A stretch of 64,000 nucleotides of DNA, taken from the NCBI GenBank assembly GCA_051047955.1, contig JBPGPT010000008.1, positions 310,001 through 374,000 of the forward strand, read 5' to 3'. Each line of letters opens with the position of its first letter. Within the stretch, counting starts at the first letter, position 1. Made by a program: the position numbers and the translations under genes. Positions 1 to 64,000 of this stretch are shown here, one piece after another. The DNA comes from Cystobasidiomycetes sp. EMM_F5 (lineage: Eukaryota). A model generated the notes under the pieces. It searched no databases and was not told where the DNA came from. It saw nothing but the letters and a program-made list of their open reading frames with translations.

Positions 1-3000
1 GTTCTATTTGAATACGCTCATTTCAGTCCGACGTCTGGAGCGTTTTCTGGCCGAAGAAGAAATGCAAGACTCTGACAACCTGCGCGGGTCGAGCAGACAT
101 GACAGATCGATTGCCTTTGACGAAGCAGTCTTCGTGTACCCTCAGCAGGACGTGCCTGACGAATCGGCAGGCAAGCCATTTGAATTGCACTGTCCTTCTT
201 TCGAGATACCGACAGGCAAACTTTCGCTTGTTTGTGGTGGAAATGCAAGTGGGAAATCCACAGTTTTGATGACCTTGCTTGGGGGTGAGTCTTCTCAGCA
301 AAATTTTCATAATATGCACTGAGTCTGCATCTTCAGAAACGGATTGCCTGTCCGGCAGGCTGATCAGGCCAAATTACCCCGGAGCGTATGCATTGGTCAC
401 ACAGGACTCGTGGCTGGAGCAAGCTACCATCAAGGACAATATCCTATTTGGCGCGGATTACGATGCGGAACGTTTTGATGCTGTCTTGGACGCTTGTGCA
501 CTTAAACCGGATCTTGCTCGATTCGATGCTAGAGAAGACACCGAGATTGGTGAGAGGGGAATCAGTTTATCTGGAGGTCAGAGAGCCAGGGTGGCGCTCG
601 CAAGAGCGGTCTATTCCGCTGCAGGAATTGTTTTGCTGGATGATCCGTGCGCACTGCTTTCGCTCATTGCCAGTAACGTCATGGCTCATTCATCCTGCCA
701 GGTTATCTGCTGTGGATGCACATACAGCAAAGCACATTGTGGAGCACTGCTTCGCAGGTCCTTTAATGGCAGGACGTACTATCGTGCTTGTCACCCATCA
801 CGTCAAGCTATGCTACGGGCGTGCCAGCTTGATCATTCGATTGGAAGATGGTCAGGTAGCTGTGACAGATACCGTACGGCTGGAAGCTGTCACTACTGCA
901 TCAGAGCCTGCGCTTGATGTCGACTCCGAGAACGAAACGCTTGTCGTGAGCGAATCAACAAAGGCTGCCAGAACGACTATGCCAGCAACTCCAGCCAACG
1001 GAAGTCTGATTACCAAGGAGAACAGAGCTGAAGTAAGGCAGTCTTGCTTACCAGACAAATGTCACTGACGTCACCTCACAAGGGCTCTGTCAAATGGCTC
1101 GTCTACAAAATGTATTTAAAGGCAGCAGGAAAGGAGACCTGGATCGGAATATTGACCTTCCTCCTCCTTGGTCGGATTCTAACTATCACGCAACAGCGCT
1201 TTCTTGAAAGATGGGGAGAGAGCTATAACGAGAGCAGGCTTCCTTGGCTTCCTCCAGCTTCGCAAAACGTCAATCCGTGGTTATTGTCCTACTTCGGCTT
1301 TTCGTTGATTTCTGCCACAACTTACCTCGGTCGGCTCGCCTTTACGTACCACGGTAGTTTCAAAGCTGCTCGAACACTTCTGTACATCTGTCTTCTGCGT
1401 GTAGTCAATGCGCCTAGTCGATGGCTCGATGAGAACCCGACAGGACGCCTCATCAATCGATTCACTGCTGACATAGGGAGCGTAGACAACACCATCAACC
1501 AGAGCGTTACGGCAGTCTTTGACGATCTCATCGGAGTGGTTGGATCACTTGGAGCGGTAGTATACGTAGTCCCCAGGTTCATTGTCTTCGCGGTCGCAGC
1601 CATCGTCCTGTATAGCATCATCGCATCTCCCTACGTGGCATGCTCGCGAGATCTCAGGCGACTCGAGAACAATCACAGGTCTCCTCTTTTCAGTCGCTTC
1701 GGGGGCCTACTACGAGGCCTCAAGGTTGTCAGGGCATTCGGCCAGCAGGCACGTTACGTGGATTTACTCAATTCCGATCTGGACCTCTTTCAGTCCATGG
1801 ATCATTTTTTCTGGACAGCTCGCTTCTATCTGTCCCTACGCTTCGACATTGTCGGGGCCCTTGCTGTATATGTTCTCACGCTTGTCGCACTAGCGGGGGG
1901 AGTATCGCAAGGATCAGCCGCCTTCGCTATCATACTCGCAAATCAGTTCGTATACTACCTGCATGCCTCTATTTGGAGCTATGCAAAACTTGAGCTGGAC
2001 GTCAATTGTAAGCATGCCATCTTCGAAGGTCTAGCATCAAACTGATCGTGACCATTGAACAGCTATCGAACGCATTCACGAGTAAGCGTGATGATCTTTG
2101 CTCGTGCATGAGCTGAACGTCTCGCAGCTTGATGGAAACGCCGCAAGAGCCACCAAGTCATATCGAAGGAGCCCGTTTGCCGGCCCACTGGCCGGCTACT
2201 GGCTCAATACACGTTGAAAATCTAGCTGTGCGCTATGCGCCGCATCTCCCCCTAGCCCTTAATGGCATCAGCTTCAGCGTCAGCCCCGGACAGAAGATTG
2301 GCATTGTTGGTCGAAGTGGAAGTGGCAAAACTAGTAGGTTCCCATGACTGAAAGTGTATGTTGGCTGAGGGGCAATGTCATTGCAGCTTTGGCACTGAGC
2401 TTTCTGCGTATAATGGAGCCGGCTGCAGGCAGCATCCTGTTAGTATGCTGAGGAGACTTTCTGCCAATGCTAGCTGACTCCGTGAGGCAGTATTGACGGG
2501 GTTGACATCGCCGGCATAGGGCTAGCTGATCTCCGTCAGAGAGTAGTGAGCAACAATACCGCATTCATCTGATTTGACAGATGCTGAGTCAAAGAATCAG
2601 ACAATCATAAGTCAGGATTCGACGTTGTTCGAAGGATCAGGTCAGCGTAACGTAGTGATGGTATTCGATTAGTGCTGACGCTCGACTCGCTACGACAGTA
2701 CGTTCAAACCTGGATCCAGACGACCGGCATGCCGACCATGAACTATGGAGTGTCCTCAAGCGAGTCGGTATGCACGTAGACAGCATCGATGCAGCCGTGA
2801 CAGCGGGTGGCGAAAATTTCTCCCAGGGTGAACGCCAGCTTGTGAGTGTCGGGCGCATAAAGATCCGTGACGGCACTGAATGGCGGAATAGCTCTCCATT
2901 GCGAGGGCTGTTTTGCGGAGATCCAACGTCTTCATTGCAGATGAGGCAACGGCCAGCGTGTCCTTTGAGACGGACGAAAGGGTCCAACGTACGCTTCGAA

Positions 3001-3274
3001 CGGAGCTGGCTGGTGCGACTGTCATCACCATTGCTCATCGTCTGCGTACAGTCATAGGTAGGTATATTGATTGCCACAACGGCATACTGCAGATAATTAC
3101 TAAACTCCATCCGCATATACAGATGTCGACCGTGTTCTTGTCATGCAAGATGGCGTTCTCCAAGAGTCCGGAGCGCCAAGAGATCTACTCAAGGACAGCT
3201 CGTCCGCCTTTTACAAGCTGTGCGAGCAGAGCAGCGAGTTGGATGAGCTTACTCGGCTGGCGGGAATGCAGTAG
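1..3274 (+). CDS. ABCC/MRP-type ABC transporter (Ycf1/Ybt1-like), 5'-partial, multi-exon
   Basis: NBD1 has GGNASGKS, GISLSGGQRARVALARA and LLDDP|LSAVD. TMD2 has NPTGRLINRFTADI and RDLRRLE..RSPLFS. NBD2 has GRSGSGKT, NFSQGERQL, ADEATASV and TIAHRLRTVI. The last exon ends ...LAGMQ-TAG at 3274. Confidence 0.93.
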
Positions 3275-3403
3275 TAGTTGCGCAGCATCAGTGAAGTAGA
3301 CGTATTGCATTCTACCGAAACGAAGCATCGTTGTATAACCTAGTATGCACTGGCCGTCTTGTATCTCTCGAAGCACGATGTCCGCTTGCCAACATGGCAT
3401 GAT

Positions 3404-5695
3404 ATGGCGACCGCTGCCGTCGGGCATCGACCTGTCCACGATACTGACACCAAGATCAGAAAAGGCCACCAGCATGGCAAGTCCAGCTCGTCGAATACCA
3501 GTCAGGCGAACACGTTGGCGTGAGTTGGATATTTGGCGTAAATGGCTTCGGGCTGGCTAATCAAGACGAGCAGGGATCTTTCCACCTGTGTGAGGAGGAC
3601 ACGCGGTAGCAGCATACCGCCGCCGCTCGTGGGCTTCTCATCGACCGTCATTGGCGACCACTTGTACATATTCGGCGGCCGCTTGGTCCAAGTCCGGCGC
3701 ATGGTCAGCGACCTCTGGGCACTGGATCTGCATACGCTGGTTTGGGAGAAACTATGGCCGCCGTTTAATGCAGAAAGTGGTCAAGACGCAGAGTCTGAGG
3801 CCGCAAGCTATCCGCAACCTCGCTACTTCCACAGGTATGTGGCGCAACCCCTCAGGAGCATGCGGAGAGTACTGAAGACTTGTCCACAGCGCAGATGCTT
3901 GGGGTACAAAACTTGTCATCTTTGGCGGAATGGGCCAGACGACAGAATCGGCGTCTACACGCGGAGAAGAGGATTCTACAGGTGACGCTCCATCAGACCC
4001 AGCACTATCTGTGCTGTCAGACCTTCTCGTTTATGACACGATGGAGAAGGCGTGGTCCTCCCACATTCCTGTCGTGCAGCAAGGCATAGAGCAACCAGCG
4101 GCTAGATATGCACATCTGTCAGCAATCACAAACGGCTGTCTGGTCATAGTGGTGGGTGGCCATGCGTGCGATGCAGAGCGTACAGCTAGGCTGACCACAG
4201 GAATCATGGTATTAGGGCGGTCAAGACATACTCAACCACTACATTGAGCAAATCACCATCCTCGAGCTAGCAACAATGACATATAGACAGAATAGCGGAT
4301 GGGAAGGTCATGTCGGTACATACAGAAGTATTGCAGTGTCGCGAAGTATCAGTGTGATACAACCCTCGAGAACAGAGCAGGCAGAAGATCCGCTGAAGCC
4401 AGATCACGACCCTGCTCCACAGCTCTCATTTTCGATTCCGGTCCAGGAGTGCGAGCCCGTCTACACATTCACAAATTACAATTTTGCGGATGTGCGCCGT
4501 GAGCTAGACATGATTTCGGCACCTTCGGGCCCAGAGTGGAACAGTAAAGTCGTGCCACTCTCTGACCGAATGATTGGAATGCCGACCCTTCCACCCGGCT
4601 TGCGCTTTCCTACGGCCTCCATGGTTGGCAATCATATGGTCCTGACAGGAACCCTCATTACTCAGCAGATCTCGAGCTTTGCCATCTGGACTCTTGATCT
4701 AGGCAAGGTAGCAGATCCGAAGCAGGCAGAAAACGGCGGCAAGCTACTCTGGCAGAAGGTCGATGCAGGCTCTGCATTGCGAAGCGGGTCTTGGAATCGA
4801 GCAGTCGCCTGGAGGAACACTGTCGTGGTGCTTGGAGACCGTGATCGCGAAATTGCCATTGACTACAACAAGCGGCAGAACAATTTCACCCACGTCGCAC
4901 TGGTGGATCTTGAGGTATGATATTGGGAACCTCATATGCAAATTGAGAGCATAAGCTCACCTGTGGCTGTTCCAGACCTTTGGCGTGTATCAGCCGCCGC
5001 CAATCATACTACCGCACGCTGCACAAACACTAGCTTTAGGCCTTCTCGACCTGCCAGTCTTGGCGGACTTTGAAATCGTCTGTACAGACGGCGTCAGACT
5101 ACCGTGCAGCAGGCAGATATTGGTTGAGCGGTGGCCGTGGTTTGCAGAACAGCTGGTCCTGTACCGCCAGCGGCTATCGGGAATACTCGATTCGGACGAG
5201 AAGCTAGCGAATGGCTCCAATGACAATATCGGCAAGCCTTCACCTGAAGAGACTGCCAGCACAAGCAAGACTGGCAGCGGTCAGACTCAAATATCGCCTC
5301 ATCAGCTTGTGTTTACTGAAAACAGCCGGGTCGGGTACGCTATCCTCCAGTACTTTTACGCTCTGGACCTCGTTTCTCCGTTACATCTATCGATGGCAAC
5401 TCTCGCATCGATGCTACTGTTTGCTCGCAACTTCGACTTGAGTCATCTCCGCGCCTTGGTCGCGCACGCCATGCATTCCGCCCTTACATCGGGACCAACG
5501 AGTGCGGCTGCGATATATGAGGCTGCGACAACAGGAGGTTGCATTGCCTTGCAAACGCGAGCATTGAAGGCGATGATGAGCGTGAGTCCGGTCGTCTTGT
5601 GGGCTGGTCCATCTGACGCTTGATACTGGCAGCATTCCTCTGGAAAGGCGGCCAAGCCGCGTCCACCAGCTTTGGAAGGTCTGCGCAAGGTGTAG
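3404..5695 (+). CDS. Kelch-repeat + BTB domain protein (Mds3/Pmd1/Ral2-like)
   Basis: Kelch motifs PPPLVGFSSTVIGDHLYIFGGRL, PRYFH, ARYAHLS and LPPGLRFP; BTB-like ADFEIVCTDGVRLPCSRQILVERWPWF. Start (MATAAVG) and end inferred by splicing gtgagt..cag introns. Confidence 0.8.
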
Positions 5696-5899
5696 GCCAG
5701 ATGAGAGGCCTTCGTGCCGGCGGGTTGCGGGGCTACTGACGTAGTTGCAGTGGAGTACACAAGTTGTAGGGAATTGGAAAGTGCAGCAGGCAATGCATAC
5801 TCGGTCTATCATCATGTAATGCGTAGTGTGCAGTGCAGTCTGCTCGCAAGTGTTCCGTTAGCATTTCCTTTGAAAATGCCGCCATTTCTGACCATGCCA

Positions 5900-5980
5900 A
5901 CGCGTAAATGGATTGGTGGCGCAGGGTAAACAAGATTAGCTCTTGCCTTTGAAGCGCTGCTTTGACGCCAACTGCGCGAA
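5900..5980 (+). promoter_or_regulatory. MCB-like elements (ACGCGT at 5900, CGCGAA at 5975) upstream of EXO1
   Basis: Motifs are visible 90-170 bp upstream of the EXO1 ATG. MCB boxes drive G1/S DNA-metabolism genes in yeasts, but hexamers can occur by chance. Confidence 0.35.
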
Positions 5981-6069
5981 TGGAACAACATGCTACGACT
6001 CTGCGTATGCTAGCATTACTATGAGTCTGCTGCTCAGTGCGTGAGACTCGACCGCGCCGTCGGACAGCA

Positions 6070-9000
6070 ATGGGCATTCAAGGACTGCTCCCGCTGCTGC
6101 GAGAGTGCCAGCAGTCTACGCATCTCCGGCACTTTAAAGTGAGCTCGTGCACGCTAACGAGGGCTGTATGGTCCTGCCTCGCGAGTTCTGGCGCAGACTT
6201 ACAAACCCGCGACTGTTTCAAACAGGGCCAAACGCTGGCCATTGATGCGTACGTCTGGCTGCACAGAGGAGCGTATGGATGCGCAGAGGTGGGGATGTAT
6301 TCTTGATTGCGCTCGTATGGAGCTAAGTGCTGGCAATGCGGCCTCGTATCGGTCAGGACGTCGCGACCGGGAAGCAGACTGTGAAATGTACGAAAGTAGT
6401 CGCGTGGAAGCCTGCGAATCTCGGCTTATTGCTGACTTTGCTGCCGCATTGCAGACATACAGTATGCTATGCACCGTATCCGCCTCCTCAAACACTACGG
6501 AATCACTCCCTACGTCGTGTTTGATGGAGGCTTGCTTCCCAGCAAGCTGCGCACAGAGCGCGATCGCGAAGGGTATGATATACATGATATACGCCGATAC
6601 AATGTCGTCCGATGCACTTACGACCGTCCCTCAGCATCCGCACTGAGGCACTTGCTCAGGCCTCCGCCCTTGCGAGCCAGGGCAAACACGCGCAGGCACG
6701 CGACTTTTACGTCAAGGCTGTAGATGTCACGCCGCAAATGGCATATCAATTGATTAAAGTATGTTGCCCTCCTTTGAGAGGTCCACAGGATGTCTGCCTG
6801 CTTATATGTCGACATGCAGGCTCTGCGAGCAGAGAACGTGTCGTACGTTGTCGCGCCATATGAAGCGGATGCACAGCTTGCATACCTCGAAAAGCAAGGC
6901 ATTGTAAACGGCATCATTACCGAAGATAGCGATCTTCTGGTATTTGGCTGCCGCAACGTGCTCTTTAAGCTCGATTCGGATGGCGCATGCGTGCAGATTG
7001 AGCGTGACAACTTTACCCAATGTCGCGAGTTCAGCTTTTCCGGATGGTCAGATGTGGAGTTCCGACAGTGCGTCTATCGTTTTCTATTCGGCTCAACTGA
7101 CCACCAAGATCGTTCCTTTAGCATGGCCATCCTGTCTGGATGCGACTATCTCGTCAACATACCAGGACTGGGAATCAAGAAGGCGCATGGGTTAATGCGC
7201 AAGTACAAATCTGCGGAAAAGGTGGAGATTGAGCATGTGAGACGTTTATGGCAGCAAAGACTAATGCTCTGCGATTTGTCTCCGAAGGCCATCCGCTTTC
7301 TGCGATTGGATGGCCAATTCAACGTTCCTCAAAATTACGAAAAGGAATTTAAGCGTGCAGATCTTACTTTTCTCTACCAACGCGTGTTTGATCCAGAAAC
7401 ACAGCGCCTGACTCATCTCAACACGCTTCCACCTCATCTTCGGAAAGAAGGAGCAACGCTTGAAGCACTTAGATTTGTAGGCCCGTAAGTCGAATTGCTG
7501 CATCATCAAGAAGCACGCATTCTGTTTCAAATCTGATTGTCTAGCAACAGTGACCTGACACCCGAGATGGCAGTGGGCATAGCAACAGGCGAAGTCTGCC
7601 CGCTATCACGAGCGAAGATGATTGATATCGTACCGGATGCGGTCGTGCCAGTATTGCAGACTGACGTTGCAAGTGCTGCCGGAACCAAATCCATCAAAGA
7701 CTTCTTCAGTGAGAATATGTGACCTCATATGGTTTGCTGCAATTCTCTGAGTGTTGTGTTACAGAGCCGATTCCTGCTGCGCCCGTTGCTAAGCGCGCTG
7801 CTATCCCAGAAGTGAAAGGCGTGGCAAATCTGTTCACCGGACTGGCGTCGACGAAGGACGGAGCTCCGCAACTCAAAAACGCACCGCTCGTGAAGAGCCG
7901 CTTCTTTGCTGCAGTTGGCGCTGCATCTGCTGCCGCAGGTCCTGCTCGGACTACCCAGCCTGCGGAGTCTGCAGTCAGCTCATTCAGCGCTATAGCAGAT
8001 CTGGAGGCGACACCGGCCACGCAGCCGGCACATTCTCATAAGGTAGCGCATGAGCGCGAGCCCGCAGGGGCGAACTTTGCTTTGCATTCATCACACACCT
8101 TGACTACAAAGGTTTCAGCACCGTTGGAAGCATACTGCAGCCTAAGCGATCAGAATATGCCGGACCCTACGGAACCGGAGAGGTTTGCCACACCCGAGTC
8201 AGACTGCTTGTATACTGACCCCGTAAGGATGCCTCTGTCCGAAAGCGGACTCTCGCATATATCGAGTCCTGGTAACATATCGTCTCACGACAAGGCGCGA
8301 GCCAAGGTGGAAGTTTGCGACAGCGGCCGTGATAATCACTTCGAGTTTTCAGATGGAGTGACCATCATTAGTAGTCCCGGCATGGCGGTCGACTCAATTC
8401 AAGCTACGGGAAAGAGAGGACCGCGAGACATATCGGTTGACCGCGTGTTCAATCCAATCTCTCCCAGTGCATCTGCAACGCATGGTTCGCGTCTTAATGC
8501 GCGTGAGAGTCCCTCGCTCTCCCCCGCTCAGCGACAGGTCAAAGGCAAGAAGCGCGCATTGTCTGACGCTTTGGAGTGGAGCAGTGATCTCGAGCACAGT
8601 ACCGCTAGTCAAGGCGGCGTGGTCCGGATGTTTACTCGGCCTATTTCTTTACCAAAGCCGCAGCTGTCGAAAAAGGTCAAATTGCCGAGACGCAATGCGG
8701 TGACCACTCGTCGCCAAATATCGGCTGTAGAAGCAGAAGACGGAACCACGCCAGGGTCAGCAGACATTTCCGCAGACATTAAGAGCGTAATGTCTAGCTG
8801 GCGTGAAAAGTATTCCAGTACTTTGGCACCACTCGTCGTAAGCCCGTCCCTTTGGCCATGGTAAACTCGATGCTAACATTGGATTATTCTCAGAAGGAGC
8901 GAAGTCGGTCAACGTCTGTGCGGCTCGCTCGTGCTGCACCGCGAGTAATGGCGAATACACCTCAGCTTGTACCAGCGGGCAGCTCGCCTTCGCAACAGCA

Positions 9001-9142
9001 GGATTCTGGATTTTGCGCCATCTCAGACACTGAGCTTAGCCCTTCGAAGCTATCTAGGCGCACTGTTGATGCACTTAACTGCTTCCGCTTCGCCTCGTCG
9101 TCATCGTCCTCTGATATTCTCGCGTCCTCGAATTCCAGCTAG
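6070..9142 (+). CDS. EXO1: Exonuclease 1 (XPG/Rad2 family)
   Basis: MGIQGLLPLL, AIDAYVWLHRGAYGCA, PYVVFDGGLLPSK, VAPYEADAQLAYLE, ITEDSDLLVFGC, ILSGCDYL, FLYQRVFDP; MIP-box-like KSRFF in a disordered C-terminus. Confidence 0.95.
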
Positions 9143-9315
9143 TGCGAACGTAAATTCCCAACACATTCTGTAGCACAACCCAAGGCGTTCTTGGTCACTA
9201 TTGCAATGTAAGTATTGATGTATAAATAATGCATGCACGCATCTCTGGGCGTCGACAAATCTGCGTGATGACGTTACTGCCATTAAGGTAACGCTCAGCT
9301 GTCATTTTCTCTTTG

Positions 9316-10015
9316 CTACTCCGTGCACAGATGCAAGATCGATCCCTGGGTGACCTTTGCGCACATCAAGGTCAGCTCCGCTATACCTTGCCCTCTGAGA
9401 AACGCACGCCAACAGATCCGAGGGTTACATCAGCAGGCGACAATTCCACACCTCCGAAAATCAAACGTTGATGTTTCGGTCTGATGAACTCTGTACCGGC
9501 AATCATGTGCTTCACCTCCTTCACTGTCGTGGAATCTGCAACGGACAGGGTGATTTTCGCGCCAGCTGAGATGCGTGTGTGTGAGAATTTTCGTGGATAT
9601 CGTGCAAAACCAAAACGTACAAAGAGTTATCACTCCGATCGATCCCTTCCACGCCTTTGAGACAGGTTGCCATGTCTTGGTTTCTGTCGATACAAGGATG
9701 TCAAATGTGACATTGTCATCGCGCGAAGAGCGGAGCCCCACCCTTGACACTCATCGTTTTGTCTGCAAGGGCCGCATCTGCATCAGCAAATACCTCCGTG
9801 AAATGTGTGACGGCTGCGATCCAGGCTGTATCGTCCGATAACTCGACGTTGCGTCCATTGATACGGATATACAGCTTCACCACTGGCAACATTGCCAGAC
9901 CGAAGGCATTGCAGTACACGAGGCGTGCCTCTTGAAGGGTGGCTGGTTTTGCGACGAGGTGGGAACGTGTTCCGTCCGGGCTTACTAAGCACATCAGCGG
10001 TTGTGAGGTGGACAT
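9316..10015 (-). CDS. Small protein with a C-terminal ubiquitin-like domain (no terminal GG) and an unknown N-terminal domain
   Basis: The spliced model gives ...GSIGVITLSGAKITLSVADSTTVKEVKHMIAGTEFIRPKHQRLIFGGVELSPADVTLGSVG|VTQGSILHL, which aligns by eye to ubiquitin (VKTLTGKTITLEV...QQRLIFAGKQL...STLHL). The 3' end is uncertain. Confidence 0.7.
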
Positions 10016-10249
10016 CCTTTGAACAGTGCGGGGTGTATGTTGGCGCGGAGACACGCTGATGAATACCGCTGATGATGCTCCTTCGCAATGAAGAGATTGG
10101 AACGACATTGAAACATTCGCAGCCGCGATAGCGCCGTTGATTTGAACCAGTTCCGTCGGTGAGCTCGGACCTTTCGCCTCCACGTTAAACCGCATGGGCA
10201 TCGTTGAACAAGGTGCAAGAGGGCAGGAGCCGCACTTGCATTCACAACC

Positions 10250-13200
10250 TCACCAGAAAGCACACCATCTGTGACAGATGTATGTCAATCGTGATCTTGC
10301 ACGGCATGCAATTTGCAAGAGGGACGTACCCTTGATACGCCAGCGCTAGATGCTCGACCTTGGTGGCGGACGTTATCAATCGAGACACCTGCTCTTCAAT
10401 GTCATGTTTACCGCCAAAGTCCGTCCCGACGAGTTTTGTTCTGACCCTGACAATCGCTCGTTGCGCTCGCGGCGTCAGTGTGGTCACTGCCCGCGGGTTG
10501 CCACTCTCGGTGTGTCGTCGTCGGGGACGGTAATGCTGTCGCAATACTGCAAAGTCGCCATCATCGATGACTTCGGGCTCTTCGTAGACTTCCTCGTGAC
10601 GGCTCTCATCGACTTGACGAGGATGCAGGACCAGGTGGGCGACCAGCGGGTCATGGAGGAACGAAGAAAAGACGGCTTCGACAGACTCTTTATGTTCTCG
10701 CATGACCCTCATTGTATGTTGCGAGCACAGTCTGAAATTGCCCTTGGTCCCAGTGGGACCCAAGCATCTTATCAACTGTCGCGTCAACCGGAATGGCACC
10801 CTCTCAGGGAATGTGTCCCGCTCGGTTGCGATCTCGAAGCTGTCTCCAAAATCGCTATCAGGAATAGCAGTCAGCAAAAAGAGCCAAAGCAGACCCGCAA
10901 TAGCCGTACATGTGAACACTGTCAACGATATCGACGGGTCAGAAGATACAGGAAGACCTTTTCCTCCGACTCACATTTCACCCGACTGTCGATCCATGAG
11001 TATGTTAGATGGATGGCGGCTGTGTGTTTCGGGTAAGCTGTGATGTTTGATACGTGGGGGCAAATGTGCTTACTCTCCAAGACCTAGGAGGTACCCAATC
11101 TATGAGAATGAAAGGTGCTGTTAGCAAGCCCTTGTATCAAGTCGTACAGTGCCATACCATCGAATTTGTGGCGAGCGACCTGGCATACGCTGTGCGTCTT
11201 TCCATCCAGCTAAGACAAGAGGTACCTTGACACACAGACGAAAGTAGCTTTATGTGAGCAAGATGTAGCACAGCGTCGTAACAAAACCTTACTCTTCCGC
11301 CAAAGAATCGAGGCTAGCTCATCACCTTCGGTGAGATCGGCAGCTAGCTCGAAAGCCTCTACACTCTGTATTGTGTTCAGGGATCCACGTGCTATCATTG
11401 GCGCAAACTGCAGTGAAACTCAGTGCCAGCTGCCAGCAAACATGGGTACGAAGCTTACGATGGCCTGCTGTTTAAGCTCTAGCTCCATAGTCCTGCCTTC
11501 TAAACGTCTAGCTGCTCGGCAGAGAGTCTGTAACGTATCGCCGCGTTCGAACCAGGAACACAAGCCTGTATACCGCGCTTAGCTCCAGTCTTTCTCAGAT
11601 GGTAAACAAAACAGAACATACCGGCATTGTGATTCAGCGGGATCACCGCATAGCGCACGATGCGAAGATGTCTACGCAGACTATCTTGATCGTTGGCCAA
11701 TAATGAGTTGACCAAGACAAACTGCATGCCATGTGAGCGTTAGTGCCGTGGCCACAATTTACATATTGGAAAGAGTAGAAGTACCAGCTGGCCGCAGCGC
11801 TCATCCATGCGCAGATCCTCCCTCGCCTTCAACAGGAATCTGTAGGTCTTACCATCGGACCCTCTCATGGTGAACTTTCGGGGTCTCTGTTTGGACGACA
11901 AAACCTCGACCACCCTATTAACTTCCACAATATGTACAGGATCACCTCCGTGCCGAACATAGGTACCTGAACCGTAGTACGAGGTAGAAGGGCGTGCGTC
12001 ATGTAACAGTAGTTGAAGAAGCGAAAGAGGCTTACCTGGCACTGAAACTGTCATGTTCCGCGCGGCTGACAATGTCGGAGCTACATCTGCAAGACTGAAG
12101 GATGTCGTGCCTTCCTTCGTTATCGACGTGCAGGTCTTGTGAATCGAGTGTAACTTTCGCCACATTGCCGCAAGGTCTTTTTCCGAATAATCGGGTTTCA
12201 GACATTTTTGGGCCAGTGCTGAGGCAGCGAAAGCATGGTCAATCATCCGATACGGTACCGAATGGACTGCTCATCGTCAACAAACCTCGAGCTGCATGTA
12301 AGGCGTCTCCGAGCTTGCCGACAAAGTGGCAGTCCTGCGGGGTCTGCGGGTTCTCGATGTCCTTGCACATTTCCTCGACAGCATATACGAGACCTTCTAC
12401 GTCTGCGAGATCGGAGTCAGATCCACGCCGGAAAGATCAAAGCATTATGGCCCACTTTTACCGTCTGATCCGAACAGATACTTGGCCGCACCCTCTATCG
12501 AATAAGCGCATCGCTCTTCCCAGGTCATAGAGGTGCGCAGTAACTCCTGATTGACCATTATCGCCTGGAATCCAATAGGGTCAGCTGGAGTTTGCTTTGT
12601 AAGATCCGTTGCAAGCGAACCTCCTCCACCAGCGTATTATCATACAGGCGCATAACATCCATTAGACGCCTTGCGACAGCTGCACGATCGCCAGAAGGAT
12701 ATTGCGCGACTGCGATCAGTGATGCAATCATTGTATGCGGGTGCGCTCTCCCAAGACGTCGCATTAGAGATTCTATGATCGGCTGCAATTGCGGCGATGG
12801 ATAGTTCAACTGTGCGCTCAATTGAGGTATGGCTTCCAGCCAGCAATCAATCGGCAGTTGGTCGAACGCGGATTTTGCTGCAGACGCCATGCGACTCCGC
12901 TGACCGTGCTTGAATATGACGGTAAGGACACCCAGAATGTCCTGAAGCGGATAGTTTGACGCTAATCTGATCATTGCGACATAGTCTGGCGGCAGGCGGT
13001 TTCAGCCAAGATCATACCGTATAGGCATGCACATACGCTCTATGGCAGCAACTGCAAGGTCGGTCAAACTGGTCTTTTCCGGGCTGTCCCGGACTTCATG
13101 AAGAAACTCGATAAGGGCCAGATTATTGGTCGCCAACTTGCGATAACCCTTCGGTGTCTGCCACAAACGCAGAGACCGCTCGTAATAGGTCTGACTGCGA

Positions 13201-16200
13201 GACAGTGCGTGCTGTTGGTCCGAGAATAGCATTCAGTTGAATTCCTCTCACGAGTCACAGCTAAGATTATCGTACCGCATTGTCTTGTCGAGCATAGTCT
13301 CCTAGACATTGCAAAGCTCGAGACAGAATCAGTTTGAGTTCATGAATATTACCGAGCGTTTGTTGGCTCTTTTTCGTGAGACGATTGCAACTCTCGAGAC
13401 GGTCGGCGAGCTTGCTGACGAGTTCTTCAATGCCTTCCGTGGCACCGACTTTATCGCCCGTATCTGCTACTAATCGGCAGCGCTCTAGTGTCAGACCAGG
13501 CCATTCCGAAACGGGCTGAGATAATCAAGGTCGTCAGTGTTGTGTTTGTCTTGCCCAACGTTAAATGACATACTATCGATGATAGATTCAAGGGACTCGT
13601 TGTGAGATCGTCCATTGCGCGTGCTTGAACCTTGAAAGCAAGATCGAGCCGCCCAGCCTTTCGAAGAATACGAGCATATCTAGTGATGTTTTTTACGTTC
13701 TCTGCCGGCGTCAGAACAATGGACTGTACATTTAGACAGCGATTGAGGATATCATCGTCTTTTTGTAATAGGCTGAACCTGGTCGACCAGAGTTCCTGGA
13801 TTAGAGGTCGCTCCGCTGAGTGTGACTGATAACGACCGCTGCTCCGGATTCATTAGCAAAATCCTAGAGAAGATCAACATCGCGTACGCTTCTTCCAACT
13901 CTGCCAGCAGCTGAGTGCGGACCATCGCCGCGTATGAACGGCCGGTCCGACTGTGTCTCACATTGACTGGCTCAAACAAAGGAGAGTATTCAGGATATGG
14001 CTGGGCGTTGTCTTCCGCCCAGAACCCACCGAGTTCGTCGCTCATTCGGTCCCGCGCTAGCCCGATGTCGACCAAAGCGGTCGGCAGGTCATGAGACAGC
14101 GTCGATGTGACCGCAGAGTACCATGCCTTCTCTGTCGGGTTCATGTCTTGGACAGCGGATGCCATAGTCGCGAATCTATTGGTCCGCCAGGCCGCCGTAG
14201 CAAGAAGAGGAGCAGTCAAAGGTTTCGTATGTAGCGGTTGGTTCTTGCCTTTCGACTCAGCAAAATCGACCAGTAAGTCCCATTCCTGCAATGCATGTAA
14301 CGACTAGAGCGCGAACTCTTAAGTGAGAGCAGAGCAGGCAATGCACGCAAAGAGGAACTCACTCGCATTACTCCTACAATTGCGTCTCCGTCGCCCGGGT
14401 TCCGTGACAGGGCTTCATCGAAAGTTTGCAGGTTGCTTTGTTGCACCTCGCCAATTTCTGAAAATGTTGTCACCGGTGCGTTTGTTATTTGTAGCAACCC
14501 TTGCGCGTGATCGGGCTCGCGGCTATGGAACTGCTCGTCGAATCGCAGTAGATCGCGAACGACTGCTTGAGTTCGATTCTGTAAATCAGAGGCTGAAGAA
14601 AGATCATCGAGCCAGGCTTGCATGTCATCCGAATTTCGTTTGAGCCACTCCGAGCTAATGTCGTTGTACTCCATTTCCGCATACCGAACCGCGCGATGCA
14701 TGAATAGGTGTTTCCAAGCGACCTCTTTTCTTAAGGTGGGTTTGATGCCGAGCTTAACGCTCATGCGGTCCAGAAAGTCAATGAGACTGTGAATAACATT
14801 AGCGGAGTCGTACTGAATAAGTTAAATACGCCATCGTACAAGAGAACAACATTATGTATTTCCGGCGTAGCGTCATCTCGCTGTAGTATTGTCTGCAACG
14901 AAGCTGTGATGTTGTGTTGCGTAACCACATCCAGGTCGTGCCAAATAGTATATGTGCCATAGTTAATGAGACTGCGTTGAAAGGTCTGATGAAGCTGAGC
15001 AACTGCCGCGGTCGCACGGATGTGCGGATGGTTGCTGTACTTTACGATTGCAGTGCCGAGTCCACCAAGCCAGTCAGTCCAGTCATTAGCGCAATCGCCA
15101 AGTGGAGGAGCGAAGGCAGCTTGAAGCGGGCGAGCGTCGAGTAGGAAGACAATGTCCTTTTCCGGCTCATCGGTTGCGGCAATTCTGTGTGTACGTCAGC
15201 TTGTGCTAATGTGAAATGAAACCGACTGCTAACCTCGGTATCTCGTTGGCTGTTCCCCGGAGATGACTGACATATAGCGGGTGATGACGAATATCGAAAG
15301 GCAAATCTTTCGCAAAGAGCTCCATGAAAACGATAGCTTCTGGCCCGCATTCTTTCATGACAATGCATGTTGCCCTTATTGCAGCCGCGCGGAACTCTTC
15401 TTCGTGGCAGAGCGGAACCAAGATGGGTAGAAGGCGTGTGAGGTGGGCACCAACATACGCACTGCACGCAAGAATGCCAAGACCATCCAGCGCTACAATC
15501 CGGGTTGCAACGCTGGTTCCGTGTTGAATGACTTCCAGCAAAGAGGGCAGAACAAGATGGACCCATTCGCGCAGGTGGTCAGACATATCGCATATGAACC
15601 GGATTGCAGATTGGATTGAATGATCTTGTCCAGTATCGCTAACCATGCTAGATGCGATTCGTGGTATGACAAGAGCAAAGTACTCACGGAAGTCAACACC
15701 CAATGATGCCGCCAGAGCAGATATTGTGTCAATAATGCAGTTGTTGGGCTGAAGTCCTTCATCCCAGCGCTAAAAGTAACGTTCGTCAAACCGACGCTCT
15801 GCATAAGCACGATTAGCAATCTTACTTGAAGCAATGTTGCCACCACCTGTGACGCTTTAGCTTCTACAGATCCCACAGCTCTCAGAATGAAGCCTAAGCC
15901 TGATATGAAGTAGCAAGTAGTCTTTACTTCAGTGTGTTGCTCGGCGATTGCTTGTAGGAAGCGTTCGATGATTGGGCCCGTGTACTTCTGGCTGCGTAGG
16001 TGGTTGGAAGGATCCCTGTATACTGCCACCAGTGCATCGACAACCTGATTGCGCTAAGTGAGCATGCGTTGGATTGCCTTATTAGACTTGTGTACTTACA
16101 GCGTAATGGATCTTTTCAGGCTGTGGCTCTCTCCAGATGGTAAGCAATTGACCGGTGAGCCAGTCCGCTATGAAAGTTGGTGCTTTGCATTTGACTTCAT

Positions 16201-19200
16201 CAATGTCATCAGAGATCAGGCCATTTTCGAGCGCTCCGGCATTCGTCGTCTCGTCGGGCCCGTCCACGATCTCCTGTACTACGAGATCCGCGATGTCAAG
16301 CCCTGACTGTATGGGCTTCGAAGCACCAATCGTCCCTAGCGCTTTCACAATCTCGCGTCGTGCATGTATTTCCTTTTCGACAGTAAGTAATCCAATCAAC
16401 AGATCGATAATATCGTCGCGAATGGTCGCCACCTCTGCGATACAGGCAGTTCCGTACACTAGCTCCGTCAAAGTTTGCACAGCAATGCGACGCTGCTGGA
16501 CAGATCCGGGCTCACGAAGAACCTGGCAGATAACATGGACGAAGTCCATAGCTTGCTTACGAAGCCCATCTCGCGCGTCTACCGATAGTCGACGAAGCAG
16601 ACGGAATCCGGCAATGACAATGTCTTCGGAGTCAGCCGTGCGGAACTGGAGTAAAAGGATGTCCACCGCCGGTCGCACATATAAGGCAGCAAGATCGCGG
16701 GCAGTGTCGAAGATGCTTGTTATGAGGTTGAGGTGGTGACATCTAGCAGCAGAGTGCCGTATTTCGTCCATGGTTGTCAAGAGACCAATAAGCTCGCTCC
16801 TCAAAGCGGGCATGATGATCGCGCTAGCGCCATCGTGCTTCTGCGGCCTTAATATTGAAGGGTGCGTAAGCACAGGTCGCCGCAAGACTTACAGAACACC
16901 TACAAACGCCCCAGAATTTTCAATATGGCCGCCTGCACTGTCATAGAGTTGTCGTTGATGGCAAACAGCAGCAGACGGATAGGCTCGGATTGTACGAGGT
17001 AGAGGTCGAAATGCTCATCGAGACAGGCCAGAGTCTCTTCCCGGATTTGCGGATCAGGATCAGCTATACCGATGCGTAGAAGTGTCTGCATTATATCTCG
17101 GGCGGGCCCAGAACTCGCATTTGACGATTGTGTATATGAATTGTTTACAAGGAAAGAAGCACATGCCTTCGTGGCTGTCCTGCGTGTTTCGGCATCTTCA
17201 TTGGTGGTATACGGAACGATATACTGTTGAACCCAGTTAAGCAACATGGGAACGTTGACGAAATCAAAGTGTGCAATCGTCTCCATGACAAGGTGCCGTT
17301 GACGTTCTTCGTCGGCTTGAGCAGTCTCTACGAGCTCGCGAGCTCGCTTAGGCGAGAGCGACCGACCTCGAGCCCGCTCGAATATGCTGCTGCTCCTACG
17401 GCGCGTCATGGTGGTTGGACGTCCCTCCCGCACTTCCACGACGGAAGCTCGCCGATCTCGAGCGGTGATTTTTGAGGAGCCTGGAATTGCCCATTCACGG
17501 AAAGTAGTGCCGCACAGGCTGACAGACAGAAGATCCAGTAAGCGGACTGAAGACATGCAACAAACGGCTCAGCCAAATGGTCTTTTCGGAGATCGACGTG
17601 ATTATTGCTTACGCCTAATATCGTACGCCAGCGCGGGTATGTTCTTTATGACTACGTCCAGAGTCGTAACGAGAGCTTCAGAAAGACCGCCTGAACACAT
17701 CGGCTCAAGGACAGCTGCGATGAATTCCTTCATTGGCGAGCCGAATGCCCGTACACATCCAGCAACAACAGCAAGAAGCGCGTCATGGAGCCCAGGTAGT
17801 CTTCGCTGCTGTACAAGGCCCTGCGTGAAGTTGAACACTATGCCGTCTAGATAGCCAGTGGCGCGCAGGCCGACCAAAGGTAGCAGTTTGGCGGTCGAAT
17901 GCAGAGCTAGTTTACGAGGCAAGTAGCGTCAGCATCGCCATTGATCATAGGGGCGAAAGCAACAGACCTGCGACCTGTTCTTTCTCTCGTTTAGAAGCAT
18001 CAGCGAGCCACGGGAAGACGGAGGATAGCCACTTGGAGCAAAAGGCTTCGGGATCGCGCGGCGCGCACAGCGCGACAAACTCCATGATTGATCTGTTTGC
18101 CGTTGTATCTCGATCCCGAACATCCAGTAATGGATCCCAAATGCATTCTATGGCCTCTTGCTCATCGGCAGGAGCCACCTTTGCAAGAGCGCAACATGCC
18201 AAGGCTCCCGCATGAAGTTTTGCAGGAGTTGCCATTGGTGAATGAATAGCTTTGATTGCAGTGGTTAGCAACTCATTGCGCGCCATAGGTCCCTCCTCCT
18301 GCGAGAGAGCCGATAAGCAGGCCTCAAGAGCGACTCGAGCTCCATCTCGTATGTTCTGCTTGGGATCAGTGAGAGCATGCGACCAGATATCCTGTATGGC
18401 CCGAGCAGCTTGGTCCCGCACGACGACAGCAGAGGTGGGTGTCTGCATCAGCTCAGTAAGCAAATAAATCGCACCCACACGCTTGCGTTCGCTGCGTGAT
18501 TCTGAATATGACGGATTAGTGATTCCCCTTAAATACTTCGATTATGCTATCTACTCGCCTTCGAGCCATTCGAGAATCTGTGACGTTTCCCTGGTCACAA
18601 GGGCTGCCATACCTTCCAGCGGAGCTAGTGCTGCAAACAACCTGGCAGCATCGGACATGATACTGGGATCGTTGCAAGGGATGAGTCGGATGAGAGCGGT
18701 TGCCAGCCTTACGGCCGACCGTGCATCTGGCGCCGGATGAATGGCAAGGATCTCGCCAATTGCAGCTGCTGCTGCCCATTTAGCATCGACATCTTCTGAC
18801 CCAGCTAGGGCAAGTAGATGGGTCTGAAACGAGTCGGATGTGTATCCCGCGACGGTGGCGGCGTGCATAGGACGAGCCGGTAAGAATGTCGGTGTATGCA
18901 CTCCTCCGTGATGCGGTAGCGCAGTGGGGGTGGTTACTCGACTGTTGGGTTTCAATACGGGCTTGCCGATAGTAGCGGACGGGGTTGCGACGACAATAGA
19001 AGTCTTGGGTAGGCTTGCTACTAATGATGGTGGATGGGCCTTGCCTTCACGCTCGCGGAGAAGAGCGGCTCGGAATTTGGCAGTAGCAGCCTGTCTTTCC
19101 TGTGGTTGACTATTACACATACAGAAAGTAATTCAAAGTCGGGATGCATGTGCCCATAATGATGGGAGATTAAATTATGTCAGCTGCAGGAATCAGCGGA

Positions 19201-19515
19201 CCTCAGGACGAATAGCTCGAGGCCTGCTCACCGGACACGAAGACCTAAAAGCAACTCCTCCAGGACGCTTGTGACCATAGGTACGGCATGGGCAAAGTAC
19301 GGAGACTGATTGTGGTGGATTTGGCGATCGTCAGCTAGCTTGAGGCCGTGCAAGGCTGGGAGCGGGTGGTGTGCGTGTACAGACAGAGGGCGGGCCGAGT
19401 GAGTTGCTGGCGGATGTCCATGGGCCCCGTCGCCCGCAGTATCCACGCCGGTCGCAGGCGCGCTGGCTAGGAAGCTGCGCCGGGCAGCCGAGGGGATGGA
19501 TATGCTGAGGGGCAT
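10250..19515 (-). CDS. TOR: TOR-family PIKK kinase, highly divergent (HEAT-FAT-FRB-kinase-FATC)
   Basis: IGIADPDPQIR and KALGTIGA (HEAT); WLEAIPQL and LGRAHPH (FAT); SKQRPRK..GSDGKTYRFLLKAREDLRMDER; spliced IGYLLGLGDRHPSNILMDR and IVHIDFGDSFE; ERVPFRLTR; FATC YQGWCAFW-TGA at 10250. The start codon and some N-terminal junctions are less certain. Confidence 0.92.
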
Positions 19516-20050
19516 CGAGGTGGATTAATGAGCAGACAGCGATTGCAGCGACTGCCGATATCCGCGTTTGTTAGACGGCACATCGCAAGCCTCTTACAAG
19601 ACCTCGCCCGATCCAGCTGGCTGCTACCCGGGCTCGCCAAAGTCAGTCCCGTTGTACATTATGGTCAACGGACAGCAAGCGGATTCCGAATGCTTCAGTG
19701 TTTGGGTCTCGCAACAAGTCAGCAGTCAGCGCTGTGAGTTTGGAATCTTGCAGGTCAGCCATTGCAAGTCAGCTGTAGTGTGCGGGTTTCCGAGTTGCTC
19801 CAAATGCCGCTTTCGCCTTTTCCGTGTAACGCAGTAAAGGGTCGATATGCATAACCCACGTCAATGGACCAAGATTCGCGCTCCTGCAAGCTGGTCATCT
19901 TCCTTGGTCAATGAGCAGATGCAAGCGAACGCACCATGATGCAGGGTCGGAAAGAAGCAAGATTGCCGGATGGCAAAGAACGACGTAGCATGCCGAACCG
20001 TGACTGAACGGACGTAAAGACACTTCCCGTGCACAAGTTACACAAGTCTG

Positions 20051-21653
20051 TTACGGCTTCTCTACTGCTTCCCGCAGTTCCGACAACAAGAGAGCCCTAC
20101 TCTCATCGGCCGATTGCTCCGCCAATACAGCAAAAACCTTCTCCACAATGACCATGTAGCGATTCAGATTCGCTTCGCTCGCCCTGTCAGCCGGTGCGGA
20201 GTCCAGCAGCCATGCCACAGTGCCCACAATCTCGGGTTCATGCCCCCTTCCACCAGCGAACCCTGCAACACTGTGCGTAACTGCACAACCGAATGGCTGA
20301 GCAGACTGGGACCATACGAATCTGCTCGGGCAAGCGGCATTTTGCTCTGAAGTGTACCTGAGGGGAAACAGCCCCAGATTGGAAACCTCGAGCGACGAAG
20401 AGAACGGTCTTGAGGTCTGCGTACCCTGCAACAAGGCACTCTCCCACCCGTTTAGACTAGCTTTGTCATTGGGATCATTCGAATTGTCAGGCCACCAGTC
20501 CATCAACGCCCAACGTTCTCGACCCAGCTGCTTAACGTGCGGATCTATTAGATACTTGCCATACTCGCGCGCCAATGTCCAAAAATCAGCATCTTGAGCC
20601 AGCTGGTATTCATACGACGGCGTGGCCAGTACATAGTTGCCAGTTGCGTCTGGGTGACCTAGGAAATCACTGCGAGTAGACATCGGTGTGCTGAGCACGA
20701 CAGGCAGCTGAGAAGTAGATGTCTCGATGAAAAGAAGAGCCACAGAGAGTGCCGTGCCAAGGACTTGCTGTAAAGCCTGCACATTTCGAGCTTTACCAGC
20801 ACTTCGAATCATGGAGGTCCTGCTCGCTGATATACTGTACACCCGATACTTTGCACTAGCAGACAAAGGGTCCTTGCCGGATCCACAGGAGTCGTACAGA
20901 TTCTCGAGAGACTGATACGGCCAGTGATCAGAATCTACCCAGCCTAAGACTCGCGAAATGTAATTCGGTAGGATGGGCTTGAGGATTTCCTTTGCTACCA
21001 CGCTCAGGGTCAATCGGATGCTGGCTTTGATCTTTGTCGTAGCCTCAAACGCCGGTGAAAGACTGCCTCTACCATCGTGGGACGGTATCGGTGAGAGTCC
21101 TGCTAGTTTCAGCAGCAAATGCATGCCGCCCAAACCGTCCGTCAGAATATGGTGAATTGCCAGGGTCAAATACGATTCCCTTCCATCTTCCCGATTGTAC
21201 AATGTTACTCTCCACAGCTTGCCTGAAAGCACATCAAAGCTTGAAATTGCAGCGTACATCTCTCGTTGCATGATGTGCTGCATTTGCAACTCCCACGACG
21301 GCGCTTCGTCACGCAAGGGCTCGTCATGTAGTAGGCTGCTTGGCTCGATAGATGCTGTTTCAAACGATGGCTTGTTGGCACGGTAGTCGACAACGCGACA
21401 ACCCAGGAGCGGGTATGCCGAGAAAAGCGCGCCCAGTCGCTCGATTATGGCATCTCGCTTGGGCAGATCAGCAGAGGATGGATAGGTTAGTATATAAACG
21501 AGAACAGGGACTGCGCCGAGATTAGAGCGAGTCAATGAATAGCGTTCATGTCGCGATACTGCAACGGTTCAATCAAAGTCAGCTTCGGTAGTTACTGCCA
21601 ACTAAACAATGCAGCTTGCATGCACGGCCTTGAAGCTGAGACTGGCTTGCCAT
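20051..21653 (-). CDS. Alcohol acetyltransferase / condensation-domain-like CoA-dependent acyltransferase
   Basis: Near-intronless ~500-aa ORF with HHILTDG (HHxxxDG) motif, YPLL, LWRV and SLEVSNLG. A short first exon from ATG 21653 is spliced to LSRHERY. Confidence 0.78.
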
Positions 21654-21761
21654 TGTGCATTAGGCGGATATCAATTGACGACTGCTAGAGTGACCGACAA
21701 AGTTGATGGCCGCTGCAATTTGGGCAGGACTCCCAGGTTGACCACTGCACAATCTGCCGAC

Positions 21762-22990
21762 ATGGCTGGCACGGTCGACACTGACAGCGAGGCTGACCTG
21801 TATGCTCTGTTTGGCGTTGACTCTGATGCGTAAGTTGGGCGAGAGGCAGTCGAGCAAAGAATTGGACATGCTGGTATTGTACGCCACAATCAACGCTGAC
21901 TTGGGTGTGTTCACAGCTCATCAAAGCAGATCCGGACAGCGTACCGGCAGAAGAGTCTCAAGGTCCATCCTGACAGGGTGGGTTGAGAAAGTCTGCGAAA
22001 GATCCTGACAGAGATTGGCTGATTTGACCGACAACTTGGTGGTCAATGACTCAGAACCCAGATAATCCAGAAGCAGGTGCGTTACCATCGTAGTATACTT
22101 GGAAGGAACTGACCCTTGTTATTTCAGCAAATCTATTCCACCAGCTATCGATAGCTCATGAGTTACTCATTGATCCTGTACGCCGAGAAGCGTACGACAA
22201 GATATACAAAGCGCGACAAGCGCGAAAGGAGCGTTTCTCTGCCTTGGACAGCAAGAAGCGCAGTATGGCCGCAGATCTGAATGCCCGCGAAGAAGCCTTC
22301 AAAAAACAACGTACAGAAGACAGGGAGGCTAGCATGAGGGAAGCGGCAGAACTAAATAGACTGCGCGCCGAAGGTGAAAAGATGCGCAGAGAACGGGAGG
22401 AGAGGATACATAGGGAGGCTACGCAACGTGACAACCTCTCTCGGCAGGCAGAGGCTCAGAGTGGCCCCGGTGCTGACGACCTCGGACCGCTCGACACGAC
22501 TGTCCGCTTAAAATGGCTGCGAAAGCAATATCCTGCTTTAGAACTGGACGGCGGTGCAAGCATCTACGATATTCTGCCTATTCCGAGAGCAAGCGTCGAT
22601 AATGTACTTGTTTCTGGAAAGATGGCAAGCAATCCCAAGCTGAAATACGGCTCAGCTGTGATCAGCTTGCATACACTCAGCGCCGCTATAAAGCTCGTCG
22701 AATCGGCCGGCAAAGACAACTTGCAAAGTATCGAAGTAACGTGGGCTGCAGGCGAGGAACCGCTCATTGTCAGACGGTCCAGGGGGTCAACAGGCGGAAA
22801 TATGTCAACTTTCAATGGTAATTATGATAGCGTGAAATCCCCGGCGGCGAAGACACAGGCTACCATACCGACACAGCTCGATGAAGATAGCGTATTGGCT
22901 GCACTTCGGGCGCGAGAACGTGAAAGAGCGAGGATAGAGGAAGAAATTAGGCGGCAAGACGCAGAAGAAGATGCAGCGAACGGACAATGA
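21762..22990 (+). CDS. CWC23: J-domain protein, Cwc23/DNAJC17-like splicing co-chaperone
   Basis: DLYALFGV, RTAYRQKSLKVHPDR|NPD (HPD motif), LIDPVRREAYD, LDSKKRSMAADLNAREE coiled coil, then a DTTVRLKW RRM-like region. Confidence 0.8.
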
Positions 22991-23074
22991 CATGCATAGC
23001 ATACACTATCGCAGTTGACTCGAGACAGATGTTGTTGACAATAGTACTGCGTGGGACATTGTGGCACTGCCACA

Positions 23075-24072
23075 CTAGCGATGCCGTCTGGGACTCCTGC
23101 TTCGCTCTCTGTGCCTATCACCTGGTCTGGCCTCATTGCGATGATCGTCTCTTCGCCCCGCATCGCTGTCCCACCTCGACCGTTTCCGATCTTCGCGGTC
23201 CTTAACGGGCAGCGTCGAGTATCTTGAAGAGGTAGAACTAGCATTATCTAAACTTCGCGAATATCGATCTTTACTGCTCGACGATTGGCTACTAGACTCA
23301 AATTCGATGTTGGATCGTTTTCCTCGCTCCTGCGCTTTCTGACGTTCTTCGCTCTTTTGCTTTTGAGTTTCGGCTGTCAATCAAATCAATATAGAGTTCA
23401 CATGCAAACGGTCGCTATTTTGCGGCTGACCTATTGCATCCGCCCAAGCATCAGCTCCCATTCCGGCCGAACTCTCCCAGACTTGTGCTGGAAAGGCAGA
23501 CTTCTTTTCGTCGACGGCAACAAAGTCTACGAGTTTTTGGAGGATTGACGGATTGCGAAATGACTTGTTGGCTTGTAGAGTCGCATTGAATCGGATGCCT
23601 TGAGCACGGAGAGAGTGAAAGTGCCGCAGTTTTGCCTAGAAAGGTAGAATCGCTCAGACAGTATGCCCGTGTGCTATCGGTCGATTCTACTGACATCGAG
23701 GGTTGGGTCTGGCCCGATGTCCGGCGATGGCGGCGGTATCCCATACTCTGCAAGACCCCATCGACGGCTCCGAGACTTGTGAGACGACGTTTGAGGAATC
23801 CTGGGTTGTTCTATGTGTGCTTCGGCAGCGGATGCTTGGTTTTCATGAGTCTCATGTTCTGCTTGCGTAGGTTCACCGCTCTCCACGCTCGGACTGGGCA
23901 GCGGCGTAGGCACTAGTTCGCCATGCCTTGCTAAGCGTGTTCGAAGCTGTTCTTCGCGAGAATGGAGGAGCTGCCGGGCTACATGGTTGACCATTCAACG
24001 TCAGTACACACCGCGGTCTGGCATTAAACCCAGCTCACCATCTGCGAGACCGCGTACAGTCAATACCGGCAT
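23075..24072 (-). CDS. HCNGP/SAP30-binding-protein-like protein
   Basis: The internal exon reads AKLRHFHSLRAQGIRFNATLQANKSFRNPSILQKLVDFVAVDEKKSAFP, typical of the HCNGP domain. The C-terminus is RS/RD-rich with KRSRWD. The start is approximate. Confidence 0.75.
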
Positions 24073-24350
24073 TTGCTGCAGCACAACAAGACAAGCGGAG
24101 GGGGTTGCAGCTGGAAGTATGAAGCCATTCCGACGGCTTGTTGCGCCTCACCTCGTCAGCCTGCTGCAGCTGTGATGTCGAAGCATGAGGAGCTTCGGGC
24201 GTATCTGGCGGCATATTGAGTGCAAAGATGGACAGGAATGGCTGTTGAGATGGAAAGAGAATGAAAGGCAGGGTTCGTTTGACTTGCTAAACTATAACGC
24301 TTGATATAAACGATCGAATACCGGTCTTGACGCCGCCCGACCGCAGTGCA

Positions 24351-25909
24351 ATGGTGCAGCTGCTGAGCGGCACGGCAGTCCGCTTCTGTCCTCGAATATG
24401 GTCAACATGGTCGACATGCCTAGCTGCGGCCTTGTTTCTGGCTCTGTCTGCGTTGCCCGGTGCTGTCCACAGTAGTCTGGCCGAGAGTACCAACAACTGG
24501 GCAGTCCTGGTCTGCACGTCGCGTTACTGGTGTGTCGTAGTCCTGTAGCCCTCGTCGTACGGCGGAGACTGAAGTTCCCCGCATGGATAGGTTCAATTAC
24601 CGCGTAAATGGGCAACACATATCCGCGTCGCAATTTGAGACTAACCTCTGTGCATTTACGTAGCATATGGCAAATACATTGGGAATGTATGATCACCCAG
24701 CCCTGACGTTGTCGCAATGTGTCGATTAATCAGTGTGTGAACAGGTATCGGACAGTGAAACGGCTCGGCATTCCCGACAGCAATATAATCCTAATGCTCG
24801 CAGACGATGCGGCATGTAACTCTCGGAATGCGTATGCAGGCAAGGTGTTTGGCAGTTCCCATCGACAGCTGGATCTCTACGGCGAGAGCATAGAGGTCGA
24901 CTACCGCGGCTACGAAGTCAGCGTCGAGAATTTTATCCGTTTACTGACGGGTGAGTGCATGTGTGTGTCCTCCTCGTCACGCATTCCAACGTTAATGATA
25001 TCTAGGGCGAACAAATCCCGATACCCCCGTCTCGAAACGGCTCAACACGGACGAACGAAGCAACATTTTCATATACATGACGGGCCATGGAGGTGACGAA
25101 TTCCTCAAGTTTCAAGACGCCGAGGAGATTTCGGCTTTCGACGTAGCAGACGCTTTTCAGCAAATGCACGTCCAAAAGCGGTACGTTGGCTAACAGCCTG
25201 TGATTAATACCCGTCCACTGTCGCTCACTCTTTTTCAATGAAACAGATACAAGGAGATCTTCTTCATGATTGATACCTGCCAGGCCAATACCATGTATTC
25301 GAAATTCTACTCGCCAGGCGTCCTGGCAACCGGAAGTTCGCGCAAAGGCGAAAATTCCTATTCAGTGCGTCCAGAACAAACTTATGTGCAAAACATACCT
25401 GACTGCCATCACAGGATCACAGCGATCCAGACATTGGGGTGGCCGTAATTGACCGGTATACGCGCTTTGTCCTGGAATACCTGGAGGGAGTAAACAAGAC
25501 TTCCGAAACGACGATGCAGGATTTGTTTAACAAGTACAACTTTGACGATATACACTCACTTCCGGGCGTCAGGACCGACCTGTATCCGAGAAGTCCGTCA
25601 GAAGTGCGGTTGACGGAATTCTTTGGTGGAGTTGCCGAAGTATCGCTTGAAGAGAACTATCCTGGTCTCGAGCCAGCGCAAGATGAGCCATCTCCGGCTG
25701 ATCGTAGCCCGGACGTCTCTTCGTCAATACCCAGACGGCGGACAAGACGTCTCCCGCCTAAATTTGAGGATCCTCTTGTTATTCGCAGCAAGCGGAGAAA
25801 GGTGATGGAGAGCTTCAGCACCAAGTTCGAGTACGGTGCTATACTCTTTGTCGTGCATGCTCCTATCCTATTCCTATCGCTGTACTATAGATCAATATTG
25901 AAAGACTAG
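24351..25909 (+). CDS. GPI8: GPI transamidase catalytic subunit (peptidase C13)
   Basis: [66 protein letters not shown], catalytic TGHGG and IDTCQA, C-terminal TM helix. Confidence 0.95.
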
Positions 25910-25956
25910 ACCACGTCACCACGTTGCAAGCTGTTTGTCGTTGTCTCTACAATTTC

Positions 25957-27546
25957 ATGCGTCCATCGCTCGCAAGATGGACAGCTGATGCCTACAAACG
26001 CGGCAGCATTGCCAAACTCGTACAGCAGCATCATGCACAGTCTGCTAACACCCGCTCGTTGGAATCAGTACAAGTCCAGGCATGGATCCGTTCAGTACGC
26101 AAACAGAAGAAATACTCATTCTTGAGCCTCTCGGACGGCAGCTCGCACAGCGGCCTGCAAGCTGTCGTTAGCAATGATGTACTTGGAAACCTGTTGAGCA
26201 GCGAGAACGATGCTTCTGCAGGCCATTCACTAGCTACCGGTGCCAGCGTAAGGCTGCAAGGCAAGCTGGTCGCAAAGCAGGGTGGTCGCGCTACGAGCAT
26301 CGATGCGGTACGCGACAACAACGAAGTAGAGCTGCACGTCGAGGCTGTTGAGGTCCTTGGCGCTTGCGACGGTGCGGCCGTCTTATATGTGACGTCGTAC
26401 AACATTTTGAATATACCTTACCTCGCAGGATCTAGCTATCCCATGCAAAAGAAGGATCACAGCTATCCTTTCCTGCGAAGGAACGCTCACTTCCGCGGGA
26501 GAACAGCTTTAATCGCAGCGATGCTTCGTGTTAGAGACGCCATGACAAGATCGGCATACAACTACTTTGCGCAAGAAGGCTATCTCAACGTAGCTATGCC
26601 GCTCATTACCTCCTCAGACTGTGAAGGAGCAGGAGAAGTCTTCTCGATCGTGCACGGCCCGTCTCGCAAACCATTCTATGATGACCCAGCATATCTTACT
26701 GTTTCTGGTCAGCTGCACCTGGAAGCTATGGCCGTGGGCGGCGCACTAGGGCGAGCTTGGCACCTTACGCCAGCTTTTCGTGCGGAAAGAAGCGATACAA
26801 ACAGGCATTTGAACGAGTTTTGGATGCTTGAAGCAGAATTATCATTCACAGAATCGTTAGAGGATGTGCTGCAAACGGTCGAGAATCTCATCCGCCGCAT
26901 CAGCAAAGATGTTTCAAGTCAGCTGGAGCCAGTCCTGCGGACGTCTCTGCCGTCTGGTTGGGAAGCTGTGCAGTCGGTCAATAGAGCTCCGCGATGGCAA
27001 CGGATGACGTACGCTCAAGCCATTAAGGAACTCCAGCAAACCGCAAACGCCGAGCCTGAGCGCTTCCAACATACGCCAGCCTGGTCGAGCGGCCTACGAT
27101 CAGAGCATGAGCGCTTCCTTGCAGATAAATATGGCCCAACGTTCGTTACCGACTATCCCGTATCGCAGAAACCGTTCTATATGCGCTTGAACGATAGTCC
27201 TACGTCAGGCAATGCAGTCGGAGCAGTGTCAGTTGGCGCGCTGTCGTCCTTTGCTGATGCAGACGAGCCAACAGTCGCTTGTTTCGACCTGCTTGTACCG
27301 CGCATAGGCGAGTTGGTCGGCGGATCGCTTCGCGAGGAAAGGTTGGATAGATTGCGCGAGTCCATGGCAAATAAAGGCATGGATGAAACGAGCTACGAAT
27401 GGTATTTAGACTTGCGCAGGTACGGCAGTGTCCCACACGGTGGATTTGGGTTAGGCTGGGAACGGCTCGTGAGCTGGCTGACGGGCATAGAGAATGTCAG
27501 AGAATGCATAGCTTTTCCTAGGGCAGCAGAAGGTAGCAGATTTTAG
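25957..27546 (+). CDS. SLM5: Asparaginyl-tRNA synthetase, mitochondrial type
   Basis: OB-fold WIRSVRKQK..LSDGS, YPMQKK, PLITSSDCEGAGEVF, LTVSGQLHLE, FRAERSDTNRHLNEFWMLEAE, WYLDLRRYGSVPHGGFGLGWERL; basic N-terminal presequence; probable 57-nt intron at 26372-26428. Confidence 0.93.
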   Translation: MRPSLARWTADAYKRGSIAKLVQQHHAQSANTRSLESVQVQAWIRSVRKQKKYSFLSLSDGSSHSGLQAVVSNDVLGNLLSSENDASAGHSLATGASVRLQGKLVAKQGGRATSIDAVRDNNEVELHVEAVEVLGACDGAAVLYVTSYNILNIPYLAGSSYPMQKKDHSYPFLRRNAHFRGRTALIAAMLRVRDAMTRSAYNYFAQEGYLNVAMPLITSSDCEGAGEVFSIVHGPSRKPFYDDPAYLTVSGQLHLEAMAVGGALGRAWHLTPAFRAERSDTNRHLNEFWMLEAELSFTESLEDVLQTVENLIRRISKDVSSQLEPVLRTSLPSGWEAVQSVNRAPRWQRMTYAQAIKELQQTANAEPERFQHTPAWSSGLRSEHERFLADKYGPTFVTDYPVSQKPFYMRLNDSPTSGNAVGAVSVGALSSFADADEPTVACFDLLVPRIGELVGGSLREERLDRLRESMANKGMDETSYEWYLDLRRYGSVPHGGFGLGWERLVSWLTGIENVRECIAFPRAAEGSRF

Positions 27547-27784
27547 TGTTTTCTCATACTCGGGACTGGCTTTTGCGAAGTATACGACAGCTTGCAGGCC
27601 ATTCAGCTTGACTGTAGTTCATGTTGCACCACTACTAATATACAAGGCGGACCAGCTTGTCTCGTTCGGTTCCTGAAGACCAGTATTCAGACCCCGGACG
27701 AAACCTTTGAGGGTATACGGAGAGCTCGTATGGGTGCATCCGAGGAGCGCAGCGAAATACGCTTCGTTTTTGTGCAGGACTCGT

Positions 27785-28605
27785 CTATCGTCGACCGCCT
27801 CTTGGGCCACCCACTAACGCAGAAGCATCCTGTCAGTACATCAAAGTATACGGGAAAGGAATAGATCTGCGCACTTCCTCGCCCTCTGCCTCTCCCTCCT
27901 CTTCCACCGCGATCACCTCTGCCTCTGGCCGCACCACCACGATCCGCTGCGCCTTCCTTTCTCTTTTTCGGCTTTGGCGCATCATCGACCAGTAGCGTAT
28001 CGAGCGGTAAGGAATCTGGCAGGATGTAGTATCGAATATTGGAGCCTCGGATGCTCAGGCTGTCGAGCGATTGAGGGTTGCGGTTCCGGACCGTCATCTT
28101 TACAGACTTTAGATGCGTGTTCATGGCCATATCCACGCCTGTTATACGTAGACAGTGTGCGTTGACATGAAGTTGCGTTGGCCGAATCGCATGCATGAGA
28201 ATTGTCGTTCATGTCGGCCAGTCAAGAGTTTCGAAAAAAGCGTATCGTCATAGTTGAAGCGAAAGGCAGTGATCGAGGCTCATCAGCTACCTTGTGAGCT
28301 ATAGAAGCAAGACGCCCTTGCCTGTTATCGTTCCGTGCACTTGCGTTCCATTCTTCAGTTCAATCGTGACCGTCTCGTTATTGAGCTTCATCCTGCGCAA
28401 CACACAAACGGCACCACGCCATTGGACGAATCAGCATCATCGTACAGCCGTTGCTTCGTCGTCGTTACGGCCATTGCATCCTCGACGTCCGTTTGTATCG
28501 CTGGACCAACTTACAAGAATCTGCAAATTGCCGGCCATGGTCAGCCTGGATGGCAGAGAAGCCTGGCACGCAGCCTGAGCTCTGCGCTTACCTGATGAGC
28601 TTCAT
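27785..28605 (-). CDS. SMD1: Small nuclear ribonucleoprotein Sm D1
   Basis: Spliced [41 protein letters not shown]...[23 protein letters not shown] with an RG-rich tail. Needs a 6-nt exon (28515-28520) and a GC-AG intron (28139-28321). Confidence 0.95.
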
Positions 28606-28803
28606 GATGGCAGAGTATTCTGAGCAGGTCTCGGGTTCAGAATGGTCGAAATAGGCAGAGTCCAAGCTGGTAGGCTTATACGATGCAGCGGTTTCAAGTG
28701 GATCTGATGGCTTGACTTTCCGACAACCACGAAGACAAGCCGGTAGCTGAAGGTTCTGCAGACTTGTGCAAGCATAACATAAAGCAGCTACTTCTGCGTG
28801 AGA

Positions 28804-29460
28804 ATGGCGGGGTCGCCGTATACCGCTTCGCTGGAAGCATGTCTGAACGGCATTGGATCCTGCAATACGACTGTGCGTCGGAAATAGCTGACATACGCGA
28901 ATACGTTCTGACATTCACATTCAAACAGCTGGGCGCCGCTCGAACGGCCTTGTCGGCCGTCACAGAAGACTACGATAGATTATCACGCGTACTCGCCGTC
29001 CGGCAGGCGTACGACCTTGTAACCGTAGACGAGATTAACGACAGCCTTCTCAGCCTCAAGAGAGCAGTGGAGCCGCAGATCCACGAGCTTATCAGTCTGG
29101 CCGAGTCTGGATTGACAGAGTTGCAAAAGCGAGAACGTAGTTTGTATGAACAGGTGAGCTGCCACATCGGATATACGCATCAGCAGCTTCACAGCTACCC
29201 AATAGCATAGCTAACATCGCCGCCATACCAGGTGGAAAGGCGCAAAATGCAAGCAGCGACGGCAGCTCCGCTTACTTCTGGAAGTCAGCACTACGCATCG
29301 TCACCCATGTCTGTGCAGTTTGCCGAGAAGCAGGCCAAGTTGATGGCCCTTCAGACAAAGAAAGAGTGAGCATGTCCCTACGAGCCCTGAGCCAGTGTTC
29401 ACGCTTTGACCGCGAAATAGAGCACTACTCAAGGCGATGGAGCGGAACAGTATCACTTAA
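28804..29460 (+). CDS. SPC19: DASH/Dam1 complex subunit Spc19
   Basis: Spliced MAGSPYTASLEACLNGIGSCNTT|LGAARTALSAVTEDYDRLSRVLAVRQAYDLV...AVEPQIHELISLAESGLTELQKRERSL matches the Spc19 pattern (D.PRL..VL...F/Y.L; EPQI..L...AE). Confidence 0.8.
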
Positions 29461-30115
29461 CATAGCGCACTAGAGCTTTGCTACGTAATTTGGTTACACT
29501 GCACACCCGGAGGACCAAGATGCGAAGCTCCGAATTGCGATCCTCGCGCGGACAGACAGCAAGTGGGCACATATGCAAGCGAAAAGGTCCCATCGCGTGT
29601 GTGAAGCTACGGAGAGGCGTTTCAGCCCGTACACAGTAATACAATACGCCTTTACCTACCCGCAAACTCGAGGACAGCCTATGCAGCAATATTGCGTGAC
29701 TGTCAATCCGCAACGATGATTGCACGAACATCTGATGCCAGCAGCAATGAAGAATGAAGACGCAGAGTCCGTGTCAATCAGGTTACATTGCCAGAAAAAG
29801 CGCTTGTACTATACAACGTGTCAAGATGCGCTCGCATCCGAAAGCTAGGTGGAGAAGGCCAAGTTGAGCCTTGTAGAATCTACGCATAAATGGCGCGGAC
29901 CAAGTGTAGTATTCAAGATAGCCTTGGCGTATGCCGTATAGTCACCTCAGAAGAGGCTACTTTCTCCCGTCTTGCTTTGTTGAGTAGGCTGTGCGACTGT
30001 GTGCCTAGCTGTCGCCAAATTTGCCACCTCCACGATTTCGACTACTCGCCGAAATCTCAAACAACGAGAGAGCTTCTGCTTCCTTGCCTTCTAATTTCCA
30101 GACCAGGAGGGAACC

Positions 30116-32465
30116 ATGGCTGCAGCTGTCAGCTCGCACGGAAACGAGGAACGCAAATGGTGGAAAGAGGTGAATGAAGTGATGGTTTGCACTGAAGAAG
30201 CGAGATTGCTGACCGTGTGGTAAAATCAGGCGATAGTCTATCAGGTGTATCCCAGATCATTCAAAGACTCGAATGGCGACGGTATCGGCGACATCAAGGG
30301 CATTACCTCTCAATTGGATCATTTGAAAGAGGTGACGACATTGGTAGTATCTGACATTGTATCAAGCTAACGGGAGACTTTAGCTTGGTGTCGATGTACT
30401 CTGGGTCTCTCCGTTCTTCAAGAGTCCTCAGAAAGATTTCGGTTATGATATTGTGAGAAGCCCCGTGAAAAAAACAAGTTCCATCGTGGACCGCTAACGC
30501 ACAAGCTTGTCCTGTAGTCAGACTACCTCGACATCCATGAAGAGTACGGCAACTTGGACGATGTAGACGAGCTCATTCGCGAATTGCACAAGCGGGGCAT
30601 GAAATTGATGATTGACGGGGTCTGGAACCATTCGTCAGATCAACACGCGTGGTTCCTCGAGTCTCGGTCTTCCAAGACGAATCCGAAACGAGATTGGTAC
30701 ATCTGGCGTCCACCAAAATACGATGCTCAAGGGAATCGCAAACCGCCGAATAATTGGCTCGCTGTTTTCCGCGGAGAGAGCGCGTGGACGTGGGATGAGA
30801 CTACGCAGGAATACTACTTGAGACTGTTTGTCAAGCAACAACCGGATCTGAACTGGGATAATCCAAAAGTCCGGACTGCCATCCACGATGTCATGCGCTT
30901 TTGGCTGGCCCGAGGCGTAGATGGTTTCAGAGTAAGTAGACTCACGGCCATATCGCTATTTGATGCATGCTAATACTTGCCTAAATACAGATGGATGTCA
31001 TTGCCTTCATTAGCAAGACGGTCGGACTGCCTGATGCTAGCATCAGAGAAGAGGGCTATGAGATGCAGCCAGCATGGGAGCACTACGCCGGTCAGAACAA
31101 GGTCCACGACTTCATTCAGGAGATGAATAGGGAGGTTCTGTCCAAGTACGATTGTATCACCGTCGGAGAGGTGCCCTGCATACAGGATAGCGAAAAGCTG
31201 GGTAAGTGCATCCATCTCAAACGTCAAGGCACCTGTGCTCAGTACTGCTATCTTTGATTCAGCGGCTTTCTCCAAGATTGACAATCGAGAATTGCAGATG
31301 GTCGGGCTTTCTACCACAAAGCTTGATTGATGCTAATGATACAAAACACAGATCTTCACGTTCGAGCAGATGGACGTTGACTCGACCAGTACCAGCATGC
31401 TGTCGTATAGACCATTCCTGCTCTCTGAGCTCAAAGGCATCTGGAACAGGCTGCAAGTCGAGATACCTGAGCATGGGTAGGTGGATTACGTCTCTGCGAG
31501 CCTTGCAATCTGTGCTGACCGACTCCATCCCAGTGGCTGGAATTGTAAGTTGTGCTGGATTTCTTCACTCGAGACGCTCCGCTAATCCTCAGTATCAGCG
31601 ATCTACATCTCGAATCACGACCAGGCTCGCCCAGTGTCCCGCTTTGGAAGTGATTTGCCAGAGTTTCGAGACGTGTCTGCCAAGATGCTCGCTACTTTTA
31701 CCTCTACACTCAGTGGAACTCTTTACGTCTATCAAGTTAGTTCTTTGTCCAACAAGCTCCAAGCTGCCTCTATACTGATATCAAGGAATGGATAGGGAGA
31801 GGAGATTGCGATGGCCAACGTCCCCAAAACTTGGACATTGGAAGACTATCCTGATCCAGCGACTCACTTGTACTACAATGAGGTCAAGCAGCGACGCCTC
31901 GAAGCCAATCCTGACAAAGACCCCGATATGACCGATATTCTCTCAGATTTGCAACACAAAGCACGAGATAACGCACGCACTCCCATGCAGTGGTCGACAG
32001 CTACGAATGCTGGATTTTCAGATTCTCCCAATACTGCGGCGAAACCGTGGATGAGAGTGAATCCCGACTATGTGAAGTATAACGTGGAGACGGAGCGATC
32101 GGACCCGAACAGTGTCCTTTCGTACTGGAAGAAGGCGATTCAGTTCCGAAAGGCCAATCTGGCTTGCGTATGTCTACGGTATCTTAGACGTTTTGTAAAG
32201 ACTGACGAGGTGCGGAGTGCAGACGTACGGTATATTTCGACAATTGGAACCAGAAAACGAGCAGCTCTTCATCTATACCAAGAGTCATGCCTCTCAGACC
32301 CTCCTGGTCGTTCTCAATTTTACAAAGCAAGAGCAGTCCTGGCAGATACCAGCAGAATGCGGCAAGGCATCTAGACTGTCTGGCAATTTCGATGATGCCA
32401 GTCTCGTGTATGGCACCCTCGCATTGCGACCCTTTGAAGCAGTGGTCTTTGGTCTGTCCAAGTAG
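30116..32465 (+). CDS. GH13 alpha-glucosidase / oligo-1,6-glucosidase (maltase-like)
   Basis: [57 protein letters not shown] (nucleophile), TVGE (acid/base), [15 protein letters not shown]. Confidence 0.95.
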
Positions 32466-32558
32466 ACGCAGATTAGACAGAAGGTCAGTGCGCAATTGCA
32501 GAAGAGCTGGCAGTTTGCATTGCATGGATGAGAGTGGCATAATAAGCATACATAGCAT

Positions 32559-33212
32559 CTATTTGTTCCCTTCTACTGTCATTTCTGCAACAGCGCTAGT
32601 CGTCAACGCGTTAGAGACTGTACCTGCCATTTCCATTCAGTCTCCAAACAGGCTTACCTTTTCAAAACAGCCTGGTGTCTTGCGATCTTTCGTTCCAGCT
32701 TGCTGCATCCAGATTGTAGCATCGTCTCTGCCTTTTGCAGACGATCCAGCATGTCGTCAAGAGTAACGTGTTCCCTGAGCAGCTCTTCTTGAGTGTCCGT
32801 TTCCTGCTCGTACCGCTCAGACGTCGGAACAGGTTGTGCGTCGTATGTTTTCGAGAATGATGCAACTCCCTGGCGGATGCTTTTACGGATATCCTGTCGT
32901 TGTGAGTTGCACTCTCGACGGATATCTTCAATGGCGGCATCATCTGTCTCGCTAGTCACAAGACACAGATTGAGCGATATTACAAACACAACGGACGTAC
33001 ACTCACCGCTTCTTGCGCTTCTTGTCGGTCCCTCTCACTGTGTCCACCGCGTCTTGGACATCCTCTCTCGTCAGCGTCTCATCGAGGGTAATCTTGTCGA
33101 GGAGGAATGACTCGAGTATGCTATTAGTCGACACTTCTGGGCGTCGTGCTAGCGGCAGTGAGAGTGACTGCTGAGATTCTCCATTACTGCTTCCGCCTTG
33201 CTGTTTTGACAT
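32559..33212 (-). CDS. Putative inner-kinetochore Nkp2/Cnl2-like coiled-coil protein
   Basis: 3-exon model: STNSILESFLLDKITLDETLT...IEDIRRECNSQRQDIRKSIRQGV...TLDDMLDRLQKAETMLQSGCSKLERKI. This resembles Cnl2/Nkp2 (IL..FLL....L...I; QR......I; C-terminal coiled coil), recognised by eye only. Confidence 0.5.
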
Positions 33213-33400
33213 TGTATGCGAAACGCAGGAGCAGCCATGGCTAGACACGAGCAGTCGGGTTCACTGCAGAAGCATTTTTGTTAAAAGGAGGATGTCGCGA
33301 GTGACAGAATTCAAATGAATGGTCCTTTTGATTAGTAGTGTCCTGAAATGCAACTAATCCAAGCCCGTTTTCACTTCGACTAATCAACGTCACACCCGCA

Positions 33401-34480
33401 ATGGCAGCTCGGACGACAGCTGTAGACGGCAGCAGCAGCAGTGCAGGAGCCAGACCTGGCAAGAGCACAGCCAGCAAAGAGATGGACGCAACGCTCGACA
33501 AGGTAGCCAGCATGGTGGGTGGGGTCGATACTCTGGCACAGGCTCGGTTCATGCTGAACCGTGGATATGGTCACCAGCCAAAGGGGGAAGCGAAGCAGTT
33601 GAGACGATTGTGCGCCGTTGATCTGTCTGTACTGGCAAGGATGGGTTGGCTGACTTGGCTTTCATTGCCGACAGCATCGACGACTCTGGTCACTTTTCCT
33701 TGGTCCGCAATTTCAGAGCGGCAGACTGTATCACCATCATGAATGGCGTGTGCGGTAGTCTGTCCATCTTCAATAGCGGAAAGTACCTCTTGACCAGTCA
33801 GCGGCATTACCTTTGGTGAGTGCTTCGCTCGCGTTGCTTTTAGCCTGCGCAATGGGTCATGGTGCCTGGATACACGTATTAACGAGATGTGTACGATAAA
33901 TAGGATTGGACTGGTGTTGCCCATTGCAGGCGCGATATTCGATCTGATGGACGGCAAGGTTGCAAGGTGGAGGAACGAGAGTAGCATGCTTGGGCAAGAG
34001 CTCGACAGTCTGGCAGACCTGGTGCGCTCACAACGTCCATTACCTTCTCGCTCTGTCCTCATCAGTGTTCCTTGCGTCTTTCGACAGATCTCATTCGGCT
34101 TGGCTCCTGCTTTCATCGCCTTCACCATCGGACTGCGAAGCACTTCGGACATTTTCATCCTGACCACCTTTGTATGCTGTGGCTTGGCCCGTCTAGCGCG
34201 ATTCAACGCAACGGTCGCACTGATTCCAAAGGATTCTACGGGAAAGTCTCAATACTTTGAAGGCGTTCCCATCCCTTCGTCACTCATTCTCGTATCGTGC
34301 ATGGCCTTTCTCGTAGGCACCGACAGGATCGATGGACCGCCTGTCCAAGGCAGAGGACTGCCGTGGGGACTCGTCAAGCCCTTTATCGATACTCCGCTCG
34401 AGATGCATTGGATCAGCCTCATCTTTGCGGCGTGGGCGGCACTCATGGTCTCAAAGACGCTGCACGTGCCAAAGCCATAG
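33401..34480 (+). CDS. CHO1: CDP-diacylglycerol--serine O-phosphatidyltransferase (phosphatidylserine synthase)
   Basis: GHFSLVRNFRAADCITIMNG, CDP-alcohol phosphotransferase motif DLMDGKVARWRNESSMLGQELDSLAD, GLARLARFN, YFEGVPIP, MVSKTLHVPKP. Confidence 0.95.
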
Positions 34481-34797
34481 GCAGTTGCAGTACACCTGCC
34501 AGAGACGGTCAGCATAGCTTGCATACGTGCTCGAGTAAGGGCTTGGTGAGGAATCATGTGTTCATGTACTACTAGATTGAGTGTCAGCCGTCGAGATAAA
34601 CGTAGGCGGCTGGCATAAAGCCAATTCGAGGCAGCAAGTCTCATAACGTAGTGTTGGCATTGCAGGCAGACAACAGTATGAAGACAAGGCCAAGCTGACT
34701 GAGTGTGAAGGGCAAGTCGGTAGAGTCTGAAGGACGTCCAACGAGTAGAGAATATCGAAGGGGGCATTGAAAAGGACGATATGAATCGACAGGATAA

Positions 34798-35373
34798 TCA
34801 CTTTGTGCTGGAGTACTTTGTGACACCCTTTGTTCCTTCAGAGATGGCGTGCTTTGCGAGTTCACCGGGAAGGATGAGTCGGACGGCTGTTTGAATTTCT
34901 CGAGATGAAATGGTAGACTTCTTGTTGTAGGACGCGAGCTTTGACGCTTCAGAGGCAATTCGCTCGAAAATGTCGTTGACGAATGAGCTGTGAGTGTGGT
35001 AAGACGAGTCAGTCTCGTCCACAGCGTGGAGTAGGCCGCACCGACCCACTTCAAAATCAACATTGCCTTGTTTGAGATACCGGTATCGGGGTGGACCTGC
35101 TTGAGTACCTTGTAAATGTAGGTAGAGTAGGTTTCGGTACGCTTCTTCTTGCGCTTCTTCTTGTCGGCATCGCCGCCAGTCGAGGCTGAAGTCTTCTTTG
35201 TCGCCTTCTTTCCGGCCTTGCCGCCCGTGGATTCTGAGCAAGTACCGAACGCGTCAGGCCTTGTTGATGTAGTCAGGATAGAATAGCGACGTACTGGCAG
35301 CCTTGCCTCCGGTTGAAGCTGGTGCCTTTCCTCCGGTGGAAGCGGGTGCCTTGGATGCTGGTTTGGGAGCCAT
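34798..35373 (-). CDS. HTB1: Histone H2B
   Basis: [46 protein letters not shown]...[25 protein letters not shown]; two introns. Confidence 0.98.
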
Positions 35374-35699
35374 TGTGTGTGATGGGTGTGTGCGAGGTTT
35401 GAGAGTGTGGGTGCGGATGGAAGGAAGCAGAGAGAGAGAGCAAAGATGAAATGCAAAGATGAGTTATTCACTGCTGCTATGCGCGTGCTGCTGTTTGTTT
35501 GTTGTGCGATCGCAGCATCACGCAAGACTGGAATGCATATATCTTTGTCTCTGGCGTGCTGCTAATCTCGATCGTGTAAACAACGAGGTATTGAATATGA
35601 ATTTACGAGTATTGTTACTCACTGCTTTCCTCTTCTCCACTCACTCTACACCCACGCACATCCCCATCAACCCTCACACTCAACCAACCAACTCAAACC
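35374..35699. promoter_or_regulatory. Bidirectional H2A/H2B promoter region
   Basis: 326 bp between the divergent ATGs, the canonical fungal histone-pair arrangement. Contains a forkhead-like GTAAACAA at 35576-35583. Confidence 0.7.
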
Positions 35700-36274
35700 A
35701 TGTCTGGCAAAGGTGGAAAAGCAGCAGCGGCGGGCGATGCTTCAAAGGCCCAGCAATCCCGGTCGTCCAAGGCTGGTCTCCAGTTCCCAGTCGGTCGTAT
35801 CCATCGTATGCTCCGAAAGGGCAACTACGCTCAGCGTATCGGTGCGGGTGCACCAGGTGAGTCGGTAGATGAAGGCCAAAGGGAGAAGGAGCGCGCACTC
35901 ACAAACAACTCGCATTCCTCTCTAGTCTACCTCGCTGCCGTACTCGAATACCTCGCCGCTGAAATCCTAGAGTTGGCCGGTAACGCTGCCCGAGACAACA
36001 AGAAGTCGCGCATCATTCCCCGACACTTGCAGCTCGCTATCCGCAACGACGAGGAGCTCAACAAGCTGCTCGGTCACGTTACCATTTCCCAGGGCGGTGT
36101 GTTGCCAAAGTGGGTTTGCATTTGATGAGTATATGAGGATGATTTGCATACTGACTGACACCCAACAGCATCCACCAAGAATTGCTCCCCGCAAAGGGCG
36201 AAGGCTCCATCCCCACCTCTACCGGCGGAAAGGGAGGCAAAGGCGGAAAGGGCAAGGCCTCGCAAGAGGTATAG
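35700..36274 (+). CDS. HTA1: Histone H2A with a C-terminal SQEV (H2A.X-type) motif
   Basis: [52 protein letters not shown]; last exon [35 protein letters not shown]. Confidence 0.98.
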
Positions 36275-36910
36275 TGGCCGTAAATGTTGGACTGTGTGCT
36301 CTTGTCGTATGCTTGTTGCCATCCTCATCCTTCGATCTTCGTTGTATCGCTTCGGCAGCTCTGTGCTGTTTGAGGCTTTGTCAATCCATTCTTGATCAAC
36401 TCGTGCACGCGTATGCCGCATTGCAAATTGTGAACTAATTGCCTGTGACCCGTGACCTCTTGCACAAAATAGCCTCCCTCGAGATATCGACGCGTCTCTC
36501 TCCTCTGTCCCTGAAAGTAGTCGCGTCATGGCTTCCAAATTATATTATTGAACAGCGCGAATGATATATACTGAGGGAGTAAAGAGATTTGTAATTAGTT
36601 GTAAACCTTCTAATACTCTATTGCGCTGCATACGTTGTTTCTGAAGATTAAGAATCCGCAACTCCGACTCCAATGCTCTTTGCAAAAAGTTGTTGTTCGA
36701 TCACCCACCTACGGAGGTGAGCAGCAGTCAGCAAACACTGAGTTCACCATCAGCCAGCACTGACTGAGTTGCAAGATATCCTGCAGCTAGACTGGCGACT
36801 TGACTGGACTGGGACTGGACTGCGAGTTGTAACAAATCATCACCGCTCCCCCGTTCCAGCCTCCAGACGTCCCGCCTCCGATTTCAACGTCTTGGACAGC
36901 CATCAGAGAC

Positions 36911-39900
36911 ATGGCGACGACGATGACCAGGTCTGCATCATCAGGCGGAGTGAGAATCACAAGGCATACCTCGTCGTCTGCCGCGACTGCGACCGCGACT
37001 GCATCCTCGTCAAACAACAGGCAGTACTCGGAACAGCCGCCAAGTAGTGCAGCAGGGTCAACGGCGACTGGTACCGCAGCAGGAGTCGCAGCGACTACAA
37101 CAACAACAACAACAACAACAAACGATGCACCCAAACTCAAGAATGACCGAGGAAAGTTGACAGAATTGCACGGGGAACCGCCGGTAAACATCAAGCGGAA
37201 TGAGAATGGCCATCTCGTGAGGGGAAGGATGCTCGGAGAGGGTGGTTTTGCAAGGGTATACGCAGCTATTGATAGCTTGAATGGTGCGACAAAGGCAGTA
37301 AAGGTCATTTCAAAGGAACAGCTAAAGAGCTCAAAGACGAAGGCAAAGGTGGGGAGAAGGAACGGAATTTCCATGATTATGTGCTGATGTTGCGTCTTCT
37401 TGTCCTGGACTCTTGTTCCTTCACGCTCGCATCCTTACACCCTGCCCTTCGATTTGGCCTTACTGGCACCTCCACTTCCTTACTTTGGCATTCTCCGCTT
37501 CCCCCTACTCTCTGAAATCATGCCTGATATTGCCGCTCCTCGGCCTGACTCCTCCTCTCAATTCGCTCATTGTTCCACCTGCTCCATCACTAGCTGTTTG
37601 CCGAGATCAAACTCCATCAAGTCATGGACCACCCCAACATCATCAAGTTTGAGTGCTGCTTTGAAGATTCCGAAAATGTATACATGCAGCTGGAGCTATG
37701 CGAGCACAACGTGAGTGGTACAAATTGTCCATCATTCTGTCCAAGACCTCCATGCTGACTTGAACGACACAGTCAATGCTCGACCTGTTGCGGAGGCGAA
37801 AGAGATTTACAGAACCCGAGACGAGATACTACCTGACGCAGCTCATCGGAGCGTCGCAGTACATGCATTCGGCATGCGTCATTCACAGAGATTTAAAACT
37901 CGGAAACCTCATGCTAGACTCGGACATGAATCTCAAAGTGGGAGATTTCGGTCTGGCAGCACTCGTCAAATTTCCTGGAGAGCGAAAAAAGTGGGTCGGG
38001 GATGGGGTACCTGTTACTCGATTGCAGAACGCTGACATTTTGGACAGGACCATCTGTGGGACACCTAATTATATTGCACCAGAGATTCTGTTTGATCAGA
38101 ATACTGGACATAGCTTTGAGGCGGACATTTGGTCAATTGGTGTCATTGTGTGAGTACCGCTCCGGAGCGTTCTCAGCTTGAAATTAACGCCTTTCTAGCT
38201 ACACCATGATTATCGGCAAGCCGCCTTTCCAAACCAAAGACGTAAAGGCCATCTACAAGAAGATAAAGGGGCTAGACTACAACTTTCCTTCAAATGTCGA
38301 CATTTCAGATCTCGCTATGGACCTTGTTGAAGCGATTCTCGACAGAGAACCGCAAAACAGGCCATCAGCGAGCGATATTTTGAACCATCCTTTCCAGTTC
38401 GACGGTGCTTTCCCTTCAAGTATTCCCGCCTCTGCCATGGATGTCGCACCTGATTTCAGTCGACTGACACCACGTATGAGCAAGGACAATTATACACGCG
38501 TTCGTATGCGATCGGGTGCGTCTCTGACAGTTTCATCGGAATCGACCTCGACACCCGTCATTCCCGAAGATGGAGAGGCCGAAGATGGCGAGTTCCTGGA
38601 GATGCGTCCCCATCACTCTCTCAAGCGCGCTTCGTCTGGTGCAGATGCAGTCCAGTCTATACCGGAACCGCCTGCCCAGGTCGTAGCAATGAGCAGTGGG
38701 ACTACTGTCGTCGCTCAGGAAATTGCAATCGAAAAGGAGGTCAAGAAGGTCTTGGATCCAGGATCCCCCATCTCTGAATTGCTCAAGAGTGCAAGGAAAC
38801 CGCTCATGGTCAGCCCGAGAGCGCTTGCGGCTCAAAGAGAGCGAGAAAAGAACGAGCTCGCTCGAAGAGCAGTCACTTCTGCTTCCGCCTCGTCTTCGGC
38901 CAAAGAAGGTCTCTTCCACCAGTATCGCGAAGCAGAAAAGGAGAACGCTCAACAGCAAAGAAGTAGGCCTGCATCGGCACGGAGTCAGGATGTGCCCAAA
39001 TCGAAGGCATCGTCGGACGAAGGCGAGACCGGTCTTGAGAATGCTGTCCGTGCCCTACGCGTTACGAACGGTACAGTCACTTCACCGAATAGAGCTCGTC
39101 CTACTTCATCGTCGACTGGCGGGAGGGACAAGCGGAAAGCACCTGCAACAGCCTCTTCCTCTTTTGTCGTTGCATCAGAACCGGGAGAAAAGCTCGTTCT
39201 CACATCGACAGAGGCAATGGAGCAGTGCTGGCGTACCCTCGAAGATACGATCGGATCTACGCCCCGTCCGATCAGACTCGAAGGTACGTTTGCTGTGCTC
39301 AGTTCATAATAACATCGACATACTTATTATATTCCTTGTTTGGCTTTCGCGTGAATCTAGAACCTGAATACGTCGCGTCACCCAAAGTATTTGTTACAGC
39401 TTGGATCGATTACACCCATAAATATGGTACAGCGTATCAGCTTACGGATGGATCAGCCGGAGTTTACTTCAATGATTCTACCACAATGATTATGGCACCT
39501 GGACGGCAGTAAGCATATTAACAACACCCAAGAATGGCTAGAGCTGACTTGTGTCCTCTCAGACGGTTCGATTATTTGTCGGGTCGGAAAGGCGCGACTT
39601 ACAATCGCAAGAACTTTGATATCCAATCGTTCCCAGAAGACCTCGATAGAAAAGTCTACCTGATGACCTATTTCGAGGACTACATGACGAAGACGCTGGA
39701 GAGGGATGTCGAATGGGTCTTTTCGGATGCATCCCGCAGCAGAAATATGGACTTTTTGGTGAAGTATTACCGCATGAAGAACGCAATCGTCTTCAAGCTC
39801 AGTAACGATGTTTTACAAGTACGTCTATATCCTCTGTGTCATCGGCATACTGCCGCTGATGACGATTTCAGTTCAATTTCTTTGACCACACCAAGATCCT

Positions 39901-40168
39901 ATTGACGGAAGGCGCGACTGTCGTGACGTTTATCGGACCAGACTATAAGCTAAAGAGCTATCCACTGGCCAAATTGCTCCGACGAGGGGAGCGCATCGGC
40001 TTGCTCAATGGCGATGGCAAGGTCTTCTCGTCGAGCGACCCAGCAAAACAGAAGACTATCGATGGTCTCGTTTTCCTCTTTGGAAAGCTAGAATATTGCA
40101 GAGAGGTTCTCAAGGGGCTGTGCGATAAGAGAAGACCGGCAACGACAGCTTCAGCTGGCTCTGCATAG
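36911..40168 (+). CDS. CDC5: Polo-like kinase
   Basis: [50 protein letters not shown]; polo boxes [25 protein letters not shown] and QFNFFDHTK. Confidence 0.96.
37097..37121 (+). repeat. (ACA)n microsatellite encoding poly-Thr in the polo kinase N-terminus
   Basis: About 8 tandem ACA units are directly visible. Confidence 0.9.
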
Positions 40169-40449
40169 TCTCTAAATTTTGGGTTCCCTGTACGATCATT
40201 CGCCTTTCCATTTCTGTTGACGTATATGCTTTGCTGTATCGGAGCGAGATACCAGACTTACAAGTAGCGATGTATGTATTGCGCATGTGTAGAATAGCCT
40301 GCAGCTTTTGTCAGAGATACTGTAATTTCAGTTTTCATAGTCTGGCAACATCCATGGTACGATAACAATGTGCAGCAGAGGAATCTTATCATGGCTGGAC
40401 TTTGCCCGCTGATCAGCTCATGCTAATGAAGTACAATACCTTTGAAAAA

Positions 40450-42617
40450 TTAGGTGAAGCGCCACAAGCGTCCGACTACATCCGCTGACGTTTCCAAGCG
40501 CAACAGAGCATCTTCTGAGGATCCATTTTCAAGAAGCCCGTTTTCTGACTCTGGGAAGATGTACTTGAGCGCATCACCGCGCGGCAAGGCGTTCATGGCA
40601 GGGGCTTTTTTGATTGTGCGCTGGGTCTCCGACTCGATGAGCTGAAAGGCCGAGTCACTTCAGTGATCGAACAAGCTCATATAACAGCAAAAACTGAAAG
40701 AGTACTTACTGTGGAATACGCATGATCTAAGAAATCCTCGAGGTCGTAATTTGGCTTAGTGAATGCCTCCTCGAATACTTTTGCAAGGGTGGAAATACTC
40801 GCGAGGTAGTGCTTACGAAGAGTAGCGAGCTCCCACAAGGAAGAGTCAATCGCGCCCGTCAGCAGCGGGTCTGCCTCCAGGGAATTATACGGATCTGATG
40901 CATTGTTCGATGTTATTAGACGTGCATATTCCGTAAGTGTTCTCGCACTTGCTTACCTTCATACTGCTCATCATCCACCACCGAGCTAGTTGAGTGAATG
41001 AGCACCATGCAGGCAGGATGTCTCTTGAGCAAGTTGTATATCATTGGGATAATGCTGATGATGGCAGCTGGAGGAGCGGATAAGCATAAACGGGCAAGTC
41101 GCTTGACGAATGAAGCCACCAGGGCGGTCGGAAGGTGAGTGGATGATAAGAACAAGTCCAGCATGCGCAAGAAGCGTGGACGATACCGCACATGCATGAC
41201 TTGAGCATCCAGCAATCGATACACATTCCGGTAAAAGTTGGGATAGTCTCTGTCGATGTCAGAATGTCAAGCACTAGACACCGCAGAAGGATGGCGAAGA
41301 ATAGACTTACAATCGATGCTTTGTCACGAGGGTGAACATGCCGTTCAAGGCCAGCAGCGAGACCGTGCCGCCGTAATCACAGCAGTCGGCCAAAAAGTCG
41401 ATGAGCATTCCGGGCTCCAGCAAATGCGGCATGACTTGGCGATGTAGCATGACCAGTACACGTTTAACATCTTCTTCAGTCAAAGGTAAGCTAAGAAAAG
41501 CCCTCCATGCGGCTGCAAACATCCGCCGGTGCGCCGCCAGGCTGAGTAGATCGTGCTGGCCCCGAATTGCTGCTTTCCCGGCAGCTGAGACGGCAGTATC
41601 GTCGGCCTCGTCTGAATCTGTATCATCGAAGATACCGGTGCTCGTAATTTCGTTCTCTTCAGCATCGGCCTCAGCGCGCTTCCGCTTCTTATTCGTTTTA
41701 GCCTTTCGCGAAACCGCTTTTGTCGCCCGGTTGCTTCTGTTTTGCGGTCTTCCCGCCCAAAACTCGTTCAGGTCCGTCTCTTGTGCAGGCATTGTCGTGA
41801 GAGACTCGAGGCAATACATCAAGTTGTCGCGCAAAAATGGGGCAGCCGGGTTTGCGTCGACCAGTTCGCTGCATGAGGCAGGCTTAGCCATCTCTAACGA
41901 TTTCCGCCGAGTCCGTACTCACGCCGTGACTTTGAGAAAGTAGTATCGGATGTCATCGCAGTGGTTAAGGTATCGTGTCGAGAATTCAGCAAGAACGGCC
42001 GGCTGAGTAGCCTGCGGTGGCGCCAACAGGCTTCGAAAAATGTCGCGACCTAGAGCTAGGTCGAAGATGTAGGCTGCAGGAGTTTGAAGCTGCGAGAGAA
42101 ATTCCGATGTCGTTCGCAGAAGGCTCATCAGGATATTGAGTACGGGCACCTGTAGTCTTATGTTAGCCTGATGTATCGTCAAAATTTCGACAACGCCGGC
42201 ACTGAAACCCACAGCTACAGCTTCATCGTGATTGTACACCAGGCTGCAGAGAGTATTAGTATAATCATTCCAGCGACCTCGCGTCCACTCCCGGACGGTC
42301 GCCAAAGCTTCGCTGGCATCCGCAGCTCTGATCTTGCCAATAATACGGCCTTGACGGATCAGACTGGAAAATGCGTTATGGAGCGCGTACGCAGCTGTTA
42401 GGCGGATCTTGACTGCCTTGCCAGCATTCTTTGTTGCCGGATCAGTGTCCTGCTTGAGGATATCCAGCAGGTCTACCAGCGGATTCAAGTCGGCAGATGC
42501 TGTGGAAAGCCGCTTTTCGAGTTCCGCGATCTGCTCAAGCTGGCTCGAGGTGCTGGTGGAAGCCACGACCAGAGATCTGCTGACTTTGGGCGCTTTCCGC
42601 GCTGATGCTAATGCCAT
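40450..42617 (-). CDS. NOC4: Nucleolar complex protein 4 (CBF/Mak21 family)
   Basis: DDIRYYFLK, DFLADCCDYGGTVSLLALNGMFTLV, RFLRMLDLFLSSTHLPTALVASFVKRLARL, YNLLKRHP, AIDSSLWEL. Confidence 0.92.
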
Positions 42618-42754
42618 GTTGGATGCGCGAAGAGGTTGGTACTGGCGGATTTGTACAAGAATACATCATAACGACATGCAGCTATGTCCAATATGCTACT
42701 GCGATCTATGGCTATTGACTGTCTACTGATGCGCTGTCCTTCTGACTTGCTCCT

Positions 42755-44225
42755 TCACGTTACCTTCTTCATCCTACTGCTGTGCGGAGATCTGCGGACA
42801 ACTGGAAACCAGCCGGATGTAAACTCCCAATCTTGCGAATTCTGCTGCACAGATAGTACCAGCATCTGCAGCGTAATGGAAAGCCAATAACCGCCAATAC
42901 CCGTGCCGAGATGCCACCATGCATGCTGAGCAATAGCGTACCACTGGCCGTCAGCCAGCATGAATAGGGTTAACAGACGAAATGTACGGACCAATTCAAG
43001 AAGAAAAGAGAGTGGCTTGCCGACAATGTACTTCAACCTTGTAAGCGATCCGCAGGCGAAGCAATCGACGAGCCAAATACCAAAGGCCGATAGCTAGTGT
43101 CCCACACTTTATGAGCGGGCTTCCTGACGAGCGAAATAGGCAGTGCTCACCAAGAAGAAGATTCCGATGCATTGAGCGTGCACAATTTCTTTACTCCTTC
43201 GCTGATCAGCTGGGTTGCCGTTGAAGCAAGTTTTGGCCAAGTATGTTGATCTGCCAACACAATTGAGGACTATAACGGCAAAAGCTGCTTGACTGGACTT
43301 GACATTAGCCTAGCTCAGGTCCAGGCTCAGTGCAGTGTCTTACTGAAGGACAGGGCTATTTGAATGGATTCAGCAAAATACCTCTAACAGCTGGTCCGAA
43401 GGGCTCACTCTGGATGAACGAGGTACGCTAGGCATATCCCGCTGACGAACAGCGCAAGCCAGAAGCCGACCCACGGGATGGGCTGCTTCTGACCGGGTTT
43501 CTGCGTACTGTAAGTGCAGTACAACACTGCAAGACCTTCAGTTGAGTGTGGAAAAATATGTTGCAAGCCCTCGTGAACGCACTGAAGGTTGCTGCGAACA
43601 GCATTGGTAGCTCGCTGGAAGCACCTGTCAGCTATAACAGAAATGCTGCGACAGGCTAACGAGACGAACTCCATCAATTGTGTATGATATGACAGCTGAG
43701 GATACGGAGCCGTTCAGATGGCACCTGATACAGCAACAAACTAGCTCACTGTCGCATGGAAGAAGGTCGACCCCGTGCTGATCATCGCCAAACCGACGAA
43801 AGGAAGCAGCAGATAATTTGGCAGTCCGTTAGAATAGCTAGAATAAATGCCGTACGAAGCCATGGCTATGACGGGCATATTCGAAAGGGTATTGACAAAT
43901 TCGGCAATCCATCTAAGCCGCACGTAATGAGCCTAGACAGCCTGTTGCCCTTCTCGCTTCGCCTACCTTGAAACGTCATAGTTGCCCTCGCACCAGTCCT
44001 TGCATGTACAAACCGTTTAGCTTTTTCCTTATTCACAATTCAGGAGGGATTTGCTGCCCATACGCACAATGGAAGCAGTCACTGGGCCCCAGAAAGCATC
44101 TTCGAGCGGTTGCTGCTGTACATCTGTCGGCTTTCCTCTTAGTATCCGAGATTTGACCCACGCAAGGTCTGTGCGACCGGCAAGATATGCCTACTCCAAT
44201 TAGTCAGTGTACGCGATATGCCCAT
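42755..44225 (-). CDS. Alkaline (phyto)ceramidase, Ypc1/Ydc1-like
   Basis: FWGPVTASI|DWCEGNY, IAEFVNTLSN, GSTFFHAT, HAWWHLGTG (Zn-binding histidines); multi-exon, including a 12-nt exon. Confidence 0.9.
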
Positions 44226-44515
44226 GATGCATGTTCCTCAGGCAGGTTCGGAATGAAGAAAGTCTCTCCAGCTTTCTCAAAAGCAAAAGCATCAGTCTCG
44301 TAACGAACAGCTGTCAGCAATGCTTATTTAGCTCTGATCGGCAATTTCGCAACACTGTATAGAACAGTAGCCGTGACTTCGACCTCTTCCGCTCTTACAA
44401 CGTCGTCTTGACTAGCCTACAACGGTGGTCCTTTCTGGACCAAATATCACTACCGAGTGGTTTTCCTACTTTTCTTCGCCCGCAATGCGACTATTTGGCG
44501 GACTTGACCTTCGCC

Positions 44516-47500
44516 TTACATCTCCTGTTCATCGCCTCCTTGCTCGTCATGAGACGCGCCAGCACTGAATGTATTCGCGGCTTCGTCCAGATACGCATCC
44601 GGGATATGGATGGCTTCACGCAGGAATTGTCGCTTGTCGCCCGATAAGGCGTCGCCATGACGGGCGAGGGTCTCCGTGACGGATTTTTCGCGACTTTGGG
44701 CACAAAGAATGTCAGACTCTCCCAAGTACAACCAATTGTCGCGCTTACGATTCCGCTGTGCCGAGATGCAAGAGCAGATACACCGACCACTCCCATAGCC
44801 CCAGGTATTCGACTTGATGAGCATAATTCAATAGTAGCTCCTCGCCAGCGCAGCTGTAGCCGCCTTCATCAGTATCGTCGAACTGCCGAACTCCGAGACT
44901 GTGGGTCAAGATGCGATATAAATGCCAAGATTGTCGATAATCGAACGGAGATGTGGAGAAGGCTCGCGGAGCCAAAGCATTCTCCAAAGTGTTGCTAGCG
45001 TCACAAAACAGCTTGATAAGTTCGTACTGTGCATCTTGAACACGACCAGTATCCTGCAGTAGCCATCGTTGCGACTCCGCTTGCAGTTCGTGCTGCGGAA
45101 GTGGCCTCGATAGCATGGGATCCTCCTGGCAATCATGAGAATACGAGCGTAGCGTAGTTGATATCGTTCTTTGTGTCTGACCATACCAGAATCTGATCGC
45201 TAATGCGCGCTTCCAGTCGAGACCTTCACTTATTACTACGGTTGAGCTAGTATCTGCTTCGCTGCTTGCTTGTATGCCCTTGGATTCGGTTACGTTTCCG
45301 GAGAGAAGTTCATACAATCTGCGATAAGATTTCGATATTTGCGCGTCTGCACGATGTTCGCGCCATTTCTGTAACTGTAGCTGAAGGTCTGCTTGATACT
45401 CCTCGTCATCGCCGGCCTGCATCAATAGTGTTGCGAGACGAATGTCGCCGCCCTGGACAGCCGCTTCGCAAGCACGGTCGACTTGGTTGCCAGTCATCAA
45501 TGTGAAGACGCGCTGAGCAATGCTGTCGTCTGATATTTGGCGAAGATCATTCTCTAGTGCAGCAGCGGTGGCGCCCCGCAGCCACTCCGAAAATGCCTCG
45601 CGCCGACGAAGGTTGTAGATGCGATCTTGTAGCTGAGCAGTCGCACCGGCAGGAATGCGCAGTTCAATTTCATCGAAGAGTGCTTGACCCAACCGCCACA
45701 TACCTGCTTCTGGCGATGGATCTGTCTTGTTGAAGCGGGAAGCAAAATGGTGAAAGCGCAGGTCTGGCATGGTGGAAGCTGATGGTAGTGACCCTGCTTC
45801 GATATTAAAATGTGTATGTTCCAGTTGTACCAGCAGCAGCCTAGTCGCAGCTTCGACGCTGTCTGAATCGATCTCCGGCAACAAGGCTGGTCGTTCGATG
45901 TGTACGGTCGTCAGAGAAGATACAAGAGCGTCTTCGGATAGTCGTTGAAGATGTCCAAGATGTATCAATTGACCCTGAGGGCCAAAGGACGCACGAAAAC
46001 AACGGCCAAACATCAAGCCGGCGTCTGCCAATTGACCTTCACGGTCTTCCGCGCAAGACTTGTGTTTGGGCACCTTCTTCCACTGTCGCAATGGCCTATC
46101 TTCCGGCGTAATTGGACTTTCTTCTCGCGGCTTAGGCGGAGCCTTGTTGCAGATGTCAGTAATGATCCGCTATATACGTTCCGAACTGCAAAGTTCACTT
46201 ACTGGGATGGCGAGTGCGCGCTCGAAACGAGCAGGAGGCGCAACAGGAGAGACGGCTCTCCGCGTTGGGGAAGGCGCAGGCGCCTCTACTGATGATGCAT
46301 CCCTCCCCCTGCCAAAAAAACTGGCTTGCATGACAGCAACCCGCTTTGGATCTAAGCCTAGTCGCTGAGCCAGCGGTTTCTGTTGCGGCATTTCTGAATT
46401 GCTCCGTAGAGATTGAGCCATCGAGCTTTGCCTCGATAAGCGTCCGACAGGAAACGAATCGAATTGTGCGCCCCTAGGTATTCTTGGAGTAGGCACTATG
46501 ACCGATCTGCGCCTTCTTGATGGTTCCGGTTCCTCCGTCTCTTCGTCGCGCGCTGTCTCCTCTCCTGAAATGTCAGAACTGGCTTCCTCGGCATCGCTCA
46601 TGGACTCGTCTAAAGTCGCCTGCGGAGGAGCGTCATCTATATCCGACAAGCTAGTATCGCTGACAGGTGACGCTGCTCTTTTCATACTGATCGCTGCTCG
46701 ATCCCGTCGATCCTGGACAGCCTTCTTCCGTAGCAGGGCAGGAGAGCTTACTGGAGCCGTCTCCTCTTCGATACTTTCCTGATCATCGCTGTCACTCTCG
46801 TCAAGTCCCTAACGCTTGTAGTTCAGCCTACGTAATACGGTTGCATATTTATATTCCCGCTTACATAACGGCTGAAATGCGCAACGTTGAATATCCACGC
46901 GCCAGTTTCTGCGACATAATCGACAAAGGTTGTTTCCGGCTTTTTCCTTAGCTTATTTATGAGTTGCTTAGTCCGGGCGTGCTGGGGGTCTTTAATTGGC
47001 TCGCGAGTAGCCTTATCCAATGGCCAGCAGCCGTAGAGAGTCACGGTAGCTGGTACATTGAGTCCCTGACCCACTTCGGGCTTCTGATCTTCGTACTTGC
47101 CGGGGTATACCATTACTTCGCGGTCTTCGATAACCACAACTCCGCCGAGCAGTTCGCGTACACTTGTCAGCCCCGCAAGATCAGCTGGATCCTGCCAGAC
47201 CACACTCCCGAAGCCTTTGCGACCAACTTCAAGGTTAATGACATCCGACAATTCCCGGCTGGGCATGGATTGTAGCGCTTTGATGGTAGGTTTGGTGTAG
47301 TAGTCACCCTCCGAGAGCGCCCGTTCGTGCAAGCGTTCGGCACTCTGCGGTGCATCGTTGCGAGGCTTGCCGTTTGTACGGGCTGCAGCGGAAACCTCAG
47401 CAGATGGCGCGGAGGCTGCGGCCGCAGGTGGCGCAGGCAGTCTATTCTGTGACGTTGAGCGTTCCGATACTTCAGCGTTAGGGTTGAAATGTAGGCCGTT

Positions 47501-50016
47501 GGCGGGCGTGCTGTTTACGCTTGTGGAAGATCCTTCAATTTTAGCTGCTGCTGGGGTTGCTGAACGGGACTCCGATCGATTCTTGCTGTCGATAACTAGT
47601 TTCTTGACACTAGTTCTGGTAGCGAAAGCTTGCGGGCTCAAATGGAAGTGTTGAGGCTCGGGCGTGCTGACCATATTGTGAGAAAGTGACGGAGACGCTG
47701 ATCGAGTGCTGGCGTTGATCGGAGTCCCAGGCGTTGTGAAACGGCTAGCAGAAAGACTAGGGGATGAAGTCGACGTTGTAAAGCCGCGTAATTTAGTAAT
47801 TCTGGCTGCAGATTTGGGTGTACTGCGATAAGAAAGCGCCACGAAAGGCGGCTGCTTTTTCGAGGAATCACTTAAGGACGGTGCTGGCGGAGCCTGCTGA
47901 AGTCCCGACGTTGTTACTGGCTGAATGTTGGCAAAGATCGGGTTATTGCCATAGGGATTTATATCGATAGATGCTTGAATGGGCTGCAGATTCTGCTGCT
48001 GTTGCGATTGTTGAGACTGCTGCATTTGATTTTGTTGGCCGAGACTTAATGTGGAGCCTAGGCTTCCTCCAAAGAGATTGCTAGCGGGAGCCTGTGTCTG
48101 GCCAAGATTACCAAAGAGGCCAGGTTGGGTATTGCCAAAGAGGCTCGTTTGCGCGGGTGCTGCTTGTTGCGCCTGGGTAGCCCCGCCGAAACTGAAAGAT
48201 GGCGCCGCTGGGGCTACGGTTGCATTGTTACCGAACGAGAACGGAGCAGCTGGTTGATTTTGTTGTTGCTGTGTTTGACCAAGGTTACCAAACAGCGAGG
48301 GGGCTGTAGGAGCAGTAGTAGAGCCGGCGCCGAATAATGGCTTTGCAGTAGCGTTGTTGTTGCCGAACGCAGACGTTCCACCTGCGCCGAATAGACCGGT
48401 CGTTGGCTGCTGTTGCTGCTGTTGAGGCTGGCCAAAGAGCGATGTGGAGGCAGGCTGAGTCGTTGCAGTGTTTGCTGCGCCAAACCCACCAAAGGCGGGT
48501 TTATTGTCTGTCGCGGGGTTTGTTCCAAACCCGAATGCTGGTTTAGCAGCCGTACTACCAAAAGCATTGGCGGTATTCTGGGTATTTGCAGCGCTACCGA
48601 AGCTGAAGGCCGGCGCAGGCTGAGTTTGATTTGTAGCTTGTCCGAATCCACCAAATGTACTCTGGGCGGGTGCAGTGGTAGTCGTAGTACCGATAGTCGC
48701 ACCGAATTTGAGAGGTTGCGCTTGCTGATTGTTCGTCTGCCCGAATCCACCAAAAGCAGAGGGCGCCGCAGCAGTACTGCCAAATGTCGAAGTGCTCGCC
48801 GCTGGCTGGCCGAAAGGTGTGGATGTGGCCGTCCCGAGACCGCCTCCAAAAGGAGAACTAGCAGCAGGCTTTGCGCCGAATCCGCCAAAAAGGCTTCCTG
48901 ACGTGCTTGGCTGGGCTGCTGGAGCTTGTTGTCCGAAAGTCAGCCCTCCGCTGCCGCCAAAGCCGGATTGTGTCTGAGCAGCCGGTGCTCCAAATGACGT
49001 CGAGGCTGCACCAAAGAGACCGGTCGATTGTGCGGCCGGGGCAGTCTTTCGGTTCTGCTGATAATCCTGCGCGCGTAATTCCTGAAAGTGCCAACAGCGT
49101 CAGTCTAGTTATTGCGGCTCGAAGATGCGTGCGGAACTACCTCGGGTGAGATATGCCAGTACATAGGAAGAGCAACGATATTGTCAAAAAGTAGATTCTC
49201 GCCCTTCAGCTTGGTATCTGCAGAGGTCTGGTTGCGGGCATCCTTCCACATCTTTGGACGCGTGGGGTCATTTGGCATGGCCGGCAAGTCTGCGGTGCCA
49301 TTCTGCGGGATCGGGCATGATACATTTGGATTGACGAAATCGTTTGGATCGGCATTATTGGTCGCGGAAGCGCCAAAGCCGGTCGCTGGTTGCGCCGACT
49401 GTCCGAACAGTCCGCCTCCGCCTATTGCAGGCTGTGTGGCAGCAGGAGCTCCGAACGTAAACGCGGCTGGCTTGGCCTGCCCGAACAGCCCTCCTCCGCC
49501 TTGATTTGCTGTGCCGCCAAACGCAGGCGTCGAGGCCCCAAACCCAGACGTGGAGGCATTCGCGGTACTGGCAAAGGTTGTTCCACCGAATGTGCTGCCT
49601 GTATTAGCAGTATTGCCTGCAAGAAGGTCGGCAGGGCCATTCATGTCAGACTGAGTTCAGAAGCAGTTCCCAGTGCAGAACCGAGGTAAGCCAAGTCGTA
49701 CGAACCAAAGAGACCCGTCGACTGCTGCTGCGGTTGCTGCGGCTGCCCGAAAGGTGTCGCGCCAAAGCCTGCGCGTTCGTTTCAGTTGACCATACATATG
49801 GCCCCAAAGTATGCGCGACGGCGGGAGGTTTGCATTGTGATAATCTCGGCGTCAGACCAATATGTTAACGGCGCTGTATGGCCATATCGACGCACCTGTT
49901 GCTGCTGGCTGAGCTGCTGGAGTCCCGAAACTGAACGTCGTTGCTGGCGGCTGCTGCTGCTGCTGCTGCTGGTTGGCCGTGCTGCCAAACGTGAAGCCTG
50001 AACCACCAAAGGCCAT
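44516..50016 (-). CDS. NUP98: Nucleoporin Nup98-Nup96 precursor (Nup145/Nup189)
   Basis: MAFGG start, GLFG/FG repeats, GLEBS-like SPE|ELRAQDY, ASIDINPYG, autoproteolytic domain KPEVGQGLNVPA...VAHFSRY|GL, Nup96 motifs DAGLMFGRCFRASFGP, GDIRLATLL and LDWKRALA. Confidence 0.95.
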
Positions 50017-50399
50017 ACTGACGCAGTACTGACTCGAAGCCGGTCAGAAGCTAACCTGCGCAGTCCCAGCCAGTCGTCCTATTTATGCTGTCGACCGAGT
50101 CAGAGATGGGCTTGGATCAAGGCTGGACGGTGCGATGCAAACTGACGGGCAATGACTGACGAAACGAGCAAGAATGCAAGTGCGCAAGCAGAACTCATCG
50201 ACAAGCCAAGACTGATGTGGTAGAAATGTTGATCGATAGAGAAAGCTAACTATTACTACAAGAATTCCTTGAATCCCCATTGAGGTGTTGCGGGGCGAAG
50301 GCCGTCAATGCACACTTCGCCTACTTGGCGTAGACTCTGTACCCGCTTTTCCTGTCCACAATGCACCGTGGCGCTGCTCAAAAGAGCTGGTATGGGCTC

Positions 50400-51801
50400 A
50401 ATCCGCCGGTAACGGTCATCTGCTTGCGCATCGGCACCCGCAGGTACTAATCTCCGTGAATGCTGGGACGATGTGACAAGGAGGCTTCGGTTGCGCTGGA
50501 CGACCACTTGCCCATACTAGATTCGAATTCAGGACTAAATTCGAAATCATGGAAGGTATTGTGGGAAGCGTTGCCATTGATAGTGGCTGGATTGTGCGAT
50601 TGGAAGCTAGTCGCGGCTTTGACGGCTTCGCTCATGGCGTCACCTTCTAGAACTTCGTTGAATTTTGAGCTAGGAGGAGGCGGCGGATGCGATCCAATTT
50701 CCACGGCTGCAGCATCTTCGTTAATGTATGTGCTCGGACAGACCGCTTCGAACATTTTCCGGCGGTCTACCAATATGTTATTGGGTCCCTCAATATGCAC
50801 TCACTCGCTGGGCGCATAGAACACGGCTGTTATTAACTTGCTGTGTTTCCGATGCGCAGTGCTCGGTACAGCCACATCATGGCCGATGGCAGGCGTACGA
50901 CAGCGTGAGATTGGTTGCGCTGCGCTTCTTCTCGTCGTTATTCACCTTGATTTCTTACTGCTTTACTTCCCGAGTGTGCTCTTTTTGCTGTTCAACGTAT
51001 TTGAGGAACAGCCGCATCTGAGCAGGCCATTGAGCGTGATTCCCCTCTTTCATATCCCGATTCAGCTGTCGACTGTGATTACTGCAGGTTTAGCCACCAC
51101 CCTTGAGCACACCGTTTGCCACGCCGTGCCAAGCTGCCTCAGTTGCCAGCGGTATGTACTTGCATTTTCTCGCACGAGCAAGTCTGAATCGCCAGACCAT
51201 ACAACAAGAATTCTCACGACCCTGCTCGCCCGACACTCAGCCAACAATCTCACCTCCAGCAAATGACGATGCTCTCACTCTATATAGCGCTGGCCGGCGC
51301 TGGTAGATTCCGGCCCCTTCTTTGACAATCTGACAAGGCCAGACATGTCTGCGCATTGTTGCGTCAGACTGTACAACCGACTGCTAGAACAACACGCACC
51401 GAGTGACTTTGGTCGTACTGTATTCCTGGCCGAAGGCAGCCCTTGAGAGGACTTGTGACTCGTACAGCCAAGCACTTGCGCTGTTCGTTGTCTTCTTTGA
51501 TGAAATGGTAAGAAGCGCCGACGGAAGGCTGCGGCTGATGTTTATCGAGGATAGATACTATGTTGGCAAAAATGGATGCATGTGCCATTGTCGAAGACGC
51601 TCGAGCCTGACCCGCTTCGTCTTGGAATGATATTGCACCTTCTGCTAGACGGATGCGTGCGCCGTGACTGGACTGAGTGAAATTGGTCGTGGCCGCGTTA
51701 ACCCAAGCCTTGTCGCGGACCGCATCGAGAGCGTATGCACCTGCAGGCTGACGTTGAGCTTCTGGAACTTCAATGAACGCGCGATCTGATGCAGATATCA
51801 T
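50400..51801 (-). CDS. Hypothetical multi-exon protein, function not recognised
   Basis: 145-aa ATG ORF (51801) followed by further minus-strand ORF segments flanked by gt..ag junctions, filling an otherwise large gap. The exon structure and 3' end are unresolved. Confidence 0.45.
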
Positions 51802-52479
51802 GCCTGCGGTCTGTGCGCGTTGTAGAGGGTCAACGTTAATTTGTGGAAATTTGAAAGCGGTGAGGAACTCGAGGCAGTTTGGTGGGAGGGCAGCGGTGAC
51901 CTTATTGGGCAGCGAACGAATGTGAAATCACGCTATGACCAAGCATGACGGCAGAACTCACTTCGGCAGTATCCAGAAGCAGTCACTCATAATGACTGGA
52001 TCCGACTTGCCAAGTCGGACGGAGCAAAGCCAACCTGTGGACAGCAATTCAGCGGCCTATTTATGTCTGCGCGCTGCGCGTGGGGGCGCTATTGTCAGAC
52101 ATCATTTGCGTGGAGGGGCATTGTCAGACATCGGCCTACACGTTCAGTCAGTGCCGGCTTGTTTTCGTGCTAAGCGAGACGTCAGCTTGCTGCCTACGAT
52201 AGGGTATTTTCGGGTATTGAAAGACACGTCAGTATGCATGGGGCACCTGTCAGTCGGACGAGTCCTTCCGGACATGCATCTTACGAGGCTTCTTCTCCCC
52301 ATAGCAGTACATAACAACACGCTAACCGTAGTTTGCACACTCTAGTCTATTCTGATGTCGTGAGGTCGTTGTCATCGCGGCTGTAATCACGATGCTTATA
52401 AGGGTCCGAGCTTAGCAATGCTCAAGGCGTGATGGTGACAGTGTGGGGAATCCGACAATTCGACGTTGCGCCCTCCCGC

Positions 52480-54522
52480 CTACTTCATGTCTTCAGCCAC
52501 TGTAACTTGGGTAGAGAACTTCCGCCGATGTTGTCCGCTCGAGGGTGCTCTATCGCTCTTGTCCCGGGCGGGACTGCCAAACGGCTGATGCAGAGTATTC
52601 GCTCCAGCGAAGGGCTGGTCATTCTGCATGCCAGGCATAGTAGCTGTATTACTATTGAGGTTTGGCGATAAATTGGCTGGTGAGCCATTTGCAAAGCCGC
52701 TTGGGGAATTTGGGTGTGTATGCATCGAGCGACGCAGAGGAATGTCGACGTGGTTGTTGTTGAGGAATACTTGCTTTTGAAAGTCGGAGGCATGTAGGGC
52801 TTCGCTGTATCCGATATGAGGTGGGATCGGAGACCGAAGTGGAGGAGTGATTGGCCTGTCGGGCATCTGTATCGTTTGTGATGTGCCATCGACAATAGCC
52901 ACTATCTTTGGCTTTTCTGGCAGGTTGTACACATACGTTGCAGCGAGAACCAGAGCTGATCCAGCGAGGAAATTAACAGTGATGGGAGTGCTGAACAGAA
53001 CGATACCGGCAATGAAGGAGAGGATGATGGAGAGGGAAGTAGCAAAGCCTTTTGCGATATTGTCTGCATACTTGATGACGAGCGCAGTGAGAATGCCGCC
53101 CAAAGCCTGGAAGACAACGGTAGCAAGCGGCCAGCCGGAAAAGTTACCAAACAGCCAGGTAGGGTCATCGGGTTTCGGTATTCTAATCTTGGATTGGCCG
53201 GTCAAAGACATGTTGGGAAAGGCAGCAGCCATAAAGGCAGGCGGCAGACTCCACAGACTGAGTTGAACGTTTCGTGTCCAAACATCTGTTTGTGACGTCT
53301 TGAGCACCTTTTCAAAATACACACCCGCAAAGCCAGATGCTGTGCAATGGGAAGACTCAGACACTAGGTCGGCTCCTGGCTTATGCTTTAGACACTTACT
53401 CATGCACCCGATGATTGTTGCCAGAAACCCTGCGACACGGTTCATTTCGTGCGAGGTAGTCTCTGTCGCAGTTGATGCGCTATTCCCTAGTCCAGCCAGC
53501 TGGACGACGGCGACTCCACTAGCTAGTGCGAACAAGCTTCCCCATTTCATTGGAGATAATTGTCGACCGAGCATAGTCACACTAAATAAGGCTGTCGTTA
53601 ATATCTGCCCGGTAGAGAAGGAGAAGAGACATGCTGTCAGAATCAGAGTTTATATTTGGTTTGCACAGGTTTATCGCACACCTTCATTTGGTAACTGACT
53701 TGGAACGTCGCGACATCTAGATTTTGAGCGGCGAAGAATCCAAGCTGAAGATTCCGTCAGAATCGTTGATGTTTTGCAGTAGAGTTTGCGAATTACATTG
53801 TTCTGCAGTACATAACACGCCGCTGGTACTGATAATTTCCACGCGTCTCCTCTGCAGAGTACGGATTGTCAGGTTATGCCAGAAGATGCGCGACATTTCG
53901 TGATAAGAATCAGCGGGCGGATTCATCGTATCGTAATCAAGAGTACGAACTTGTACAGGCTCATTACGACTGCTTTCACAATGCTCAGCAGGTCGGAAGG
54001 CGGTTGCACTAGGCCTCCACGCTCGCTGTAAGGACCGTCGCAATCAGCAAGAGTGGGCGTCATCATTCCTTGACGCTTCTGCACACCTTGCAGACATGGA
54101 TCTGCCGTGCACTTTTGGCTGGAGCGGCAGCTGCTCATACTGTCCTCCTTTGGCCGCAGACTCCTGTGCTGTCGAGTAGGCTTTGTGAACTGCGAGGGCA
54201 AAGCTGACTGCCCCCTTTATGATTTCCGATAGCAGCACTGCGCTTGCTGCCGAGTATGGCTTTACGCTGGGGGATGTTTGCGACTTTGTAGATTCCGACA
54301 AGGCCGAACAGATAACGGAGGGTCACGTTTGATGAATTTCAGACCAAAAAGAACCGCGGCGTCAAATGCAGCGGGGACGACATCAACAGGGAGACTCACG
54401 TAGTGTAGCAGTATGGATAGCACCGAGTTCTGAGCCGTCAAGGTGCACAGACTGAGCGCGGACGCTAATTTTGCGGAAGACGAGGCTGTTGAGCCCCCGC
54501 CCTGCCCGCTCCCGACTGCCAT
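52480..54522 (-). CDS. Nucleotide-sugar (UDP-galactose) transporter, SLC35A/Gms1-like
   Basis: TAQNSVLSILLHY, AVLLSEIIKG, VATFQVSYQMK, SGFAGVYFEKVLK, RNVQLS, GGILTALVIKYADNIAKGFATSLSII. Confidence 0.92.
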
Positions 54523-55040
54523 CCTTGCGATTCAGATTGCTCTCGCGCAGCTGTCAGATTAATCAGGATGTTGCTTTTGTCGTCGGTCTTGATTACTCGC
54601 TCAAGCTCAATATGTTTCCTGGCGAGCCTTGACGCGCTTCGAACGATCGGAATCAATATGGGATATTTATGGCAGGAATGGCATGCAATGGCCTGCTTTC
54701 GACTGATGCAGCGGTGCATATGAGCACAGCAATATCCGCTGGACGTCTCAAAATGACCTCTGTGCTGCCAGGTCAATTTCGGGAGATTGGATAGTATACA
54801 CGTCTAGCTCGGGAAGAAGCACCCCAGGCATTTCGAGCATGCAGCGAAGCTTGCTTTGTTAATGCAAACAACGCAGACATGAAGAGCTAAACGAAACAAT
54901 ATCGACCCGTGTTTGGTCGAATGCTCGGATGTCAAAGTCTCGGGAAGGCCCCCTTGGCTAGTTTCGGAGTTGAGAACTCGATGTCCAATCTGCTAATCAA
55001 ATAACCGACGCCCACGCTCATTTCTGCTCACTCGTCCATC

Positions 55041-56129
55041 ATGCTCCGTTCCTTCACTTACGCCCTATGCAGCCTGACGGTCGTCATCCACCTGGTGTAC
55101 GCACAGACCACGACCTCAGTCGGTACAAATGACCAGGTAGACCCGAATGCGGAATGGCATGTCTTCACCGCTCCACGCTATGTAGTGTCTTATGCTGACG
55201 CTACCATCCGTCGTTTGCAGCCCTTACCAGATCAACGACCAGATCCAGGTATGCGGTCTGGACTGACAGCGAGCTGTGCCTGACGGACTGACACATGTCC
55301 AATCTAGCAATGCCGAACAAAGGTCTACGATGACGAAGGTGAGTGGAAGAATGTCCGAACCGCTATCCAAGGTATATCCTCATGCCGGTTTATGCCCGCA
55401 GCAAAACTTCCAGGTGGACCTTGCGCGAGGTGAGCGACACATGCTGCACCTTGAGCGCGCAATATCTGAGCGCTTACACCTGCGTTTAGCACGGACTGGG
55501 CATGTATCTGTAACGTGCAGCAAGGCTTGATCGGTAAGTCAACGCGAAAGACTCTAAAACAAGCGCATACTAAGTATTGGTCCCTCCCAAACAGCATGTT
55601 ATTACCCATGCCGAGGGTCAACGCCAGCAACCGAGTAAATGACGACCGCCTCCGTATTCTCTACTCGGTGACTGATGAGTATCGCGTAGCATCTATTACA
55701 ACAATGCACACTGCAACGGCCAGAATGGGTATGTCAATGAGGCTGCCGCTTCGACAGGCATACCCTACATGGGTTCGCCCATTACTACAGACTATACATC
55801 TGTCCTCAGCTCGTCTACCTTGAGCGGAACAAGCGCGACTTTTAGCACTGTTGCTTTATCGTGAGTGGCTTTATGTTTTACCAGACCATCGAAGAGGCGG
55901 TGACAATCGTCGTGTACTCGCTAGATCGTCAACTTCCACCGCATCTAGCAATTCAGTCACCTCGCCAACATCGTCTCCATCCTCAGCAACCTCGCGTGGT
56001 ACCATCCTGACGGGTAGCGTGAGCACAGTGTCAGTGGTGCAGAACGATTCTCTGCGGGCATTTGCCGCAAGCGGAGCACTTGGTGTTGTTGCCTGCCTGA
56101 TCAGCATGCTAGTTGTAGCTATCTTCTGA
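55041..56129 (+). CDS. Secreted 8-Cys CFEM-like, Ser/Thr-rich, probably GPI-anchored protein
   Basis: Signal peptide, then spliced ECPYQINDQIQQCRTKVYDDEAKLPGGPCASTDWACICNVQQGLIACYYPCRGSTPATDIYYNNAHC, an S/T stalk and a hydrophobic C-terminus. Confidence 0.72.
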
Positions 56130-56490
56130 TAGATTGGATGCGTGGGCCACCTCGACCTCGACCTCGACCTGGCGTGGAGGTACGGAGTGCGCTGCGTTGC
56201 ATGTATTCTCTTCAATTTGTCTTGTCATGTCGGCCATTTGTCTTATTTTCAGAATTGTGCTGTCAGAATTTCAGCTTTCTCCACGTTTGAAAGCATGGTT
56301 CACATCTCTTGCAATTTGCAACCCGGCCTTGCGTCGGTGCAGACTTGTGATCCATGCAATGACATCGTATCCACAGTGTCGCACTTGCAATTGTCAGTTG
56401 ATTACCATGCGAAATATCTTGCCGCCATGGCAACCAAGGGACCGGCGGTCTCTGGACGCCTTGACGGCCGAAGGGAGGGCGACAAAGTGA

Positions 56491-58522
<2,032 letters not shown>

Positions 58523-58958
58523 GTCGACCTGGAAGGGAAATACAGCCAGAAAATGAAACTTCATCAGAAAAGGAACACGCTGCTACTGCACCTTCAATTG
58601 TTATTCGTATTATCGGTAATATAGTACTAATTCTCTGCTTTTGGGCATTGTTTTCGAGTGGAGAAGAGGCCTACAGTATCAGGGCCGGACGCATGAAAAA
58701 ATGTTGCATTATTATGGAGATACGAGGATGTACAGGATCAATGCTCGGGAAAGCCAATGCTACCATGACCTGTTCATGCCTCTGCTCTCCCCTGCCTGCT
58801 GTGAAGTATCCGCCTGTGTTCGCTTGTTGCCGATCTGCTTAATAGCCGCCCCTTGCCGGTCACAACACGTGAAGGCTTTCCATCATTGAATCGCAACTCT
58901 GCACGGCTTTCCCAGCACACCAACCCTGACATACGCTCATTCTCGAGTTTGACACGCC

Positions 58959-61377
58959 ATGACGACCATCAAGAGCTTTGATATCCGCGACTTGTGAGAT
59001 GACGGGTGACACTGTTTCTGATGGAGCGAGACGTACTAAATTTATACACATTCTCTGACAACGCTTCATACACCACTCCCATCGTAATATTTCGCACACG
59101 TCCTCCTAGACGGTTCCCTACTTCGTATGTAACCTCCTCATTTGATTCTACGCATCTCCCCTCTAATACGCCTGTAACCCAAAATACAGCCTCGATGCCT
59201 CTGGTACAGACGCGATGAATACAGAATGCGTATGTTAGGCTTCATTCGGAGACCCGTCGAACCTCAATACTGAAAAAGACCCTCTTCCAGGACTACTCCG
59301 CCGCATACATCACGCTAGAAACGGAATCCGGTCTGAAAGGGTATGGGACGTGACGCTTTTTCTTTTGGAGGACTAGCTTGATCTGTCGCTGTGTCCGTGC
59401 AGATACGGCATGACCTTCACAATCGGTCGAGGCAATGACATTGTTTGCACGGCAAGTTATCGCTTTCTCCAGGCTGGACTGGCACGCAGCTTATCTGTAA
59501 TACGGTGGACAGGCCATGGAAGCGGTTGCAAGCAAGTTAGTTGGGCGTGATTCCGAATCTTTCTTTGCGGATATGGGGAAAGCCTACTCTTTCTTGACGG
59601 CCGACCCGCAACTCCGATGGTATGTCACGAATCTCTGCAAGCAGGGACGTCATTCATTTCACGAGTCTACAGGATCGGACCGGAGAAGGGTGTTATTGCT
59701 TTGGCTACTGGCAGCGTCTTAAATGCCCTATGGGACATGTTTGCGCGAGCGCGGGGCAAACCGCTCTGGAAGCTGGGTAAGGCAGAGCATCCGGCGAAAC
59801 GATAGGCGCGCAGGCAAGCACTGTTACTGAAACAGGTTATCTCTGTATAGTTGCGGACTTTACTCCAGAAGAGTTCGTTCGTGCGACCGCCTTTAGGTAC
59901 TGCACGGACGCAGTGACCAAGGAGGAAGCGCTTGAAATGCTTAAGAAACTCGAGCCGACCAAGAAGGAGCGGACGACCAAGGTTATGGAAGAAGGTTACC
60001 CAGCATACACAACCAGTGTCGGCTGTACGTCTGCTATTTGCTTCAATTGCTATGACAAGGCCAATCAAACTATTTGCAGGGGCCGGATACTCTGACGAGA
60101 AGGTGGTCAGGCTAACAAAGTAGGCAAAATCCGTACAGTGTGGTTGGCACGTTGTTCTGACTCTATCATTACGCATCACTGGCTTTCCTAGGGAAGCTAT
60201 CGATCAAGGCTTCAACCACTTTAAAGTAAAAGTCGGCATATCGCCAGAAGACGATGCACGTCGTCTGGCGCTCGTCAGAAGTGTGATTGACGATCCTGCA
60301 AACTTTGCAAACCGAAAAGTGACGCCATCACCCGCTTCTTTGGAAGGCAAGAATGCCGGTCCTACGGGATGCGTGCTTATGATGGATGCAAATCAAGGTC
60401 AGTCGACCGACCTATATAAATGCGGCGTGTACGCCTGCTGACACAGCGTTTATGCAGTCTGGGATGTATCGGAAGCGATCGAATGGTGCAAGAAACTGTC
60501 AAAATACAACTTGTGGTTCATCGAAGAGCCGACCGCTCCGTAAGTATGCCAGAACTTTGTTCTCCCACGGGTGAATTGACTAGTATGACGTACAGAGATG
60601 ACGCACTCGGACATGCCAAGATTCGACAAGGTCTGAAAGGCATAATGGGTGTAGCAACGGGCGAGCACGCCCATAATCGGCGAGTTCTGCGGGTAAAAAA
60701 TCGGGCAACATCAGCTTACACGTGATATATGTTTCAGTATGCTGTTCAAGCAGCTATTACAAGCAGAAGCTATCGATGTCTGCCAGATTGATAGCGTGAG
60801 TGCAGGCATTGTTGCGCGGCGCAAAGCTGACGTCAAAGCGTGATTCAGTGCCGAGTTGCGAGTGTCAATGAGATTCTGGCGATTCTGCTAATGGCCGCAA
60901 AGTAAGTTTTATATATTGGCCTCAGCAGTGCAGTAAGGCTGACAACGTCAAAAGGTACAAGATTCCAGTGTGTCCACACGCAGGCGGTGTCGGACTTTGC
61001 GAGCTCGTCATACACTTGTCTTTGATTGATTACATTGCAGTGTGAGCATCTACACGCGGTGTTCGGATAGATGTAGCTGATACCATTGCAGATCCGGGTC
61101 GATGGAGCGCAATGTTCTCGAGTTGTAAGTAATTACTGCTTCAAGCAGGTCACCGCTCAATGCTGATAGACTCCATAGTGTGGACCATCTCCACGAGCAC
61201 TTTGTCTGGCCGGTGGCAATCAACGAGCGCGGCCGGTACAAGGTGCCTTTAGCATCCGACGAAGGCTACAGCATACGAATCCACGACGAGTCGATTGGCG
61301 TTTACGAATACCCGAAAGGATCCTTCTGGTCAAGCGATGCCGGGAAAGCAGTCGTAGCCAACAGTAAATACCGGTAG
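58959..61377 (+). CDS. Enolase-superfamily sugar-acid dehydratase (L-galactonate/L-fuconate dehydratase, ENOSF1-like)
   Basis: DL|RFPTS|LDASGTDAMN, GMTFTIGRGNDIVC, QLRW|IGPEKGVIALA, GYPAYTTS, FKVKVG, MMDANQ, FIEEPT, VATGEH, VCPHAGGVGLCE, VDHLHEHF. Confidence 0.93.
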
Positions 61378-61474
61378 TGATCGATACGATGTCAGTGCTA
61401 GTGCTACAAGTGGTCGATGCAGACAATTATTGATACAGATCAGGAACGTCACGATCCTGGGACGGGCCAGGACT

Positions 61475-62539
61475 TTATTGCCCGCTTAGCGTATTGTGCA
61501 TCTCGTTGCCCATTCCAGGAAATTTTACATGGTCCGCTGGGTTTGGCGTGGCTTCGTAAATGATTTGACCTGGTCTGTCGACGCGCTGTATTGCCGAGAA
61601 AATCAGTCATGGCACGACTAGAGGAGAATCGGCCAGTACATGCCAGCTCACTTTGCTAAACTCGCCCTTGAAGCCAATAAAGTACACCTGCGTGGTCTCT
61701 CCACCGGCATTTTCTGAAAAGAATAGAGTCAAGTTTGTCACCGCCGGATATCGCGTGGCTCTATAGAGATGCTCTCAGTCAAACATGCCGTGACGCTCGA
61801 ACTTGCCGCTAGACGTACGGTACTGGATATTCTACGGCATCTTTCGAGTCTACTAGGTTGATGACTTGCGTTGGCTTTTCGACGGCCGCCGAGTCGAAGT
61901 CAATGCCAGGCACATTCGAGAACTGTGTGCGATATTAACGAGAATTTGTCTGCACCAGGGTACGTGATGCCCACTTACCACCTTCATTTGCGTTGGGCAT
62001 GATTCGCCTCGAGCGCCCTTTACAATTATAGATCGCAACTTTACAGAGCCGGTAAAGGGTATCCGCACTGTGATTCTATCAGCAAGGCCAGCAGGATCGT
62101 ATGCGCCGCACTCATTTACCTATCATTTGTTCGCTGTGATTCGGCAACCTCATCAGCTCAAAGTTGGTAGTGGTTATTGACAGCAAGCGTACTCTGCATC
62201 ACTGCGAACGAACTGCAAATAAGAGTATCAGCAAAGTGAGGTTGCGTCTAGAGCGTTAAAGATATGCCTTTTCTTCGTCTAGCCGCATATCCCAGGGTTT
62301 GAAGATGTGCTTTACTTGATCCGGCTCTTGAGCGTTCAGGATTTCCACATTGTCGATGTCGACTGCAACCCAGAATGTAATACCATTGGCTAATGTCAGT
62401 CTTTGTGAGTTTGCTGCATATTTTGTTGGAACCATCGTCATGGCGCACTCTTCGACAGGAGCAAATCATTCACGCCCTCGCCCGGCACGACATGCTCTGG
62501 ATCGTCTGCAGAGTGCCCACAGCCGTGGCCGCAGACCAT
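61475..62539 (-). CDS. PITH domain-containing protein (PITHD1-like)
   Basis: MVCGHGCGHS.., IDIDNVEILNA, IFKPWD, SDADEQMIVRIPFTGSVKLRSI, TQVYFIGFKGEF, IYEATPNPADH. Confidence 0.92.
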
Positions 62540-62641
62540 GGTTGCACTTGATTATCAGATTAACAAACAGAGCCAAGGCCGGTTCAAGTCTGTTGATGCT
62601 TTACATTCTGACGACTGATCCTGTTGACTGGCGTTGCCATC

Positions 62642-64000
62642 ATGATTCCATCCGTCGAGGACAGCTGCCTCTCCATCTTTCACTCACTCAGCTTCCTCGA
62701 CTCGCTGCCATTCAAGTCAAGTTCTCCGCTGGTCCGCGCTGCTCTGGCTACCCCAAGCGAGTTTGAAGGAACCTACATCCGAGAAGCAGATGCGCACGAG
62801 CTCGGTATATTTCAGCAGACGGGAGAGGATGGTACTGTCCTTCCTGGCAAAGCTAGACCATCAAACCGCGCAAATGGACAGGATACGACACATCAGCCCG
62901 AACGCGTAAACAGGCTACGAAGGAGTTTGCTTGGACGGAGTGCGAATGCGTACAGGCCAGGAAGTTATGACGCACCTCCGACGAACCGCATGTTTGTGCA
63001 GCGTGCTGGTCCACAACGCGTAGCTGGACCGGTAACCGCTACCCCGCTCAGGAAACAACGGCAGAAGGTTGCATCGACGCCTAGCAAGACATCGAAAGCA
63101 GAATACGATCCAGAAGTCTATCTGATAGCAGCACAGAAACTCCTGCACCACTAGTAGGTCGAGTCACTTTCGAATCATGTGGGTGTGATCTGAGAGACTG
63201 CCGGTTCTTTAGTGCGGATCCGACAGCTTCAGAACGCGTTCATCTACTCCTGTCGCAGTACGAGGGCCTAGTCGCTTCAATTGCTGATCTTGAAGAGGCG
63301 TTACGAGCCGTGCGTATCGCATGCGTGCGTTCTGTCACAGCTCGATAAAACTGATGTGCGCGTACATACCCACTACAGCCACTACAGCCGCCAGCGCGAG
63401 CCAAGACATTTAAGACTGATAGACAGGCAGATTCGAGTGTAATTGAAGGAGAACTTCGGCAATTGGAAATCGAGATCAAGCGAGAAGAGCTCGAAGTGCT
63501 AGCTCTTCAAGAAATGATTGCAGAACGTGAAAAGGAGGTGCGTTTGTGTCACCGTCCTGTCCGATGGTAAGGAGGTGCTGACAACCACCCCTTTGTTCTC
63601 GGTAGTCCCGACAAGCGAAATCTTCAACGCTCGAATTGCGTAAACCCGCTGATCGCACACTACTCAATGCTACTGTAAAGCGACCTGCAAGCAAAAGTGT
63701 AACGTCGGTCGATGCCTTGAAGACCTCCAATCCTGGTGGTATAACAAACACACAACGTCGAGTCCCGTCCGCAATTGCAATTGCAAAAGCTGCCTCAAAG
63801 TCTGCGCTTCAAGCATCAAGTGCTGCGTCTACCCTGAAGGTCGCCGATCCCGTTTCGGAGATGGAGTCGCCCGTGAAGAGTGAAGAGATAAACACGCCAG
63901 ATGTCCGAGTCAGCACAGAGCCTGCAGCTCTGCCCGTGGAAGCAAAGCCCAAGGCAAAGCCGGTCGTTCAGGCACCTCAGCTGTCCAGTATCCTCGTAAG
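62642..64000 (+). CDS. SPC34: DASH/Dam1 complex subunit Spc34, 3'-partial, with C-terminal extension
   Basis: LVRAAL...YIREADAHELGIF, ATPLRK, YDPEVYLIAAQKLLHHY..ASERVHLLLSQYEGLVASIADLEEAL and IKREELEVLALQE match the Spc34 pattern. The frame runs to a gtaag donor at the window end. Confidence 0.72.

Follow-up and report, generated by a model that had tools for sequence, protein, structure and literature searches.

A divergent TOR-like gene in Cystobasidiomycetes sp. EMM_F5

The stretch of DNA analyzed here (the window, 64,000 nucleotides) comes from the culturable leaf yeast Cystobasidiomycetes sp. EMM_F5 and carries a TOR-like gene whose whole coding region occupies 10250..19515 of the minus strand. 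The gene was modelled with 29 exons and 28 introns and encodes a protein of 2522 aa, with the first ATG of the frame at 19515, the last codon (W) at 10255-10253 and the stop codon at 10252-10250. After splicing, the coding sequence of 7.6 kb is open across all 29 exons, with neither in-frame stops nor frameshifts. The modelled introns are all of the GT-AG type (28/28) and measure 49-69 nt, with a median of 58 nt, except for the first, which is 122 nt long. Two of them, 12035-11967 and 14029-13967, are stop-free and in frame, and their removal adds 23.6 and 16.9 bits, respectively, to the match with the TOR profile described below. A few introns seem to lie where BLAST matches to canonical TOR loci are interrupted, e.g., close to GLG|D and close to position 317 (profile-equivalent numbering), an approximate coincidence to which no weight is given here.

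To compare the gene with the TOR family, a profile of 2384 positions built from 30 canonical TORs was used. The exon ORFs match this profile collinearly over positions 38-2356, and the spliced model forms a single profile domain (residues 174-2522, positions 38-2353). This collinear match bears out the HEAT-FAT-FRB-kinase-FATC order reported in a preliminary description of this DNA, and the sequence contains every feature named there, on the minus strand and where it had placed them. Ahead of the first profile-aligned residue lies an N-terminal extension (residues 1-173; 18875..19515, minus strand) with Pro/His/Ala-rich stretches and the intron 19231-19110. The Pro/His-rich stretch in exon 2 is in frame, and a search for a hidden intron within it found none that was convincing. 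The long Pro/His/Ala-rich N-terminal additions described earlier thus amount to 173 residues outside the TOR profile if translation starts at the first ATG. A candidate alternative start is Met80 (19278-19276), beginning MVTSVLEELLL; if it is used, the first 79 residues would be 5' leader.

The HEAT-repeat region (residues 174-1268; 15184..18874, minus strand) covers profile positions 38-1080, takes in the EWLEGDERKR segment and an mTOR_dom-like part, and matches Pfam HEAT (5e-05) and mTOR_dom (4.5e-05). It is followed by the FAT region (residues ~1269-1990; 12621..15183, minus strand), which matches profile positions 1138-1820, weakly in its middle part, and is recognized by Pfam FAT in two exons (3.3e-07 and 4.8e-05) and by HEAT_ATR (3.2e-05). 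An FRB-like four-helix region (residues 1991-2100; 12109..12564, minus strand) was delimited from alignments to human mTOR and the 30 canonical TORs, with a Pfam FRB_dom match at 0.0045. The PI3K/PIKK-type kinase domain (residues ~2123-2422; 10614..12042, minus strand) matches PI3_PI4_kinase at 2.3e-15, above the cut-off. A linker of ~70 aa (10404..10613, minus strand) leads to the FATC domain (10253..10403, minus strand), which aligns to the mTOR C-terminus, matches Pfam FATC at 5.1e-06, above the cut-off, and reads AYQG|WCAFW once the 61-nt intron 10329-10269 is removed. Within the linker, the basic motif RPRRRHTES (10523-10503) corresponds to a segment that is conserved as IGTPxxRFxTRRRKT among the relatives described below. 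In the Pfam scans, all made on single exons, PI3_PI4_kinase, FATC, FAT and HEAT exceeded their curated thresholds, while mTOR_dom reached 23.9 of the 27.6 bits and FRB_dom 17.7 of the 24.7 bits set as theirs.

Assignment to the TOR family

The best PDB matches of the kinase exons are mTOR and TOR2. With the exon encoding the C-lobe and FATC, E-values of 3e-24 for mTOR and 1.3e-21 for yeast TOR2 were obtained, compared with 5.5e-12 for ATR, ~1e-10 for SMG1 and 1.8e-10 for ATM; with the N-lobe exon, they were 3e-10 for TOR, 5e-06 for SMG1 and 1e-05 for ATR. SMG1, the PIKK of nonsense-mediated decay, also has an FRB-like region ahead of its kinase domain, and it carries a very large insert between the kinase domain and FATC. 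Given that SMG1, ATR and ATM chains match the kinase exons as well, an SMG1/ATR/ATM-class PIKK misread as TOR was considered; we regard this as the least probable of all the readings weighed here and reject it, for the TOR matches of the C-lobe are better by at least 12 orders of magnitude, the whole gene is collinear with the TOR profile, the TOR-specific mTOR_dom is matched, if weakly, and the kinase-FATC linker is short, as in TOR. Judged by sequence comparison, the gene belongs to the TOR family and not to another PIKK class. It shares with canonical TORs (human mTOR; S. cerevisiae Tor1/Tor2) the domain order, the length class, the catalytic Lys, DRHPSN and DFG, and an FATC end of the form GW-x-x-W.

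The catalytic motifs were located by alignment to human mTOR. The segment FLLKAREDLRMDERCGQ aligns residue for residue with FLLKGHEDLRQDERVMQ of human mTOR, and the catalytic Lys (codon 11829-11827) is therefore the K2187-equivalent. GLG|DRHPSN (11084-11004) is interrupted by a 54-nt intron (11073-11020), and IDFGDSFEIAT, with DFG starting from 10853, aligns with IDFGDCFEVAM. Together with the splice junctions in the DNA, these alignments confirm the earlier statements that splicing leaves the catalytic Lys, DRHPSN and DFG unimpaired and that DFGDCFEVAM has become DFGDSFEIAT. The exon leading to DFG is a micro-exon of only 9 nt (10910..10918, minus strand), which encodes the V and H of GE-IVH-IDFGD together with portions of the Ile codons on either side; its flanking introns, 10974-10919 and 10909-10855, are both GT..AG with a CTGAC branch motif. 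Without it, the strand before DFG would be three residues short. Two relatives in which this segment is continuous, P0025 (GEMVHIDFGD) and P0212 (starting MHIDFGD), keep these residues and back the micro-exon. The product is a complete and probably active TOR-family protein kinase, which would phosphorylate Ser/Thr like TOR.

Extent of the divergence

Among eukaryotic kinases, TOR is the standard example of a sequence that hardly changes. In the C-terminal 620 aa, the EMM_F5 gene is only 33-39% identical to canonical TORs, while over the same length the TOR of a Xylariaceae member shares 53-60% identity with those of a mussel, a Dictyostelid and oomycetes (the named canonical TORs among the best full-length matches were those of mussel, a Dictyostelid, two amoebae, two oomycetes and Xylariaceae, none of them a basidiomycete). 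It scores 1413 bits against the TOR profile, about half of what canonical TORs reach (2422-3116 bits for 10/10 canonical TORs outside the training set). Where column conservation reaches 90% or more, it keeps 176/228 columns (0.77), compared with a leave-one-out minimum of 0.85 and a median of 0.95 for canonical TORs; among the columns invariant in all 30 canonical TORs, it keeps 67/72 (93%), the lowest canonical row being at 93.5%. The loss of TOR-conserved positions is even across the HEAT, FAT, FRB and LST8-binding regions. The gene also differs from canonical TORs in carrying the derived motifs FRLTRQ-x-x-CLGP, FRLCSQ and EAVFSSFLHDPL-x-x-H-x-x-L-x-PRQ and the conserved basic linker motif. 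In the neighbouring polo kinase (Cdc5), the kinase domain matches human PLK1 with 267 bits over 275 aa; this neighbour is normally conserved, and the divergence is therefore specific to the TOR-like gene. The earlier remark that near-invariant TOR segments are changed throughout is thus supported by identity, profile score and conserved-column counts alike, and the branch length proposed there as a check is far longer than, and not comparable with, those of canonical TORs.

Changes were further read in the FRB-like region of the EMM_F5 gene from its alignment to human mTOR, with mTOR numbering, and to the 30 canonical TORs. The S2035-equivalent is Ala (12486-12484), the Y2105-equivalent is His (12150-12148) and the F2108-equivalent is His (12141-12139), while the W2101-equivalent is kept as Trp (12162-12160). 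In a search with the exon of the first FRB helix, no mTOR chain was matched at E-values up to 10. Of the three residues required for the action of FKBP12-rapamycin (ScTor2 S1975, W2041 and F2048), only the Trp is therefore kept, with Ser replaced by Ala and Phe by His. According to the available text of a comparative survey (PMC2997006), the equivalents of these three residues are retained by every species studied there, all fungi among them. Unlike canonical TORs, then, the EMM_F5 gene has the equivalents of ScTor2 S1975 and F2048 and of mTOR Y2105 replaced. Because the resistance Ser is Ala and both the Phe and the Tyr of the drug/phosphatidic-acid pocket are His, this remodelled FRB would make the kinase insensitive to FKBP12-rapamycin.

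A family of divergent TOR-like proteins

A profile search yielded at least 15 protein clusters scoring 171-314 bits, the best canonical fragment among the matches listed reaching 159 bits, and two further short clusters bring the total to at least 17, all of them protein fragments from unannotated assemblies that share the derived motifs of the EMM_F5 gene; the FRB region is covered by the EMM_F5 gene alone. In the trees, this family forms one side of a branch, with a UFBoot of 99 in one tree and an SH-aLRT of 100 in another. Across the 132 columns compared, the family conserves 41 at 90% or more; of these 41, seven have become fixed for a residue other than the canonical one, and eight are conserved in the family only. 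The median identity within the family is 0.57, close to the median of 0.54 among canonical TORs of all eukaryotes. On the basis of these alignments and trees, the EMM_F5 gene belongs to a distinct, conserved TOR-like clade with conserved residues of its own, which favors a specialised role over decay.

A metagenome scan with the family alignment found the family signature in 0/46 loci, all 46 being canonical TORs. The last exon, searched against proteins of 327-2000 aa, gave 13 matches among 450 candidates, with neither the family nor EMM_F5 represented, and a search evidently seeded from the N-terminus of a long canonical TOR gave 18 matches among 7999 candidates, with no family member. No usable match was obtained from the ESM Atlas. 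EMM_F5 is the only named organism with a family member among the matches listed. A search of open-access papers and preprints brought up no account of divergent TOR-like proteins forming a family in Cystobasidiomycetes or other Pucciniomycotina, and the results suggest that the clade is a so far undescribed branch.

The position of the family relative to canonical TORs varied with the tree. With an ATM-like outgroup, the family fell outside all canonical TORs, a join flagged as two long branches meeting; in the unrooted tree, the branch to canonical TORs is ~3.5 changes per column; and without the outgroup, the family joined beside the fungal TORs with low support. Among four compared trees, that placing the family together with fungi had the best likelihood. 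The AU test rejected neither the grouping with fungal TORs (p 0.58) nor the sister position to the Melampsora TOR (p 0.57), on trees from fast IQ-TREE searches under LG+F+G4, a model more prone to long-branch artefacts. A FastTree analysis of 112 rows put the EMM_F5 model among other long-branch rows, and this placement was not trusted.

Interpretation of the TOR-like gene

The preliminary description had offered two readings, an additional TOR that evolves fast or a remodelling of TORC1/2 in the lineage. What stands of it is a gene that is intact, of the TOR family, catalytically complete and on a long branch. Between the two, we favor membership in a family of specialised, probably rapamycin-insensitive TOR paralogs, with a probability of roughly 0.6; the paralogy is argued from priors and from the pattern of divergence. 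The even loss of conserved positions across HEAT, FAT and FRB points to changed partners or substrates, which would account for it, and these, together with the remodelled FRB, would make the protein a specialised paralog acting beside a canonical TOR, outside the classical TORC1/TORC2. Going by nothing but its form, one might guess that the basic linker motif (TRRRKT; RPRRRHTES in EMM_F5) is a regulatory phosphosite.

The main competitor of the paralog reading, possible but clearly less probable, is that the gene is the sole TOR of this yeast lineage, a fast-evolved ortholog on which TORC1 and TORC2 are built, with the 17 clusters being the orthologs of related yeasts. It would fit with the lack of a canonical EMM_F5 TOR among the matches obtained, in searches whose reach stopped short of such a protein, with the presence of every domain and catalytic residue, with the retained invariant columns, with a family that is diverse and under constraint, and with the AU test rejecting neither placement near fungal TORs; moreover, the genome paper of EMM_F5, in its available text, gives a BUSCO completeness of 86.4% and reports no sister taxon (PMC12697161). 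Against it, FRB residues that every fungus of the survey retains, as far as its available text goes (PMC2997006), are altered here, the regions used in TORC assembly (HEAT, FAT and LST8-binding) have evenly lost conserved positions, and the neighbouring kinase is normally conserved. In addition, a within-family identity as low as that among canonical TORs of all eukaryotes would demand a sustained high rate of an essential single-copy TOR in one fungal group, and the literature searched gave no case of a free-living fungus whose only TOR is strongly divergent. A little less likely still is the full form of this idea, a free-living basidiomycete yeast group whose sole TOR lacks the rapamycin pocket and has shed roughly a quarter of the positions that at least 90% of other eukaryotic TORs conserve.

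Considerably more doubtful is an ancient separate PIKK branch, i.e., a TOR-like paralog predating the fungal radiation, kept in few lineages and lost elsewhere. Its position outside all canonical TORs in the outgroup tree, the very long branch and a family divergence as deep as that among canonical TORs of all eukaryotes would agree with such an age, but the outgroup placement has the form of a classic long-branch artefact, while both the tree without outgroup (at low support) and the best-likelihood tree bring the family to the fungi; the family signature was also lacking from the 46 metagenome loci, and no other named organism appeared with a member among the matches listed. The high divergence in every domain might also mark a duplicate in decay, whether already a pseudogene or still on its way out. 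This is very unlikely, and the pseudogene was rejected, given the open frame with canonical splice sites, the intact catalytic motifs and the family-specific positions that the relatives retain.

For the preferred reading, a specialised paralog, there are precedents. In the available text of the survey, independent TOR duplications are described in fungi, one basidiomycete among them, with each pair (S. cerevisiae, Schizosaccharomyces, Batrachochytrium dendrobatidis and Pleurotus ostreatus) an independent, lineage-specific extra copy of sub- or neo-functionalised role (PMC2997006), and the EMM_F5 paralog would be the same type of event. According to the same text, the FRB resistance residues are conserved in P. 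ostreatus, in B. dendrobatidis and in both model yeasts with two Tor paralogs (PMC2997006). The EMM_F5 gene differs from these pairs in being far more divergent and in having the resistance residues changed. Some trypanosomatid TOR paralogs have diverged strongly and work in complexes distinct from TORC1/2. They offer a precedent for several TOR-family kinases per cell, three Tor paralogs being given for Leishmania major and Trypanosoma brucei in the survey's available text (PMC2997006), but in an unrelated lineage, likened here by description and not by sequence.

The TOR relative of EMM_F5 is further from fungal TOR than fungal TOR is from the TORs of amoebae or oomycetes, and yet it is conserved within its own family. 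A full-length, catalytically complete TOR relative that has diverged to this extent is a natural experiment on the parts of TOR that kinase function needs and on those that serve drug binding and complex assembly. As a paralog, it would point to a TOR-type kinase at work apart from the classical complexes; as the sole TOR, it would show that a very different scaffold can carry a rebuilt TORC1/2, and the growth control of a whole lineage would depend on remodelled TORC1/TORC2 with natural rapamycin insensitivity. Since the host is a culturable and harmless leaf yeast, the choice between a paralog and a sole TOR is open to direct testing.

Gene model and identity of the TOR-like gene

When stop-to-stop ORFs of at least 25 aa were examined on the minus strand from 19900 to 10000 of the window, the pieces of a TOR kinase were found in order. 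A predicted gene model was built by joining these pieces through GT..AG introns, ranked on splice consensus and on the match to a profile of 30 full-length canonical TORs, and the splicing of the kinase part was read base by base. The model encodes 2522 aa in 29 exons (CDS 19515..10253, stop 10252-10250, minus strand), and all 28 introns are GT-AG and 49-69 nt long (median 58), except the first, of 122 nt. In the N-terminal and FAT parts, which are poorly conserved, several junctions are tentative, and the predicted start codon is Met1 or Met80. Two stop-free, in-frame stretches were rejected as insertions, since excising them as introns adds 23.6 and 16.9 bits to the local profile score and yields VPG/TY (junction at the slash), matching canonical TOR. 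A micro-exon of 9 nt (10918-10910, minus strand) gives the V and H of GE-IVH-IDFGD with parts of both flanking Ile codons. Merging the two introns around it would drop three residues from the strand before DFG that two continuous relatives retrieved in searches (P0025 and P0212) retain. The FATC is finished across the last intron (AYQG/WCAFW).

The spliced protein matched the TOR profile as a single domain (residues 174-2522 against profile positions 38-2353 of 2384). Against solved structures, the C-lobe and FATC exon preferred mTOR (3e-24) and yeast TOR2 (1.3e-21) over other PIKKs (ATR 5.5e-12; SMG1 and ATM near 1e-10), and the N-lobe exon showed the same preference for TOR. In Pfam searches with single exons, PI3_PI4_kinase, FATC, FAT and HEAT scored above the curated cut-offs, and mTOR_dom and FRB_dom under them. 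The segment FLLKAREDLRMDERCGQ pairs with mTOR 2184-2200, which makes its Lys the K2187 equivalent, while GLGDRHPSN and IDFGDSFEIAT pair with the catalytic and activation segments. The preliminary description of a TOR with the usual domain order and an intact catalytic Lys, DRHPSN and DFG is thus borne out: the spliced model is collinear with the profile, and the motifs survive alignment to mTOR and base-by-base splice reading. The predicted CDS has no in-frame stop. Judged from its sequence, the gene is an intact TOR.

Divergence specific to the TOR-like gene

In the C-terminal 620 aa, the identity of the model to each canonical TOR compared lies at 33-39%. A Xylariaceae TOR reaches 53-60% with the mussel, Dictyostelid and oomycete TORs in this stretch. 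In the full-length alignment with the 30 canonical TORs, its median identity is 0.25 (range 0.19-0.28), against 0.34 among the canonical TORs themselves. The model retains 67 of the 72 columns invariant across these TORs (0.931, against a leave-one-out minimum of 0.935). That near-invariant segments are changed throughout, as had been proposed, is confirmed: of the 228 columns conserved at ≥90%, just 176 are retained (0.77), while canonical TORs retain 0.85 or more (median 0.95), and the profile score is 1413 bits, compared with 2422-3116 for ten canonical TORs outside the profile. In a first model, 0.56-0.82 of the 80%-conserved columns were retained in each of eight regions (canonical mean 0.87-0.93), so that the loss was even along the protein, with the FATC and kinase core best preserved.

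As a control for lineage-wide drift, we used the Cdc5/polo-like kinase of the same window (38206-39309, plus strand; its NCBI model, P0022, has a kinase domain and two polo boxes). Its kinase domain aligned with human PLK1 at 267 bits over 275 aa, a normal conservation, which indicates that the divergence is specific to the TOR-like gene.

A family with shifted constraint

A HMMER search of the last exon against 1.84 billion representatives gave 2886 matches at E ≤0.001, only two of them below 1e-30, and both were short fragments with the derived motifs of the TOR-like gene. A four-member family profile gave 1958 matches at E ≤1e-10 among 8000 candidates; in the best 120 listed, at least 15 clusters scored 171-314 bits, and the canonical fragments listed after them reached at most 159. 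Two more short clusters (P0226 and P0263) carry the same motifs. The family clusters derive from Logan, ENA or JGI assemblies, and the family signature was found at none of the 46 loci in the metagenome scan. The open-access papers and preprints searched yielded no account of such a family.

The hallmarks of the family are FRLTRQ-x-x-CLGP, FRLCSQ, ESIEAVFSSF-x-HDPL-x-QHLVLNPRQL, IGTP-x-x-RF-x-TRRRKT and LSPRAQRVV; canonical counterparts are FRLTRML, FR-x-TCE and LEAFV-x-DPL-x-NWRL. Among 132 columns compared, 41 are conserved at ≥90% within the family, including 20 with the canonical residue, 7 fixed shifts (in NWRL, for instance, Trp has become His) and 8 that are family-only. Family members have a median identity of 0.57 to one another and of 0.35 to canonical TORs, which have 0.54 among themselves. 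This pattern fits a putatively functional protein under shifted constraint rather than decay.

The kinase-FATC linker, otherwise variable, carries the conserved IGTP-x-x-RF-x-TRRRKT in P0077, P0213, P0219 and other family clusters. Its counterpart in the TOR-like gene is the basic motif RPRRRHTES (10503-10523, minus strand), which, from its form alone, may be phosphorylated by a basophilic or a proline-directed kinase.

The FRB region is remodelled as well. The drug-pocket helix pairs with mTOR 2093-2108 and keeps W2101, with T2098 changed to Ala, D2102 to Arg, Y2105 to His and F2108 to His. In the alignment with the 30 canonical TORs, EASRLYF is GAAKYLF in the model, making the S2035 equivalent Ala. 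With E values up to 10 allowed, the first-helix FRB exon alone still matched none of the mTOR chains. According to PMC2997006, mutation of S1975, W2041 or F2048 of ScTor2 confers rapamycin resistance, and all fungi examined there keep these three as well as the phosphatidic-acid residue Y2105. Two of the three resistance positions, plus Y2105, are altered in the model, which predicts a TOR-like protein without FKBP12-rapamycin binding.

Phylogenetic position

In a C-lobe tree under LG+F+G4, with 192 columns and 49 rows, 18 of them from the family, the family formed one clade (stem 1.26, UFBoot 99), lying outside the canonical TOR rows when rooted on the ATM-like P0010. Only the last 200 residues of P0010, two Coemansia rows and P0160 were kept, in a crude trim, and P0160 has a very long branch (8.97) and an unreliable placement. 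A quick LG+C20 PMSF search on FRB-to-end alignments (about 530 columns in 44-45 rows) again put the family on one side of a branch (SH-aLRT 97-100). With an outgroup, the outgroup's join with the family was flagged as two long branches meeting; without it, the family joined, with low support, between Neoconidiobolus plus Ascomycota and Mortierella plus all others, on a connecting branch of about 3.5 changes per column. The trees held 18 named and 12-13 further canonical rows, the remaining listed canonical fragments being left out.

Among four trees compared by AU tests (LG+F+G4, fast searches), the one grouping the family with all 10 fungal rows had the best likelihood (p 0.58); the others were family with Melampsora (p 0.57), the free tree (p 0.40) and family with Melampsora and Ascomycota (p 0.045). 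Taken with the trees, these results allow a fungal, even Pucciniomycotina, origin without settling it, and an ancient origin is not required.

Introns 11020-11073 and 11408-11458 (minus strand), inside GLG/D and before the LST8-binding-element region, lie close to BLAST-match breaks in canonical TOR genes (metagenome loci L034-L038, L041, L043 and L046). The compared loci are metagenome contigs with long introns whose positions, read from match breaks, are approximate; the two introns may be ancient and shared with canonical TOR.

Other genes in the window

Directly upstream of the TOR-like gene, a 505-aa open frame (20051-21568, minus strand) has a weak Condensation domain match under the cut-off (1.1e-05), and its ATG-started version had no exact match in the protein collection. 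A 529-aa ORF (25957-27546, plus strand) shares a 90% cluster with the 935-aa NCBI protein P0015, deposited as "glycosylphosphatidylinositol anchor biosynthesis". P0015 combines a GPI8-like Peptidase_C13, a class II aminoacyl-tRNA synthetase core and an anticodon OB fold, and looks like two adjacent genes fused in the deposited annotation. Two long ORFs (44745-46013 and 46823-48025, minus strand) are exons of one nucleoporin gene; a tandem duplication was rejected, since a single 1632-aa NCBI protein shares a 90% cluster with both and contains FG repeats, the Nup98-96 autopeptidase and Nup96.

A specialised paralog or the sole TOR

Given the gene-specific acceleration, the even loss of partner-facing conservation, the remodelled FRB and the family-specific constraint, we propose, with a probability of roughly 60%, that the TOR-like gene belongs to a specialised, probably rapamycin-insensitive family of TOR paralogs. 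TOR has been duplicated independently in several fungal lineages, including one basidiomycete (PMC2997006). An exact look-up of ORFs near the gene led to NCBI records of Cystobasidiomycetes sp. EMM_F5. EMM_F5 is a yeast isolated from a leaf surface with no close sequenced sister, and its Illumina assembly spans 18.6 Mb with a BUSCO completeness of 86.4% (PMC12697161). That the gene is instead the only TOR of EMM_F5 seems less likely to us, as the literature searched revealed no free-living fungus whose only TOR is strongly divergent. If it nevertheless were the sole TOR, this would be the more surprising result.

Follow-up and report, generated by a model that had tools for sequence, protein, structure and literature searches.

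A second TOR gene in the window

The window, a 64,000-nucleotide stretch of the Cystobasidiomycetes sp. EMM_F5 genome (contig JBPGPT010000008.1, forward-strand positions 310,001–374,000), contains a divergent paralog of the TOR kinase on its reverse strand. The whole gene occupies 10250..19278 (−) and was modelled by spliced alignment to the canonical TOR of the same genome, with hand curation. The model encodes 2445 amino acids (aa) in 29 exons and contains no internal stops or frameshifts. Its 28 introns are predicted, 27 of them GT-AG and one GC-AG, and measure 49–69 nt, apart from the first, which is 122 nt long; a few junctions in the HEAT and FAT regions are uncertain. Four apparent introns that lay within open frames were discarded by hand.

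A single protein carries the order HEAT–FAT–FRB–kinase–FATC, although single-exon Pfam matches are weak except for PI3_PI4_kinase. The N-terminal HEAT solenoid (15185..19278 (−)) and the FAT region (12621..15184 (−)) both have approximate limits, and the former gives weak matches to HEAT and to mTOR_dom (PF11865, E = 1e-4, below the cut-off). Two in-frame insertions interrupt the HEAT region: a Pro/Thr/His-rich segment of about 60–70 residues (19050–18830 (−)) and an Arg/Ser-rich segment of 29 residues (17433–17347 (−)), which are possible regulatory loops or introns. Overall, the window and canonical proteins are 28% identical, with 24% identity in the HEAT solenoid, 27% in FAT, 22% in the FRB, 45–47% in the kinase domain and 48% in FATC.

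The kinase domain is complete. An N-lobe exon (11785..11966 (−)) retains the P-loop, K2187 (11829–11827), E2190 and D2195 (mTOR numbering), while the segment with the hinge and the Lst8-binding element (11293..11565 (−)) keeps W2239 and part of the Lst8-binding element. The catalytic loop residues D2338, H2340 and N2343 and the DFG triplet (10853–10845) are intact over four small exons (10845..11099 (−)), and a 9-nt micro-exon (10918–10910 (−)) lies directly 5′ of the DFG. The end of the C-lobe and the FATC (10250..10854 (−)) finish with a TOR-like Trp-Cys-Ala-Phe-Trp terminus followed by the stop codon. With every member of this catalytic set present, the protein is predicted to be an active Ser/Thr kinase.

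The genes around the paralog are ordinary fungal ones. A small ubiquitin-like domain gene (PF00240; 9384–9626 (−)) adjoins it downstream. Upstream, an intronless 505-aa frame (20051–21568 (−)) weakly matches the Condensation domain (E = 1e-5, below the cut-off), and its product may possibly be an acyltransferase. Basidiomycota is the commonest phylum in the cluster nearest to a neighbouring Nup96, which gives a hint of taxonomic origin. The lineage of the window-type TOR is probably basidiomycete.

The FRB domain is spliced at normal length and has lost most rapamycin contacts

The FRB is encoded by three exons, numbered here after mTOR by aligning the canonical TOR of this genome, without gaps, to PDB chains. 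Exon 1 (helix 1; 12462..12564 (−)) keeps W2023, E2032 and F2039. It is separated by a 59-nt phase 1 GT..AG intron (12403..12461 (−)) from exon 2 (helices 2–3; 12286..12402 (−)), and a 67-nt intron of the same phase and type (12219..12285 (−)) precedes exon 3 (helix 4 and linker; 12036..12218 (−)). Removing the two introns leaves an open reading frame in which W2023 and position 2108 span 86 residues, as in mTOR. The splicing proposed in the first-pass annotation is upheld by this length and by an ortholog without the second intron (P0224, see below), which aligns over the second junction with a one-residue gap. An automatic spliced aligner placed the second intron at 12258–12177; we rejected this alternative in favour of 12219..12285 because the latter yields the mTOR length and is bridged by P0224. 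The helix-4 residues are unaffected either way.

Manual alignment had earlier suggested a series of changes at the rapamycin-contact surface, and each was recovered when mTOR numbering was applied: S2035A (12486–12484) and Y2038L (12477–12475) in exon 1, and T2098A (12171–12169), D2102R (12159–12157), Y2105H (12150–12148) and F2108H (12141–12139) in exon 3, with W2101 (12162–12160) retained. Exon 1 carries three further changes absent from that list, W2027C, L2031I and R2036K. We compared these positions with 108 other TORs that each cover at least 80 FRB columns (excluding rows that had under 80 columns of the FRB or 280 of the kinase domain), a set biased toward divergent representatives returned by searches with the window gene. 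Tryptophan occupies 2027 in 106/108 of them, where the window paralog has cysteine. Threonine occurs at 2098 in just 5/108, so T2098A is not diagnostic. Cysteines at 2055 and 2068, encoded by exon 2, flank the helix 2–3 loop in the window FRB and in P0224, the two lineages that cover it, and are found in one and two of the 108 TORs, respectively.

Measured against ten rapamycin-contact residues taken from passages of PMC8391992, the window paralog retains 2/10 and the canonical TOR 8/10; the departures in the latter, F2039Y and T2098N, are both common variants among other TORs. Five of the 108 likewise retain just 2/10 contacts, and S2035, W2101 and F2108 are kept together in 63/108. As judged from these alignments, natural loss of contact residues in divergent TORs is clearly not rare. 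TOR fragments named Coemansia or Kickxella (P0005, P0008, P0026 and P0033) also lack rapamycin contacts (e.g., A2035 with H2108), making theirs another fungal group in which the FRB is altered; P0026, the one tested in a tree, falls outside the window clade.

The importance of F2108 for rapamycin, which the first reading had stressed, is borne out by passages of PMC2997006, in which binding of rapamycin requires the yeast equivalent, F2048, and mutations at F2048, W2041 and S1975 confer resistance. Amphipathic helices of substrates and inhibitors dock on the FRB surface used by FKBP12–rapamycin, according to passages of PMC7464330 and PMC12184488. In the window paralog this pocket is remodelled, as had been proposed, with Y2038, Y2105 and F2108 replaced by Leu, His and His; that reading gains support because orthologs carry the same new helix-4 residues. 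Together with a basic residue at 2102, these replacements should, we infer, abolish drug binding and alter docking, and the window paralog has likely lost rapamycin binding. S2035A alone is tolerated according to the first reading; the open-access papers searched for this change did not mention it.

A canonical TOR is encoded elsewhere in the genome

A Pfam FRB search of the organism's own genome returned a canonical TOR as its sole match (G000:C243:446697–446990, E = 8e-43) and missed the window copy. The canonical gene lies on a contig other than the window's and was modelled with 2335 aa and 18 introns. Three of these 18 intron positions are shared exactly with the window gene, and perhaps three more. 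GC and GC3 are 0.53 and 0.53 in the window gene versus 0.51 and 0.56 in the canonical one. A Tti2-family gene (PF10521; G000:C243:436168–436991) shares the strand of the canonical TOR and lies a few kb upstream of it; Tti2 is a component of the co-chaperone complex for PIKKs. ATR and ATM each occupy a separate locus. Raptor, Rictor and Avo1/Sin1 are represented by one locus each. An FKBP12-like gene on contig C101, its frame read by hand, contains what look to be the usual binding motifs.

The window gene is not the organism's main TOR, since the rest of the genome encodes a canonical TOR whose FRB is intact, as well as FKBP12, Raptor, Rictor and Avo1/Sin1. This bears on the earlier prediction of natural rapamycin insensitivity, which is supported at the level of the protein (2/10 contacts, F2108H) but lacks support at the level of the organism, where the canonical TOR and FKBP12 are present. 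Genome content does not place this fungus among naturally insensitive organisms, which have no competent TOR or no competent FKBP12. Resistant TOR alleles are described as dominant in passages of PMC10900876, and organismal resistance would therefore be possible only if the paralog ran TORC1; unless the paralog can replace TORC1 in this way, we consider such resistance unlikely.

Orthologs place the window copy in a distinct clade

When 1.84 billion representatives were searched with the C-terminal exon, P0066 (152 bits) and P0067 (131 bits) ranked ahead of canonical TORs (≤108 bits), and a short fragment, P0100, was also recovered. Later searches added P0215 and P0220–P0224, the last five matching 61 residues of the N-lobe at 63–79% identity; P0219 corresponds to the reading frame of the window itself. 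Those ortholog fragments that were looked up trace to Logan, ENA or JGI. A homolog search among proteins of 306–2000 aa found no ortholog, its top match (P0001) being a canonical TOR, and the ESM Atlas placed P0066 in generic PIKK clusters only. A pattern scan of metagenome contigs for the orthologs' genomic context gave no stretches, and a scan for P0066 gave 230 pattern matches, none of them confirmed.

Phylogenetic analysis unites the window copy in one clade with fragments that derive from four or more further organisms. In a C-lobe tree (229 columns) it joins P0066, P0213, P0214 and P0215 with support of 100/98, and in an N-lobe tree (76 columns) it joins P0220, P0222, P0223 and P0224 with support of 99/92. 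In these trees P0213 and P0214 represent P0067 and P0100, and P0221 was omitted because its exons are identical to those of P0220. The N-lobe set contains five distinct lineages including the window, with 53–75% identity among themselves, and P0066 and P0224 each find their best match in this genome at the window locus. On these comparisons, the window paralog is not a one-genome oddity.

The clade shares residues in helix 4. H2108 is present in 4/4 covering lineages, and W2101, H2105 and K/R2102 in 3/3; among the 108 other TORs, H2105 occurs in nine, H2108 in five and both together in none. Three of the 13 columns from 2100 to 2112 are invariant across three lineages, and all three are among the four contact positions, an overlap that is suggestive by a post-hoc hypergeometric calculation (0.014, or 0.045 without W2101). 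P0220 and P0221 differ at 0/103 exon-coded residues, at 6/16 intron read-through residues and at 20/110 out-of-frame residues, a pattern as would be expected under purifying selection. P0224 passes the Pfam FRB cut-off, and its predicted structure, which covers helices 2–4 without helix 1 at pLDDT 81–94, has mTOR as its best match. Helix 1 is covered by no ortholog in the clade, and S2035A, Y2038L and W2027C therefore rest on one genome.

Conserved differences also occur outside the FRB. Just after the catalytic lysine (11829–11803 (−)), all five lineages of the N-lobe set replace G2188 with A or P, H2189 with R and Q2194 with M or L; R2189 is found in 7/108 other TORs. The Lst8-binding element (11407–11293 (−)) contains a two-residue insertion common to the window copy, P0066 and P0215.

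Comparison with known TORs and other PIKKs

The window paralog shares its domain order, its catalytic residues and the 86-residue FRB core with TOR and mTOR, and the PDB entries that it matches best are Tor2 and mTOR. Its identity to those full-length TORs with which it aligns along most of their length is only 24–28%, it has 2/10 rapamycin contacts, and motifs specific to its clade occur in helix 4 of the FRB, in the N-lobe (H2189R), in the hinge and in the Lst8-binding element. The PIKK fold is also common to SMG1, DNA-PKcs, ATR and ATM, and an FRB-like bundle is present in SMG1 and DNA-PKcs according to passages of PMC7464330. The ortholog P0066 scores 214–221 bits against TOR structures, 111 against ATR and 108 against SMG1. 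A kinase tree likewise places the window clade on the TOR side with support of 100/99, apart from ATR and ATM; the trees contained neither SMG1 nor DNA-PKcs, which are set apart by score and fold only. As far as scores, fold and trees can tell, the paralog is a TOR rather than a different PIKK. Within the kinase tree the clade joins other long branches, and in a full-length tree the canonical copy is not its sister. Its long branch and unlike composition mean that the trees give no age for the duplication.

Two TOR genes per genome are likewise found in other fungi, including Saccharomyces cerevisiae, Schizosaccharomyces, Batrachochytrium, Pleurotus, Phanerochaete and Fusarium oxysporum (LS TOR). 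Described duplicates retain FRB residues in passages of PMC2997006 and PMC7032718, and the extra TOR of F. oxysporum is about 96% identical to its core copy in a passage of PMC6001611. The duplicates in the first two papers keep the equivalents of S2035, W2101 and F2108, whereas the window copy combines S2035A and F2108H with 28% identity and a rebuilt FRB. Trypanosomatids also encode additional TORs with separate tasks, the paralogs TOR3 and TOR4, and passages of PMC10933368 report mutated rapamycin-binding residues in this group. TOR3 and TOR4 belong to an unrelated lineage; the origin of the fungal clade is therefore presumably independent. None of the sequences in the trees was recognised as trypanosomatid. 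Literature searches among open-access papers listed no report of a window-type TOR clade.

A specialised kinase and its alternatives

We lean, by a modest degree, towards a second TOR that arose by old gene duplication in a fungal lineage and now acts as a specialised kinase with its own substrates. The helix-4 patch (W2101, K/R2102, H2105 and H2108), which is the part that can be checked, is common to the relatives, and it therefore points to a probable specialised kinase and is not proof of the organism's resistance. In such a kinase, the FRB would retain its helical fold and its gatekeeper place by the active site, and a polar, basic patch would replace the aromatic pocket. With the pocket so changed, the paralog would no longer bind FKBP12–rapamycin. 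It would probably also no longer dock ordinary TORC1 substrates by their amphipathic helices and may select other substrates or partners. The canonical TOR would run ordinary TORC1, so rapamycin should still slow the organism. We conjecture that the paralog's insensitivity is a by-product of altered substrate docking rather than a defence.

A possible, though not probable, extension is that the paralog defines a third kind of TOR complex, in which the substrate gate carries a basic His-x-x-His patch instead of an aromatic pocket. Equally tentative is the set of roles that would go with it: recruitment of a new substrate class, or metal or pH sensing, in a fungal counterpart of trypanosome TOR3/TOR4. 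Genome searches found no second, paralog-specific Raptor, Rictor or Avo1, although such searches can miss divergent copies, and a new complex is therefore not supported.

It is unlikely, but deserves weight, that the paralog is instead a dedicated catalytic subunit of TORC2 whose pocket changed and coevolved with Rictor and Avo1. Rictor's C-terminal part blocks the FRB in TORC2 in a passage of PMC7464330, and a pocket covered in this way would be free to change; the genome has one Rictor and one Avo1 locus, and yeast TOR paralogs are known to divide labour (passages of PMC2997006). However, where fungal paralogs divide the work of TORC1 and TORC2 between them, they retain the S, W and F residues in every species examined in those passages, and a HEAT solenoid just 24% identical to that of the canonical TOR, together with the altered Lst8-binding element, fits poorly with such a subunit.

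The FRB may alternatively have lost its binding role and be drifting as a structural spacer, its shared histidines inherited and not selected, which we regard as improbable. The window FRB is identical to that of P0224 at 24/69 positions (35%), compared with 39–41/70 (56–59%) among canonical TORs, and faster drift within the clade also fits relaxed constraint. FRB divergence lies inside the range expected from the kinase domain: regressed on kinase identity across the 108 TORs, the window copy is not an outlier (z = −1.25), and we dropped the proposal that the FRB had decayed faster than the rest of the protein as not significant. Drift does not readily account for the placing of the invariant helix-4 columns, all at contact positions.

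Slightly less probable still is the strong form of the first-pass annotation, in which the paralog is a rapamycin-proof TORC1 backup and the organism is resistant. Its retention of just 2/10 contacts, the dominance of resistant alleles and a passage of PMC6001611, in which an extra TOR goes with weaker inhibition of F. oxysporum strains, would agree with a backup. But a single substitution suffices for resistance and here the whole paralog is only 28% identical to the canonical TOR; its surface for docking TORC1 substrates is altered too, and the canonical TOR and FKBP12 are both retained with normal binding residues. A pseudogene, mis-splicing or a contaminant contig is highly improbable: the model is built on predicted introns, but 2445 stop-free codons, orthologs under constraint, GC and GC3 near those of the canonical gene, the exactly shared intron positions and the ordinary fungal neighbours all argue against an artefact.

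Implications for TOR biology

The fungal TOR copies described in passages of published surveys all retain the rapamycin site, and the window copy differs from them. Its absence from the FRB-profile search is a warning that TORs of this type escape such searches. The gene is not evidence for drug resistance of the organism. What it offers instead is a natural experiment on the role of the FRB: a normal TOR is accompanied by a conserved one that is catalytically intact and has a rebuilt FRB. Such a pair sets the binding of rapamycin apart from the gating of substrates and could bring to light a fungal TOR function outside TORC1 and TORC2.
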